Shown here: one piece after another, positions 1 to 64,000 of the stretch
Numbering within the stretch: the first letter of the stretch is position 1
Layout of the letters: each line of letters starts with the position of its first letter
Assembly (NCBI GenBank): GCA_032718475.1
Contig: JAUCBJ010008848.1
Span: forward strand, 36,395-100,394
Direction: 5' to 3'
Length of the DNA stretch: 64,000 nt
From: Nemertoderma westbladi
Lineage: Eukaryota > Animalia > Xenacoelomorpha
Position numbers and translations under genes: made by a program
The notes under the pieces: model-generated
The model's database searches: none
The model's input: the letters and a program-made list of their open reading frames with translations, nothing else
What the model was told of the DNA's origin: nothing

Positions 1-241
1 CCCCACATGCCTTGTATGCTCTATATAAGCTAAGAGCTTCTTTATTTTGCTGTGTAGATTTATTCGATGCATCTACTACCATACTGTAGACATCTGGTTC
101 AACAGTCTTTGGTTCGTAGACCACGATTTCTCCAGCGTTTGGTCCGCTCATCTTAAACGAATGGTATGGATTCGTCAAAGGATATCCACCTTCCTGATAA
201 CGCGAACTCTGGTGATTCGAACATCGTTGCGCTAAAATCAT
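1..241 (-). CDS. N-terminal part of the A' accessory ORF (runs off the window)
   Basis: Open frame from ATG 241: MILAQRCSNHQSSRYQEGGYPLTNPYHSFKMSGPNAGEIVVYEPKTVEPDVYSMVVDASNKSTQQNKEALSLYRAY, closely matching part of ORF 19736-20545. Confidence 0.8.
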   Translation of the reverse strand, partial: MILAQRCSNHQSSRYQEGGYPLTNPYHSFKMSGPNAGEIVVYEPKTVEPDVYSMVVDASNKSTQQNKEALSLYRAYKACG

Positions 242-322
242 GACGGCTACTAGAGGGTGCACAACAGATGTTAAATGTGAGGATACTTAGAGGTTTTCGT
301 TGGCCTTTGGCTCAACTTCGCT

Positions 323-524
323 CTAAACCCCTACTCGTAGCCTAAGATTCAGGGTACCGTGTGATTTCGCCCTGGCTCCTAATCCAAAATGTGCTGATAA
401 AAAATAATTCGGGCAAACTGGGCAAACTAAACCCCTACCCGTAGCCTAAGATTCAGGGTTCCGTGTGATTTCGCCCTGGCTCCTAATCCAAAATGTGCTG
501 ATAAAAAATAATTCGGGCAAACTG
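323..524. repeat. ~100 bp tandem duplication in the A' 3' spacer
   Basis: Two near-identical copies of ctaaacccctac..gtagcctaagattcaggg...ttcgggcaaactgg. Confidence 0.9.
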
Positions 525-982
525 GCCATAAGTCTAAAATACTCACCTTTTAATCCCAAACTACTTCCCAGAAAATAATGCAGTCGAGAATTAGTCAAAG
601 TAAAAAATAATAATAGACACGACTATTGGCACAAGGCCATTTATATTCTTCAAAAAAAAATATCAGATCTTCCATCCGCTCTTGTCCCTCTCCATTTTGG
701 TCCCATCCGACCATATCCTAGAATCCATTCATTGGAGAATCAATTTTCCTAAAAATTTCAAAATCCAAATGGATTGTCTAAAATTTTTTAAAAATTGTCT
801 CACTTGTGGGTTCCAAGTGGAATTTCATTCCTTTGTACGCACAAAACCGCTCCTATGTGATACATAAGGGTACTACCCTCAATGTTCACATATAAAGACA
901 ATGGAATTCCACCGCTGTCTTTAACCTACAGTGTACAGGTATACGGTAGGACTATGTGGCGACCATCAAGGGTCCCACATTA

Positions 983-2438
983 CTACTTACGTGGTTTATA
1001 TAGAGATTTATAATCTCCCGTCTCGTTTCGAGTCTCCTCAAGGAGTACGAGACGTTGTATGGGTCTGTCTACAGTACGTCCGTCAATTAACCGTACAGTC
1101 ACAGTCCGTATTACACCACCTGATGTCAGGTGTGTGGTCAAAATGACTCCAGTCAACCAAAACCGTCTTTTCAAGTTGGTCTCTGCCAATAATACGTGGT
1201 CACCACGCCTTAAAGACCGGGTGGTAAGATACCAAGTGGTCCTGGTTGAAATAGAGGGCAAATAATGTTTCTACCATACTTCCCAAAACTTGTTGGCTAA
1301 CAGTTGAGTGATTTTCAAGCTTTGTTGCCGTAACTGTCACTGTCCATAGGTACGGAGGTAGGTAACACTGTAGTCGGCGCCTGCATAAGCAGGTGCACTG
1401 ATGTCAAGGCAAATCGAGACTGTTTGTCGTCGGTAACCAAAGCGATTGGTCTAGTATTTAATATCGCCTCGATTTCTATTAATAATGTAGTCAATTGGTT
1501 GTCTGTCAAAATGCGTTGCGTAGGTATTACTTTCACCATTGCCGTTTTGATAGATCCAATCAACCTCTCCCAAACTCCGCCTCTCCACGGACTGTCTGAA
1601 GGGTTGAAGTTAAGATGATCTTATGGGGATGTAGTTCCTTGGAGATCTGATTGTGGTCTACCTTCTTTAAGGCTCTAGCAATTTCGTTCCTAGCACCCAC
1701 AAAGTTGGTCCCTTGGTCGCAATGTATGGATTTGACCAATCCACGTCTAGCGATAAATTGCCGTAATGCGAGGATAAAAGCATTGGTAGTTAGATCTGTT
1801 ACACGTTCAATATGAACTGCTCTACTAGCCATGCAGGTAAAGATCAATCCCCAACGTTTCGCCTGTACGCATCCACGTTTTGCGTTTATAGGTCCAAAAC
1901 AGTCAATCCCCATTTCGGTAAATGGGGGTCTAAACGCTTATAGTCTAGCTAATGGTAGTTCACTCATCTCTTGGCGTCCTATTCTCGCGTGTACCTTCTT
2001 ACAAATGATACCGTTGCGTGGTACTGAACTCAATCCCTTACTGGGTCTAATAAATACAAACCTCAAACATAAGTGTGATAGACAGTGATGTCTCCCTACG
2101 TGTTTAAGTTGTATATGTGTGTCCAGTATCATAGTGCACTGTAACTCGTGGTGTTGCGGTATAATGATAGGATACCTAAAGTCAATAGCAACGTCAATGT
2201 TTTGGAGCTGGGACTTATGACAAAGTAAGCCCTTGTATATTATCGGACTCCAACTCAGTATCGGTGAAGACTTAATCTGTTTACCTTGATTGATTGCTGT
2301 GAACTCTCGTGCGAAATATCGCAATTGATAATGTCTAATAATATCAATCTCACAGCTATCAATTTCAGCCAAGGTTAGTCTATGTGGAAAGTTGCGTTTG
2401 CCTTTGGGATATTGTCTCAAACGTTTGAGCCATGCCAA
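983..2438 (-). pseudogene. pol: A' integrase (HHCC region, DDE core, C-terminal DUF5641-like), frameshifted
   Basis: GIDCFGP, FTCMASRAVHIE, CDQGTNFVGA, EIEAILNTRP, RPIQRLVLLE across ORFs 1938-2438, 1560-1913, 1315-1563 and 983-1261. Confidence 0.93.
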
Positions 2439-3323
2439 CTTGCGGCAAGCGTTTGTCCATGATCGTGTCAGGTTGAATATCTGGTCGACATAAGCATTAG
2501 TGACGTCACCGGGTAAGGTATAGGTATAGTGTGGAGACTTGGTAGGCCCGCGGGCCTTCCGATGAGTGTCTCCCTTTGTGCAATGGGATTGTCTGGGTCC
2601 ACAAGTACTCTCTTGGTCTCCAGTATCTTACCTTTATCATCAGCACTCGATGGGTTGACCTGTAATAGTGGTTTCAACTCTACGGAATTGGCGTGTTTCT
2701 GTGGACTTGTACGTCTCCTAACTTGGGTCACACATTTAGCCATGGGCTGTAAGTCAGTTATTTTCCTTGAGCATAGTGTGATCCCTGTATTTATAATTTG
2801 ATGGGCACCACCCATATTTGCAATACCTGTAGTGACACCATTGTCTTGGTGACTCAAATAAGTCAAAGTAGGTAAGTTTTACCAACTTACCTATTTTGGT
2901 GGTCAATACTAGGCCTCTCCAGGGGGGTAATTGCGCTGTTATAGTATACATCATCACATTCTGGTAGAATGTCTGGTAAGTGGTCTGGTTGACAGTCCGG
3001 TGAGATGTCTGGTGAGCAGTCTGGTGAGACGTCTGGTGAAACACATCGCGGAACATCCAGCGAAGTGTTCAGTCGTACATCCGGTAGAATGTCTCATAAC
3101 GTCTGGCAGAATGTCTGGTCTAAAATCTGGTTGACAGTCTGGCGAGATGTCTGGTGGAAAGTCCGGTTGACAGTCTGGCGAGATGTCTGGTCGAAAGTCT
3201 GGGAATAAATCCAACGAAATGTCTGGTGGAAAATCTGGTGAGATGTCTGGTAGACAATTGGTCGAAAGATCCAGAAAGCATCGGTCAGAAAGGCATCTGG
3301 CGATGGGTCTGTAGAATAATCTG

Positions 3324-3919
3324 TGTGAGCTGATTCAATTCCGCCTCATTACCCTCATAAGTTAGGACAGTGGCACCTTTTTCAGCAATATTGGAGATAC
3401 GAGATTGGTAACAACCAATCTCGTATCACAACCAATAACGGGGACAACACAAACCCCAAAACCACACAAAGGGAGGTTAGAGGTCAAACCACCTTAGAAG
3501 GGAAAATAACCAACAGGGGCCAACAGAGGGGGAAGCACTCCCAGAGAGGTGAGAGGCGTGAAGTAGGTTATCAGCCAATAGGAGTGGGGGAAAGGATCCA
3601 CTGGACAAAGGCCACAGTAATGTAGGAATGATTAGATATATTATCAATGTGTTGAGATACCAATTCAGTTATTCAGTCATTAGTTTGAGTGCAGACCGGT
3701 GACATCTTACACCGTCACCGTCACTACATATCATCAATATCCTACCTACCGCTACACTGCTATTGTCAATAACATCATATTAACTGTGCTATTACTTACT
3801 ATTCATTTATCGACATATTATCAATCGAACATCAAGACGATAACAACAAACTTTATTTCAATACCACACGGTGACGCGTAGTCTGAACAAACCGGTCGGG
3901 ATCCCTTGATCCCATCGCA
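3324..3919 (+). repeat. 5' LTR of element C
   Basis: TGTGAG...CCCATCGCA, matches 56882-57474; TATA-like TATATT and Inr-like TCAGT inside. Confidence 0.9.
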
Positions 3920-3929
3920 GTGAAAGATA
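3920..3929 (+). promoter_or_regulatory. Non-tRNA primer-binding site of C (GTGAAAGATA)
   Basis: Directly follows the 5' LTR; exact reverse complement TATCTTTCAC at 57261-57270 in the 3' LTR (two mismatches in the 5' LTR copy, 3703-3712). Confidence 0.55.
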
Positions 3930-3962
3930 CCAGCTACCACGAAACTGTGACTGCCAGGCAAG

Positions 3963-4722
3963 ATGAGCACAGGACAACAACGATTGTCGGAGGGAGAGAG
4001 GACACCACCACGGACCCCGGACGATACCAACCAAACGATCTGCGAGGCCGCGACGCGACGGTACCGACCTGCGACGCTGGATTCGCCGACAAGAGACGAT
4101 CCGGCAGTCCAAGCGGAGGGCGGCCGTCTACCACGAGAAAGGGACGAGTCGACGCATGATGGCGGTCGAAGTACCGAAGTCGCCGGCCAGCCACAGGCCG
4201 AGGGCAACGGACGGCCCACCGGAACGGCGACGGTGGGGCCGCCGGTACGATGCCGAACCAGGAGAGGAGGAGGAGATGTCGGCGACGAGGACGTCGGAAC
4301 CAGCGATCGGCTTCGACGGGCCTACAACGCCACGAAGAAACTGCTCAAGGAGGCCAGAGAGGGGGCAAAGGTAAACCAAGGGAAGTTGAGCCAGCGGCTA
4401 GGTGAGTCAAATAAACATTTCAGATATCTAGTCCGTTTCGGGCAGGGAGAACTGGCGAGTGAGAGAGCGAGGGGGGTCGCCACCGAACTATTCGAACTGT
4501 GGTGATCCGTGTTATGGAGCCTGAAGTAGTGTATGTAGGGCCGTATTTAGTGGATGCTAGGGGAATAAAGTTAGTGGGTTGGGCAGATCCGCACGAGGGC
4601 GAACCCGAGGTTAACCCCAAGGATTCGGTCTCGTCAGTCAGCGAGAACCCCAGAAAGCGGGGGAAAATTAGTAGGACAGAGAGGCGACGGGAGTCCATTG
4701 CGACCGATAAGTCCACTACATC
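3963..4722 (+). pseudogene. Element C ORF (gag-like), N-terminal part, interrupted by element A
   Basis: ORFs 3963-4505 and 4499-; removing A plus one TSD joins ...DKSTTS|SAKARRVLEIDL in frame with ORF 51079-51576. Confidence 0.65.
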
Positions 4723-6717
4723 TGAAAGATCCTCTACGGTAAGAACTATCCCACGGCCTACAAATCTACTAATACGAAGCTATAGAATATCCCTTACTGT
4801 GGAGTCCAGTAGTATACCGCTTACCAGATCCTAGTAACGATGTATCTTACTGTAAGATCTAGTAATGTAACGGACTCGTATAGTATCTGACAACAAATCC
4901 CAGTCCAGGGTATCTATTCAAACAGATACAATACACAAACGGCTACTGGCGAGGAGCAGAGCCTAGTGTCTATTCTATGTACGTGAGCGGGTCTAATGCC
5001 TACGAACTAGACAAAAGGAAACCTGTCCTCTAACCGGTGAGGCAGATGTACAGTTACAGTAACAGACCAAACTCACGGGAAAACAATCCCCGCACATCGA
5101 ATCCTAACTATCGCTGACAGTCCTAAATACCGTAACTTGCCGCGGTGTGATTTATATGGTTTATATACGAGCTAGTGGGTTAACAGACCTAGCGTAACAA
5201 TACTGTTCCCGTATTAAGTCAGTCTAAAGGGGGTCGTGCCTAATGTAACAATACCGCTGCTCAGACAAACAACAGTTTAATAACGAAATAAATACTCCTT
5301 CTTGCCGTAACTAAATATCAGATCCTAAATTTACAAACTACGAATAGTGAATTACAGATAAATTCTGCCTAAAAGTAATCTAAAGTGCGCTATAACTAGT
5401 AGAATTCTAAGGGTAAATATGTTTTAGGGCGTGTGTGTGTGGGTGTGTTACAATAAAACAATTTTGGTGTATATCATTGTACTAGGTTTTAGTAATTTTC
5501 TGACCAAAACAACACCATGCGCTAGCTACGAAAATAAGCTAGTTGCGTTTTGTAGAACTTTATACTTACAAATGACGTCAAAGCTCTCTCCTTCCTATCC
5601 ACAACTCAACCGGGCAATTACGGTGTTAGTAACTACACCCGTGATCGGCACAAATACCATATTCTGGTTGTAAGATAAGAAATAGGGTTAATTGCTACCG
5701 TACGTTAGCTGATCTGGTATACAAATTTGATTCTAGAACTTTGTTGCCACGGTGGTTAGCAGCAATACCTATCAGTACGTGGCAAGGCGCGGTAGGATAT
5801 TAATAAACCTCCCTAGGCCAAGCGGTGTGCCGGTAGCAGAAATGCTCCTTGCCTGATCAAATAACTAAGGTTCAGACAAGGGGGGGGGGGGGTACTAATG
5901 TATGTTCTACAAAGCAAACCGGTACCAAACTGTCAGTATTACGCATCACTAAATTATGGAACATGCTGTCTGTACCTAATATGTACTCGCGTACTGACGA
6001 ATGGCAATAGTTCGCACCTGTGAGATATACAGGTTAACCCAGGGATTTGTAATACAGGGGGGGGGGGGGGGGGGGGGTTCTGTCTGAATCTAACTATTTG
6101 ATCCTAAATTTTGCGGCGTCCCAGGACGGCGTCACGCTTACCCTGATCTATAGGTCTTACGTCGGGCAAGGGCGTCAAACAAAGTCTTACCTTCCTCGGA
6201 AATCGGGCGCTGCATGGCAAAGGTGGAGTATTTCGAAGGGCGAAGGGGGTGCGCGGTCTAATCTAATGTGGGCGCTAGCGTGTTGTGGACATCTTCCCTG
6301 CGTTGCTGACGGCCTAATTGTCTAGACGGCCATCTTCCCAATGCTTGGCTGTCCCAATGGTGGACGATTGGAAATATACATGTTCAGAAGTTTACAGTAT
6401 ATTTACAGTTTTACAAAGATTTATCAAACAGATTACTAGATTTATAACAAAAGAAACAAATACTAAGTTAACAAGAGTTAACATTAGTGAGTGATAACTA
6501 GAATGATAAGCAAGTGTAAGTGGATGATAACCGAAGGCAAACCAGCCCTTATATGCTAAATCTGGGACATAGAATCCATTAGAACCTTCCAGAGCATTCC
6601 ATGGCCTCACATTGGAGCAATAAGATGTTCCATGCCCTATGATTGGCCCAACTCATCGTTCCATGTGTTGTACGCACCTCATTGGTTTATCAAATTATAT
6701 CAAATGAAAATAAATTG
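4723..6717 (-). repeat. 3' LTR of A, main part (its terminal ~24 bp lie at 13858-13881, beyond element D)
   Basis: Near-identical to 48833-50829; atcttatagtgaaataatccatca occurs at both 13858-13881 and 51031-51054. Confidence 0.92.
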
Positions 6718-7420
6718 GTATATTGAAAATAGGTAAGACAATACTGCAAACATATCAATCTGTACCGGTACTAACTAAAGATATCTTGGGGCGAGCCATG
6801 ATAGCATGAAGGCGTTACATCACTCCCCCTAACGAGAAGCGGAGCTATTAATTATATAGTAATATACAAAATACACAATAATATATTACATAGTATGAAT
6901 ATTTAAGGGAAAATAATTATTTCTGCACTACAGACAGACAGTAATTATGTACTTACTAACTGTTTAATACAAAGTATCAATAACAAATATGATGTTAGTG
7001 AAATTATATATTATTTCTATGGGTAGGATAACTATTATAATAATTAATATATTGTAACTAGATAGGTTATGTAGTATAATTGGTACACGTTCCAAAAATA
7101 TCTCTGATTTAAAATTAAGACACAAAGAAAATAATATTGCAATCCTTTATTATTACGTTAATCATATAGATCACAGATTAAATTAAACCGTACACTTTTT
7201 GTTTGTTTTATTTTATTCGTTAATAAGACTTGTGGTTCGTCTCCGATTTCATTATTTTCCAAGTTAGATAATACAGCTGGTTTTACCCTATCCAGCGATA
7301 CAACGTGTTGCTCGTACTTGCGCACAATTGTTACAGTTTTATTTGTTAATGAAACTATACGAAACGGTCCTGTATATAAGGGTGCCAGTGAGGATCTTTT
7401 AATAGGATCTTTTATCCATA

Positions 7421-10090
7421 TAATAATAATGTTTATTGACTCTAAGTTTCATTAAATGGCACAGATAATTAAGTTTGTAAAATACATAACTATACCTTTG
7501 AATACACTTAGCGTCCAAAATATATCAATGATTACTAAGTCTTATAAATACAATTCAAGCACCTTTTCACAATACTTACACAACACATAATAATCGTCAC
7601 AAGAGAATAAACTGTTTAGCGAGCAGAAATTTAGTTTACTTTTAAAAAATTGACTCTCCCGTAACTCAAATGAGATCGGGCATTCTAGCAACACATGTAC
7701 TTCTGTTTGCATCGATTTATTGTCGCAACCACAGACTCTTCGGTCACTAGGGGTCCTTGACCACCTGCCCGTCTCTATTCTTAAGCTATGGGAGATGACC
7801 CTAATTCTCGTAAACCATACTCGTATGTAATCTGGTACAAATGGCCTCAAATTACGGTATACAGGGTGAGGTAGTAATTCTTTATTCATCTCAGTTCGAT
7901 AAGTAACAAACTTGGTTGCAGAGCCAGGTTTGCTATTTATCCTATTACGTATCTCTTCAAGTTTGTCTACATTTTGTTGCCAACTATTTGCTTCCATTAG
8001 TAACCGGTATCCGGGTGTGTTTGCTTGCCTACATAACTCAAAAACCTGTGTAAATGGGAGTTCACTATCCTGACTTTTCAACATTTTACATATAAATCTT
8101 TTCCTAGCACGTGAAATTAAGTACTTGAGGGGTGGTGCTCCTACTTCTACCAAACAAATATCCGTGGGGGTTTGAGCCCTAACACCAAGAATACCTTTCA
8201 CCATCCTGGTATAATATTTTTCAATTAGACTGGTGTCACTCGTTAACCATGCTTCTGATCCATATACCAGGCCAGATAATACTGCAGCATCAAATACGCG
8301 TTTTTTAATTGCAAAAGGTAGACTTGTGTTCGTGCTCGTAAAAATGTTAAATTTATTGACAGTTTCTTCGCACTTAAGCCGGTGGTGCTTAAGTGTACTC
8401 TGGACCTTCCCATCTGCACAAAAAGGTACTCCCAAATATACATACAGCGCACAATAATTTACAACCAAATTATTAATAGTCTGCGGCGCCTCATCACCTA
8501 GACTAGGGTTAATGACAAAAAATTTCGTTTTTTTTTCGTTAATTTCCATTCCAGATGTATCACAAAATGTAACCAGAGTTTTTAGTTTCAGCAGTGCATT
8601 AGTGCGGGAAGTGGAAAAAGTCACAGTATCGTCCATCAAAAGTAATAAATGGATTGCCCCCAAGAAACCGTCATCCACAACTGTACTTCGGATCATCTTA
8701 GCTAATCTATTAATGTAAATGCAAAAGAGCACCACGCTAGATGGGGCACCTTGCCGGACACCAATAACAGACAAAAACATAGCAGTTTTAAGAATGTGCT
8801 TCGTACATTTATAAACAGCTTGCACCGCTAATAACATTGTTTTTCCGCAACCAAGTTTTTGTAGAGTTAACAACAACTGATCTCTTGGTACACGGTCATA
8901 TGCCTTTTTGAAGTCAACAAAAATTATAAATAATTTTTGCTTCGTAAATATAGCACAATCAATAAGTAAGCGGAGGGACACGATATGTTCTAAACAACCT
9001 CTTTTTGGCTGACCGCCCGCTTGGCTGACCGCTTGGCTGACCGCCCGCTTGGCTGACCGCTTGGCTGACCGCCCGCTTGGCTGACCGCTTGGCTGACCGC
9101 CCGCTTGGCTGACCGCTTGGCTGACCGCCCGCTTGGCACTTATCAATATTACACCACGATAACAATCTGCGGGTCAATAACAAATCATAAACTTTGGCCA
9201 ATGTGGACATTATCGAGATACCCCGATAGTTTCCACAGAGGCCGCGGTTGCCAGATTTAAACAATACAATCAACCTACTAACACCCCACCGTAAAGGATA
9301 GCATGTCTGATGAAACACAATATTAAAAATAGATAGGAAAAATAAAAGCCATGCTGCAGGCAATGCAATGAAAATACCAAGGCTTATACCTATGTAACTC
9401 TTGCCAGGTTTAATATCCGCCATCGCTTCAGCCAACTCCCGCTCAGTAAATTTGTCATCCAGAGCGGGTATGTAAGGCGATGAACTGAAGTCAGATAAGT
9501 TCAGATCCATCTGCCCCCCCGACTCCCCAGTCCCCAATAGATTGGTGAAATGGCTGGCGAACTCGTCATCCGATGGCATACTAGCGTGCGACGGTGTACC
9601 GAATCCACCTTTCCAATTTACTGCATTCCAGATTGTTTGAGAATCATTTTCAGCCGTTAATCTCTCCCATCGATACGAGTTACTTGTCGATGACACCTTA
9701 TTCTCCTTCTTCCGGGGATGTCGTTTGGCACAATTATTTATCACTGACTCGCAGTCCGCTATACATCTCTCTAGACCGGCCTCTGACAGATCCGCGGTAG
9801 ACGGGGGGGTTAGCTGTGCCATCGACTCCGTAAATGCACGACAGTCTGTAACTTTGTGTGACACACCTTTAATTGCCTCACCCGACGAAATAGGCCACTC
9901 TGTTACTCCCAGGTAAGCCGCGCGTTCTACCAGTGACGTAATACTGTAGCCGATCGATTTATCGACTGAGACATGTAAAGTCAGCGGAGCATGATCCGAT
10001 CCAACAACTGACTTGTCATTTGAGAGGTAAGTAATGCGACTTTCACACGACCAGGAACTGACAGCGAGATCAAGCTCGGAAATGCTCATA
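7421..10090 (-). mobile_element. 5'-truncated non-LTR retrotransposon (RTEX-like LINE) inserted in the integrase of D
   Basis: APE C-terminus (GSDH), RT motifs YRGISI, FVDFKKAYD, GVRQG, LMDD, YLG; C-terminal SHSLRIETGR..C.C..H....C; AATAAA plus (TTA)n tail at ~7421-7437; D integrase rejoins across it (SNATHV|WIKDP). Confidence 0.9.
9007..9137. repeat. Tandem array of 12/16 bp units amplified from the LINE RT sequence
   Basis: Alternating gcttggctgacc and gcccgcttggctgacc; derived from codons for QAGGQP; shifts the frame. Confidence 0.92.
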
Positions 10091-10553
10091 CATACATGTG
10101 TTGCATTCGATAATTGAGATGGAACTGACGATTTACATGAATAATTACGGACTGGTGGAACCAAACTATCAATTTTCGTGAATAGTTTAGAAATGTACGT
10201 CGGTACACTCATTGTCTCCTGTAATGTTGATTCAAAACACTGCCCGGGTAAACAAAGTTCAGATCCATATACCATTTGTGACGGAGAATATTCGTGTAAA
10301 CCAATTACAGACCTTAATCCCAATAACACCATGGGTAATTCATGATACCAATTTGTAGAATTACATTTAGCACGCAGTGAATTTTTAAGCTGCCTATGAA
10401 ACCGTTCGATTGCACCATTGCATGCCGGATGATAGGCAGTTGTACGTCGTCTCTCACTTCCTAATTGTAGCATCAAACAGTTCCAAAACTTTGATTCAAA
10501 TTGTGCTCCCCTATCAGAAACAATTATTTTAGGAACTCCAAAACGACCAACCC

Positions 10554-10844
10554 TACTACTAGGATCGGCATGCTGCATTGCAGCTGCATTTTTAAGGATG
10601 CTGTGCCGGCTTGTCAACAAAATTGCACCGCCACAACTCCCTATCACCCATGACATTTGCTAGATCATCCGCATCTTTAAGGCCAGTGTCCTTTAAGATG
10701 CGTCTCAAGAAAGTCATGGGCTGTCCACCATGCTTATTCACTCCATGAGGCTGCCAAAGTACAAGATTATGCACTGGCTGGTCCTCACGGCGAAAGCAAT
10801 GTCCTGCAAAGCGGAGGCGATTTTGTTCTAGTGTCTAGTATTAG
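10554..10844 (-). mobile_element. 5'-truncated RTE LINE fragment
   Basis: Matches 62345-62624; (TAG)n tail; 11-bp TSD ACGACCAACCC (10543-10553, 10845-10855). Confidence 0.93.
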
Positions 10845-12452
10845 ACGACCAACCCAATTGAATAAGAATGCCTTTACAATTGATTCTGTTGAAATATCTG
10901 AAATTGGAATTACTTCCGGCCAACGTGTATACCGGTCAATGGCGGTGAATAAATATTTATACCCACAAGAGGGCGGCAAAGGTCCAACTAGATCTATATG
11001 AACTGTCTCAAATCTCTGAGTAGTCGGAATGTTCCCAATTGGCGTTTTTACATTTGTTGTAATTTTGGAAATTTGGCAGTTTTGACATTGTCTACACCAT
11101 TGTTTTATGTCTTTATTCATAGAAGGCCAAATATAACGTTGTGAAATCAATTTAAGACTTGCCTTGGAACCTGGATGAGAAAGATTATGCAGATTTTTGA
11201 ATACTTCTTGTCGCATTTCCAATGGCAAATACGGTCGCAAGATATCCGTTGACGCATCACAAACAAGATACGAGTTATCGGTGAGATACAACCGCTTCAA
11301 AGGCAAGGTTGTCTGGGAAATGAATTTCTGAAGATTATTGTCATTAATTTGGGCCTTTGCCAATTCAGGCTGTTCAAAGTAATAGCCGATATTGGCCTAG
11401 AAAGTGCATCTGCGACAATGTTATCAGAACCTCGAATATGTTCTATTTTGCAATCAAATTCAAGAATATACGAAATCCAGCGCGACTGCTGTGGAGTTGG
11501 ATGCCTCATGTTCACACAGTTTATCAGTGGTTTATGATCGGTAATTATTGTTATGGGTTGACCTAATAACCATTCATGATGTATTAGACTACAATAAATT
11601 GCCAATAATTCCTTGTCAAAAGCCGATTTATTACTTTCAATTGGTGTAAGTTTTCTAGAATAAAAACAGATTGGTTCTAGAACTCCGTCTACAAGCTGAT
11701 GTATTACTGCACCTATTGCAATGTTAGAAGCATCGGTTGTCATACTAAACTTAGCTTCTTTATGTGGAAAAGACAAAGTAACTGCGTTCTGTAGAGCAGT
11801 TTTTAATAAATCGAATGATGTATTAGCTGCACTATTCCACTCCAATGCATCTTTTTTTTGTTTATTGCGCGTTAAATCGGTTAAAGGAGAAGCTATTTTA
11901 GAAAACTCAGGTACAAATCTATGATAAAACCCGCACATTCCTAAAAATCGTTTCAAGGAAGACATTGTCTCTGGACGTGGAAATTGTTTAATTGCTTCTA
12001 GTTTATTTGGATTGGGCCTAACTCCATCCTTGGAAATTATATATCCCGAAATTTTACAGTAGATCTGGAAAATTCACATTTATCCCTTCTGGCTGTGAGA
12101 CCATGCGATTTGAGACGTTCTAGAACACGCTTTAGATCTTGGTAGTGTTGCCCCGGATTCGGACTAACAATTAAAATGTCATCCACGTATCCTACACCGC
12201 AATCAATGTCATATAGCACTGTATCCATAAGACGCTGAAAAGTTTGACTGGAATTTCTTAGTCCAAACGGCATTCTGTTGAATTTAAATAATCCAAAAGG
12301 TGTTATTATAGCAGTTTTGTCAACGTCGCAGTCAGCTACTGGGACCTGGTGAAAAGCTTTTTTTAAATCAATTTTGCTAAAAATGGTGCATCCTCTGAAT
12401 TTATTTGTTACATCTGCAATATTGGGCATCGGATATGTATCAGGAACCGTCA

Positions 12453-13292
12453 CTTTATTTAAAGCTCTGTAGTCCCCACACGGTCTCAAACCTCCGTCTG
12501 GTCCCCACACGGTCTCAAACCTCCGTCTGGTCCCCACACGGTCTCAAACCTCCGTCTGGTCCCCACACGGTCTCAAACCTCCGTCTGGTCCCCACACGGT
12601 CTCAAACCTCCGTCTGGTCCCCACACGGTCTCAAACCTCCGTCTGGTCCCCACACGGTCTCAAACCTCCGTCTGGTCCCCACACGGTCTCAAACCTCCGT
12701 CTGGTTTGGGTGCAACGTGTAGGGGTGTTGCCCTTTATTTAAAGCTCTGTAGTCCCCACACGGTCTCAAACCTCCGTCTGGTCCCCACACGGTCTCAAAC
12801 CTCCGTCTGGTCCCCACACGGTCTCAAACCTCCGTCTGGTCCCCACACGGTCTCAAACCTCCGTCTGGTCCCCACACGGTCTCAAACCTCCGTCTGGTTT
12901 GGGTGCAACGTGTAGGGGTGTTGCCCTTTATTTAAAGCTCTGTAGTCCCCACACGGTCTCAAACCTCCGTCTGGTCCCCACACGGTCTCAAACCTCCGTC
13001 TGGTCCCCACACGGTCTCAAACCTCCGTCTGGTTTGGGTGCAACGTGTAGGGGTGTTGCCCTTTATTTAAAGCTCTGTAGTCCCCACACGGTCTCAAACC
13101 TCCGTCTGGTTTGGGTGCAACGTGTAGGGGTGTTGCCCTTTATTTAAAGCTCTGTAGTCCCCACACGGTCTCAAACCTCCGTCTGGTTTGGGTGCAACGT
13201 GTAGGGGTGTTGCCCTTTATTTAAAGCTCTGTAGTCCCCACACGGTCTCAAACCTCCGTCTGGTTTGGGTGCAACGTGTAGGGGTGTTGCCC
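12453..13292. repeat. Higher-order tandem array (29 bp unit nested in a 77 bp unit) derived from the RT gene of D
   Basis: ccccacacggtctcaaacctccgtctggt repeats embedded in a repeated 77-mer that encodes the PLHVAPKPDGGLRPCGDYRALNK segment. Confidence 0.95.
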
Positions 13293-14391
13293 ATGGTGAT
13301 TCACCACGTGTCACAATACCTAAATTTAATAAATTGTCAAATTCTTGTCGTGCTGCTTGTAATTTAGTACCAAATAAACGTCGGGGTTTTGAACTTTGAG
13401 GTGGTCCTGTCGTTGTAATATAATGTTTAACTGTATGTTTTATAGGCTCAGACACTGGTTTGTCAGTAAACACTTCATTATATTGCACTAATAAATTGTC
13501 AACCTTGTGAATCAAGCACACTTGTGGTTTAGTTTCATTGATTATACATGGTATATAAGTCAACTTCTGGGTATTATAAAAAATGCCTCATTTCGTGCCG
13601 TTGCGTTGGCAACAGCAGCAACATTTACAAACAACATAGATACACAAAATATAAATAAACACTTTGAAAATAAAAGTAGGTTTAGTAAGGCAAGTTGCTA
13701 AAATAGATAATAAGGTAAATAAGCACAGCACAATAAATCTGGTAGGCAATGAAAAATAGTTCCTGGCGTTATTTAATATATTGCTACCAACTCCATTTGA
13801 AGATTTATCCGTATCTTCATTATGGAAAAAATGAGCTGCATTAACATTTGCTTAAAAATCTTATAGTGAAATAATCCATCACCGCTCCATGAAAACAGTA
13901 AGTAAGACTGTTTTCACCAATCGAGATATAAACTATTTACAAAATATTTCTAAGTCTAATGGTGGGACCTAAAATATAAAAATAATCACTACCTAATTAT
14001 TGCATACTTAATATTGCAGGTACGGCGTAAATACAATCTATCATACATACAAAATACAAATTTACCAATTAACTTTAGTGCATAAAATACAAAAAAAGCT
14101 TTCGGTTATCAAGATAAGCAAATTAAACAAATCAGAACAAATCAAAACAAATAATTTCAAACTTTCAACAATCTTCATATATTGCAAATATACATAATAA
14201 ACTTCACCAAATTAAATCAGTCCAAATATAAAACAAACATAATGCGCTAATAACTTTCAAATAAGTCTTAAAGTGTCCTCCTGACGATCTTAAAAGTTCG
14301 TCCTGCTGGTCTGGATATCTTCTCCTGAGCACTAATCGCTAACGGTAGGCTCGCAAGCCTTCCTTCTCTATCTCGCTCCTCCAAAACCAAC

Positions 14392-14490
14392 GTCCAATAT
14401 AAATACCCAAATATAATATCCAAATATAAATATCCAATATAAATATCCAATATAAATATCCAAATATAATATCCAAATATAATATCCAAT
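14392..14490. repeat. (CCAAATATAATAT)-like minisatellite in the A 3' UTR
   Basis: About 7 imperfect 12-14 bp units lying between two GGTAGGCTCGCAAGCCTTCC motifs. Confidence 0.85.
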
Positions 14491-14613
14491 CGGTAGGCTC
14501 GCAAGCCTTCCTTCCTTCATCTTGCTATCCTATTCCTTAGCCGAACGGGCTCGTCCACGCCCTCTAATACGATTGGGTGGTGGTCGGGATCGAACTGGAC
14601 TCGGACTTCGGTG

Positions 14614-17600
14614 TCAAGCTGTCGGTGGTTCCAAAACGCTAGGAAAGGGGACGACGGGAGTTGCGTACATCCGTCGTGCGCTCAGTCCTCTAAATCCTCG
14701 TCCGATTCCAATCGTTGGCTTAACATCGGATCGAGTCTCCACAACGCTAGGAGGAAGTCGAAAGGGTGGGACTGTTCCGTCCGCTGACACCTCGCTCTCT
14801 GATGTAGTCTGAATTCTAATGGGTTCCGGCAAAGCATATCCTGTCCCTCCGCGTGGTTCTCTAGCGAGGGAAACCGTGCCCCGAGTCATCCGGATTTGCG
14901 ACTTCGATGTCGTCCTCTCGGCGACATTTACTATCTTCTTTATCTCTTGTCCGGCCTTCTGGGCTCTAAGTATATGAAGTTGCGGATCTTCCTGTGGGTG
15001 TCGAGTCTTTTCGGCTAACGGCGTGGCCTTGAAGCCAGTCTCACGCAGAACGTCCGCCTCATCTAAAATACACGAGGTTACGCGTTTGTGATAAAATGCG
15101 CTCCGGTATGCCCAAGCTATAGAATGCCAGGCTCCTCGATTCCGCTGTTCGACTCGAAATTTGTCAAATTCCCCGGCGGTAATCTTGTTCACCACAGTTT
15201 GAAAGTTCCATGTGTTCTTATTGTCGGGGTGTACCTGTAGGAAGTAGTCCCGAACAACCTTAAATCCGCTATCCAAAGGCAATATATCCAGCACCTCCAA
15301 GAGTTCATCGTATTGAGGCATAGCTGACACGTATCCTTCTTTCGACATTATGAGAGGGTTTACGGCCCAAAATCCCAAGTGTGCTCTCATAGGGAAACGG
15401 CGTCGCTGTGTCGATACATGCTCGTCTGCTAGATTCTCCCAATGGTCGAATAGCTGTCGAATGATTTTAACTGACATATGCTCATAGGGGATGTCCCTAA
15501 GTTGACACTCTGATGCCCTATGACCTTTAATGTTACAATACATGCACTGCGCCACGAAATGCCAGCAAGTGTAGAAAGTGTGCAAACGTTGATCCCCACA
15601 CCAGTTACATACTAGGTCCGGTAGAGATATATGTTTCGCTCCGCATTTCTTTGCGGGCCAGTTGCCCCGCATCTGCCACAAATTGTGTTGGCAGGGTACC
15701 AAACTCGCTCATAGATGAGATCTCCGATGGGGCGAGCGCTACCGTCCACGTGATAATTCTCATCATACGGGTCAGTCAGTATGTTCGTCTCCGTAGGTTG
15801 TGCACAAACCATGGCATCGCTTTTCTCCAACTCGCGTATCTCAGTTCGCGTCTTCCTCGGAAGGTTCTCCTCTATCTCTATGAGTTGCCGCAATGGTTTG
15901 TCTATTATCGCAAACTCGGTTGGACCCACATCATCATGATGGGCGGTAGGCTCACGAGCCTTCCAGGATCCTTCCGGGCCTTTGAATTCCGCGTGGCGTT
16001 CCCCATCGTAGGGTAGTAACGTCAACATCGACGGTCTGTCGACTAGGCTTCCCGTGTGAGTGAGATAGACGTCCCTGAAAACGCTAAGTCCCGCTCGCGT
16101 GAAAACTTCGCAGTGCGCATCGGTGTTATAAAAGGGTTGGAGAAATCGGCGGAATACATCAGTATGCATCCTTTCTCCGTCGTAAAAGGTATGTCCTTCA
16201 CCGAGACATAACGGATGTCGCTTTAAAGTCCTAGACACTACATCGGCGATGAAGCAAACGTTTACCGAAGATTCTATCGCCAAATAGTATTGCAAGATTA
16301 TTCGTGGAGGTGAGATAATCGCCCAGTACACACAACCTCGCCACTTCAACTGTGACTCAAACTCGTTTACGCCGGGCGTATCTCACTCATCGTATACGTC
16401 CGTGTATTTGCTCCTCTTGCTCTCCTTATAATCCCAACTAAACATTAGGTATGAGATATAACCCGTTCCAGTTTTTAGCGTGTTATACTCCCTGAAATAT
16501 CCTTGCTCAATAGCCCAAAGCAACAATGGTCTAGTATCCACGTATGCCGTAGGCAATCGATCCTCCTCCATGGGCATTCCTGCGAAATCGATAATAAGGT
16601 CATCCCGTACACCGGATCCGATCTTGACGATACTTTTATCAAGTACAACGTCTCGTACGGACGGCCTTTGGTAACATCCTAGCTTCTATGCTACAAGCCA
16701 GGTCCATGGATTTAACTATCCGTTTTATCATCGGCATAGGCATCTTTCTGTCGCTCCTCTGTCGGCTGAAGACATGTAACACGCCATCTGGTGCTCGAAT
16801 CTGTATGGTCTTTGAAGTGAGGCTTTGCTGATGGCTTCCTCCTTCATTATCGTAAAACATATAACCATTCTCCTTCAGAGATCGGCTAGTTGCGTCCCAA
16901 TCGTTGAGTAAATCGTCGGTAGGGTTCCAAATTCTCCCTATTGACTTTTCATCGTCGAAACTAATAGGTTTTCCTGTCCAATTGGTCGCAATATCGGTGT
17001 GGGTCTCAAACGTGCCGACTCCGATCCATAATCGAATCGTTTTCGTCAGATATCCTCGCAAGATGCAAGGTGCGATATCCGTCCCCGCGCGATCCACTTC
17101 CTTAAAGTCCATAATATGTGGAGGCACATTGCGTACGATTTTCTGTACTATCGTCCTACGCAACTCTAACAGACTGACTCTAACACATCACCAAAGGTAA
17201 CCGATGGGAGGAAATCCAGGTTCGAAATGATCTCCGGGTGTTCAACTATAGGAATCTCATAAGTTGTCTCCTCTCGGGTCGGTATACTAATAGGAAAGCT
17301 GGTTGGTCTCGCGACTGGTACTATCGCTTTAGTAGGACGGGGTTGAGGTTCTTGCGTCATCTCGACGTAAGGTATCTGTAGTCTCTGCGACAAATGCTGA
17401 GCAAAGGTGATACTATCGAAGAGCTTGGGTGTCATCTCCTTAGGTTCGGTTTGATTGTGGGATATCTATGGGGATATGCACTGAGCATATGAGAATATGA
17501 GGTGGAGAAATATCAACATAAATCACGATCATATAATGTAGAATAGAATGTATGAGGAATACAATGCGGTACACACAACGATAGTGCGGCAGTGTTCGAC

Positions 17601-20545
17601 AGAGTCCCGAGTCCAGACCTGTGTCCTTGAAGGACCCCTACAGCAGTACAGTACAGAGACAGTATATGCCAGTATGCCAGATAAGCAGAGCACTAGGCTA
17701 TGGGCTGCATAGCGCGCGTAGCAGTAGTCTGACTGTGACGTCATTGCGTGTCACGCGGGTATCTCTAGGTATAAGCAGCGCGGGCTGCGTCCGCGTAGTA
17801 GATGCGTACAGTATATCATCACACCCCCTTCTAGGTTATCAGTGGAAGTGAATAAACTACCCAAGTCTATAGTCTGTTGGGTGGGCGTCTGTGACGTCGA
17901 GGGTAGGTGCGCTGTGGTGAGGAGCGCGCAGGGATTAGTGTTTCGCTGGTGAGCGGTGTCGCCCAGCGAATGCCTTTGGGTGAGCCAGACTCGGTGGTGT
18001 CATCATTCCTTTGTGTCCCAGTGGCAGCGTTTAGTGGTGTACCAGCGGTGGTTGTCCCCTGGAGACCCATTGGTAGTGTCCCGTGTTGTCCCAGCATTGG
18101 TGTCCCGTCGTGTTGTCCCGGTGGCGGTGTCCCTTAGGAGGTGGCGACGGTTACGGGTGAGGCAATGGCCGGACATTGTACGGATGCGATAGCTGCGATG
18201 GGAAGCTTCCTCGGCCACGACCCCGGTGCGATCCCAACGCTTTGTGGTCGGGTTCTGGATCCGCACAGGGTCCCCCACTGTGAGAGTGGGAAGTGGTTTG
18301 GCCCCACGGTTATAATAGGACGCCTGTGATGTCATCAGCGGTGGCACAGCGGTGTCTAGCGCTGTCCGTGTCGCTTGATGGTCGGCGTTGAAGGCCCTGC
18401 TGTGCATGGGCACCCGCGAGCGTATGGGGTGTCCAAACAGGATTTGGGCTGGTGATAAACCAGGGACTGTGTGGCGTCGAGGAGCGCGCAGTAGTCGCGG
18501 TAGTCCCGGGCCGTCTCGCAGAGCAAGTTGAGGGCGAGGTCCGCGAAGTTGTCAGTGGGCTCCGAACCCTCCGTAATGGCCGCAACCGTTGCTATGGTAA
18601 CCGCGTGGAGATGGTAGGCCATCTCGCCATCGTCGATCAGGTCGTCGGGGGACGGATCATCGACGGGTGCACGGGATAACGCGTCAGGAATGCGGTGCTC
18701 CTTTCCTTTCCTCCATACCATTGTGAAGGAGTAAGGAGTGAGTTTCGACTTAAGCCGCTGGAGGCGTGTGTTATCCGTGGAGTCGATCGTGTATCGATCG
18801 AGGATTGTCACCAGTGGTTGGTGGTCGACAATGAGAGTGAAGTTGGGGAGGACCAGTAGGTAAAGTCTACATTTGTGGGCAGCCCAGGCAACGGCGAGCA
18901 GTTCGAGCTCCACCATCGCATAGCGCGACTCGGTTTCGGTGATAAACCGCGATCCGCACTCCACTAATCTCTAGTTGTCGTCATGGCGCTGGAGTAGCGC
19001 GTACCCGAGTCCGTTCTTCCGGGAAGCATCGGTCTCGAGTTTAGTCTCACGTTCCGACTCGAAGGGAGCGAGAACTGGGGGCGAGAGAAGCAAGAGTTTT
19101 GTTCTCTCGAAAGCCGCCTTGTGGTCGGAGGTCCAGAGGAAGGAGTTTCGCGAACTGAGGAGGGGGCGGAGGGGCGACATTGTAGAGGAAATGTCGGCCG
19201 AAAACGGGGTGAGTTGTTCGACGAGTCCGACGAAACTCCGCAGGTCGGTTATGTTTGTCGGCCGCGGGAAACTCGCGATGGCCCGGAGCTTTGCCGGGTC
19301 GGCCCATATCCCGTCAGCCCCGACAAGGTAGCCCGCGAACTTGACTTCGCGCTGGGTGAACTGGACCTTGTCGGGATACAGGGAGATGCCTGCCTCGCGA
19401 CAGCGCTGGAGGAAGCACCGAACACTGGCGAGGTGCTCGTCGAGAGAGTTGTTGTACAATAGGACGTCGTCGACGAGTTTAGTGAGGTTTGGCAGGTCCC
19501 GGAGGGCATCGTCGCCCCGCCGGTTGTACTCGTCCCCGCTTGAGATGAGTCCCATAACACTCCGACAGTGTTTGTAACGGCCCCAAGGCGTCACAAAGGT
19601 GGTGAGGGGTTGGGTTTCCTTCTCGAGGGGTACCTGCCAGTAGCCGGAAGCCGTGTCGAAGGCAGAGAAGAACTTCGCCAAAGTAAGGTAAGCAGCGCGG
19701 GCTGCGTCCGCGTAGTAGATGCGTACAGTATATCATCACAATATCCAGTAAAATGGTAGGCTCGCGAGCCTTCCGCCAAACTCCTCGATCTCGCCTTTCT
19801 CGTACGCCTCGTACGCCCTGTAGAGGCTCAAAGCTTCCCGTTTCTCTTGTGTCGACTTATTAGACTCGTCCACTACCATATTGTAGATGTCTGGTTCGAC
19901 TAATTTGGGTTCGTAAATAACGATCTCACCCACGTTCGGTGCACTCATCTTGAACGAATGGTACGGATTTGTCAAAGGGTATCCGCCTTCTTGGTAACGC
20001 AGACTTTGGTGGTATGAGCATCGTGCTAATATCGGCTCGGGGTTCTCCGAGTTCAATCGCATAGGAATCGCGTTGTCTTGCTCGCGCATACATGCTCCAC
20101 ATTTGTAAAACAGTTTATATATGGAGAACGCGTCCTTTGTCTCTGGATCCGCTCCTGGAGCGCGTCTATAAAGATGCGTTCCATCAAATTCGTCTCTGGC
20201 TGCAGGCAAGGGTTCGTTTGCCGTCAAACATTGCAGCGTATGATATAATCGGCGTATCTCCGTGTCTGGATCCTTGCAAATGTCACTGGCGTCGCATAAT
20301 GCATCGTAGGGATACAAGGCATTGAACTCCCCGCGTAATTCCTCCGCTCTTTTGTTATAAGTGTCCAATCGCTGTTTTGTAATATTCAGGTCCGCCTTGG
20401 ATTTAGCGAGCTTGGCTGTACTCCTAGCCATACTCTCCACTCCAAACACGCTAAAGTTTTTAGCTCCATAACAATTAAACGGCGCCTGGTGCTCCTGTTC
20501 CTGCATAAACCCCTGACGTAACTCCTTATAAATCTTCTCCGCCAT
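14614..20545 (-). pseudogene. Element A accessory ORF: N-terminal domain + DEDDy-like 3'-5' exonuclease + Zn knuckles (disrupted)
   Basis: ORFs 19736-20545, 17166-17435, 16639-17163, 16383-16577, 15612-16349 and 14614-15702 join after removing element E, a 14-bp and a 4-bp duplication, one TGA and one small frameshift. Motifs ISFDDE, LPKAVRDVVLDKSIVKIGSGVRDD, YYLAIE, CMYCNIKGHRASEC. Confidence 0.8.
17467..19740 (-). mobile_element. pol: Internally deleted GC-rich Ty3/Gypsy element E (Mag-like; RT C-terminus, RNase H, IN tail)
   Basis: TSD ATATC (17462-17466, 19741-19745); 3' LTR ~17467-17824 with PPT AAGGGGG; 52 nt of 5' LTR at 19689-19740; FDTASGYWQV, LVDD, ETDAS, YAMVELELLAV, DHQPL. Confidence 0.9.
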
Positions 20546-20582
20546 TATACACGCGTATATATGGTTACATATCGTTACGTTT

Positions 20583-20614
20583 CTACTAGATGAAGCACAA
20601 AATAGAGGTTAGAT
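20583..20614 (-). promoter_or_regulatory. Putative splice acceptor upstream of the A accessory ORF
   Basis: Minus strand CTAAC-CTCTATTTTGTGCTTCATC-TAG; the equivalent TTAAC-ATCTGTTGTGCACCCTC-TAG is retained in A' at ~250-274. Confidence 0.5.
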
Positions 20615-20697
20615 GTGAGGAGACTTAGAGTTTGTCGGCTTTTGGCTCAACTTTGCTCTAAAACGTACAAAACAAAAAACGTACTACGTAGAACAAG

Positions 20698-21865
20698 TGT
20701 TCGCGCTTTTGAAGACCTTTAGCAGTTTAACCTGCCAAAATTTATATGTCTTTTAGTTAATTAAAACACCCTTAGCATACGACAATATTTTATGCTAATA
20801 AACAAAACATTAACCGAAGCCAGCCCATGCGCGATCATTCACCCGATGGATACACCCGGGAGGCTGAATTCGGCTGCTTAAATTTTATTATTGCAGTGTA
20901 AGGTTGCAGTGTAAACCTACTGTATTATTCGATTGATCACTAATAATTAATTTCTGACAGATATTATTGGCTTTTGGGAAATATTAACAGTTCCTTTAGG
21001 ACGTGGCGCTCTATCTATTTAAACAGAGCTAGGACTTATACTAAACGCAACGATACTGCTTATGATTAAAGTATAAGGCGCATTCTTTAGGAAATGCTTT
21101 GTTACCAATCACAATCATGCACACTATTCTGCCGACCGTCAGTAAATTTGATCACACATAAAGAGAGCAGCAATTGACTCATGTAGGGTCTGCTAAATAA
21201 CATTAGATTCAATACACACCACATTGATATAAATCGCAATTGTTATATATAGCCTGTCTCTCTAACCTGTAGTGTATCAAGAAAATTGGGAAATTTGGGT
21301 GATTTATCCGTATTCTCCAAAGGGCAATATTTCATCAACAAATAGATACAATTAATAACTGACGGTAAATAACAGTACAAACAATATGATTAATAGTGAG
21401 TTAATTAGATCAGTTAGATTAGATAACAGTTATACTTTCGATAATTTAAGCAGTTTTACTAGAGTTGTTCCAAAAGCCGGTGTTATGGCGAAATATGGGA
21501 ACACAACAACAGAAACATGTGACTACTTGACTATACGAGGACACCAACTACCCTTATTCCCCGAAGCTCCCGTCCAACACAGAGGATGAGCATACAGATA
21601 GGAAATTCAGTTCAGTAGCTCTGGGATAGGTCAAAATCAACGCCCACTCAAATTCTATTGGCCGATACGGACAGCAGGGCTGAGGCAACCTCCCTAAGCT
21701 GGTTGGCCGATCGAACAGAACCCAGATACCTTCGTACAGCACATCAGCCAATAAGCTGGTAGCTTGCACTATTTTAGCTATAGATCCCTTTTAGAGTATT
21801 CTAGCGACCGGGGGGGAACTGGCCAGCAAGGCAAACGAATCAGTTATCCCACAAAAGCTTTTACA
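20698..21865 (-). repeat. 3' LTR of B
   Basis: Direct repeat of 35401-36568. Confidence 0.97.
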
Positions 21866-21943
21866 CCGCTCCCAGAAAATGGGATTTAAGTCTATAAAAT
21901 ATACAAAATCACAGTTTCTAAAATATAAAAATACTCTAAACAG

Positions 21944-23392
21944 TTAGTCTTTCTTGCGCGGACGGCGTTTACGCAGTTTTTTAAAGCTAGCAAGAGTCCT
22001 TTTCTCTTTGGGGCGAGCCACTTTACGAGGAGGGCTATAACTCCTGGGTGAAGGGTGCAATATGATTGCATCAGAAGGTATGGGATTGCGATCGGTGTAT
22101 CCGCCGGTCGAAGTACCGGGTTGATTGACATCAACGTCCGGGGAGAGGGGTCTAACGGCTTTGAGAGCTCGTTTCAAGACAGCCGCTCTTACGGGTCCTT
22201 TACGAGTGGTCTGAACGAGGGCCGTGGGTGGACCATAGGCAGTTAGAAACTTCCTTGGTTTAATGGTTCTTTCCAACTCGCGTTCGCGGGCTCGGTACTC
22301 GTAAGGCCGTCGATATACTTCTTGTAACTCAGGGTGTGAGTTGACGAATAAGTCTCCATAGGCAGGGTCTTGACGGATAAAGTTTATTAAGTTGTAAGAA
22401 TGGATGTCACTCGGATTAATGCTCCTGAGAAATTTACGTACATATTTGGTTGAAATACATTCTCCAACGCGCTTCAGTAGTTCATAACTTGATATGCGTG
22501 ATTTCTGCTCGACGGAGGCAAACAAATAAGGATGGAACGCATAAACTCCTTCGTAAGCGCGTCCAGGGTAATAGCGATGGCGTGAATCACAATGTAAATC
22601 AGCGTTCGCTTCCCAAGCTCTGATATAACGTAGTACAATCATTTCATCTACGCTCTCTAAATCATGATTAAAGGGACAATCAAAGCTGGCGTGTCCTTTT
22701 AATTGACAATGGTGACATTGAGTCATAAATTGAGGGCAAACCGCAAAAATGTGCAAGTTATTGAGTCTGTAATACGCGCAATAAATTTCCATCGTCGGTT
22801 GTTCGTGGAAATAGGAACAGCGGACGTTTGTGTCCATGGGCGTAACATGGTCTCTCGATGCGCATAACCGACAACATTGCCGAGAAACATAGTTGGCATG
22901 GCGATAATCGTACGCAGTGAGACACTGTGGACCTTGATACCATTCTAGGAGGTAATCGTTGTCGTTGTTCCGGGCGCGATAGGCTGAATCTCCTCAGATT
23001 CTAGGCATATTGGTTCGTCTTCCCAGTCTGTTACGAATATAATTTTCGTGATCTATTCTCGGTTTATCGTTACGACTCCGCTGGGTATGATATTTAAATA
23101 GAACCATTTCCCTTTCGGTGTATACATCGTCCGTATCATGTAAATCGATAGGATGGCTGGTAGTTAGGAAGTCCATATACGTACCATTACGATGCGTATA
23201 GCGAGCGGTTAATTTTCGATAGTCCAATTCACGCGTAAGTTGCTCTTGGGACGTCGGCGGTTCGATATAACGACCATCGTCCTCCGTAATGGTTGGATCG
23301 GCTTCACCGCGTATCAAGCTATCCACAAATGCTTGTAAAGGTAGAGTATATCGTTCCCTGATACCAAGATCATCTTCTATTAATTCCGTCAT
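21944..23392 (-). pseudogene. Element B accessory Zn-knuckle ORF (~482 codons, one internal TGA)
   Basis: ORFs 22994-23392 and 21944-22837 are in the same frame with an open 52-codon linker; CRLCASRDH, CHHCQLKGHASFDC; basic C-terminus. Confidence 0.8.
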
Positions 23393-25042
23393 ATCTGCTA
23401 TCTGAGTTTATTAATATTAGTATGAGTCAATATTTAGGCAAGTGGGCGTCGCTGCCTACTAGTCTTTGCCCCCGGACAGTGGGTTTCTCAGCGCCGATGT
23501 ACTGTTGTCGCGGTGTTTACGCCAACATGTAGCAACAGCACGACAACGATAACCGGCACAAGTCCCACCACTGTCCGTCCCAAAGGCTTGAATCCACTTG
23601 AGGTTATCTCGGTAGAGTTAGGGCTACTTTACAATTGCGATTAGCTACTGTAAACACACTTTAGTAGTAACATTCACTTATAAACGCACAAATTCCATAC
23701 AATCATTACTTACTGCACACATGCAGGCCATTTGTCCGTTAGTCAGTGTCTTCCAGAATGTCACGTTATTACTATGTATCCTTGGATACATAGTAATTAA
23801 GGAAATATTATTAAGAAAGATTATAGGAAATAAGAGTATACTCTTATGCTACGCAATGGGGCAAGCTTTTTGTTGTTCCTTTAACTTGCTTCTAATTCTA
23901 GCGTGGGTGTTGCCATGGTGACATTATGGAAAACTAGCGGTAGAATTAGGGTAATTCTCATGCATACAGATCTGGGATGTTATTTAATAGTAATTCTTTA
24001 ATTGTCAATATCCTCTTTATGCATGATTTTATAAATTTTATCGGCTATTGACTATATGCTGGAGATTCTCGCACTTTAATACACTCAATATGAATCTCCG
24101 CTCCCATGATCTATTAATTACTGGAATTTTGGGAATGTTATAAATTGCACAAAATGACAATTTATGAAATTCATTTGAATATGAATTTAAATTTATTCCC
24201 GTGAATTTTATTATTTGATGTTAAAATTGACACAATTTGATTCCAGAGCAGGTCTGGGGGCATAGGATCCTTAATTCTATGACAATTGTCTTTTAAGAGT
24301 ATCGGTAAGTGCTGCGATATCTTAATTGACTAGAAATTTAAAGGATCTGAATTTTACAGATTTTACTAAATATTAAATTAATATTTAAGATGGGCACCGA
24401 TTTATTCCAGAACTTGTCTGGGGACGTTAACCACTGATTCTAGAATTTGTCTTTCAAGTATATCGGTGGGTGCCGCGATATCTTAATCGACTAGAATTAC
24501 AGATGGTCAAAGTTTAACAGATTTATTTGCGTTTTACGCTACTGTTATATGGACATCACGCTACTATATGTATTATTTAATATAAGGTAGAAGAGCAATA
24601 TCGCACGAAGCAATGTCAGTGTGAAGAGGCAAGTCGTTTCCAAGGTCTACCCAGAGCTTGGTTTAGCCGAGACACGAGGATCTGAACTTTGCATTCCTAA
24701 TACTCTGCCTACCAATAATACTTGAATATAGTAGTGGCTTTATTGTACTTTAAGAAGTACGGACATTTCATCTTACTGTAGTCACGTATTTATAATATGA
24801 TACGGACAGTAAGGAAAGAGAAAAAATTATTTCTCGCCGTCGCACTAAATATATATTATAAGTAATTACGTACGTAATAAACACTAATATATTGCACTAA
24901 TCTACTAAATAATCACTAAAAATAACATTCTACTAAATAAAATTGAATAAAAACGATTATAATAAAGTACATAATAAAGTTTGCATATAAAGATATAACA
25001 AAATAGATAAAATAATATAGTCATACACCCACTCCAGACGTA

Positions 25043-28000
25043 TCACGTTTGGGAGTCCCTAGATGTTTGAGGAATTAGGGAGGTGGTCGTGGGAAGAGTG
25101 TCCTGTCTTCCATAGTTTCCAGAGAGTTCTCTGTCTCTTTCCAGTAAACATAAACGACCAACTGGGCGATTGAGTTGTTGCGTCTCAAAGATTATACCGG
25201 GCTTCTTGAAGTTACGCCGCATAACGATGAGTTCTACTGAACGCACTAAACCATCCTCCGAAATATGGGTCTCGATGATACGACCTGTCTGCCACCGTTT
25301 ACGTGGGAGGTCTGGATCTACAATAAGTACCATATCTCCGGCGCTGACGTTTTCCTGCTGCGCAAACCACTTAGTTCGAAGTTGTAGCGTGGGCAGGTAA
25401 TGTTTCTCGAAATGGTCAGCGAAACGACGGGATAGCAACTGCATAAGTTGCCAAGTTCGACGGCAGTATTCGTCTCCGTCGGCAATCTCCGATCGTGGGA
25501 GCATGGCTACCGGTTTCTTCAGTAGGAAGTGCGCAGGTGTTAGCGCTTCCAGGGAATCGGGACTCGATGAGACTGGCATAAGCGGTCTCTCGTTGAGATA
25601 GGCAGCTATTTCCTCCATTAACGTCCGCAAAAGTTCGTCGGTGAGATACGCACGGCATGGCACTATAAAGTGAAATGCGGTCCTTAACACTTCTAATTAA
25701 TCTCTCCCAACTTCCTCCCCACCAAGGGGCGTCGGCGGCGTTGAAGGTCCAGCTAGACGCTGTTATCCTTAGCTGGTCATCCACCTGTCTTTGGTTCCAG
25801 TCTTTTACGTAAGCCTGTATTTCGTTGTTGGCACCAATGAAGTTCGTTCCCTTGTCCGATCTCATGGTATTACTCGTACCGAAGCGAGCGATCTGTCGTC
25901 GTAAACTTAAGACGAAACTGTTGGTAGATAGATCGTTCACCATATCGAGATGGATGGCTCTGCAAGTCATGCACACGAAGATGACACACCATCTCTTGAC
26001 TATAGTCCTCGCACGATATACTTCAATAGGGCCAAATAAATCTACACCAGTATTAGTAAAAGGTGGTTCATAGAAGCTTACTCGTTCCCTAGGTAATTCT
26101 GCCTCTCGCTGTGTTAAAGGCCTACTGAATGTTTTCCTACAGGGTATGCAGTTCCTAAGAACTTGGTTCAGAGCCCTACGGGGTTTATCAAAATAATAGC
26201 GAGTTCGAATTTCGCTAAGAACTCGTTCTCTTCCAGCATGATAAAGCTTACTGTGAACATCTACAATCATCTTGATTTGTACTTCAAGATTTCTAATGAG
26301 TATGGGGAATTTAGTGTCAAAGGATAAGGGTGCATTGGTTAACCTTCCTCCAACACGTATTAACCCATCTATCATTGTGCTAGAGAATCGATCCCTTAAG
26401 CGCATCTGCGGATTTCTCAACAACAGGAAATACTTTTCGGAATCCTCATAGCATTGCAGGAGTCTCAGTATCTGTTTATTAGTCTCTTCATGCTCCTGGT
26501 GACTAATTTTCTCCTTTAGAAAACTGTCAGATATCTTATATTTAGGTAAGTTTTTAATAACATGAACTTGTGCAGATGTCAATGGAGCGTTATCACTGGT
26601 GGTCTTCGCCCTGGAGTATTGATGATGAAAGCATCTCTTTAAATATGTGACGGCTTTACAGAGCCGATTCCAGGAACTGTAGTGATGCATCGCTCTCTGC
26701 AGCAGGGGTGAGATTCCTTGCGAGACGTCTGGTATTCCAGATTTCCAATCTCTATCTCGAATTTCCGCAACAGACTTATTTATAGCGAGGGATTGTGGAT
26801 CCAAATCATCGTTTCCGGAAACATGTAATACAGATAGATCGATAGTCGGTTTAAATAACTTCGATTTACTCGCCCGGGTTTTAGGTTTGACGGTCTCCGC
26901 TCCCTTGGCTTGTCTAATTTCCGCCGTAGTAAGGTGAGGAGGCCATTCGTCCTCTTCCATGCTCAGGAAGTCGGGTCCACCCAACCAATCTGGAGTATCT
27001 ATCAGTTCCTGTGGAGTTGCTCCCCTGGAGGCGATATCGGCTGGATTAATCGTACCAGGGCAATGTCTCCATTGATCTATCTTTGTGCGACTAAGAATAA
27101 TAGCTACCCTGTTAGTAACAAAAACGCTGAACTGACAGACTTCATTGGTTAGATATTCCAACACGAGTAAAGCGTCGGTCCAATAAACCGTTTTCTCCAG
27201 TGGGTAATCGATTTGTTCCGTTACGTTCCGGCCGATGGCTGTAGCGTATAAAGCCACTTTTAACTCCGCTCGAGGAACCTTTAACTTGTTGTTAATCAGT
27301 GCCTTAGAGGTAACCAAGGCGACTTTGATCCCATCCGGAGTTTCGACTCGCAGATATGCTATTATACCTATTCCCATGTCGCTGGCGTCTCCAAACACAT
27401 GGAGTTGATAGGAATACGTCGGAAGAACGTGTCCAAAATATGCACGGGAAATGATAAAGTTCTCGATGGCAGGTAGAGAATCTTCCCATTTCATCCATTT
27501 CTTCAACAGTTCTCCCTTAAGCGGATCATCCCATGAGTGGTTTTCAAGCCACATCTGTTCTACTAAACTCCGAGCAATCAATATAACTGGGCTAATAAAT
27601 CCCAATGGGTCGAAATAAGTGCTCAGGATACTTAAACAAATCCGTTTGGTCCGGACTGGATTATCTCGCTGTTTTAGCTGAAAAAACAGGATGTCTCTTT
27701 CAGTGTCCGACTTCAAGCCTAGCGTCTTGGTTTCAGGAAGATCGTCCTTTATTAAGTCTAGGTCTTTCGCTCCGCGATCCTCTACCGGTATGGCTTCCAG
27801 AAACTCACGGGAGTTACTAGTGAATTTCGTCAGTCGAAATCCACCTCTTTTCAAACACTCTACCGTTCCTTTCGCGACAGCTATGGCTTCTTCTACTGAT
27901 GGAAGGGACCTTAAATTGTCGTCCATGTATATATTGCGTTTTATGTTGTCTATCACTTCTTTGGAGAAGGAGTCTCGGTTGTCATTCGCAGTGGTTCGCA

Positions 28001-29486
28001 CCACGGAGCAGGCGTTGGAAGGGCTAGATATGATCCCAAAACCCTGGATGGTCATCCAGTACTCTACCGGTTTCTGGTTGAGGTCTCCTTCATGCCACCA
28101 CAGAAATCTCAGGCTGTCTCTATCTCTCTCCAGTGCCTTGACTTGTAAGAACATTCCTTCGATATCGGAAGCGAACGCGATGGAATATTGTCTTAATCTC
28201 AAAAGTATTCCCAACAAAGATTGGAGTAAATTGGGTCCTGGTAACAACTCGGAATTAAGGGATTGGCCCATATATAGAGCAGAGCCATCGAATACGACTC
28301 GTACTTCATGGGGCTTACCGGGTTTGGGAACGTAATGATGTGTTAAGTAATACGTTCTCTCAGTCACTGGTGTTCCTTCCGGTACTCGCTCCGCGTATCC
28401 CTTTGTTATAAATTTCTTAAGCTGAGTTTGGTACATTTCTTTCGCTGAAGCATTAGCTGTAAGGCGTCGATGTAATTGAGCGATTCTTTTCTCGGCCAAG
28501 AGTCTGTTATTTATAAATCTAGGTTCTCGTTTTCGAAATGGCAGGCCGATTTCATACCTACCTTGATCTTTTAAAAAACGTGTAGTTGTTTCCTGGATTT
28601 GCTTGGCTCTTTCTTCTTCTATCGATAGAGCCTTATCATACGAATTGGGCTCTACAAGTTCCTGAGTAAAGAATCGTACGGCTAGTTCGTCCCGAGTTCT
28701 AGCGTTGTAGCGATCTACCTCGTCATTAAGTTCGTCATCATAAATAATGGATTCCGTTGGGTGAATCAGTTGACATAGGTTCGCTTGGTTTTCCCAAGTT
28801 TGATTCTCGGTAAGTAGGTCAATTGTGTTCTCTTCTTCGAAGAGTTGGTAGATGTCGTCATTATCTGAGGAGTATGGTGTTCCCTCAGTTAGTTCGTCCA
28901 CCTCACTGCTCTCCTCGCTCCAATCGCTCACATGATCTACTCGTACTTGTGGCATTCTCTCTTCGAGAGTCCTGCGGGAAGGGCCAGTAAAGTACCAACC
29001 TACTCTAGTTCTTACCGCATAGGTTTGCAGTGGCTGCGGTTGAGCAGGTCGTTTCTCTAATGTTTCGAGCGCCTCATGCGCGTTTTGGCCGATGAGGATT
29101 TGCACTCCAGGATAATCTGTCTGGAACCGAGGTATCTTAAGATGTTGGATGCTCTCATCTTCGTCCCAATTATAAAGGTCTGCTTGAGTAGTAGCGAAGT
29201 TCTTTATAGCCACCATTTTTACCGACCTTATACCTTGTGTTCCTAACTTATCCTGGGGAGTGGACAACACACCTAAGTAGTAATCTGCCGTTAGGGTAGA
29301 TTTCCAAACCTGCATAATTCCTGACATATTCAATTTAGTCCGGAACTTGGGTTGTCCAGCAAAAATATCTTCGGCTAGTTCTTGATCGATGAATGTTCCT
29401 GTGCTGCCGGAGTCAAGGAGGGCGTTCACTATGTAGCTTTTGTTAAGACCGTGAACTCTTACCTGAACTACAGGAAATTCTCTGAT
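25043..29486 (-). CDS. pol: B pol: aspartic protease, RT, RNase H, integrase (frameshift near 25690)
   Basis: ALLDSGS, VRVVFDGS, DIEGMFLQV, YMDD, LHVFGDAS, NPADIASRG, GVDLFGP, SDKGTNF, WGGSWERL, LNERPL. Confidence 0.95.
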
Positions 29487-32400
29487 TCATACGTTGGAAG
29501 TTGGCGTTTTCCAAGATGGTTGTTTGTCAAAAATAGTTAGGGGAAACTCATTGTTGGTGTCCTTTTCATAAGTAAGTGCTCGATACACGGCGGTATTGAT
29601 TAGATAACAGGATTCGTTGGCGTCGGAGAATTCGTCAGTATAGAATCCTTCCATCTCAGACTCCTGATCAGTGTCGTTTACATCACTGAATTGGACATGT
29701 AGTTCGGACTCACTTACCTGACTCTGCTTGTCTCGTTCGAACTCACTATGTAACAAGATGTGATGTTTCGCACCACACTTTTCACACTTTATGTCGGAGT
29801 AACAGGTTCGCCGTTGGTGTCCTGGTCTGAGGCAATTATAACATAACCGCTTGTCCCACACAACTGTACGTCTGTCTACAAGGGATTTCTTTAGAAATTC
29901 CGCACACGCACTCAAACGGTGGGTCCCGTCGCACAGCGCACAGTTAGGTTTTATGTTACTTACTTTACCTTGGGTAATCTGATGCACTCTCGTTCTTTCT
30001 TCGGGCTTTCTTCCGCGCATTCTGCTAGGAGACTGAGGAGGGGTCTTAGCAACCTGTTCTCTCCTATTGTTGGTTCGAGCCTTGTATTTACTTACGTCCT
30101 TGGAGGTTTTGTCAACATAGTAAGATCGTTCGGTGTCTTTCCCGCTGTCTTCTTCTTGAGAAGCTTGGCTTTCGCCGTCGTCAGTGTAACACACAGGTGT
30201 TACTCTTCTCCTAGAAGTGGGTTTCTCACTTACCTTATTTTCCGATGTTTTCTCTCTGGACTGCTTGATGAGTTGTAGTTTTACTTCACCATCTAAGAAA
30301 GACATGAGATCAGCCATGGTAGGACTTCGTCGTTGTTGTTCATTCATGTACAACACTTTCTTGTCCCAGCGTGTACATACTCCACCCTTTGGTAAAGTAG
30401 AGACTACGGCTCCAATAACCATGGAACTCTGATATTCATGCGACTTACCTAACCAGTCCAGTTGTCTACAGATCTCTTGAATCTCATCGGAAAACTCTAT
30501 AATCCCGCTACTAAGGAAGTGTCGAGGGGCCACTAATTTCGCATACAAATACTTAGCTATGTTATCCTTGTTACCATACCTGATGTTTAATGTATCCCAA
30601 ACTTGTCTTAATCCATCTGGATGTCCAATAAACTTTAACGCCATTAACTTGGGAGGTCCTTCCAAGCACTTGATGAGGAATCTAAGTTTCTCTCCGTTAG
30701 ATAGTACAGAGTTCTGTATGCTATCTTTGTAATATTCGTTGAAAGGTAACCATTTCATCTCATCTCCATTGAATTTGACGATCTCTCCCACTTTGACCGC
30801 TTGGCGGGCTTCTGTTCTAGCCATCTGACGCGTAAAGCTTTCTTGGGCCATCGTGTTATTTAATATCGAATTATCGGTATATAAATTTCTCGGATCATTA
30901 TCAGGTCTATAGGGAATATCATTAATAACAGGTCTATAATCACCCTTAATAGGGTTTGCTATAGGAGTTTCTACTTCACTAGCAGTATAGATGCGTGTAG
31001 GCTCCACACCTTGCGCATGTAATACTTCAGACCTAACAGGTTGACACAATGTTACAGGGGGTATTGGTATGCCCTTTTGGATATTGACTAATTTGTCGCG
31101 TTCTAGTGCGATACTTTGCTGCACTTCTTGCAACTCTGCTCTACCTTCCCTCACTGTTCCCTTAAGTTGGTGGACAGTCTCCTGCATCTGTCCTAGCAGG
31201 AGATTCATCCCCCGCCGTCCCTCCTCTACCCACTCAACCGCCGAAGCGGGAGTCGCCAACATTGTAGCGGGCTGACGCGGGACGACGGGAGACAAATCTT
31301 TGATTCCTCTCTCAATGCTCAGGACAGGGGTATTTGCATGGACTGTTCCACCGGGTACAGGCAGTGTGGTACTATGTAAAGGGAATTTAGAGTTAAGCTC
31401 TGGAAGTGCAGGGGTCTCTAGCACAGAAGTGACTTTGGGAACGACAGGCCTAATTATTTCAGGTTCATCGACTATAGTAGGGAGTCTTTTGACCTGGATA
31501 AATTGTTCTATGGGTTCTGCACTACCTAAGTCTGTGCTAGTTAGCTGTCTTTTAACAGCTGGGGGCAAATCAGGCAATTTGCGACGGTAAGATGTTTTTC
31601 TACGCCTACTTAGATGAGATCTATTTCCTCCGCCTTCAGGATCGGTGGTCTCGCCTTCCTCCGAGGATGTGTATCCCTGGCGCTTGGGAGTAGATTTTCT
31701 CATCATCTGCATTTGATTAGCAGTAAACTGTTTATTTATACTGTCTTGTGTCTCTTGCAGATTTTCCAACTCCAGTTGGATAGTCTCCTCAGAAGCTCTC
31801 CGTTCTGCTTCTGCCACTGCTGCTTTTCTTTCTGCTTCTGCTTCTGCTTCTGCCGCCTTTCTTTCGGCTTCTGCTTTTGCCGTCTTTCTTTCGGCTTCTG
31901 CTTCTGCCACCTTTCTTTCGGCTTCTGCTTCTGCCGACTTTCTTTCGGCTTCTGCTTCTGCCGCCTTTCTTTCGGCTTCTGCTTCTGCCGCTGCTGCTGC
32001 TGCCACCTTTCTTTTCTCTATCCGTTCTTTCTTTACTTGTTCTTCTCGGACTCTAGTGAGGCGGAGTTTTTCATCACAATCAGCTTGGTTTGCAGCTAAC
32101 ATTTCGGCATCGATTGAGTCCAACACAAGCTTGGTTCCTTCACTATTAGGGGAAAGTCCAGACAGCCGTCTCCTCAACTCTTCGTCTCCTAGGAATCGCT
32201 GATAGTCGGACAGATAAATGTCGATAGCGTCTCTAGTTCGCGGTTTCTCGGCGGTCTCTTCGCTTTCCGCTTGAGAAAGGGTGACATCAGTTGGGTCTTT
32301 ATAAGTTAGTCTCTCAGACAGCTGGGATTTCCACTGGTCCGTTTCTTGCACTTTGCGACCTACTCGCTGGAACCAAGTCTTAACAGAAACCTGCAGCGAC

Positions 32401-33179
32401 GTGTCCTGTCTTCTTTTGGAAGTTTCCTCAAAGGCTGATAGGATTATTCTAATACGTATGGTTCTTTCGCGTACTTGATAAAGCAGCTCTTCCTGCTCTT
32501 GAGGTCCTTGAGGTTGTCGAAACAGTTGTTCTTCTAATCGCTCTAAGGAGCCGAAGAACCCTTGCACATATCCTGCTGCCGACCTCTTCCAAACAGCTGG
32601 ATCCATTGTATCTTTAGTCACTCCCATCCGGTGTATATCCTCCCAAGTAGCTTCGGACAGATCTAACGGGAGTCCAGGTCCGGGAAAGTTCCATTGTGAC
32701 TCGACAATAGACATCAATTCTTCCCTGGCGTATCCCGCATAATTATCTTGGGTCGCTTTCTTATTCCTCGCCCAATCTGCTTGATGTTCCTCCACCGCAA
32801 TCAATATAGTGGTTAGCACTGCGACAGGAAGGGTGAGAAGAGGGTCCGAGTAGGCTGTAGCCGCCATCTGCAATCCGCGTTCGGGGGTCAGCTCGACAGT
32901 ATCTGAACTACTGGAGCTATCGGATCGCTGGGAACTAGTTTCTTGACTAGGCTGTTGCTGCTGTGGGACAGCTGCTTCCTGGTTCCGTTTGACTTGGGCC
33001 CGAGTACCTATGATGGACCTATGGTGGATTAGCTTAGGGTCTGATACTACTGGAGGGGTGACCTTTCTTGCAGTAGGAGGTGAACTGAACTCCTTTCTTA
33101 ATCGCTCTACACTCCTATCTGTGTCACAGATGGTTGTATCGATTAGACTGTCTGACAGGTTTTGCTGAGTGTCAGACAT
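29487..33179 (-). CDS. gag: B gag (coiled-coil AEAERK repeats, DUF1759-like capsid, three Zn knuckles)
   Basis: 1230 aa ORF; KFNGDEMKWLPF, EKLRFLIKCL, CALCDGTHRLSAC, CYNCLRPGHQRRTC, CEKCGAKHHILLH. Confidence 0.95.
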   Translation of the reverse strand: MSDTQQNLSDSLIDTTICDTDRSVERLRKEFSSPPTARKVTPPVVSDPKLIHHRSIIGTRAQVKRNQEAAVPQQQQPSQETSSQRSDSSSSSDTVELTPERGLQMAATAYSDPLLTLPVAVLTTILIAVEEHQADWARNKKATQDNYAGYAREELMSIVESQWNFPGPGLPLDLSEATWEDIHRMGVTKDTMDPAVWKRSAAGYVQGFFGSLERLEEQLFRQPQGPQEQEELLYQVRERTIRIRIILSAFEETSKRRQDTSLQVSVKTWFQRVGRKVQETDQWKSQLSERLTYKDPTDVTLSQAESEETAEKPRTRDAIDIYLSDYQRFLGDEELRRRLSGLSPNSEGTKLVLDSIDAEMLAANQADCDEKLRLTRVREEQVKKERIEKRKVAAAAAAEAEAERKAAEAEAERKSAEAEAERKVAEAEAERKTAKAEAERKAAEAEAEAERKAAVAEAERRASEETIQLELENLQETQDSINKQFTANQMQMMRKSTPKRQGYTSSEEGETTDPEGGGNRSHLSRRRKTSYRRKLPDLPPAVKRQLTSTDLGSAEPIEQFIQVKRLPTIVDEPEIIRPVVPKVTSVLETPALPELNSKFPLHSTTLPVPGGTVHANTPVLSIERGIKDLSPVVPRQPATMLATPASAVEWVEEGRRGMNLLLGQMQETVHQLKGTVREGRAELQEVQQSIALERDKLVNIQKGIPIPPVTLCQPVRSEVLHAQGVEPTRIYTASEVETPIANPIKGDYRPVINDIPYRPDNDPRNLYTDNSILNNTMAQESFTRQMARTEARQAVKVGEIVKFNGDEMKWLPFNEYYKDSIQNSVLSNGEKLRFLIKCLEGPPKLMALKFIGHPDGLRQVWDTLNIRYGNKDNIAKYLYAKLVAPRHFLSSGIIEFSDEIQEICRQLDWLGKSHEYQSSMVIGAVVSTLPKGGVCTRWDKKVLYMNEQQRRSPTMADLMSFLDGEVKLQLIKQSREKTSENKVSEKPTSRRRVTPVCYTDDGESQASQEEDSGKDTERSYYVDKTSKDVSKYKARTNNRREQVAKTPPQSPSRMRGRKPEERTRVHQITQGKVSNIKPNCALCDGTHRLSACAEFLKKSLVDRRTVVWDKRLCYNCLRPGHQRRTCYSDIKCEKCGAKHHILLHSEFERDKQSQVSESELHVQFSDVNDTDQESEMEGFYTDEFSDANESCYLINTAVYRALTYEKDTNNEFPLTIFDKQPSWKTPTSNV

Positions 33180-34514
33180 GTTTAGCTATACAGTTGAATG
33201 CTTACTGCTATAGTTACAGTTAAAGCAAGTCTAGTAATTCAGTATGACCGCTGGCCTAGTACCGGTAATTTATTGCAGTATATTAGAATACCGGTATGCA
33301 CTTATAATATATATAAGTATTGTAAACTAGGTTTGTCACAGAGTACCGGTATATAAATTTAGCACAGATATATATAAATATATAATAGGCCTATCGTGAA
33401 TACCGGTATACAGCTTACACTGATAGTATATATAAGTATAATTATGAACTAGAATTAATTACAGAGTACCGGTATGATTTCAGCTCAAATTTATAGAAAT
33501 AAATATAATAAGCCTATGGTAAATACCGGTATGTCAATTATTTTAGAATAATTGAATTTCTGAATATTTTAGGGTTACTTGGTTACTTTAACTTACTTTA
33601 TTACCGTTATTTAAGCAGTAGTCCAACTGATATTGAGACCTAGTTGTTGTATGGCAGGCCTACTATTTATAAATCGTTTGAGTTGATTTATAATAGATAT
33701 ATACCCGTTTAAAATGGGTTTGTCAATACTTGAAATAAATGTTATTATTTCTGGGGGGTCACTACACAGAAGCTGTGCGCTCTCAGTGAAGTGCTATTTA
33801 TTTGACACTAAAACTGATAATTCTAATTTACCTAAGTTACTTAATACTACAAATTACTTACGATACGGGTGAGATTAAATCTCTAATTAAACACAACAAA
33901 AAATATTACGTACGAATTTTTAGGGTAATTTTACAGGAAGTCTACAAACCAGCCTAACAAAGGGTTAGAATTCTGGTTATTACAATGGACAGGGTACTAC
34001 GGTATTTGAAAATAATAAGTAGTAGTAAATACACTGCGTTGTCCAGATAGGGAAATACCACCGCCTGACGACCTATAACCGTATCGCTATAGGTACTACG
34101 TTATGTATCACGGATTGTTCCTACCTAGAAGTTAATAGAGCTAACGAATGTGCCTATCAACCACTTTACAACACAAATATACTGCCTACACACTAATTAC
34201 TTCGGAAAGCACTGTACACTAAACCCTAAATTAGGTACAAGTACCGGTATAACCAATAATCAGTAGTTAAATATACTTGAACAGTTAAAAGAACCACGGC
34301 ATCTGCTGAAGTGACCAGAGCACAAAGTCACCAGTCTTGTCCTACGCCAAGCAGCCCGTGTAGTACCGGGGTTAATTTAACTATAACGGTATGTATAACA
34401 AGCACAATTACTGTAGGAATAAACTTGGGGACATGAATGTTGCGAATAATCGCATAAACTCTGAATAATAAATATTACGCTACCCGTACAGAATACTCAA
34501 ACAAAATACAAACC

Positions 34515-35030
34515 AAACGCTGGCAGACTACCACCAAGCCTAAATAAACTACCGTACGTGTAGATTCTGAAATGGTTAGTTAGTATGCGTTCTAACACGG
34601 TAGTACGACTTATTCTTTAAGAGGGGATTGACCTTACAGCATATGGCTGCCCCAACTTACTAACCTTTTATCAGACAAACTCCACACACACAGCAATCTC
34701 TTCAGACCTAATAATAGCTAGACAACAATCCAGCCTACAAAATATCTGAGTAATAACTATTACGGTACCTGAACAGACCACACAAACAAACACAGACTAA
34801 AACGCTGGCAGACTACGATCAAGCCTAAATAAACTACAGTATATGCAGATTCTGAAATAGTTAGTTAGTATGCGTTCTAACACGGTAGTACGACTTATTC
34901 TTTAAGAGGGGATTGACCTTACAGCATATGGCTGCCCCAACTTACTAACGGCACTTTATCAGACAAACTCTACACACGCCGTAATCTCTCCAAACCCAAC
35001 AACAGTCAGACAGCAGCTCAGCCTACAATT
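34515..35030. repeat. ~285 bp imperfect tandem duplication in the B 5' leader
   Basis: aaacgctggcagactac...gcatatggctgccccaacttactaac...agcctacaa occurs twice. Confidence 0.88.
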
Positions 35031-35389
35031 ATCTGAACAATCTGAGCAGACTTACACGTCTTCAGCTCAATATTTACTTACTAGGAAATAAAACCGACAG
35101 AAATAAGTAAAATCTCAATAAAAACCAGGGCGGCCGTCCCTGATAAATACTAAGACCTTACCGGTATACAATAATCAAATTCGAATAATACTAATGTACT
35201 TATACAGCAGTACCGGTTAGGACATTAGGGCCTACAGACCTACAGAAGTACCGGTTCTGGCAGTTGGACCTACGGACCTACAGCAGTACCGGTTCTGGCA
35301 GTTGGGCCTACTGACCTACAGAAGTACCGGTTCAGGTTTACCGGTCACTACGGTATTTTGCAACCTTATTGCTTACTGCAATAAGATCG

Positions 35390-35400
35390 ATAACTGTTAT
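35390..35400 (-). promoter_or_regulatory. Non-tRNA primer-binding site of B (ATAACAGTTAT)
   Basis: Abuts the 5' LTR; exactly complementary to the minus-strand LTR sequence at 36126-36136. Confidence 0.65.
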
Positions 35401-36568
35401 TGTTCGCGCTTTTGAAGACCTTTAGCAGTTTAACCTGCCAAAATTTATATGTCTTTTAGTTAATTAAACCACCCTTAGCATACGACAATATTTTATGCTA
35501 ATAAACAAAACATTAACCGAAGCCAGCCCATGCGCGATCATTCACCCGATGGATACACCCGGGAGGCTGAATTCGGCTGCTTAAATTTTATTATTGCAGT
35601 GTAAGGTTGCAGTGTAAACCTACTGTATTATTCGATTGATCACTAATAATTAATTTCTGACAGATATTATTGGCTTTCGGGAAATATTAACAGTTCCTTT
35701 AGGACGTGGCGCTCTATCTATTTAAACAGAGCTAGGACTTATACTAAACGCAACGATACTGCTTATGATTAAAGTATAAGGCGAATTCTTTAGGAAATGC
35801 TTTGTTACCAATCACAATCATGCACACTATTCTGCCGACCGTCAGTAAATTTGATCACACATAAAGAGAGCAGCAATTGACTCATGTAGGGTCTGCTAAA
35901 TAACATTAGATTCAATACACACCACATTGATATAAATCGCAATTGTTATATATAGCCTGTCTCTCTAACCTGTAGTGTATCAAGAAAATTGGGAAATTTG
36001 GGTGATTTATCCGTATTCTCCAAAGGGCAATATTTCATCAACAAATAGATACAATTAATAACTGACGGTAAATAACAGTACAAACAATATGATTAATAGT
36101 GAGTTAATTAGATCAGTTAGATTAGATAACAGTTATACTTTCGATAATTTAAGCAGTTTTACTAGAGTTGTTCCAAAAGCCGGTGTTATGGCGAAATATG
36201 GGAACACAACAACAGAAACATGTGACTACTTGACTATACGAGGACACCAACTACCCTTATTCCCCGAAGCTCCCGTCCAACACAGAGGATGAGCATACAG
36301 ATAGGAAATTCAGTTCAGTAGCTCTGGGATAGGTCAAAATCAACGCCCACTCAAATTCTATTGGCCGATACGGACAGCAGGGCTGAGGCAACCTCCCTAA
36401 GCTGGTTGGCCGATCGAACAGAACCCAGATACCTTCGTACAGCACATCAGCCAATAAGCTGGTAGCTTGCACTATTTTAGCTATAGATCCCTTTTAGAGT
36501 ATTCTAGCGACCGGGGGGGAACTGGCCAGCAAGGCAAACGAATCAGTTATCCCACAAAAGCTTTTACA
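35401..36568 (-). repeat. 5' LTR of B
   Basis: Direct repeat of 20698-21865, upstream of gag on the minus strand. Confidence 0.97.
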
Positions 36569-36986
36569 ACAAGGCCGATTTTCTTTTCCAAAAAAATTTA
36601 TTGGTAGGCTCGCAAGCCTTCCATCCGCTCTTGTCCTCCCCAATTTTAATTTTTATCTAGTTGTATTCTAGAATTCGCATTCACTGGAGAATCAATTTTC
36701 TTAAATTTAAATCCAACTGAATGGATTTGTCTAATAATTTTTGAAAAATTGTCTCACTTGTGGGTTCCAAGTGGAATTCCATTCCTACTGTACACACAAT
36801 CCCGCTCCTATGTGATACATAAGGGTACTACCCTCCTTGTTCACATATAAAGACAATGGAATTCCACCGCTGTCTCTATCTACAGTGAAGAGGATTACTA
36901 ATGCACATACAGTAATACAAAATACTAAATTACTAAAATACGGTAAGTCTATGTGGCGGCCATCAAGGGTCCCACATCTCTATTTT

Positions 36987-39708
36987 CTAAGATTGGATGA
37001 CGATTTGTAGTCTCCTGTCTCCTGTCTCGTTTCTAGTCTCCTCAAGGAGTACGAGTCGTTGTACAGGCCTATCTACGGTACGTCCGTCGATAGTCCGTAC
37101 AGTAACTGTCCTTACTACACCAGATGTAGGGTGCATGGTCAAAATGACTCCAGTCAGCCAAAACCGTCTTTTCAGATTGGCTTCAGCCAATAAAACATGG
37201 TCACCGCATCTTAAACATCGGGTATTAAGATACCAAGAGGTTCTGGTTGAAATAGAGGGCAAATAATGCTTCTGCCATATTTCCCAGAATTTATTGGCTA
37301 TCAGCTGAGTGATTTTCCAAGCTTTGTTGCCGTATCCGTCGCTATCGACAGGTACCGAAGTGGGCAACAGTGTCGTTGGTGCCTGCATAAGCAGGTGCGC
37401 TGGTGTCAAGGCAAACTGTGCGTCGTTATTGTCTGGGATCAAAGCGATCGGTCGAGTGTTCAAAATCGCTTTGATTTCTATTAACAACGTCGTCAGTTGC
37501 TCGTCTGTCAATATGTGTTGCGTCGGTATTACTTTTGCCATAGCCAATTGATTGAGCCAATCAGCCTTTCCCAAACGCCGCCTCTCCACGGACTGCCAGG
37601 AGTGTTAAAGTTCCAAACAATACGGTGAGGACGTAGTTCCTCGGAAATCTGGTCTTGGTCCAACTTCCTTAAAGCTCTGGTTATTTCATTCCGTGCACCC
37701 ACAAAGTTAGTCCCTTGGTCGCAATAAATGGATTTGACCAATCCACGTCTAGCGATAAATTGCCCTAAGGCTAGGATAAAGGCGTTGGTGGTCAAGTCTG
37801 TCACACGCTCTATATGGACAGCTCTGCTGGCCATGCAAGTGAAGATGAATCCCCAACGTTTTACCTGTACCCTTCTGCGTTTCGCGATTATAGGTCCAAA
37901 GCAGTCTATCCCTGTCTCAGTGAAAGGGGGTCTAAACGCCTGTAATCTTGCTAGTGGTAGTTCACTCATTTCTTGATGTCCTGTCCTCGCGTGCACCTTC
38001 TTACAAATTATACAGTTCTGTGTTACCGAACTCAGTGCCTTGCTAGGCCTAATCAGTACAAACCTCGATCGTAAGTGTACTACTAGGATCGGCATGCTGC
38101 ATTGCAGCTGCATTTTTAAGAATACTGTGCCGGAGAATACTGTTCGGTTTAAAGCCTTGTACACGGCCAGTTCGGTTTAAAGCCTTGTACACGGCCAGTT
38201 CGGTTTAAAGTCATGTACACGGCCAGTTCGGTTTAAAGCCTTGTACACGGCCAGTTCGGTTTATATGTAGCCTTGTACACGGCCAGTTCTGTTAGTTGAC
38301 ACAATAATTATCCCGGACATTCTTTCTTGCATCTTGCCCCTCTTCCTTGTAAGGCGGGAATTGTTGGACACACTATCCAACACCTGTTTGAGCACGTTAA
38401 GCCCCGTTCACATCTAACGGTGCGTGAGCGGTAAAGTAGTCTAGCGGTATTGAAGCGGTAAGCCAGCGGTACACTACCCGGAGCCTGTTCACACCCAACG
38501 GTACCGTTGCGGTAACTGATTGTCTATCTGTGGACTGTGAATTCAACAGAAAATTAGGGGGTGTGTACATTAATTGTTTTAACATTGTATAAATGGGCTA
38601 CGGTAAACCGCGCGGTTTAGCGCTACTACTAGGATCGGCATGCTGCATTGCAGCTGCATTTTTAAGAATGCTGTGCCGGCTTGTCAACAAAATTGCACCG
38701 CCACAACTCCCTATCACCCATGACATTTGTTAGATCATCCGATTCTTCAAGGCAGTGTCCTTTAAGATGCGTCTCAAGAAAGTCATGGGCTGTCCACCAT
38801 GCTTATTCACTCCATGAGGCTGCCAAAGTACAAGATTATGCACTGGCTGGTCCTCACGGCGAAAGCAATGTCCTGCAAAGTGTGATAGGCAGTGATATCG
38901 TAAGTGTGATAGGCAGTGATGTCTACCCACGTGTTTGTGTCATACATGTGCGTCCTGTATCATAGCGCGCTGTAACTCATGGTGTTGCGGTATGATGATA
39001 GGATACCTAAAGTCAAGTGCAAAGTCAATGTTCTGGAGTCTGGACTTGTGACAAAGTAAGCCCCTGTAAATAATCGGACTCCAACTCAAAATTGGTGAAG
39101 ACTTGATCTGTTTACCCTGATTGATCGCTGTGAACTCTCGTGCGAAATATCGCAATTGATAATGGCGAATAATATCAACTTCACAAAGACCAACTTCCTC
39201 TAAGGTAAGTCTTCTAGGAAAGTCGCGTTTGCCTCTGGCATATTGTCTCAAACGTTTGAGCCATGCTAACTTGCGGCACGCGTCTGTCCATGATCTAGTT
39301 AGGTTTACTATCCTGTCAACGTAAGTGTTAGTGACGTCATCCGGTGAGGTGTAGTCGTAATGTGGATACTTGTTCGGACTTGGTAGGCCCACGGGCCTTC
39401 TGGTAGGTGTCTACCTTTGTACAATAGGTTTGTCTGAGTCCTCAAGTATGTCAATCTCCACGGTCTTACCTCTACCGTCCGCACCTAGTGAATTGACTGG
39501 CAGTAACGGTTTCAACTCTACAGTCCTAGTGTGTTCCTGTGAGCTTGTAAGCTTCCTAACCTTAGTTACACGTTTACCTGTAGGTGGTAAGTCAAGTATT
39601 TTCCTTGAGCGGAGTGTGATCGCTGTGGCCACACCTTCGTCGACCAAAGAAGTCAAATTCGGTAAGTTGTTAACCGCTTTCGTCCTTCTGGGCTCCTCCC
39701 CGAGGTAC
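36987..39708 (-). pseudogene. pol: A integrase region, interrupted by the RTE composite insertion
   Basis: GIDCFGP, CDQGTNFVGA, PWRGGVWERL, ILNTRP, RPVQRLVLLE. Confidence 0.92.
38079..38896 (-). mobile_element. Composite RTE insertion: RTE 3' fragment + ~490 bp foreign DNA + second RTE 3' end
   Basis: RTE tail tactaggatcggcatgctgcattgcagctgc at 38081 and 38628; single TSD ATCGTAAGTGT (38068-38078, 38897-38907); 28-bp tandem repeats at 38143-38290. Confidence 0.82.
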
Positions 39709-40842
39709 ACCATGAGGCGGACGTGTTTCCACCACCCCGGGGGCCAGTCCGACTGACATTTCTATCAGTCGGATCGTCATAACCGGGCCGCAGGGTGGCC
39801 CGATGCTTCCCGGGTTCTGTTTTCGGTCCCCCGATCACACCGGCACAGCTCGTCAAACATGTAGCCAGATGGTCGGCTACTGTCAACTTACTGTGGCCTG
39901 ACTGTACATTGAGCCAACTCAAAAGTACAACAAAGAGTCAACCGGCAGGTGGACCAGTTGATAGCGATCGAGCACCAAGGTCACCCTTGGACCTAACCGA
40001 CGGTCTTGTCCCACATGGGCTTGTGCTACCCAACATTGGAATTTTGACTCGTTTTCACCTGCCTCGCCGGCAGTATTGAGGGGAAGTAAGTTCCACAAAC
40101 AATACTGACTAGCTCGAAAGCTAGGAACAAGTAACCACTTACCAGTCACTGTACACGTGTACTCAACAGATGTTCACAAATCAAGTACACAACGGTAAGC
40201 ACAAATTCGAACACATACCATGCACACACAGAAGACAAAATCGGTAAAGACAAAATCGGGGTCAAAATCGAGAAAGACAAAATCGGAAAGGACAAAATTG
40301 TATCGACTCATAAAAGAGTCGAGAGTACCTTATTTTGCCGTCAGGGCAAAATAACTTTGTGTGCACAAAGTATGCTGGGGCGCAGTAGATATATGGTCCT
40401 ACTAATACCAGCGGCGTCTGGACCAACTGGCAAGGGTTCCCATACTCACTCGCAGTGGCCACACATACAAAACAAATCCCAAAGACCAATCAGCTGAACA
40501 TGGAGACAATAACATATAGTATCAAAAAAACGGAACAGCTGATGGCCAAAGGAACCCATCCAAGCCCCAAGCAAACTGCCACTGATCACCCACATACAAA
40601 ACATAGTTCATGCCACATGAACCACAAATCACGCCATGCCACCACCCCTACTGTGTACAGGACTGGCAGTACGTCATCAGGCCGACTAGACGGTACCACG
40701 GCACCATGTCGATTCATGGTTCGCTAGACACGAGGGCCTTAAGTATCTCTCTTGCACTTACACCCAAATTTAACGTGCCCCCAGACCCTCACGAGTCTGC
40801 CGCCGCCTGTTTTAGGCACCCATATAGAGACCTCACCTCTTT
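39709..40842. mobile_element. Unclassified 1.13 kb non-coding insertion in A pol
   Basis: Flanked by AGGTAC direct repeats (39703-39708, 40843-40848); no TG..CA ends, TIRs or tail; GACAAAATCG repeats at 40234-40300. Confidence 0.65.
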
Positions 40843-40848
40843 AGGTAC

Positions 40849-43141
40849 CTAATGGGTGTGTACTAGTCCGCTCCAATGAATTCATTGCGTCCTTAAAATA
40901 CATGTAGTTTGTTTCCAATGGAAAGTCTAGTAGACAGTCTGGTGAGGCGTCCGGTGAACAGTCTGGTGAGACGTCTGGTGAGACATAGCGAGGAACTTCC
41001 GGCGCAATGTCCTGTCGTTGGTCCCAAAGAAAGTCAGCCATAGCTTCTGTAAGAAAGTTTGGTCTAAAGTCTGGTGGACAGTCTGTCGAGATGTCTGGTG
41101 GAAAGTCTGGTGAAACGTCCGGTAGACAATCTGTCGAGAGTTCCATGAAAAAATCTGGTGAACAATCCGGAGAACAATCTGGTGTCGCTTCTGGTGAATA
41201 TTCTGGCGAGTAATCTGGTGAACAATCCGGCGAAACGTCTGGTGAAATCTCCCGCGGAACATCCGGTGAAAGATTCATACGAGCGTCTGGTCGAGATTCT
41301 GGTGAGACGTCTGGCGTAATGTCAGGTCTAGCGTCCAGGTCATCAGATTTCGTCCGTCCTTGTTTCCTCTTGACCTTGGCGTTGGCTTTCGCTTTAGATT
41401 TGACAACTGTGTCGATTTTTATCTTGGCACCCTCTGGTATGGTATTGGTTGTTGCGTCGAATAACAGTGGCCATTCGTCTGATGGTCGTTGTAGGAAATC
41501 GGGTCCTCTAAACCAAAAGGATTTATTGTCCGGTTTACAAAAGTCGATTGGTAGCATCCCCCATGACGCGATGTCAGCTGGGTTCAGCTTCCCTGGACAG
41601 TGACGCCAATCTTGTTTGAGCGACCGGTCCAATATTTCAGCCCGTCTGTTGGCTATGAAAGTCTTGAACTTAAATGATTCGTTGTTTATGTGCCAAATAA
41701 CCAACGTCGCATCCGTCCAATATGTGACCTTCAAGTTAGCCTCCAGCTCGCGTTGAACTAAACTGTCAATATCGGTGGATATCGTCCCGGCTTGCAGCTC
41801 TCCACGAGGTACAGTCATATACTTCAGCGGCATTGTTCTAGCCCTTGAAGTAACGAGAGACACTTCGTAGCTGTCCGATGTCACTTGTCGTCTAAGGTAC
41901 AAATTAACCCCCAGTCCATCCTTACTAGCGTCACTGAAGCTGTGAAGCTCTAAATCGGCAGGAAAGCTGGTCTGCAAAGGAAAGTATACCCTTGGTATGG
42001 TATAGTCTTGTAGGAACGTCAGTTGGGCTTCCCAGTCCCTCCATTGCTCAGCTAACTTTTTTGGGATGGGATTGTCCCATTCCAGTCCGGCTTGCCAAAT
42101 GCTGCGGAGTATGATCCTAGCATGTAGGATCACTGGACTAATGAAACACAATGGGTCATACAATCGACTCATGGTCGATAAGCAAGTCCTCTTGGTGAGA
42201 GGTCTAGTCTGGTCGTTGGACCTTACACGTACCCTAAAATTGTCGGTGTTAGGGTCCCAACTAAGGCCTAATACTTTGGTCGTAGGTAGAGGTTCTAGGT
42301 CTAAGTACAAGTCACCTCCACTGCAATCCGTCAGGTCAAATGAGTTCACTAGTTCGGGTTCGTTGGAAGCGAACTTCGTAAGGCGGAATCCGCCCTCATC
42401 GAGACAATCCTGGAGTTGGTGTGCTACGGTCGTAGCGCGCTCCAGAGTGTCACAACTCTTGAGGACGTCATCCACGTAGAAATCTCGTTCCACTGTCCGA
42501 ACTACTTCTGGGTCAAATTGGTCTTGTCTGTCTAATGCTGTCTGCTTTAAGGCGTACATGGTGCAGTTGGGGCTGTCCCTGGCTCCGAAAACGTTTACCT
42601 GCATTTGGTAAGTTTCTGGCGGAAGTTCTAAATTTCCGTCCGGATACCAAAGAAACCTTAAACTGTCCCTGTCCCGCTCCAAAGCCTTAACCTGGTGAAA
42701 CATGGCCTCTACGTCACAGGTGAAAGCCACTTTGCGTTGTCTAAAACGCATTAGGACTCCCATGAGGTAATTATTCATATTCGGCCCGTCCATCAATTCG
42801 CTGTTCATAGACATCCCTTGGTAAAGCGCAGCGTAGTCGTTGACTACACGCACCTTGCCAGGTTTGTCTGGGTGTCGAACAAAATGATGTGGCAGGTAAT
42901 ATGTCTGATCTGTGGTTACCTCAGGATTTAACATCCTAATGGCGTATCCCTTTTGGAGATACGTCTGAAGTTGCGCATTGTATTGCATATGGGCTGTCTC
43001 ATCACGCAACAATCGCTGCCTTATTGATTCGAGTCGCTTCAAAGCAAGCGGGTAGTTGTTAATGAGCTTAGGTTGTCCATTGCGCCACAACATGCCAACC
43101 TCGTAGTGGCCATTCGCAGTCTGGCAAATGGTATCTTTCAT
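40849..43141 (-). pseudogene. pol: A RT-RNase H followed by an SPDx-repeat linker
   Basis: YYLPHH, KVRVVND, DVEAMFHQV, FYVDD, LHSFSDAS, NPADIAS. Confidence 0.93.
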
Positions 43142-43146
43142 AATAT

Positions 43147-44562
43147 TTAATGACCGTTTTTCCTGGACATAGCGGTCTCATAACTACCGGGTTCTGCTGA
43201 GTCCTGTTCCAACCATTGAATGGTTCGTTCAGTCAGCAGTCGGTCAAGTGCTGCTTGCACTGCGCCATGGTCCTCATCCACGTCTTCGTCCGCTGCGGTG
43301 GCTGGTGTCAATGTGTCTGGTAGGCTCGCAAGCCTTCCGGTGTCACTAGTCGGCGTCGAATCGTCGTGTGGCGGTTTGACAACCTTCTGATCTGTCGGTA
43401 GGCTCACAAGCCTTCCTAGATCAATGACCGGTATCGAAGCCTGGTGGGTGGGGTTAATGACCTTCGGATTTTTCGGTAGGCTCGCAAGCCTTCCAAAACC
43501 CTCGTTCATCAAGTCATCCATAGCAACAACCCTTTGGTTTTCAGTAGTCAATACAACCTGGTTAACTGCAAGTAGTTGTAAGTCAGAGGTCCGTGTGGTT
43601 GTGTCCAGATTGGTTACGTCAGTATTGGTTACGTCTGCATTAGCGACGCAAGTCTGTCGTAGTGCAGTCTGTACAATTGGACCACAGGAGTGTGAAGGAG
43701 AATTATCTATCGTAGTAGTCAGTAAACTACACGTACTCAAAACGTCGTCCTCCTGGTCACTTACCTCTAGTGAACGCACTGGTGCTCTAGTATACCAACC
43801 TATGGGAATTCTACATGCACAGGGGTTGCCCGCTGGAATATCAGATGGCCGTGTCTCCCATACCTGATGTAAGTTAAACTGGTCTGTCCCAATTAACATC
43901 GTGATTGAACGATAATTAACACGACATTCCGGTATTCCAAGGTGTCGGAAATACTTACAATCTTCCGGTGATTGCTCTGGCACAGGGCCGAGCAAGTTAC
44001 TAAAATCCTTCGCAGCTGCAAAGGTCAAATTTCTTACCGGAAGTAATGAGTGCTCCTCCTTGCTGTGTTCCGCTTTGGAAAGAAGAGTGTCTAAGGTTAG
44101 TTTTACTCTCGTCACAGGAATCGCTCTCTTACCATGCATGCTGCTTACAGTATACTGAGCAGTCTTACCTTGACTCAAGTCCGTAACCACGTCGGCTACT
44201 TGTTCGTCGACGTAACTATGCGATGACGCAGAGTCTAAGATAGCGTATATACGCTTGCTCCCTCGGGTTCCGGTAATCTTTATAGGAATCACGCTAAACC
44301 CTTTTAATTGGTTCTGTGTGAGGAGTGTTACCGATGGTTGTTCCTCTCCCGCATGCACGTAAAAAGTGTCGTCTTCCTCCTCATCCTTGTCCGATGATCC
44401 CGATTGATCCATACAATCCGCGTAGAAAGTACGAATCTCGTGCGGCGCATGCTCCTTGTAAAGCGCGTCGCATCTAGCTGCTTTATCTGGATGCTCTCGT
44501 CGAAAGCGTTTGGTCGGGAGTATGACTGTTCGTGTGAAGTAACGCGTCGTGGTTACGTCCAC
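43147..44562 (-). pseudogene. pol: A aspartic protease region
   Basis: VIPIKITG..YAILDSASSHSYV, MLIGTD, IPIGW. Confidence 0.88.
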
Positions 44563-44670
44563 ATAGAGGACATGTATCGTCGCTCGGGCAATCCTTCCGG
44601 ATGTGTCCAGGCTTTGTACATCTCCAACAAGAATCTAAAGATCGAATCTGAAGTCATCTTTCTTCGATTC

Positions 44671-47600
44671 CTAACTCCCTAAAAGCGCAACATCCACGTA
44701 GTTTATGTCCGCTATGGTTTCTGCCACAAAGTCCGCCGGCAACTGTTGTCGTGGCTGCTTGGTGCCAATAGGCATCAGAACTTTAGATGTCTCAGTCGGG
44801 GTGGCATAGGTAACGGCCTTCGCTTTCATCGGAAATGGTTTGGTCCGAGTCAGCGCAGCAATAGTTATCCCTTCTGCCGCTATATGGTGATCGGTATAGT
44901 TTGATCGAGTCTCCACTACGGCCTCCCGCAAAATCAGTTGGTAGACGTCGGTGAGTTTCAGCAGCCCGCCGGCCTCTTCACACTGATACTCGATGCATCG
45001 CCATTCTCGTTGTAATCGATGATGAAGTCGACCGATTATTCGAATGAGAACTGTCGGTGCGTTAGCGTATTCGAGTTGTCCAATGGACCGTAAAGTCCCT
45101 ATAGCGTTCTTTATTTCGTCCACGAGTCGTAAAAGATCGATCGGTTTCAAAATACTTCCTCCTCTACAGAGGTCTTCAATAATGGATTTAGCCATGGCGA
45201 TGTTGCCGCCGTAAATCGAATATAGATGGTTGTATGCCAACTCAAAAGCATCTGGAACACCGATGAAGCTTTCCGCTAATCGTTTCGGCTCACCAGACAA
45301 AATTTGGAGCAAGTAGTTAAACTTCTCCGTCGAGGTGAAGGCACACTTAGCGATCTGGGACTCTACGTAGTCTACCAGTGTATGCCAGTGTTTCACGTTG
45401 CCAGAGAACTTCGGCGGTTTTTGTGCTGGTAATCCGTGTCTAGCGGCAAACTTCGCAATCTCGCTACCTAAATCCAACTGTCCGCGTCCCTGTTCGGTTG
45501 CGTCGTCCAGTCGTTCAATTCCGCGCGTTGTTGGTTGGTAGGAAATGTTAACGTGATCCTCTTCTCGATGGTTCGGAGTCTGTCTAGTCTCCTGTTCTCT
45601 CCTTGGTGGTCGATGTTGTCTAGGTTGTTCTAACTCCACGCTGGTCCGTGATCGATCCGACGGTTGCGCTTCGAGTCGCTCTTCTAGTTGCGCTAGTCGG
45701 TCCACCATCTCTGTGAACTGTTTGGCGCTAATCGCTTCCGTTGGTTGCAACGTGGGTTTCTGAAAGGGTGTTTCTCATGGAGGATTGTTGATGAATTGGT
45801 TCATCGATCGTTCCTCTCATTTGTAATCAGCCACTGCTGCTGCTCCAGTACGGAATATTTCCCGTTCCGTCGACTCCGTATCGCTAGATGAGTTGCTGTC
45901 GTCCGGATAAGGTGGTTGGCGGGTTCGCATTCAGCGTATTATTCTTTGTCGCATTCGTTGAGGTCTAGGATCTATGAAGTCATAGGTCTCGTTAAACTCT
46001 GTTTGATCCTGTGAGTACTACCCACATCCGTCCTCCTCCGTTGTTTGGTAGGCTCGCAAGCTTTCCACGAAGTCGTAGGTCTCGTCGAACATTGTGTCAA
46101 AGGTCGAATAAAACAGTCAGGTTTCGTAGTCGGGCTATAAATAACTGGGTTCGCACAGCACGTCACAGGTTTAACTGCTAACGGCTTACTTACCTGTTTA
46201 ATTGTCATAAACGCAGGTTCCTCTCTTCCTACAAGTAGACTACAACTTACTGTAGGTGGACTATTCACTTTACCTGCTAAAATCGGCGATGAAGTTGCCC
46301 TAGGTTGCGGTATTTCCGTCACAACAAACCTGTTACCTTGCATCGAGCGCACAGGTGATATTTCTTTAGGTTTCGTAACAAAGACCGGTTTTATCGGAGT
46401 TGTAGGTTTGAGCATAGGAATCACTTGTGGAAAACGTTTACAGTAATCCTTGACGAACTCCTCTCCTCGGTCTATCGCTCCCACACTTCCTTCCTCGATT
46501 CGCTTCTGAATCCCGCGATATTGAGCTTCCATGCGATCCAGGGCAGACAACTCATGTCCAGCTCGAGATCTTATAGATCTGTCTCTCGCGTCGAGTTCGA
46601 GGTCCGCTTGCGCGTTTGCTGCCTCGCGCGATCTACGATTTAGTTCAAACCGTAGTTGCATCTCCCTTTCGTGTCGATCTGCTACTTGTTGTTGTGCCGC
46701 TAACTCCGCTTCTTGTATAGCTAATCGAGCGTTTATTTGTCTCACTTCCAACTTGGCATGCGCGTCGGATGCTGCTTTCTTCCATGCTAACTCTGCTGCG
46801 TTTACCGTCGCAACTCGTGCTAATTCGTCGGCTGCAGCCACCGTTGCCGCTTCTTGCGCCAAATCTTCCTCCAATCTTATCATTTCTGAGGCTTCGAATT
46901 CAGCTCGCGCTTTGAGTTTCGCAATCCGTGCCTCGTCTTCTCTATGTTGTTTCTCTCCCTCGATGGCGATCTGTGCCATCTGCCGTTGCGCTTCTTCCTC
47001 GATGACTTGTTGTCGGCGTGCAACTTCCTGTTGTTGTTGAGTAATTACAGACTCTGTTCTACTAACGTCGCCAACGTCGCTCCGTACACTAACGAACGAT
47101 CTATCCAGTGGTGGATTTTGGTAGGCTCGCGAGCCTTCCATAGTAATAACTTCCGTCGTGCCTCGCGGTTCGACTTCCGGTTCTTCGATCGGTACGCCGC
47201 ATCTACAAAGAAAATTGGTGAGCGTCTCCAACCTCCCGTCTAGGCAATAGAGTTCTTCTTCCTCTTCGGGTTGCAACAACGCGTCTGAAACTGACTCACC
47301 TAGCAGTTGGTCGAACTGCTCCTGTTGAGCCAATCTTATTACTGACTTAAACTGGATGAGGCTTTCCCTCGCACTTACGAACTTATCTATTATCTTTACC
47401 TGAGTAAAGTTGTCGCCACGCAACTCTGCAAGTTCGTGTAAACCTTTAAGTTTATCTACGGAAGCATGTACCCTACTTTCTATCCTTACCTGTAAGGTGT
47501 AGAACTCGTATCTCGACATCGGGGCGGTTAACTCGCGTAAAACGCGAAAACCTTCTCCGAGGTTTCGAGTAATCTGGGCCATGTGTCCTCCTATACTCCT

Positions 47601-47738
47601 AATAACATTTTCTTGGCTTCCCGCCAAGCTTACCATGTCTGGTTCCCGTGACCTGGTCTGCGGGACTGTAAGGAAATCTTCGATTCTGCCGTCGCCACGC
47701 ATTGCGGCCTCCGGTATTTCCGTTCGGGGTACTGGCAA
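44671..47738 (-). pseudogene. gag: A gag (frameshifted; coiled coil + DUF1759-like capsid)
   Basis: ORFs 45972-47738 and 44671-45750; PPKFSGNVKHW, EKFNYLLQILSGEP. Confidence 0.88.
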
Positions 47739-48822
47739 CGCACGCGGTGTGACATCGTTGGAATCTCGAGTTCTCCTTCTCGGTTAGTCTACTGTCGATC
47801 TGTCCAGGTCGCACGAGTCATAGTCGGTAGGTGGGTGTCGAGTCGTATGCGGTGTGTCACTCATGTCTTATTATATACGTCAAGTATGGGTAATAAAATG
47901 TCAAAGTATCGGAATGTCGAAATGTCAAACTTACCTTGGTATATATATACCATATATATACCCTAACCGGTACAAATAAAATTAACAAAGTCAGAATGTC
48001 GAAATATCAAAATGTCGAAATGTCCAAATGTCAAACTTACCTTGATATATATATATACCATATATATACCCTAACCGGTACAAATAAAATTAACAAAGTA
48101 TATAATAAAATATATAATAATCTAGCCTACCGGCTAAATTTGTACGAATAAGTGAGATAACGGTATACGTTACCAAAATGTAGATCAACAAGTACAAATA
48201 ATAGGCAAAACAGCAACGTCTAACGGGAAAATAAGTACCAACAACACTACTAATTAGACAGTGAAACCCACAAATTTTGAGTACTACTGTGCTCTTAAGT
48301 TTGAATGACACGAGTCGTAAAACTTACGCTAATTCCCACGTGCAAATTCCCAAATACAAACCGGACGTGGGTCGTTCCGTTTTCGGCGTCGCGGACGAAT
48401 TTTGTGTCTCCCAAACTTTGCGAAAAGCAGTCTAATCCCTCGAAGTGGTCCAGAAATGAGTCCTTGAGTCGTGAAAAGTCGAAGGTGAGAGTTTTACTTC
48501 TACTCTACAAAAAATCGTCCTAGGTACCGATACAACTTGGTCTTTAAACCCTATGTACCTTTTCAAGTACCGAAAAGTAACACCGCACACACACTGCGTA
48601 AAACAAATTGCTATAAACTAACTATTAGCTAGTCAAATATTAAATACGAAACTACTAGCTACCCTAAAGCCTACTGAAGCAACATACAAATGTCGCCTTT
48701 CAGAAAGGACAAATACTATTCCTACTAAATAATTAATAAGAATATCTCTCACTGACAGTAAGACACTATACACTAATTTATATAATATATCTCACTGAAA
48801 GATATATCTCTAACTTCTATAA

Positions 48823-48832
48823 TATATCTCAC
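48823..48832 (-). promoter_or_regulatory. Non-tRNA primer-binding site of A (GTGAGATATA); second copy at 48786-48795
   Basis: Abuts the 5' LTR; exactly complementary to the minus-strand LTR sequence at 50134-50143 (6020-6029 in the 3' LTR). Confidence 0.65.
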
Positions 48833-51054
48833 TGAAAGATCCTCTACGGTAAGAACTATCCCACGGCCTAAAAATCTACTAATACGAAGCTATAGAATAT
48901 CCCTTACTGTGGAGTCCAGTAGTATACCGCTTACCAGATCCTAGTAACGATGTATCTTACTGTAAGATCTAGTAATGTAACGGACTCGTACAGTATCTGA
49001 CAACAAATCCCAGTCCAGGGTATCTAATCAAACAGATACAATACACAAACGGCTACTGGCGAGGAGCAGAGCCTAGTGTCTATTCTATGTACGTGAGCGG
49101 GTCTAATGCCTACGAACTAGACAAAAGGAAACCTGTCCTCTAACCGGTGAGGCAGATGTACAGTTACAGTAACAGACCAAACTCACGGGAAAACAATCCC
49201 CGCGCAGCGAATCCTAACTATCGCTGACAGTCCTAAATACCGTAACTTGCCGCGGTGTGATTTATATGGTTTATATACGAGCTAGTGGGTTAACAGACCT
49301 AGCGTAACAATACTGATCCCGTATTAAATCAGTCTAAAGGGGGTCGTGCCTAATGTAACAATACCGCTGCTCAGACAAACAACAGTTTAATAACGAAATA
49401 AATACTCCTTCTTGCCGTAACTAAATATCAGATCCTAAATTTACAAACTACGAATAGTAAATTACAGATAAATTCTGCCTAAAAGTAATCTAAAGTGCGC
49501 TATAACTAGTAGAATTCTAAGGGTAAATATGTTTTAGGGCGTGTGTGTGTGGGTGTGTTACAATAAAACAATTTTGGTGTATATCATTTTACAAGGTTTT
49601 AGTAATTTTCTGACCAAAACAATACCGTGCGCTAGCTATGAAAACAAGCTAGTCGCGTTTTGTAGAACTTTATACTTACAAATGACGTCAAAGCTCTCTC
49701 CTTCCTATCCACAACTCAACCGGGCAATTACGGTGTTAGTAACTACACCCGTGATCGGCACAAATACCAGATTCTGGTTGTAAGATAAGAAATAGGGGTT
49801 AATTGCTACCGTATGTTAGCTGATCTGATATACAAATTTGATTCTAGAACTTTGTTGCCGCGGTGGTTAGCAGCAATACCTATCAGTACGTGGCAAGGCG
49901 CGGTAGGATATTAATAAACCTCCCTAGGCCAAGCGAAGTGCCGGTAGCAGAAATACTCCTTGCCTGATCAAATAACTAAGGTTCAGTCAGGGGGGGGGGG
50001 GGGGTACTAATGTATGTTCTACAAAGCAAACCAGTACCGAACTGTCAGTATTACGAATCACTAAATTATGGAACATATGCTGTCTGTACCTAATATGTCC
50101 TCGCGTACTGACGAACGGCAATAGTTCGCACCTGTGAGATATACAGGTTAACCCAGGGATTTGTAATACGGGGGGGGGGGGGGGGGGGGTTCTGTCTGAA
50201 TCTAACTATTTGATCCTAAATTTTGCGGCGTCCCAGGATGGCGTCACGCTTACCCTGATCTATAGGTCTTACGTCGGGCAAGGGCGTCAAACAAAGTCTT
50301 ACCTTCCTCGGAAATCGGGCGCTGCATGGCAAAGGTGGAGTATTTCGAAGGGCGAAGGGGGTGCGTGGTCTAATCTAATGTGGGCGCTAGCGTGTTGTGG
50401 ACATCTTCCCTGCGTTGCTGACGGCCTAACGGTCTAGGCGGCCATCTTCCCAATGCTTGGCTGTCCCAATGGTGGACGATTGGAAATATACATGTTCAGA
50501 AGTTTATAGTATATTTACAGTTTTACAAAGATTTATCAAACAGATTACTAGATTTATAACAAAAGAAACAAATACTAAGTTAACAAGAGTTAACATTAGA
50601 GAGTGATAACTAGAATGATAAGCAAGTGTAAGTGGATGATAACCGAAGGCAAACCAGCCCTTATATACTAAATCTGGGACATAGAATCGGCTAGAACCTT
50701 CCAGAGCATTCCATGGCCTCACATTGGAGCAATAACATGTTCCATGCCCTATGATTGGCCCAACTCATCATTCCATGTGTTGTACGCACCTCATTGGTTT
50801 ATCAAATTATATCAAATGAAAATAAATTGCCCAAAAATGCAAATTTCCCAACTGGGATTCGAACTCGTAACCTAGCTGTAATGTAACCAACGCCTTAACC
50901 ATCTGACCACTGCGCCATTAGATTACGTACGGGTTTTATGTGTACCAATATGAATAGGCATATTACATTACTGTAATTTAATCAAAATGCGTCAGATTTT
51001 AGAAAGTTTTAACATTAAACTACAAATGCTATCTTATAGTGAAATAATCCATCA
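48833..51054 (-). repeat. 5' LTR of A (2222 bp)
   Basis: TG...CA, matches 4723-6717 plus 13858-13881, followed by TSD ACATC. Confidence 0.92.
50847..50916 (-). other. tRNA-derived segment with Pol III A and B boxes (SINE-head-like) inside the A 5' LTR
   Basis: GGCGCAGTGGTCAGATGGTTAAGGCG...GAGTTCGAATCCC; acceptor stem does not pair well. Confidence 0.65.
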
Positions 51055-51059
51055 ACATC

Positions 51060-53205
51060 CTCCGCGAAAGCAAGAAGGGTGTTAGAGATAGATCTGGCGT
51101 GTCAATTAGACATGGTGGCGCTAGACCAGAAAGAATTAGAGAGGCAGTTTGATGAGGGAACTGTGTTGCTAGAGAAAGAGAGAGAGTTAGCGAGGGAGTG
51201 TAGAGAGAGAGCCGAGAGGGTGGCCAGGAATTGTAGAGAGCAAGAAGAGAGGGAGAAAGAGGAGCATAGAGAGCGGGTGGCGAGAGAAACAGAGTTGGCG
51301 AACCAGAGTTTGCGAGAGGATAGAGAAAGAGAGAGGGCGGGGAAGCGCATGCGGGATGATATGCATGCCCGGTTGAGGGGGGTTATGCAATATCAGGCCA
51401 AACAGAAGCGCCGACTGGAACTGGCGCAGTTGGGATTATCCGAGAGTGAGGCTGGCTCGGGTAGTATTTACGAGGAGCCAGAGGTTATGGAAACGTCTGT
51501 TAATACCCCACTTACAGGGACCGGACGACAGACCAAAGACGGGTGTGATCGTATGGGTGGGGGGGGGGGGGAGTAATAATAATACGTTAGAAGGCGTTAA
51601 CATTAATAGTACCGTAGTAGACAACCATAATCAAACTTTCATTCCAGGAAATAATATTTTGTCCGATAATAATAATTTAAATCCGAGTATCCCTAATTTA
51701 AACGCACATAATAATCCAAATAATTCAAATAATAATCTAAACCGAAATATAGAAAATAATTCAAAGGTACAAAGTAATTCGAATAATTTAAATTTAAATG
51801 TACAGAGCAATCTAAATAATAATTTTAATTCAAACGAACAAAATAATCCCGATTCTAATCCAAATATACAAAATAATTTAAATAATAATCCGAATTCAAT
51901 ACAGAATAACTCCAATAATTTAAATAATTTGAATAATAATGTTGATAATGGTGCTATTAATATAAACGCGGCAGACGTAGGTGGTCCGACCAGCGAGAGC
52001 CTGCAAGGCCACATAATTAGTACGCAGGGGGTACCGGGGGTGAGAGACCCCGACGGGAGCCTGGAAGGCCATGTAGTTAATACGCAGGGAGTAGCGGGGG
52101 TGAGTCAAGCCGACGGGTGCCTGCCAGGCCACGCAGTGATAGAGGGAGAGGCTAGGGTGAATAGACCCAGCCGCAGTAGAGATAGTGTGTCGACTAGAGA
52201 GGGGTGTAGAAGCAAAGCGAGAGATAGTGAAGGAATAGGTGGCGAGTGGGGGGGGGGGGGGGGCTACAGGCGCCCCACAACGAGAGATTAGCAGCGAGAG
52301 GGGGGGGGGGGGGGGCAGAGAGTGTCCCACAGGCGTCGGTGGATAATGCGCGGGGCGAATTAGGTGAACCGCAGCGCCCAGCGACGGAGAATAGTAGGGG
52401 GATTACGAATATTCCCAGCGGCGTGCGACTGGCTAGAGAGAGGGAGGTTGGCGTCGCGAGCGGGCGAGCGACGAGATGTCGAGCCCAGTCAGAAGAGGGA
52501 AGAAGAACAGTGGAGTTTAACCGGGAGGTCGACGAGAGATCTCACAAGCGGGGACGCTACACTGAAGAGAGAAGAAGAGAAGATAATAGAAGAAGCGTCG
52601 TTACGAGCGACCGGAGAGCGAGGACGGATAGCGAGCCGTCGGTAGTAGAGATGGAGTTGGAGAGTCAGTGGGGTCGAACTCCGGGAGATTGCTGTCGCCC
52701 CGGAGAGACGGAACCTGGCGAGGTGTACTATACGCCGAGAGAGGAGTACAGGGCGTACCGGTACGAGGACGAGAATAGGAGAGGGGACCGAAGAGAAACT
52801 TCCTGACGGGATATAGCTGCCGATCGAGGGTACGGTAGTCGCGGGGAGGACTTCTTGGATTATTTGAGAAGGTTAAACTTCGGTCTGGAGGGACACATAC
52901 AGACTGCAGGACATACTGTAGGCCTTACTGCACATACTATAGGCCATGCTGGGAGAGATAGTGTAGGCGATAGGGTAGCGTGGACGACGGGATTAGACCC
53001 GGAAGTCGCGGAGTATATACCGGTAGGTAGGCCAGAAGTGGATAGGCCTATAGCGGTACCAGCACAACAGTATGACTATAACATGCAGGGACATAACATA
53101 TACCCGGTTGAGGGAGTTATTGCAGATAGATGGATGGGCCCCAATATATTAATATCAACCCCAGTACCAAACATAACACCAGTGGGGGGGGGGGGGGCAG
53201 GGTGA
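51060..53205 (+). pseudogene. Element C ORF continuation (E/R coiled coil, Asn-rich tract), frameshifted at poly-G runs
   Basis: Consecutive ORFs 51079-51576, 51446-52291, 52246-52806 and 52855-53205, with frame changes at G homopolymers. Confidence 0.6.
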
Positions 53206-53796
53206 CATTTCCCCAATACAATATCCGCAATATAGACAACCAAGAACAAGAAGGATTCGACGAAAAGAGTGGGGTGGAAAGTGAGACGAGCTAGAGGGGG
53301 GAAGATGGGTGGGTGCCTGATGGAGGAGTGGCCCTTAGGTTGCTGAGTGGTCCAATAGGTTGGACCGAGAAGGGTACGGACGTGCCGATGTGAAGGTGTA
53401 GGTAGTTAAAGAGAAACATACGCACTGAGGTAGACTGAGGGCGTCACGTGCGGGATCGAAAGGGGGGTATGTACGCATACCGTTGGTTGTCAGAAGTGGG
53501 ATAACCAAGAAGAGTATGGAGAGGGAGAAACCTGTGGGCATTGAGGGCATCGGGTGACCAGAACCCGAGAAGGATTAGAGGAAGAGAGTGGGGCGGAAAG
53601 TGAGGCGAGCTAGAGGGGGAAGATGGGAGAGATGAGAAGGTACAGGGGATGCTTTGAACTGAGCAGGGCACGGGCATGATGATGTGTTTGATGCAAGAGC
53701 AGGGTATGTTAATTAGGGTGGGTGCCGGGCACAAGAAGTTAGGGAGTGTGGTATATTGACATACCACGAGAGTAGTGGGAGGGTATGTAATACCGA

Positions 53797-54470
53797 GAGT
53801 TAATAGTTAGTTAGAGTTAGTAAGAGTTAGTAGAGAGTTAGTAGAGTTAGTAAGAGTTAGTAGTTGTTCACATAATTAACATACCCACTTTTACGGCACT
53901 CAGAGCATCATGTGCAGGCGAGGAGATGTAAAGGGGATAAGATGTAAAGGTAGATGTAGAGGAGATAAGATGTAGATAGAGTAGAGGAAGTAGATGCAGA
54001 GATAGATGTAGAGGAAGTAGCTAGAGGTGGAAGAGATGCCTGATGGAGGAGAGGCCCTTAGATTGTTGAGTCGTCCAAATAAAGTTAGAGTTAGGGAGTA
54101 AGAGGGTACGTAGTACCGTTAGTCGAGAGTAAGAGGGTACGCAGTACCGTTAGTTAGAGTTAGGGAGTAAGAGGGTACGTAGTACTGTTAGTAAAGTTAG
54201 AGTTAGGGAGTAAGAGGGTACATAGTACCGGTAGAGAGTTAGTAGATTTAGTAGAGGTAGAGAGTTAGTAGAGTTAGAGAGTTAGTAGAGGTAGAGAGTT
54301 AGTAGAGTTAGAGAGTTAGTAGAGGTAGAGAGTTAGTAGAGTTAGAGAGTTAGTAGAGGTAGAGAGTTAGAGAGTTAGTAGAGTTAGAGAGTTAGTAGAG
54401 TTAGGGAGTTAGTAGAGTTAGTAGAGCTAGTGGAGTTAGTAGAGTTAGCAGTAAGAGATTAGAGAGTACA
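53797..54470 (+). repeat. C-poor simple repeats (AGAGTTAGT, AGTTAGGGAGT, AGATGTAG) inside element C
   Basis: Direct inspection; a related block lies at 55938-56640. Confidence 0.85.
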
Positions 54471-55426
54471 ATATATCGTAGAAGTAGTAGCAGAGGGGTT
54501 GTGGGCACCGAAAGCGCCACGTAGTAAGAGAGGGGTACATAGCAGGGTACTGGGTACACATATTAGTAGGGCACATAGTACCATGGAAGTTGTGGGCAGT
54601 AAGGGCGACACGTAGAAAGGTAGATAGGATAATAGCGCAGACAGGGGGAACATGGGTAGAATAAAATAAAATTAAGAATATCAGGATCACCCCCGAACTA
54701 CAGAAGAGCCTTCAAGGTGGCCTTCGAAGGTCTCGTAGACCACCCGGGGCTGAAGGGCAAGTCGGTGTAATACAACAGCCGGCATCTAGTAGACAGGGAG
54801 GTGGATACACATATCAGAGGTGGGAGAAGTTGGAAGCGGATAGACTTGAGGAGAAGCGACTGGAAGAAGTTGCCAGATGAGAAAGGCGGAGAGAGACTGA
54901 AGTGGGTGAGACCGGGAGTGACGAGTCATATCACCTCCGAGCGGGGGGGGGGGGGGGGGGGGGGTTAAGGCGCGTCATGTAGACGAGCATATAATATAAT
55001 GTATATAATATATAATTATATTAATTAATTATTATATATAATTCGTATATATTATATAATATATACCGGAGTCAAGTACAACCTTTTTCCAACTAGCTAC
55101 TGGGACTGGGGACCAATCGACTATAACAGGAGGACGGGAGACTAGATGTGGCACTACACACTTCACACTTCTTAAGTGCGACGGCACGGAGGGGGAGGGT
55201 GAGGCTCGTCAGGAGTGAATGGGGTAAAGTGAGAAAGGGTTGAGTATAGAACACAGGGGAGATAGTGAGAGGTGGTGTTGAGGCATGTGGAGAGAGTACG
55301 GGTGCGATTCAAATGTGGGGGGGGGGAGGAGTAAGAGGCAGAGTGAGGGACAAAGAGGTCCGAAAGTGGAGTGGAGTTAGAGTGAAAGTAGAGAGAAGTT
55401 AGAGTCAGTTTAGAGTGGAGTGGAGA

Positions 55427-55880
55427 TTTAAAATTGTGTGAGATGAGTCCACAATTGTCTCGAACCGAGATGCCAGATGTCTTGGTGCAACATAGGTTGG
55501 GATTGCACCAAGAGGGGGTAGTAACATCATACCCAGAGGGAGCAGCCTGGAAAGCTGACTCCAAGTAAAAGAACTCCACTCCACACCCGATAGTAGATCG
55601 GGTTCCAGCGGAATTGAAGCGCACTCATAGGTGATGCTATCTTCTCACCGGGAAGATAGCATGGGGGGGAGTGTGAGCGGATTCAATTCCGCCTCATTAC
55701 CCCCATAAAGTTGGGAAGTGGCGTCTTTTTCAGCAATATTGGAGACACGAGATTGATAACAACCAATCTCGTATCGCACCCAATAACGGGGATAACACAC
55801 ACCCCAAAAGCCACACAAAGGGAGGTTAGAGGTCAAACCACCTCGACAGGGAAAAACAACCAACGGAACCAACAGGGGGG
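55427..55880 (+). repeat. Internal diverged duplicate of the C 3' end (pre-LTR region + PPT + first ~200 bp of LTR)
   Basis: Aligns with 56639-57090, including GGGGGGAG-TGTGAGCGGATTC. Confidence 0.88.
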
Positions 55881-56881
55881 GGGGGGGGGGGGTGGGAATG
55901 AGGGCGAGATGCCCTTCCCCACTCAACTAAGAAATTAAGTAGAAGTATGAAAGTTAGTAGAAGATAGTAAGAAGTTAGTAGAAGATAGTAAGAAGTTAGT
56001 AGAAGATAGTAAGAAGTTAGTAGAAGATAGTAAGAAGTTAGTAGAAGATAGTAAGAAAGTTAGAAGTTAGTAAGGAGTAAGAAGTAGGCACAATTAGGGA
56101 GTGTGGCATATAAACATACCACGGGAGTAGGAGGGTACGTGGTACCGTTAGGTTAGAAGTAGGCAGTAAGGGAGCGTGGTATATTGACATGCCAAGAGTA
56201 GTAGCAGAGGGGTTGTGGGCACCGTAAGCACCATGTAGAAAGTAGTAGTAGAGGGGTTGTGGGCACCGAAAGCGCCACGTAGAAAGAGAGTAAGAGGGTA
56301 CGTAGTTAGAGAGTTAGTAGAGGTAGAGAGTTAGTAGACTTAGAAGAGTTAGTAGAGTTGGAGAGTTAGGGAGTTAGAGAGTTAGTAGTAAGTAGTAAGT
56401 AAGAAGTAAGTAGCAAGGTAGGTAGAATGATAGCACAGTATAGTAGCATAAGAACTTAGCGCCTTTGGGAGTGGTAAAGAATAGAGGAGCACAGGGAAGT
56501 ATGGAGAGGAGGTGTTGACAGGATGAGAGAGAGAGAGTGAGAGGAGTGCGATTCAGAGTGGAGTTAAAGTGAGCAGAGTGAAGTTAGATAGAGTAAGTGG
56601 AGTTAGAGTGAGAAGTTAGAGTTCAGAGTGAGAGAGTTTTTAAAATTGTGTGAGGATTCCACAATTGTCTCAAACAGAGACGCCAGACGTCTTGGTGCAA
56701 CATAGGTTGCGGTTGCACCAAGAGGGGGTAGTAATATCATACCCAGAGGGAGCGGCCTGGAAAGCCGACTCCAAGAAAAGAACTCCACCCCACACCCGAT
56801 AGTAGATCGGGTTCCAGCGGAATTGAAGCGCACTTTTTAGGTGAGGCTATCTTCTCACCAGGAAGATAGCATGGGGAGGAG

Positions 56882-57474
56882 TGTGAGCGGATTCAATTCC
56901 TCCTCATTACCCTCATAAGTTAGGACAGTGGCGCCTTTTTCAGCAATATTGGAGATACGAGATTGGTAACAACCAATCTCGTATCACAACCAATAACGGG
57001 GACAACACAAACCCCAAAACCACACAAAGGGAGGTTAGAGGTCAAACCAACTCGGAAGGGAAAATAACCAACAGGGGCCAACAGAGGGGGAAGCACTCCC
57101 AGAGAGGTGAGAGGCGTGAAGTAGGTTATCAGCCAATAGGAGCCGGGGAAAGCATCCACTGGACAAAGGCCACAGTAATGTAGGAATGATTAGATATATT
57201 ATCAATGTGTTGAGATACCAATTCTGTTATTCAGTCATTAGTTTGAGTGCAGACCGGTGATATCTTTCACCGTCACCGTCACTACATATCATCAATATTC
57301 TACCTACCGGTACACTGCTATTGTCAACAACACCAAATTAACTGTGCTATTATTTACTATTCATATTATCAATTATCAATCGTATATCAAGACGGCAACA
57401 ACAAACTCCTTTATTTCAAATACTACGGTGACGCGTAATCTGACATCCGGTCGGGATCCCTTGATCCCATCACA
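56882..57474 (+). repeat. 3' LTR of element C
   Basis: Preceded by PPT, ends CCCATCACA, followed by TSD ATCTG. Confidence 0.9.
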
Positions 57475-60400
57475 ATCTGGTGGACAGTCCTGCGAACAAT
57501 CTGGTGAACAATCTAGTAAAACGTCTGGTGAAATCTCCCGCGGAACATCCGGCAAAAGTTTCGTTGGAACGTTCGGTAGAAGGTCTGGTGAGACGTCTGA
57601 CGTAATGTCTGGTGGAATGTCCAGGATAATAGACTTAACTTGTCCTTGTTTCCTTTTGATTTGGCGCTTGCTTTTGCCTTCAACTTGACTACAGAGTCGA
57701 TTTTTATCTTGGCACCTTCCGGTATGGTGTTCGATGTTGCGTCGGTCGAAAAGCAGCGGCCATTCGTCCGATGGTCATTGTAGGAAGTCAGATCCTTTAA
57801 ACCAGAAGGATTTATTGTGGGGTTTACAAAAGTCTATGGGCAACATTCCCCGTGACGCGTTGTCAGCCGGGTTCAGTTTCCCTGGGCACTGGGCAGTGAT
57901 GCCAGTCCTGTTTGAGCGACCTGTCTAGTATTTCAGCCCGTCTGTTAGCCACAAAAGTCTTGAACTGAAACGTCTCATTATTAATGTACCAAAGCACTAA
58001 CGTGGCATTAGTCCAATATGTGACTTTCAAATTGGCCTCCAACTCGCGCTGGACTAGAATGATGATGTTGGTAGATATCGTCCTGGCTTGAAGCTCTCCC
58101 CGAAGCACTGTCATGTATTTCCAAGGCATTGTCTTAGCCTTCGAGGTTACAAAAGATACCTCATAACTGTCTGATGTCATTTGTCTACATAGGTATAGAG
58201 TAACCCCCAGCCCGTCCTTGCTAGCATCACTAAAACTGTGCAGTTCCAGATCTACAGGAAAGGTGGCCTGCAAGGGAAAGTATACTCTTGGGATGGTATA
58301 GTCTTGTAGGAGCGCCAACTGTGCCTCCCAGTTGGCACTGGAGTTTCCTCTCCTCCACTCCCAGATCCTTGAAAGCGCGACATCCACGTAACTTGTGTCC
58401 GCTATATTGTCCACCATTTCGTTCGCAGAACTGACATCCACTAAAATCTACAGACAGCTGCTGTCACGACTGTTTGGTGCCAATAGGTGTCAGAACCTTA
58501 GAGGTATCTGTTGGGGTAGCATAGGTCATGGCCTTCGCGTTCGTCGGAACTTGTTTGGTCCGGTTCAGTGCAGCAATTGTAATTCCTTCTGCCGTGATGT
58601 GATGGTCCGTATAGATATACCGGGTCTCCACTATGGCCTCCCGTGAGATCAATTGGTAGACATCCATTAATCGCAACAATCCACCGGCCTCTTCTCGCTG
58701 GTACTCTACCCTGCGTCATTTTCGACGCAACCGATGGTGGAGTTGGCTGATAATCCTAATTAGAACTGTCGGAGCATTGGCGTATTTGAGTTGACTGATA
58801 GACCGCAAAGTCCCTATAGCATTCTTTATCTCGTCCGCCAGGCGTAGAAGATCTATAGGTTTCGAAATAGGTCCGCCTCTACAGAAGTCTTCTATAATCG
58901 ATTTGGCCATAGCTACGTTACGACCGTATATGGAAAATAGAAGGTCGTACGCTAGCTCGAAGGTGTCTGGAACATTAATAAAGGTCTCTGCCAACCTCTT
59001 GGGCTCACCCAAAAGGACCTGAAGCAGGTAGTTGAACTTCTCTGTAGAGGTGAAGGCACACATGGCGATCTGGGATTCAATGAGGCCCACCAGTGTACGC
59101 CAGTGCTTCGCGTTGCCAGAGAACTTCAGCGGTTGTTGTGTCTTAATCCGTGACTGGCTGCAAATTTAGTTAACTACATCCAACTGTCCGCGTCCCTGTC
59201 CGGCGATGGCGTTCAGTCAGTCCTGTCTGCATGTTGTTTGTGGATATGGATCGTAATCGATGGGATCTTCTCCTCAAGGATTCGGGGTCTGTCGTGCTTC
59301 TGGCTCTCGATAGGGTGGTCGCTGTGGTTGAGGTTGGGGTTGCTCTAACTTTGCGCTGGCTTGCGATCGATCCAAAGGCGGCGCTTTAAGCCGCTCTTCG
59401 AGTTGAGCCAACAGGTCCGCTACAGGTCGCATTATCTCAGTGAGTTGTGTAGTACTAATTGTCTCTGCTGGTTGCGCCGTAGGTTTTGAATGGGTGTTTT
59501 GTGTGGAGGGTTGTCGATATATGGGTTCGTCGATCTCTCCTGCCGCTCCAGTATGGAATATCTCCCGTTCCGTAGACTACGCGTCGCTAGTTGAGTCGCT
59601 GTCGTCGGGATATGGTGGCTGGCGGGTTTGCGTTCGGCGTATTATTCTAGTCGGCTGCGTTCGTTTTGGTTTGACATCCACTGTTCTTCGTTGTTTGGTA
59701 GGCTCACAAGCCTTCCACGAAGTTGTAGATTTCGATAAATGCGGTTCGAATCTGTGGGTACTACCCACATCTACGGTTCTTCGTCGTTCAGTAGGCTCGC
59801 AAGCCTTCCACGAAGTCGTAGGTCTCGATACACTTTGAGTGAGTGGTCAGGTAAATACGTCAGAGTTAGGAGGTACTGTTGGTCTATAAGTAACGGGGTT
59901 CACACAGCACGTGACAGGTTTAACTGGAACCGGTTTACTCACCTGTTTTATTGTCATAAAGGCAGGTCTGTCTCTCTCTACAAGTAAACTACGGCTTACA
60001 GTAGGTGGACTACTGACCTTACCAGCTAGAATCGGCGATGAAGTCGCTCATGGCTGTGGAACTGATTCTGGTATAACAAACCTGTTACTTTGAGTTGCAT
60101 GCACAGGCGATATTTCCTTTGGCTTCGCATCTATAATAGGCTTTACTGGAGTGGTCGACTTGAGTATAGAAATAACTTGGGGAAAATGCTGACAATAATC
60201 CTCGACAAATTCCTCTCCCTGCTCGATCGCTCCTACACTTCCTTCCTCTATTCGTTTCTGGATTCCACGATATCAAGTCTTCATGCGATCCGGGGCAGAC
60301 AAGTCATGCCCAGCTCGAGACCTTATAGATCTATTTCTCGCATTAAGTTTGAGGTCCTCTTGCACGATCGCTAACTCACGCGATCTGTGATTTAGTTCGA

Positions 60401-62334
60401 ACTGGAGCTGCATCTCTCTTTTGCGTTGGTCAGCCTCCTGTTGTTGCGCCACTAACTTCCTGTATAGCTAAACAACCTTTTATTTGTCATACCTCCAACT
60501 CGGCATGAGCGTCAGATGTCGCTTTCTTCCGTGCTAACTCAGCTGCATTTGCCGCCGCAAGTCGTGCTAACTCAACAGCTGCTGCCTGTCATGCTAACTC
60601 ATCAGCTGCTGCTGCTGCGGCCACTTCTCGCGCGATGTCCTCCTACAGTCTCGGCATCTCTGATGCTTCAAATTCGGCACGGGCCTGGAGTTGAGTAGTT
60701 ATCGCTACATCCTCCCTACGTTGTCTCTCTCCCTCGACAGCAGCCTGTGCCGTCAATAGTTGCACCTCCTCTTCTGCAACTTGTTGTCGGCGTGCAACCT
60801 CCTGTTGTTGTCGAGTAATTATGGACGTTGTCCGACTAATGTCACCAATGTCGCTCCATATGCTAATGAACGATCTATTCAGTTGTGGATGTTGGTAGGC
60901 TCGCGAGCCTTCCGTAGTGAGAACTTCCGTTGTCCCTCTCGGTACAACTTCTGGTTCTTTGATTGGTACGCCACATTTACCGAGAAAATTGGCAAGCGCC
61001 TCTAACCTCCTGTCCAGGCAGTATAGTTTTTCTTCCTCTTCGGGTTGCAACAACGCATCGGAAACAGACTCATCCATCAGTTGGTCGAGTTGCTATCTCT
61101 GAGTCGATCCTACAACCAACTTATACTGAGTAAGATGTTCTCGTGCACTTACCAGTTTATCTATTATCTTTACCTGAGTAAAGTTGTCACCACACAACTC
61201 TGCGATTTCGTGTAAACTTCGGAGTTTATCTACGGAGGCATGTACCCTACTCTCTACTCTTACCTGCAGGGTGTAGAACTCGTACCTCGACATCGGGGTG
61301 GTTAGCTCGCGCACGAGAAAACCTTATCTGATATTTCGAGTTATCTGAGCCATATGTCCTCCTGTGCTTCTAATAATGTTCTTCTGGCTCCCAGTCAAAC
61401 TTACCATGTCTGGTTCCCACGATCTGGTTTGCGGGACGGTAAGGAAGTCTTCAGTTCTACCATGCCATGCGCTACGGTACCCGGTATTTCCATTGGCGAT
61501 ACCAGTGAAGCACGCGGTGTGACATTGGTGGAATCCTCCTTCTACGTTCGTCTACTGTTGATCTGTCTGCGTCACATGAGTCATAGTCGGTAGGTGGGTG
61601 TCTCATTGAGTGTGGTGTATCACTCATGTCTGTATTATATACGTCGAATATGGGTAATAAATGTTAAAATGTCAGATTGTCAAACTTACCTCGGTATATA
61701 TATACTATATATACCCTAACCGTTACAAAATAAAATCACAAAATAGTATATAATAAAATAATAATTTAGCCTACCGGCTAAATCTGTACAAATAAGGGAG
61801 ATAGCAGTATACGCTACCAAAATATAGATCAACAAGTATGAATACTAAGGCAAACAGCAACGACTAGGGGAAATAAAGTACCAATAATGCATAAATTAGA
61901 CAGTGGAACCCACAAATTTTGAGTAATACTGTGCTCTAAGTTTAAAAGATACAAGTTGTAAAACTTATGTTCCTTTGATCTTCCAGTCGTACAGATCCCC
62001 CGATACAAACCGGACGAGAACTGTTCCGTTTCCAGCGTCGCGAACGAATCTTTTACCTCCCACACTTGCTAAAAAACGGCCTGATCCTCGAAGCGGACCA
62101 GAAATGAGTCCTTGAGTCCTGAAAAATCGAAGGTGAGAGTTTTACAGACTACTCTATAAAAATATTCTCCTAGGTACCAATACAAATTGGTCTTTAAACC
62201 TTGCGTACCTTTTCAAGTACCGAAAAAGGTAACATCACACACACACACAAATTTTAGTTCAGAAAATTAGCCTATAGCTAATCAAATACAAAATTATGCA
62301 ACAATTTTACTAATATTTAATATTATAAACACAT
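57475..62334 (-). mobile_element. BEL/Pao copy A', right (5') part: decayed gag joined by deletion to RNase H, plus leader
   Basis: Homologous to 41200-42040 and 44680-48600; LHSFSDAS, EKFNYLLQVL; protease and RT lost at a junction near 58335-58370. Confidence 0.9.
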
Positions 62335-63765
62335 ACTACTACTACTACTAGGATCGGCATGCTGCATTGCAGCTGCATTTTTAAGAATGCTGTGCCGGCT
62401 TGTCAACAAAATTGCACCGCCACAACTCCCTATCACCCATGACATTTGCTAGATCATCCGCATCTTCAAGGCCAGTGTCCTTTAAGATGCGTCTCAAGAA
62501 AGTCATGGGCTGTCCACCATGCTTATTCACTCCATGAGGCTGCCAAAGTACAAGATTATGCACTGGGTGGTCCTCACGGCGAAAGCAATGTCCTGCAAAG
62601 CGGAGGCGATTTTGTTCTAGTGTCAAGCTTGGGGGAACCAATGAGACACCTCCAATGTTATATAGTGTCTGGTTGGAGATGTGTGCATTGTACTTGACAC
62701 AATGAACCCGGCGTAGCATTCTTGTGAATGTGCCATCCAGAGATTTGGTGTCCTCAGCAGTTAGAGCCCAGCATGGACTCCCATAGAGGAGTACTGGAAC
62801 TACTGCTGCTCTAAATAATCGGACCTTAAGTTTCCGATTAATTCTCGGTGACTTCCAAATCCTGGAAAGCCTATTCAAGGCTGCCCATGCCTTTCCCTTA
62901 CGTATTCGAAGGTCCTCACCTGACTTCCAGATCCATGATCCCAGGTAGCAGAAGTCGTCCACATGCTCAAGCATACCATCCTTTCAGCTTATGCTCATCC
63001 GATCAGAGACTTGCTGAGGGTTTCAAAGTTAACTGTCAAAATGTTGGTCTTTCTGGAGTTAATAAAAAGACCAACACTAGAAGCAGCATGTTCTAATGAG
63101 CTGAGGAGCTGTTGGGCTCCCTCTAGTGATTCTGAGAGTACTCCTAAGTCATCAGCAAAGTCTAGATCAGTTAGGTACTTGGCAGGATTTCCTCGACTTC
63201 TGGAGCCAGTAGGTGGAGTTATCATCACCCCGTCATCATTATGATGATCTAAGGACATGCGTAGAACATAGTCAACCACAATAATGAACAAGAATGGTGC
63301 AAGTGTGTCTCCCTGGAGGACGCCCCATAACACTTCAAATGGTTCTGTGTCACCGTCAACAGTAGACACAAATGTTGTCGAACCATCGTATACTGATCTG
63401 ATTGCTGCAATAATTTCATCAGGAATCCCATATAATGAAAGTATGCTGAACATACGTGAGCGAGAGACTGAATCAAAGGCCTTGAAGAAGTCAACAAAGA
63501 TAACAGCCAGATGCCTGTCTTTCTTTTTTGATAACTCTTCAATTATCCTTCTAAGTGCCAAAATGGGCTCCATGGTCCCACGACCTTTACGGAACCCATT
63601 CTGATTTCCACGGAGCAGTCTCTCAATGGGATCCCTGATGCGATTTAATAGAATTCTATTGTATAGCTTTGCAGCAATCGAGATCAATGAGATTCCCCGA
63701 AAAGAACCATAGAGTGTTTGGTTGCCCTTCTTGGGAACTGGCACCAACTTATTTGTTTTCATTTC
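62335..63765 (-). mobile_element. 5'-truncated RTE-clade LINE (RT region, short 3' UTR, (TAG)n tail)
   Basis: FRGISL, QNGFRKGR, FVDFFKAFDSV, GVLQGDTLAP, DFADD, FCYLGS, VLLYGS; frameshift near 62990; 3' hairpin GCTGCATTGCAGC. Confidence 0.93.
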
Positions 63766-64000
63766 TTGTGGGACTCATGTTGTTCAGTATCATAATAGAG
63801 ACAAACCGACAGCGATTATAGGAACTCTTCACCGTCTACAGCAAAGGGCCAAACAAATTGTAATATCTTGGGTCAACATAAACTTTAACCCACTAACAAT
63901 CCAGCAATTTTTATAAAGGAAGTGGGATCTTTATGTTACAAATATACTCAGAACATACTCCCCGCTGACTTGATTCCATCACTACTAAGATTTACGACAT

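What the first reader, a model, noticed from the sequence alone, without database searches (positions are those of the whole stretch)
14614..20545. BEL/Pao element carrying a large accessory gene with a DEDDy-like 3'-5' exonuclease and Zn knuckles in the env position
Seen: six ORF fragments rejoin. Removing E gives ...FYWI|SHNQTEPKEMTPKLF, removing a 14-bp duplication at ~17170 gives VLE|LRRT, and removing a 4-bp duplication at ~16660 gives LPKAVRDVVLDKSIVKIGSGVRDDL. The ~1200-codon product has ExoI-like ISFDDE, TIQI..LHVF, ExoII-like KIGSGVRDD, YVDT and ExoIII-like W...QYYLAIE, then three Cys/His knuckles. Established: this layout matches RNase D/WRN/Mut-7/EXD DEDDy nucleases, several of which act in small-RNA silencing; I recall DEDDy accessory ORFs reported in bdelloid rotifer retroelements. 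Inference: a captured anti-silencing factor, or a primer/RNA-processing enzyme. The ExoIII Asp is Glu here, so activity is uncertain.
Basis: partly seen in the sequence, partly recalled or inferred. Interest (0 to 1): 0.88.

Follow-up and report, generated by a model that had tools for sequence, protein, structure and literature searches.

The report
BEL retrotransposon extra gene plus repeated hairpins
A jumping gene (BEL/Pao retrotransposon) carries a large extra gene where an envelope gene normally sits, likely a worn 3'-5' exonuclease-like domain joined to zinc knuckles, and the same element repeats one 20-letter hairpin eleven times along its length, which would give that protein a way to recognise its own RNA.

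Summary
The gene is real; the exonuclease label is plausible but unproven. The roughly 1,200-codon ORF lies after pol of an outer BEL/Pao element, once a second, nested BEL element (20698-36568) is set aside. It is broken in five places in this copy. Other copies cross those places unbroken, and selection keeps its protein sequence: pN 0.11 against pS 0.75 over 71 codons, and 31 of 40 listed differences in the exonuclease-like part are silent. Its Cys/His C-terminal domain is homologous to the shorter ORF3 of the nested BEL family (E 1e-16). No Pfam, PDB, homologue or fold search supports DEDDy. DEDDy profiles built here rank the ExoII-like frame first among the window's frames, but only at E about 1, and the other motifs add nothing above chance (my estimate for DEDDy descent: 0.6). 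New here: a 20-nt hairpin or near-palindrome occurs at 15 sites, all on the sense strand, 11 in the outer element and 4 in two sibling copies, in all three reading phases, none by chance. Best reading (inferred): ORF3 binds the element's own RNA at these hairpins. DEDDy ORF3s are known from rotifer gypsy-like elements; I found none reported for BEL/Pao.

The parts
44671..47783 (-). gag of the outer BEL/Pao element (broken), with DUF1759; Gag knuckles follow at 44629 and 44572
   Evidence: Pfam DUF1759 E 1.3e-9; knuckles
36987..44634 (-). pol of the outer element (protease, RT, RNase H, integrase; broken, with small insertions)
   Evidence: Peptidase_A17 E 6e-39, DUF5641 E 8e-20; integrase alignment
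20698..36568 (-). nested, younger BEL/Pao element inserted in the spacer between the outer pol and ORF3; LTRs 35401-36568 and 20698-21865
   Evidence: LTRs 1168 bp, 99.7% identical; same 5-bp flank on both sides; DUF1759, Peptidase_A17, DUF5641
21944..23407 (-). short ORF3 of the nested element (two frames split by a stop), homologous to the C-terminal part of the long ORF3
   Evidence: BLASTP 25% over 148 aa, E 1e-16
19741..20545 (-). ORF3 piece 1, N-terminal 268 codons, no known family
   Evidence: no Pfam, PHROG or NCBIfam hit; 82% amino-acid identity over 73 codons to the sibling copy at 8-238, pN 0.11, pS 0.75 over 71 codons
17467..19740 (-). inserted, internally deleted Ty3/gypsy-type element that splits ORF3
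   Evidence: RVT_1 E 4e-17, RT_RNaseH E 3e-14; joint across it in 4 of 4 runs
17172..17461 (-). ORF3 piece 2, Pro/Thr/Glu-rich linker; frameshift near 17160-17175
16661..17158 (-). ORF3 piece 3, with ExoI-like D-x-E (16956, 16950) and the TIQIR strand; frameshift near 16660
   Evidence: alone not above chance
16386..16656 (-). ORF3 piece 4, ExoII-like block (KIGSGVRDDL) and YVDT; ends at an in-frame stop (16383-16385)
   Evidence: ranks 1 of 329 window frames with 2 of 3 DEDDy HMMs, E 0.66-1.2; 1 of 171 by hhalign, probability 3%
15660..16382 (-). ORF3 piece 5, ExoIII-like W...Y-x3-E (Glu at 16274-16272), a further domain, start of the first knuckle; frameshift near 15655
   Evidence: ExoIII block not recovered by the motif chain
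14614..15655 (-). ORF3 piece 6, two Cys/His knuckles, a helical domain shared with the nested element's ORF3, basic Pro-rich tail
   Evidence: zf-CCHC E 0.047, below cut-off
14344..47139 (-). eleven copies of the 20-nt hairpin/near-palindrome GGAAGGCTYGYGAGCCTACC along the outer element, starting (minus strand) at 47139, 46066, 43494, 43416, 43338, 39401, 36622, 19774, 15964, 14511, 14363
8..3919 (-). sibling BEL copy (about 80% identical pol) with the same order pol, spacer, ORF3 start, and one hairpin at 2541-2560
57476..62246 (-). second sibling copy (gag and part of pol, 74-80% identical) with hairpins at 59697, 59790, 60894

Best explanation
The ORF is a selected third gene of a BEL/Pao family that carries zinc knuckles and likely a diverged DEDDy (WRN/Mut-7/EXD-type) exonuclease-like domain, and it likely works by loading onto the element's own RNA at the repeated 20-nt hairpins, which would protect that RNA from host small-RNA silencing or decay and route it for packaging. 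Shown: place after pol, purifying selection, knuckles, no membrane segment, the repeated sense-strand hairpin restricted to this family. Inferred: DEDDy descent (about 0.6); that the part absent from the short ORF3 (N-terminus plus exonuclease-like domain) reads the hairpin while the knuckles add single-strand contacts (about 0.35); catalytic activity (about 0.3 if DEDDy, since the ExoIII position holds Glu and all motif spacings are long); the anti-silencing outcome.
For: Two subfamilies share pol-spacer-ORF3 order. pN 0.11 against pS 0.75 over 71 codons. 31 of 40 listed family differences in 16240-16990 are silent, against 21-32% expected. The ExoII frame ranks first in the window by two methods. 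The hairpin: 15 sites, 0 in 100 shuffles, all best matched on the sense strand, three reading phases, 18-20 of 20 letters kept at three matching places in sibling copies. It occurs with the long ORF3 and not with the short one. Analogues: T. brucei RND joins a DEDD domain to four CCHC fingers that hold the RNA (PMC7797062); Egalitarian's exonuclease-homology domain contacts RNA stem-loops without its catalytic residues (PMC13186709).
Against: No hit in Pfam, PHROGs, NCBIfam or PDB sequences for the exonuclease-like part. True DEDDy proteins score 69-148 in the same chain test. Without the ExoII block the score is at chance (168 of 300 shuffles reach it), and the three frames in the wrong order score 23.9, higher than the right order. 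hhalign probability is 3%. The nested element has the homologous knuckle domain but no dispersed motif, so the knuckles alone are unlikely to be the hairpin reader, and the link of hairpin to long ORF3 rests on two families. The one two-sided base change in the stem is a single event at one pair of matching sites. The outer element's LTRs were not found.
Confidence: 0.33

Rival explanations
1. The middle domain is not a nuclease at all: the motifs are a chance likeness, and ORF3 is a nucleic-acid-binding accessory protein of a new fold plus knuckles.
For: No library, homologue or fold support; the signal rests on one 21-residue block; each gap between motifs is about 25-35 residues longer than in the reference proteins.
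Against: That block is the best DEDDy match in the whole window by two methods, and all eight invariant reference positions but one (the Ala after Tyr) have a counterpart in the right order, with Glu for the last Asp.
Confidence: 0.27
2. ORF3 is an active DEDDy exonuclease with a housekeeping job in replication (trimming RNA or cDNA 3' ends, primer processing), and the hairpins are dispersed packaging signals read by Gag, unrelated to ORF3.
For: D-x-E and the ExoII Asp show no listed replacement among copies; this role was proposed for rotifer DEDDy ORF3s (PMC5408684); Gag has CCHC knuckles; dispersed packaging signals are known in RNA viruses (PMC6281560, listing only); the loop holds G-x-G, a knuckle-type target (recalled).
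Against: The ExoIII position is Glu, with no listed difference in other copies (29 of 69 rows hidden). Copies that lack most of ORF3 exist (joint 14660-19983 in 3 of 4 runs), which fits any trans-acting role. Other BEL elements here, with the same Gag type, lack such a motif.
Confidence: 0.22
3. The 20-mer is a double-stranded DNA site (14-bp near-palindromic core) for a dimeric protein, either ORF3 acting on chromatin like plant VANC proteins or a host factor.
For: The core is a near-perfect palindrome and folds equally well on the other strand; VANC sites are family-specific and arrayed in one orientation (PMC5735166 section read).
Against: A symmetric DNA site gives no reason for the same orientation in 8 separate clusters (about 1 in 128 by chance, my arithmetic); 8 of the 11 sites are inside coding sequence, whereas VANC sites are mostly non-coding; CCHC knuckles usually bind single strands (recalled).
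Confidence: 0.13
4. The ORF belongs to another element or a host gene lying next to the BEL pol, not to the BEL element.
For: No LTR pair was found around the outer element.
Against: Two subfamilies have the same order and a matching spacer; the family-specific hairpin runs through gag, pol, spacer, ORF3 and the 3' region; the nested BEL holds a homologous ORF inside its own LTRs.
Confidence: 0.03

Closest known systems
DEDDy ORF3 of bdelloid rotifer Juno and Vesta LTR retrotransposons and Athena/Terminon elements (PMC5408684; PMC6431247)
   Same: An extra ORF after pol in place of env, with DEDDy-like motifs, an altered catalytic set (DEED there), no membrane segment, activity unshown.
   Different: There the match was strong by HHpred and the carriers are not BEL/Pao; here the carrier is BEL/Pao, the ORF is about 1,200 codons with C-terminal knuckles, and the match is weak. 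Sequences could not be compared.
Trypanosoma brucei RND (PMC7797062; PDB 7c42/7c45 seen)
   Same: Proposed layout: DEDD domain followed by several CCHC fingers that hold RNA.
   Different: A cellular mitochondrial enzyme with intact DEDD; no sequence match to ORF3.
Egalitarian ExoHD (PMC13186709); EXD1 and Maelstrom pseudo-nucleases (named in PMC5408684)
   Same: An exonuclease-homology domain used to bind RNA stem-loops without catalysis.
   Different: Host proteins with other partner domains; their RNA signals lack a fixed sequence, while this hairpin is nearly invariant.
VANDAL/VANC anti-silencing system of Arabidopsis (PMC5735166)
   Same: An element-encoded extra gene plus a short family-specific motif repeated in one orientation along the element.
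   Different: DNA transposon in plants, 9-bp duplex DNA motif in non-coding regions; here an LTR retrotransposon, a 20-nt hairpin mostly inside coding sequence, binding untested.
BEL/Pao elements with env-like ORF3 (recalled)
   Same: Same gag-pol and same gene position.
   Different: No membrane segment here (highest 19-residue hydropathy 1.48).

Membership tests
BEL/Pao LTR retrotransposon (outer element) | Gag with DUF1759 and Cys/His knuckles | tested here: met
   DUF1759 E 1.3e-9; knuckles at 44629, 44572
BEL/Pao LTR retrotransposon (outer element) | Pol with Pao-type domains, integrase last | tested here: met
   Peptidase_A17 E 6e-39, DUF5641 E 8e-20; integrase 45% identical to the nested BEL
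BEL/Pao LTR retrotransposon (outer element) | Paired LTRs and target-site duplication | tested here: inconclusive
   No LTR pair found in the window; both ends run into other insertions
DEDDy exonucleases (RNase D/WRN/Mut-7/EXD) | Significant match to a family profile | tested here: not met
   No Pfam hit; own HMMs E 0.66-3.8; hhalign probability 2-3%
DEDDy exonucleases (RNase D/WRN/Mut-7/EXD) | ExoI D-x-E on a strand | tested here: inconclusive
   Letters present at 16956, 16950, 5.7 bits, not above chance
DEDDy exonucleases (RNase D/WRN/Mut-7/EXD) | ExoII block (l..p.i.KvG....D) | tested here: met
   17.5 bits, best in the window
DEDDy exonucleases (RNase D/WRN/Mut-7/EXD) | ExoIII Y-x3-D | tested here: not met
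   Y-x3-E at 16286-16272; the chain test chose another segment at a negative score
DEDDy exonucleases (RNase D/WRN/Mut-7/EXD) | RNase H-like fold | tested here: inconclusive
   Single-sequence models of two frames, pLDDT 39.7 and 30.7; no fold match
DEDDy exonucleases (RNase D/WRN/Mut-7/EXD) | Metal-dependent 3'-5' exonuclease activity | not testable with these tools
   needs an assay
Envelope (fusion) ORF3 | Transmembrane anchor | tested here: not met
   Highest 19-residue hydropathy 1.48 over all six frames
Rotifer-type DEDDy ORF3 | Sequence homology to Juno/Vesta/Athena DEDDy ORFs | not tested
VANC-type anti-silencing system | Family-specific short motif repeated in one orientation | tested here: met
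   15 sites, one orientation, only in this family
VANC-type anti-silencing system | Motifs mainly in non-coding regions | tested here: not met
   8 of 11 outer sites lie in coding frames
VANC-type anti-silencing system | The element's own protein binds the motif and lifts silencing | not testable with these tools
   needs binding and silencing assays

The most novel reading that the evidence does not exclude
An animal LTR retrotransposon has its own sequence-specific recognition system: a captured, repurposed DEDDy exonuclease fused to zinc knuckles reads a fixed 20-nt hairpin written at least eleven times into the element's own RNA, even inside coding sequence, and shields that RNA from small-RNA silencing, an RNA-level counterpart of the plant VANC system.
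Probability: 0.18. Interest if true: 0.88.

Novelty: new variant of a known kind. Interest (0 to 1): 0.62.

Why it matters
How transposons in animals resist piRNA-type silencing is largely open, and element-encoded anti-silencing proteins are well shown mainly in plants. Here a multi-copy BEL/Pao family offers both halves of a testable system in one sequence: a conserved extra protein with no known homologue and a fixed, family-specific hairpin. A binding assay between the two is cheap and decisive. Even if they are unrelated, the hairpin would be a clear case of dispersed cis signals written over coding sequence in an LTR retrotransposon, and the ORF3 a new accessory family shared by at least two distant BEL lineages.

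Tried and rejected
No whole genome was held. Word-based homologue searches of the exonuclease-like part found none among longer and near-length proteins; a third, spent on fetching long WRN-like reference proteins, also found none. A profile of the C-terminal domain against 1.84 billion representatives gave one hit, a repeat of gag-type CCHC knuckles (E 9e-5); the exonuclease-like part was not searched there. Scans of metagenome and viral contigs with single frames found no relative. Of 79 BEL loci from metagenomes, none matched any ORF3 frame; only 15 had 2.5 kb or more after the integrase, and their long ORFs were mostly gag or pol of a following element, so this is a weak test. The ESM Atlas gave no result. 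Single-sequence folds were too poor to use. No Rfam family in 13500-49000. No RNA holder listed. Four look-ups in earlier findings were empty. Rejected: that the adjacent gag-pol at 25043-33185 carries this ORF (its 3' LTR lies in between); that ORF3 is an envelope gene; that the outer Gag lacks knuckles and ORF3 replaces them. The paper search was swamped by coronavirus papers and says nothing.
Full report
Anatomy. The window is a pile of nested retroelements, here all on the minus strand. The BEL/Pao gag-pol just upstream of the finding (25043-33185) is closed by its own LTRs at 35401-36568 and 20698-21865 (1168 bp, 99.7% identical) with the same five letters on both flanks. It is therefore a young insertion. 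Setting it aside brings the pol of an older, outer BEL/Pao element (gag 47783-44671, pol 44634-36987; DUF1759, Peptidase_A17 and DUF5641 hits) next to a short spacer and the ORF that starts at 20545. A sibling copy at 8-3919, about 80% identical in pol, shows the same order of pol, spacer and ORF start. I could not find the outer element's LTRs.

The ORF. Six frames add up to about 1,208 codons. This copy is broken by a Ty3/gypsy-type insertion (17467-19740), frameshifts near 17170, 16660 and 15655, and an in-frame stop at 16383-16385. Contigs from 4 runs (3 samples, 3 studies) cover the whole ORF; 4550, 2633, 3274 and 158 contigs were laid, many 90-95% alike, which points to many diverged copies, though summed depth is no copy number. 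Contigs join across the insertion in 4 of 4 runs, no laid depth shows the stop, and contigs cross the 16660 break without it in 4 of 4 runs. So the ORF is a family feature, not a chance of this copy.

Selection. Between the outer copy and the sibling, 71 codons of the N-terminal part differ at 9, 9 and 37 first, second and third positions, pN 0.11 against pS 0.75. In 16240-16990, 31 of the 40 listed differences to other copies are third-position and silent, against 21% (all changes) or 32% (transitions) expected; 29 of 69 rows were not shown. The 24 near-fixed differences I took elsewhere in the ORF and at its stop codon (24 of the 40 rows shown, 764 in all) are only 6 of 24 silent, as expected for decay private to this copy. 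The protein was under purifying selection while the family spread.

C-terminal domain. Two complete knuckles (CX2CX5HX4C, CX2CX4HX4C) and a helical region match the shorter ORF3 of the nested BEL element, 25% over 148 aa, E 1e-16, although the two integrases are only 45% identical. A profile of the two found no homologue among 1.84 billion representatives, only one gag-type knuckle repeat. No frame has a membrane segment, so this is not env.

Is it a DEDDy exonuclease? Libraries say nothing. I fetched DEDDy reference proteins (RNase D, NrnC, WRN-like, Egalitarian-like, PolA) and built profiles. The frame with KIGSGVRDDL ranks 1 of 329 window frames with two of three HMMs and 4th with the third, at E 0.66-3.8, and 1 of 171 by hhalign at probability 3%, pairwise E 0.015; the ExoI frame ranks 15 and the ExoIII frame 87. 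Against this: real members score 69-148, the ExoIII block was not recovered, without the ExoII block 168 of 300 shuffles do as well, and the frames in the wrong order score 23.9. The gaps between motifs are each about 25-35 residues longer than in the references. Folds of two single frames had pLDDT 39.7 and 30.7 and no match. My estimate for DEDDy descent is 0.6. The ExoIII position is Glu with no listed difference in other copies, so it is probably a family trait, and catalysis is doubtful. The fold of the whole domain remains open.

The 20-mer GGAAGGCTYGYGAGCCTACC occurs at 15 places in the window with up to 3 mismatches, each best matched on the element's sense strand; 100 shuffles gave none. 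Eleven sites run along the outer element through gag, pol, spacer, ORF3 and the 3' region; four are in the two sibling copies; none is in the nested BEL or the other elements, in 201 fetched loci or in viral contigs. Eight of the eleven are inside reading frames, in all three phases (5, 2 and 1 sites; one of the two phase-1 sites lies near a break in gag and its phase is less sure), so the constraint is on the nucleic acid. At three matching places in siblings 20, 18 and 18 of 20 letters are kept, with flanks at 12-26 of 30. The motif folds into a 7-bp stem with an A-A mismatch and a YGYG loop; 98% of cells pair, and one pair changes on both sides, but at one pair of matching sites, so once. 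It folds as well on the other strand, so structure alone cannot tell RNA hairpin from DNA palindrome; the single orientation in 8 separate clusters favours a strand-specific role. No Rfam family matches. The nested BEL, with the short ORF3, has no such dispersed motif.

How it most likely works (inferred). ORF3 is made in trans, binds the element's RNA at the hairpins through the part that the short ORF3 lacks, and uses the knuckles for added single-strand contacts. Two known proteins show that each half is feasible: T. brucei RND holds RNA with CCHC fingers placed after a DEDD domain (PMC7797062, passages), and Egalitarian's exonuclease-homology domain contacts stem-loops without using its catalytic residues (PMC13186709, passages). 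The result would be a coated RNA that escapes small-RNA silencing or decay and is routed for packaging; trimming of guide RNAs is possible only if the domain is active. Rivals are a non-nuclease domain, a housekeeping exonuclease with Gag-read packaging hairpins, and a duplex DNA site of VANC type.

Known and new. DEDDy ORF3s are described for rotifer Juno and Vesta LTR elements and Athena elements, with a DEED motif and no shown activity (PMC5408684, parts 1-2 of 5 and passages; PMC6431247 and PMC6338049, passages). VANC proteins bind family-specific motifs arrayed in one orientation (PMC5735166, abstract and one section). Searches listed no paper, by title or abstract start, on a BEL/Pao ORF3 with exonuclease and knuckles or on a dispersed hairpin in a BEL element; the library lacks most subscription journals, Repbase reports and the supplements, which I did not see. 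Verdict: a real, selected, uncharacterised ORF3 in a BEL/Pao family, probably but not provably DEDDy-derived, with a family-specific repeated hairpin that makes its function testable. New variant of a known kind; interest 0.62.

Noticed in passing
window 14344-47139, 59697-60913, 2541-2560 (minus strand): The 20-nt hairpin GGAAGGCTYGYGAGCCTACC at 15 sites, only in the outer BEL family; taken up into the main report.
   Followed up: yes
window 21944-23407 (minus strand): The nested BEL element has its own env-position ORF3 with Cys/His knuckles and no exonuclease-like part; no known homologue apart from the long ORF3.
   Followed up: partly
window 14660-19983: Contigs in 3 of 4 runs join these places, so a deleted derivative that lacks most of ORF3 exists.
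   Followed up: no
window 4722-6717 and 48832-50829: A 2-kb repeat, 97.6% identical, lies upstream of the BEL coding region in two copies whose pol genes are only about 80% alike; its ends are not TG...CA. It may be part of an LTR or another element.
   Followed up: no
window 10553-10838, 38623-38880, 62342-62627: A 260-290 bp piece from the 3' end of a LINE (the one at 62381-63774) is inserted at two other places, like a SINE or truncated LINE.
   Followed up: no
window 50830-50930 (minus strand): A tRNA-like stretch that looks like the head of a SINE.
   Followed up: no
window 12400-13300: A gypsy RT region expanded into a complex tandem array of 29-, 77- and 193-nt units.
   Followed up: no
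L132, L153, L154, L166, L172: Metagenome BEL loci in which a second gag follows the integrase on the same strand within 1.5-3 kb, suggesting head-to-tail arrays.
   Followed up: no

Follow-up and report, generated by a model that had tools for sequence, protein, structure and literature searches.

Element B, a 15.9-kb BEL/Pao LTR retrotransposon, likely uses its own RNA to prime reverse transcription. Such self-priming best accounts for an 11-nt site (ATAACAGTTAT) that begins directly at the end of the 5' LTR and has its exact complement within that same LTR. A preliminary description of this DNA had proposed tRNA-independent priming after the manner of Tf1; the tRNA-independent part is well supported, with relatives of B keeping the complementarity with different sequences, while the likeness to Tf1 proved partial. 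The description had rested its case on recurrence in two other elements, and the support goes much further than that, as pairing is kept across the relatives. In most of these the partner of the site lies across a predicted splice junction, and we lean slightly towards the view that a broad animal BEL/Pao lineage swapped tRNA priming for a self-primer assembled by the spliceosome from two LTR exons, which would make splicing the licence for reverse transcription. In this view B, Y and L021 are intron-loss forms that carry the primer ready-made, and the copying of the primer in plus-strand synthesis keeps the site in step.

Element B and its setting

Self-comparison and inspection of flanks indicate that the 64-kb window (the whole stretch of DNA analysed) is a nest of retroelements, in which X contains Z, Z contains Y and Y contains B (Table 1). 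The outermost element, X, is also BEL/Pao and has its 5' end outside the window. Self-comparison of the two B LTRs gives 99.7% identity, with just three differences, which argues that B is young. The LTRs have the termini TGT..ACA and the element is flanked on both sides by the 5-bp target duplication CTTGT; a candidate duplication around a solo LTR, ATAAC, was rejected in favour of it. B is placed in BEL/Pao because of its protein domains, which are Pao-type in both gag and pol, stand in the order PR-RT-RH-IN and include matches to PF05380 (1e-33), PF03564 (5e-12) and PF17921. The TG..CA LTR ends, polypurine tract and target duplication are likewise those of BEL/Pao. The closest database proteins are BEL/Pao polyproteins of 33-42% identity, of which those that are named come from marine invertebrates and fish, and PF05380 is present in nearly all B homologs listed. 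The integrase tail shifts to another frame from about position 25700, and the in-frame TGA between gag and pol (29487-29489) could be read through, as its counterpart in Tj1 is, or could be a lesion. Extra 3' ORFs occur in B and in Y (14614-20608 in Y, with Cys/His clusters and a weak zf-CCHC); neither set has a significant Pfam match, and by Pfam they are not env-like. A search among viral contigs found no relatives of B. In run X1, which consists of contigs only, the whole stretch is covered, with many diverged pieces and four joints that lack intron ends; depth is lower at 36146-36387, and we place no weight on this dip.

Several other features of the nest were observed. Units of 29 and 77 nt form a long tandem array (12443-13292) inside a gypsy RT gene, possibly an assembly artefact. 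A 19-nt near-palindromic motif (GGAAGGCT.GCGAGCCTACC) occurs at least eight times in Y and X, in coding and non-coding sequence (14363, 14511, 19774, 36622, 43338, 43494, 47139 and 60913, all on the minus strand), and may be a packaging or protein-binding signal. The Y 5' LTR holds a tRNA-like (SINE-like) stretch at 50840-50915, on which ARAGORN makes no call, and the Y LTR end together with its primer site is tandemly duplicated (48785-48840, 37-nt spacing), possibly through aberrant strand transfer.

Table 1. Positions of elements B, Y and Z in the window and of features bearing on priming
Feature	Position	Strand	Remarks
Element B	20698..36568	-	BEL/Pao; within Y
B 5' LTR	35401..36568	-	1168 nt; no GTRAG splice donor; single AATAAA from 35592 (LTR nt 977)
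B 3' LTR	20698..21865	-	1168 nt; second copy of the partner 11-mer at 21433-21423
B putative non-tRNA primer-binding site	35390..35400	-	Abuts LTR end
B candidate self-primer	36126..36136	-	LTR nt 433-443; exact complement of post-LTR site
B hairpin	35363..35387	-	Close 3' of the site; from folding; bases alternatively pair with LTR 35611-35591
B LTR segment complementary to leader	35591..35611	-	10 + 10 bp; overlaps AATAAA start; tentative
B gag-like ORF	29487..33185	-	DUF1759 (PF03564), zinc knuckles; ends in one in-frame TGA before pol
B pol	25043..29486	-	Protease, RT with YMDD, RNase H / Pao A17, integrase
B extra 3' ORF	21944..22993 (to 23392 at widest)	-	Cys/His clusters
B polypurine tract	21866..21875	-	
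Element Y	4723..51054	-	BEL/Pao; target duplication GATGT
Y non-tRNA site	48822..48832	-	Directly past Y 5' LTR
Y complementary LTR site	50134..50144	-	10 Watson-Crick pairs + 1 G-U; copy at 6030-6020
Element Z	3324..57474	+	Unclassified LTR element; target duplication ATCTG
Z non-tRNA post-LTR site	3920..3929	+	
Z complementary site	57261..57270	+	3' LTR; 10 pairs

Complementarity past the 5' LTR in B, Y and Z

The preliminary description had noted that no TGG-type tRNA complement follows the 5' LTR of B, and TGG is indeed absent from the first 30 nt past it; the 18-nt tRNA 3'-end site by which ICTV characterises BEL/Pao is thus not found in B. tRNA genes were sought in the 64-kb window and none was found. 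The exact 11-nt complement that the description had placed at 36126-36136 was also borne out. A match of at least 11 nt at offsets 0-4 arose in only 5 of 3000 Markov-resampled LTRs, and 2 of 300 shuffles of the site did as well. The geometry fits priming, in that the 3' end of the partner pairs with the first base past the terminal CA of the LTR. The duplex itself is weak (-10.1 kcal/mol), and the description's caution that the 11-mer is AT-rich and quasi-palindromic was justified. Of two further claims, the hairpin given at 35365-35385 is present in both the minimum free energy (MFE) and centroid folds, and the bulged extension of the duplex is real but weak, amounting to 4 bp (36145-36142 with 35389-35386) beyond a 5-nt bulge. 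No spliced extension of the B duplex was found, there being no GTRAG donor in the LTR and a best spliced match of 8 nt.

In B, Y and Z alike, an LTR complement of at least 10 nt begins 0-5 nt past the 5' LTR, which is the signature used for self-primers in the available portion of PMC6317226. The recurrence in elements A and C claimed earlier, which we take as Z and Y, therefore stands as matches of 10 nt with other sequences, with the restriction that the match in Z holds with its 3' LTR only, the 5' LTR copy carrying two substitutions. Resampled LTRs matched Y in 43 of 3000 cases at offsets 0-4 and in 5 of 3000 at offset 0, and Z in 7 of 3000 (offsets 0-4). Y has a TATA-like box at LTR nt 388, about 520 nt upstream of the partner site, with GTRAG donors between them. 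Z has neither a Pfam family match nor a pol match; its primer site is similar to that of Y, and it may be a non-autonomous partner of Y-like elements.

Complementarity to predicted splice junctions in relatives of B

Alignment of B pol with 21 homologs led to 79 metagenome loci (from the best 80 of 538) and 16 genome-contig loci, of which only some hold readable LTRs. These relatives have about 40% protein identity to B, and the median RT-RNase H identity among them is 48% in a 29-sequence subset. Loci L080-L095 and P0081 are animal BEL/Pao elements found in contigs assigned to bacterial MAGs and in one record that carries the name Streptococcus; host contamination is the probable cause. The contig of L059 and L060 carries tandem one-LTR units of a 6138-nt element, which would fit a circular form or an assembly loop.

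In 24 families, some of them related pairs and four (L022, L027, L035 and L064) with LTR ends chosen by eye, the post-LTR site can pair over 10-15 nt with the predicted exon-exon junction of a GT-AG intron in the LTR. The splice is predicted from splice signals together with the match itself, by rules tuned after many loci had been viewed, and the donors are mostly GTAAGT or GTGAGT. Under a strict rule with both LTR ends defined, 8 of 11 loci (excluding L074 and also L036, which duplicates another family) have 10-15 nt of complementarity, seven across the junction and L021 contiguously, and 181 of 182 non-cognate pairs reach 9 nt at most; the one longer match joins two related families. When the strict scan was extended to the upstream regions of the 79 metagenome loci, 13 gave at least 10 nt, and many of the others lack that region. 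With the LTR start alone fixed, 12 of 13 loci were positive, each matched by 0-1 of 60 resampled controls; these 13 are not a blind sample because they had been viewed before the rule was relaxed. The relaxed rule was applied to 20 loci and to B, Y and Z. Cognate comparisons yielded 10 nt or more in 20 of 23 cases and non-cognate ones in 5 of 506, with 8 of the 23 LTR ends derived from the scan itself. The 16 genome-contig loci were fetched once this rule had been fixed, and 6 have a readable LTR pair: three (L084, L085 and L090) were positive automatically, L088 and L093 after a manual LTR end or a 1022-nt intron, and L080 has 10 of 11 pairs. The duplex starts 0-4 nt from the LTR end, where the 3' end of a tRNA would sit, within a range imposed by the search.

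The misses were L054, which is TGG-type, L065, which has substitutions, L074, and L019, whose LTR ends in TA. Among 13 loci with the 3' end known from both LTRs (that of L074 being uncertain), a TGG-type site is clear in L054 only; at the others, inspection by eye showed the site to match both flanks of a GT-AG intron in the LTR. An intact relative with such a site had been named in advance as evidence against self-priming in B, and L054 is one, but it belongs to a distant family and leaves the reading of B unrefuted. Short hairpins were seen by eye at the very end of the LTR in L008, L035, L047, L065, L071, L072 and Z.

Paired changes between close relatives indicate that pairing is kept while the letters change. 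L084 and L085 (90% protein identity) differ at two positions of exon 1, which ends CAC in L084 and TAA in L085, and at the two corresponding positions of the site, GTG and TTA respectively; L047 and L049 are distinguished by a single T in exon 2 together with a single A in the site. The site thus covaries with its own LTR throughout the lineage.

The partner is contiguous in B, Y and L021, which probably carry it ready-made after loss of the intron, as we infer for B. A FastTree phylogeny places B as sister to Y (99, with a long-branch warning), and the two together within an open node alongside the junction-type L022, L027 and L028 and the TGG-type L054. As B and Y are left unresolved there, no order of events is claimed. 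L021 is sister to the junction-type L012 (99), and a rough alignment of these two revealed no clean intron loss. Since B has no intron, the strongest evidence from the family reaches it by kinship only.

Proposed mechanism, rival readings and known systems

Beyond the complementarity, we infer every step of the mechanism. Transcription of B would start upstream of 36136, so that the 11-mer lies in R and can pair with the site just beyond the LTR end. The duplex would then be cut at its 3' edge, probably through the RNase H that B encodes, as happens in Tf1, and a 3'-OH would be freed. From there reverse transcriptase would copy U5 and R back to the cut and then jump to the 3' copy of R, whose length would suffice given the AATAAA at LTR nt 977. 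During plus-strand synthesis the primer would be copied back into the site, and this would account for the joint change of site and partner. In most relatives the partner would exist only once the predicted LTR intron had been spliced out.

Folding agrees with the pairing step under a particular RNA start. The duplex is present in the MFE and centroid folds of an 821-nt leader, and its pair probability is 0.67-0.99 (mostly >0.9) for RNA starts at LTR nt 420-433, falling to 0.3-0.4 for a start at nt 380 and to about 0.04 at nt 300, so that a start 130 nt farther upstream loses the predicted duplex. Promoter-like motifs in the B LTR, one Inr-like at nt 504 and a TATA-like run at nt 615, both lie downstream of the 11-mer; should transcription truly start from either, cis priming from the 5' LTR would not work. 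An own-sequence primer acting in trans, either a short LTR transcript (spliced in the relatives) or the RNA of a partner genome annealed to unspliced genomic RNA, would spare B the closing of a 725-nt loop and would explain why reverse transcription has not removed the LTR intron in 24 families. We consider it unlikely, given that cis pairing is predicted at high probability in B if the RNA starts near the 11-mer, that intron retention may also come from a 3' LTR copy escaping splicing, and that Tf1, according to the accessible part of PMC7175516, takes the first 11 bases of its RNA as primer.

A shade less likely again is that the duplex is real and selected but serves as a regulatory switch between translation and packaging or as a dimer linkage, another RNA acting as the primer. 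Palindromes of at least 6 nt occur in 8 of 19 sites compared with 2.9 expected (7 of 2000 shuffles; the families are not fully independent), and the B leader has two competing folds, both as such a role would have it. Against this, no second primer site can be seen, the sequence past the LTR differs between families and tracks the LTR of its own element rather than a fixed host RNA, and the B site as a self-dimer reaches a mere -5.0 kcal/mol. One of the competing folds is a helix between the leader and LTR 35611-35591 that resembles an arm of the Tf1 pretzel, was equalled in 13 of 200 shuffles and competes with the hairpin; a helix at the U5 end was equalled in 45 of 200. Side helices of the Tf1 kind were not significant across 24 elements (a test in which Z was entered one base off) and have no general counterpart there. 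As a speculation, pairing of the leader (35361-35384) with the LTR segment that overlaps AATAAA could mask the poly(A) signal of the 5' LTR only.

That the match in B arose by chance, or as a functionless local duplication of a quasi-palindrome, is suggested by a long LTR, AT-rich 11-mers and their identity at 10 of 11 positions in direct orientation, and is nonetheless very improbable: the differing base completes the complement, few resampled LTRs match as well, the pattern recurs in Y and Z with different letters, and relatives conserve the pairing. The 3' end of the B partner may resemble an Asn anticodon loop, a point in favour of an internal tRNA fragment as primer with the LTR match incidental. 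Such half-tRNA priming does exist in some Ty1/copia lineages (PMC6317226), and L054 shows that a TGG-type site can occur among the relatives, yet we regard this as the most far-fetched of the alternatives, as it would not yield family-specific complementarity to the own LTR in 20 of 23 elements and, among the plant elements covered in the available portion of that source, is found in Ty1/copia only.

If self-priming in B and its relatives is correct, it has arisen in each of the three LTR superfamilies, and what ICTV states of Belpaoviridae, that they are tRNA-primed, fails for a lineage spread across marine animals. Such elements would escape any control exerted through the supply of host tRNAs or through tRNA fragments, and would be missed by annotation tools that demand a tRNA site. 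A splice-built primer would link the onset of reverse transcription to RNA processing and explain the persistence of the LTR intron, with B, whose LTRs are near-identical, as a clean intron-less case for comparison. We found no report of self-priming or of a splice-built primer for BEL/Pao in the literature searched; subscription papers, GyDB and Repbase lay outside this search and may hold prior notice. A term look-up in the main text of three BEL/Pao papers (PMC554778, PMC3118150, PMC6238403) returned neither "tRNA" nor "PBS".

As far as the sources were available, self-priming is established for Tf1, in which LTR-derived RNA forms an 11-nt duplex with a site after the terminal CA of the LTR and RNase H frees the primer (PMC7175516, PMC10085805, PMC4600332). 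It is predicted for Tf1/sushi, Tcn1 and the copia TAR lineage (the same sources and PMC6317226), and the accessible part of PMC3601003 mentions it for chromoviruses and a hypothetical ancestor. Like Tf1, Tf2 and Tj1 of the Tf1/sushi group, B has no tRNA site and has an 11-nt LTR duplex just past the terminal CA. It is not a member of that group, whose elements are Ty3/gypsy chromoviruses, as B is BEL/Pao and has no chromodomain match. Of the likeness to Tf1 claimed in the preliminary description, the 11-nt duplex and the position of the site hold, while the junction-spanning partner of the relatives departs from it and side helices are unsupported family-wide, the three-duplex pretzel of Tf1 not being conserved among the 24 elements. 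The primer of Tf1 is the first 11 nt of its mRNA, whereas the partner in B is a candidate primer within the LTR that may lie away from the 5' end of the transcript, and in the relatives it spans a predicted splice junction and so cannot be merely the first 11 nt of the transcript. The predicted self-primers of plants, Tcn1 (gypsy) and TAR/Houba/Osr-1 (copia), are defined in the portion of PMC6317226 available by an LTR complement of at least 10 nt, a computational signature that they have in common with B; they belong to other superfamilies and other hosts, and no splice-built partner is described for them there. Belpaoviridae are described by ICTV as tRNA-primed, with an 18-nt site matching the 3' end of tRNA-Arg or tRNA-Gly and a genome of 4-10 kb (PMC8742986). 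B shares with them the Gag-PR-RT-RH-IN order, Pao A17, DUF1759, polypurine tract, LTRs and 5-bp target duplication, and differs from them in having no 18-nt tRNA site and in its greater length of 15.9 kb.
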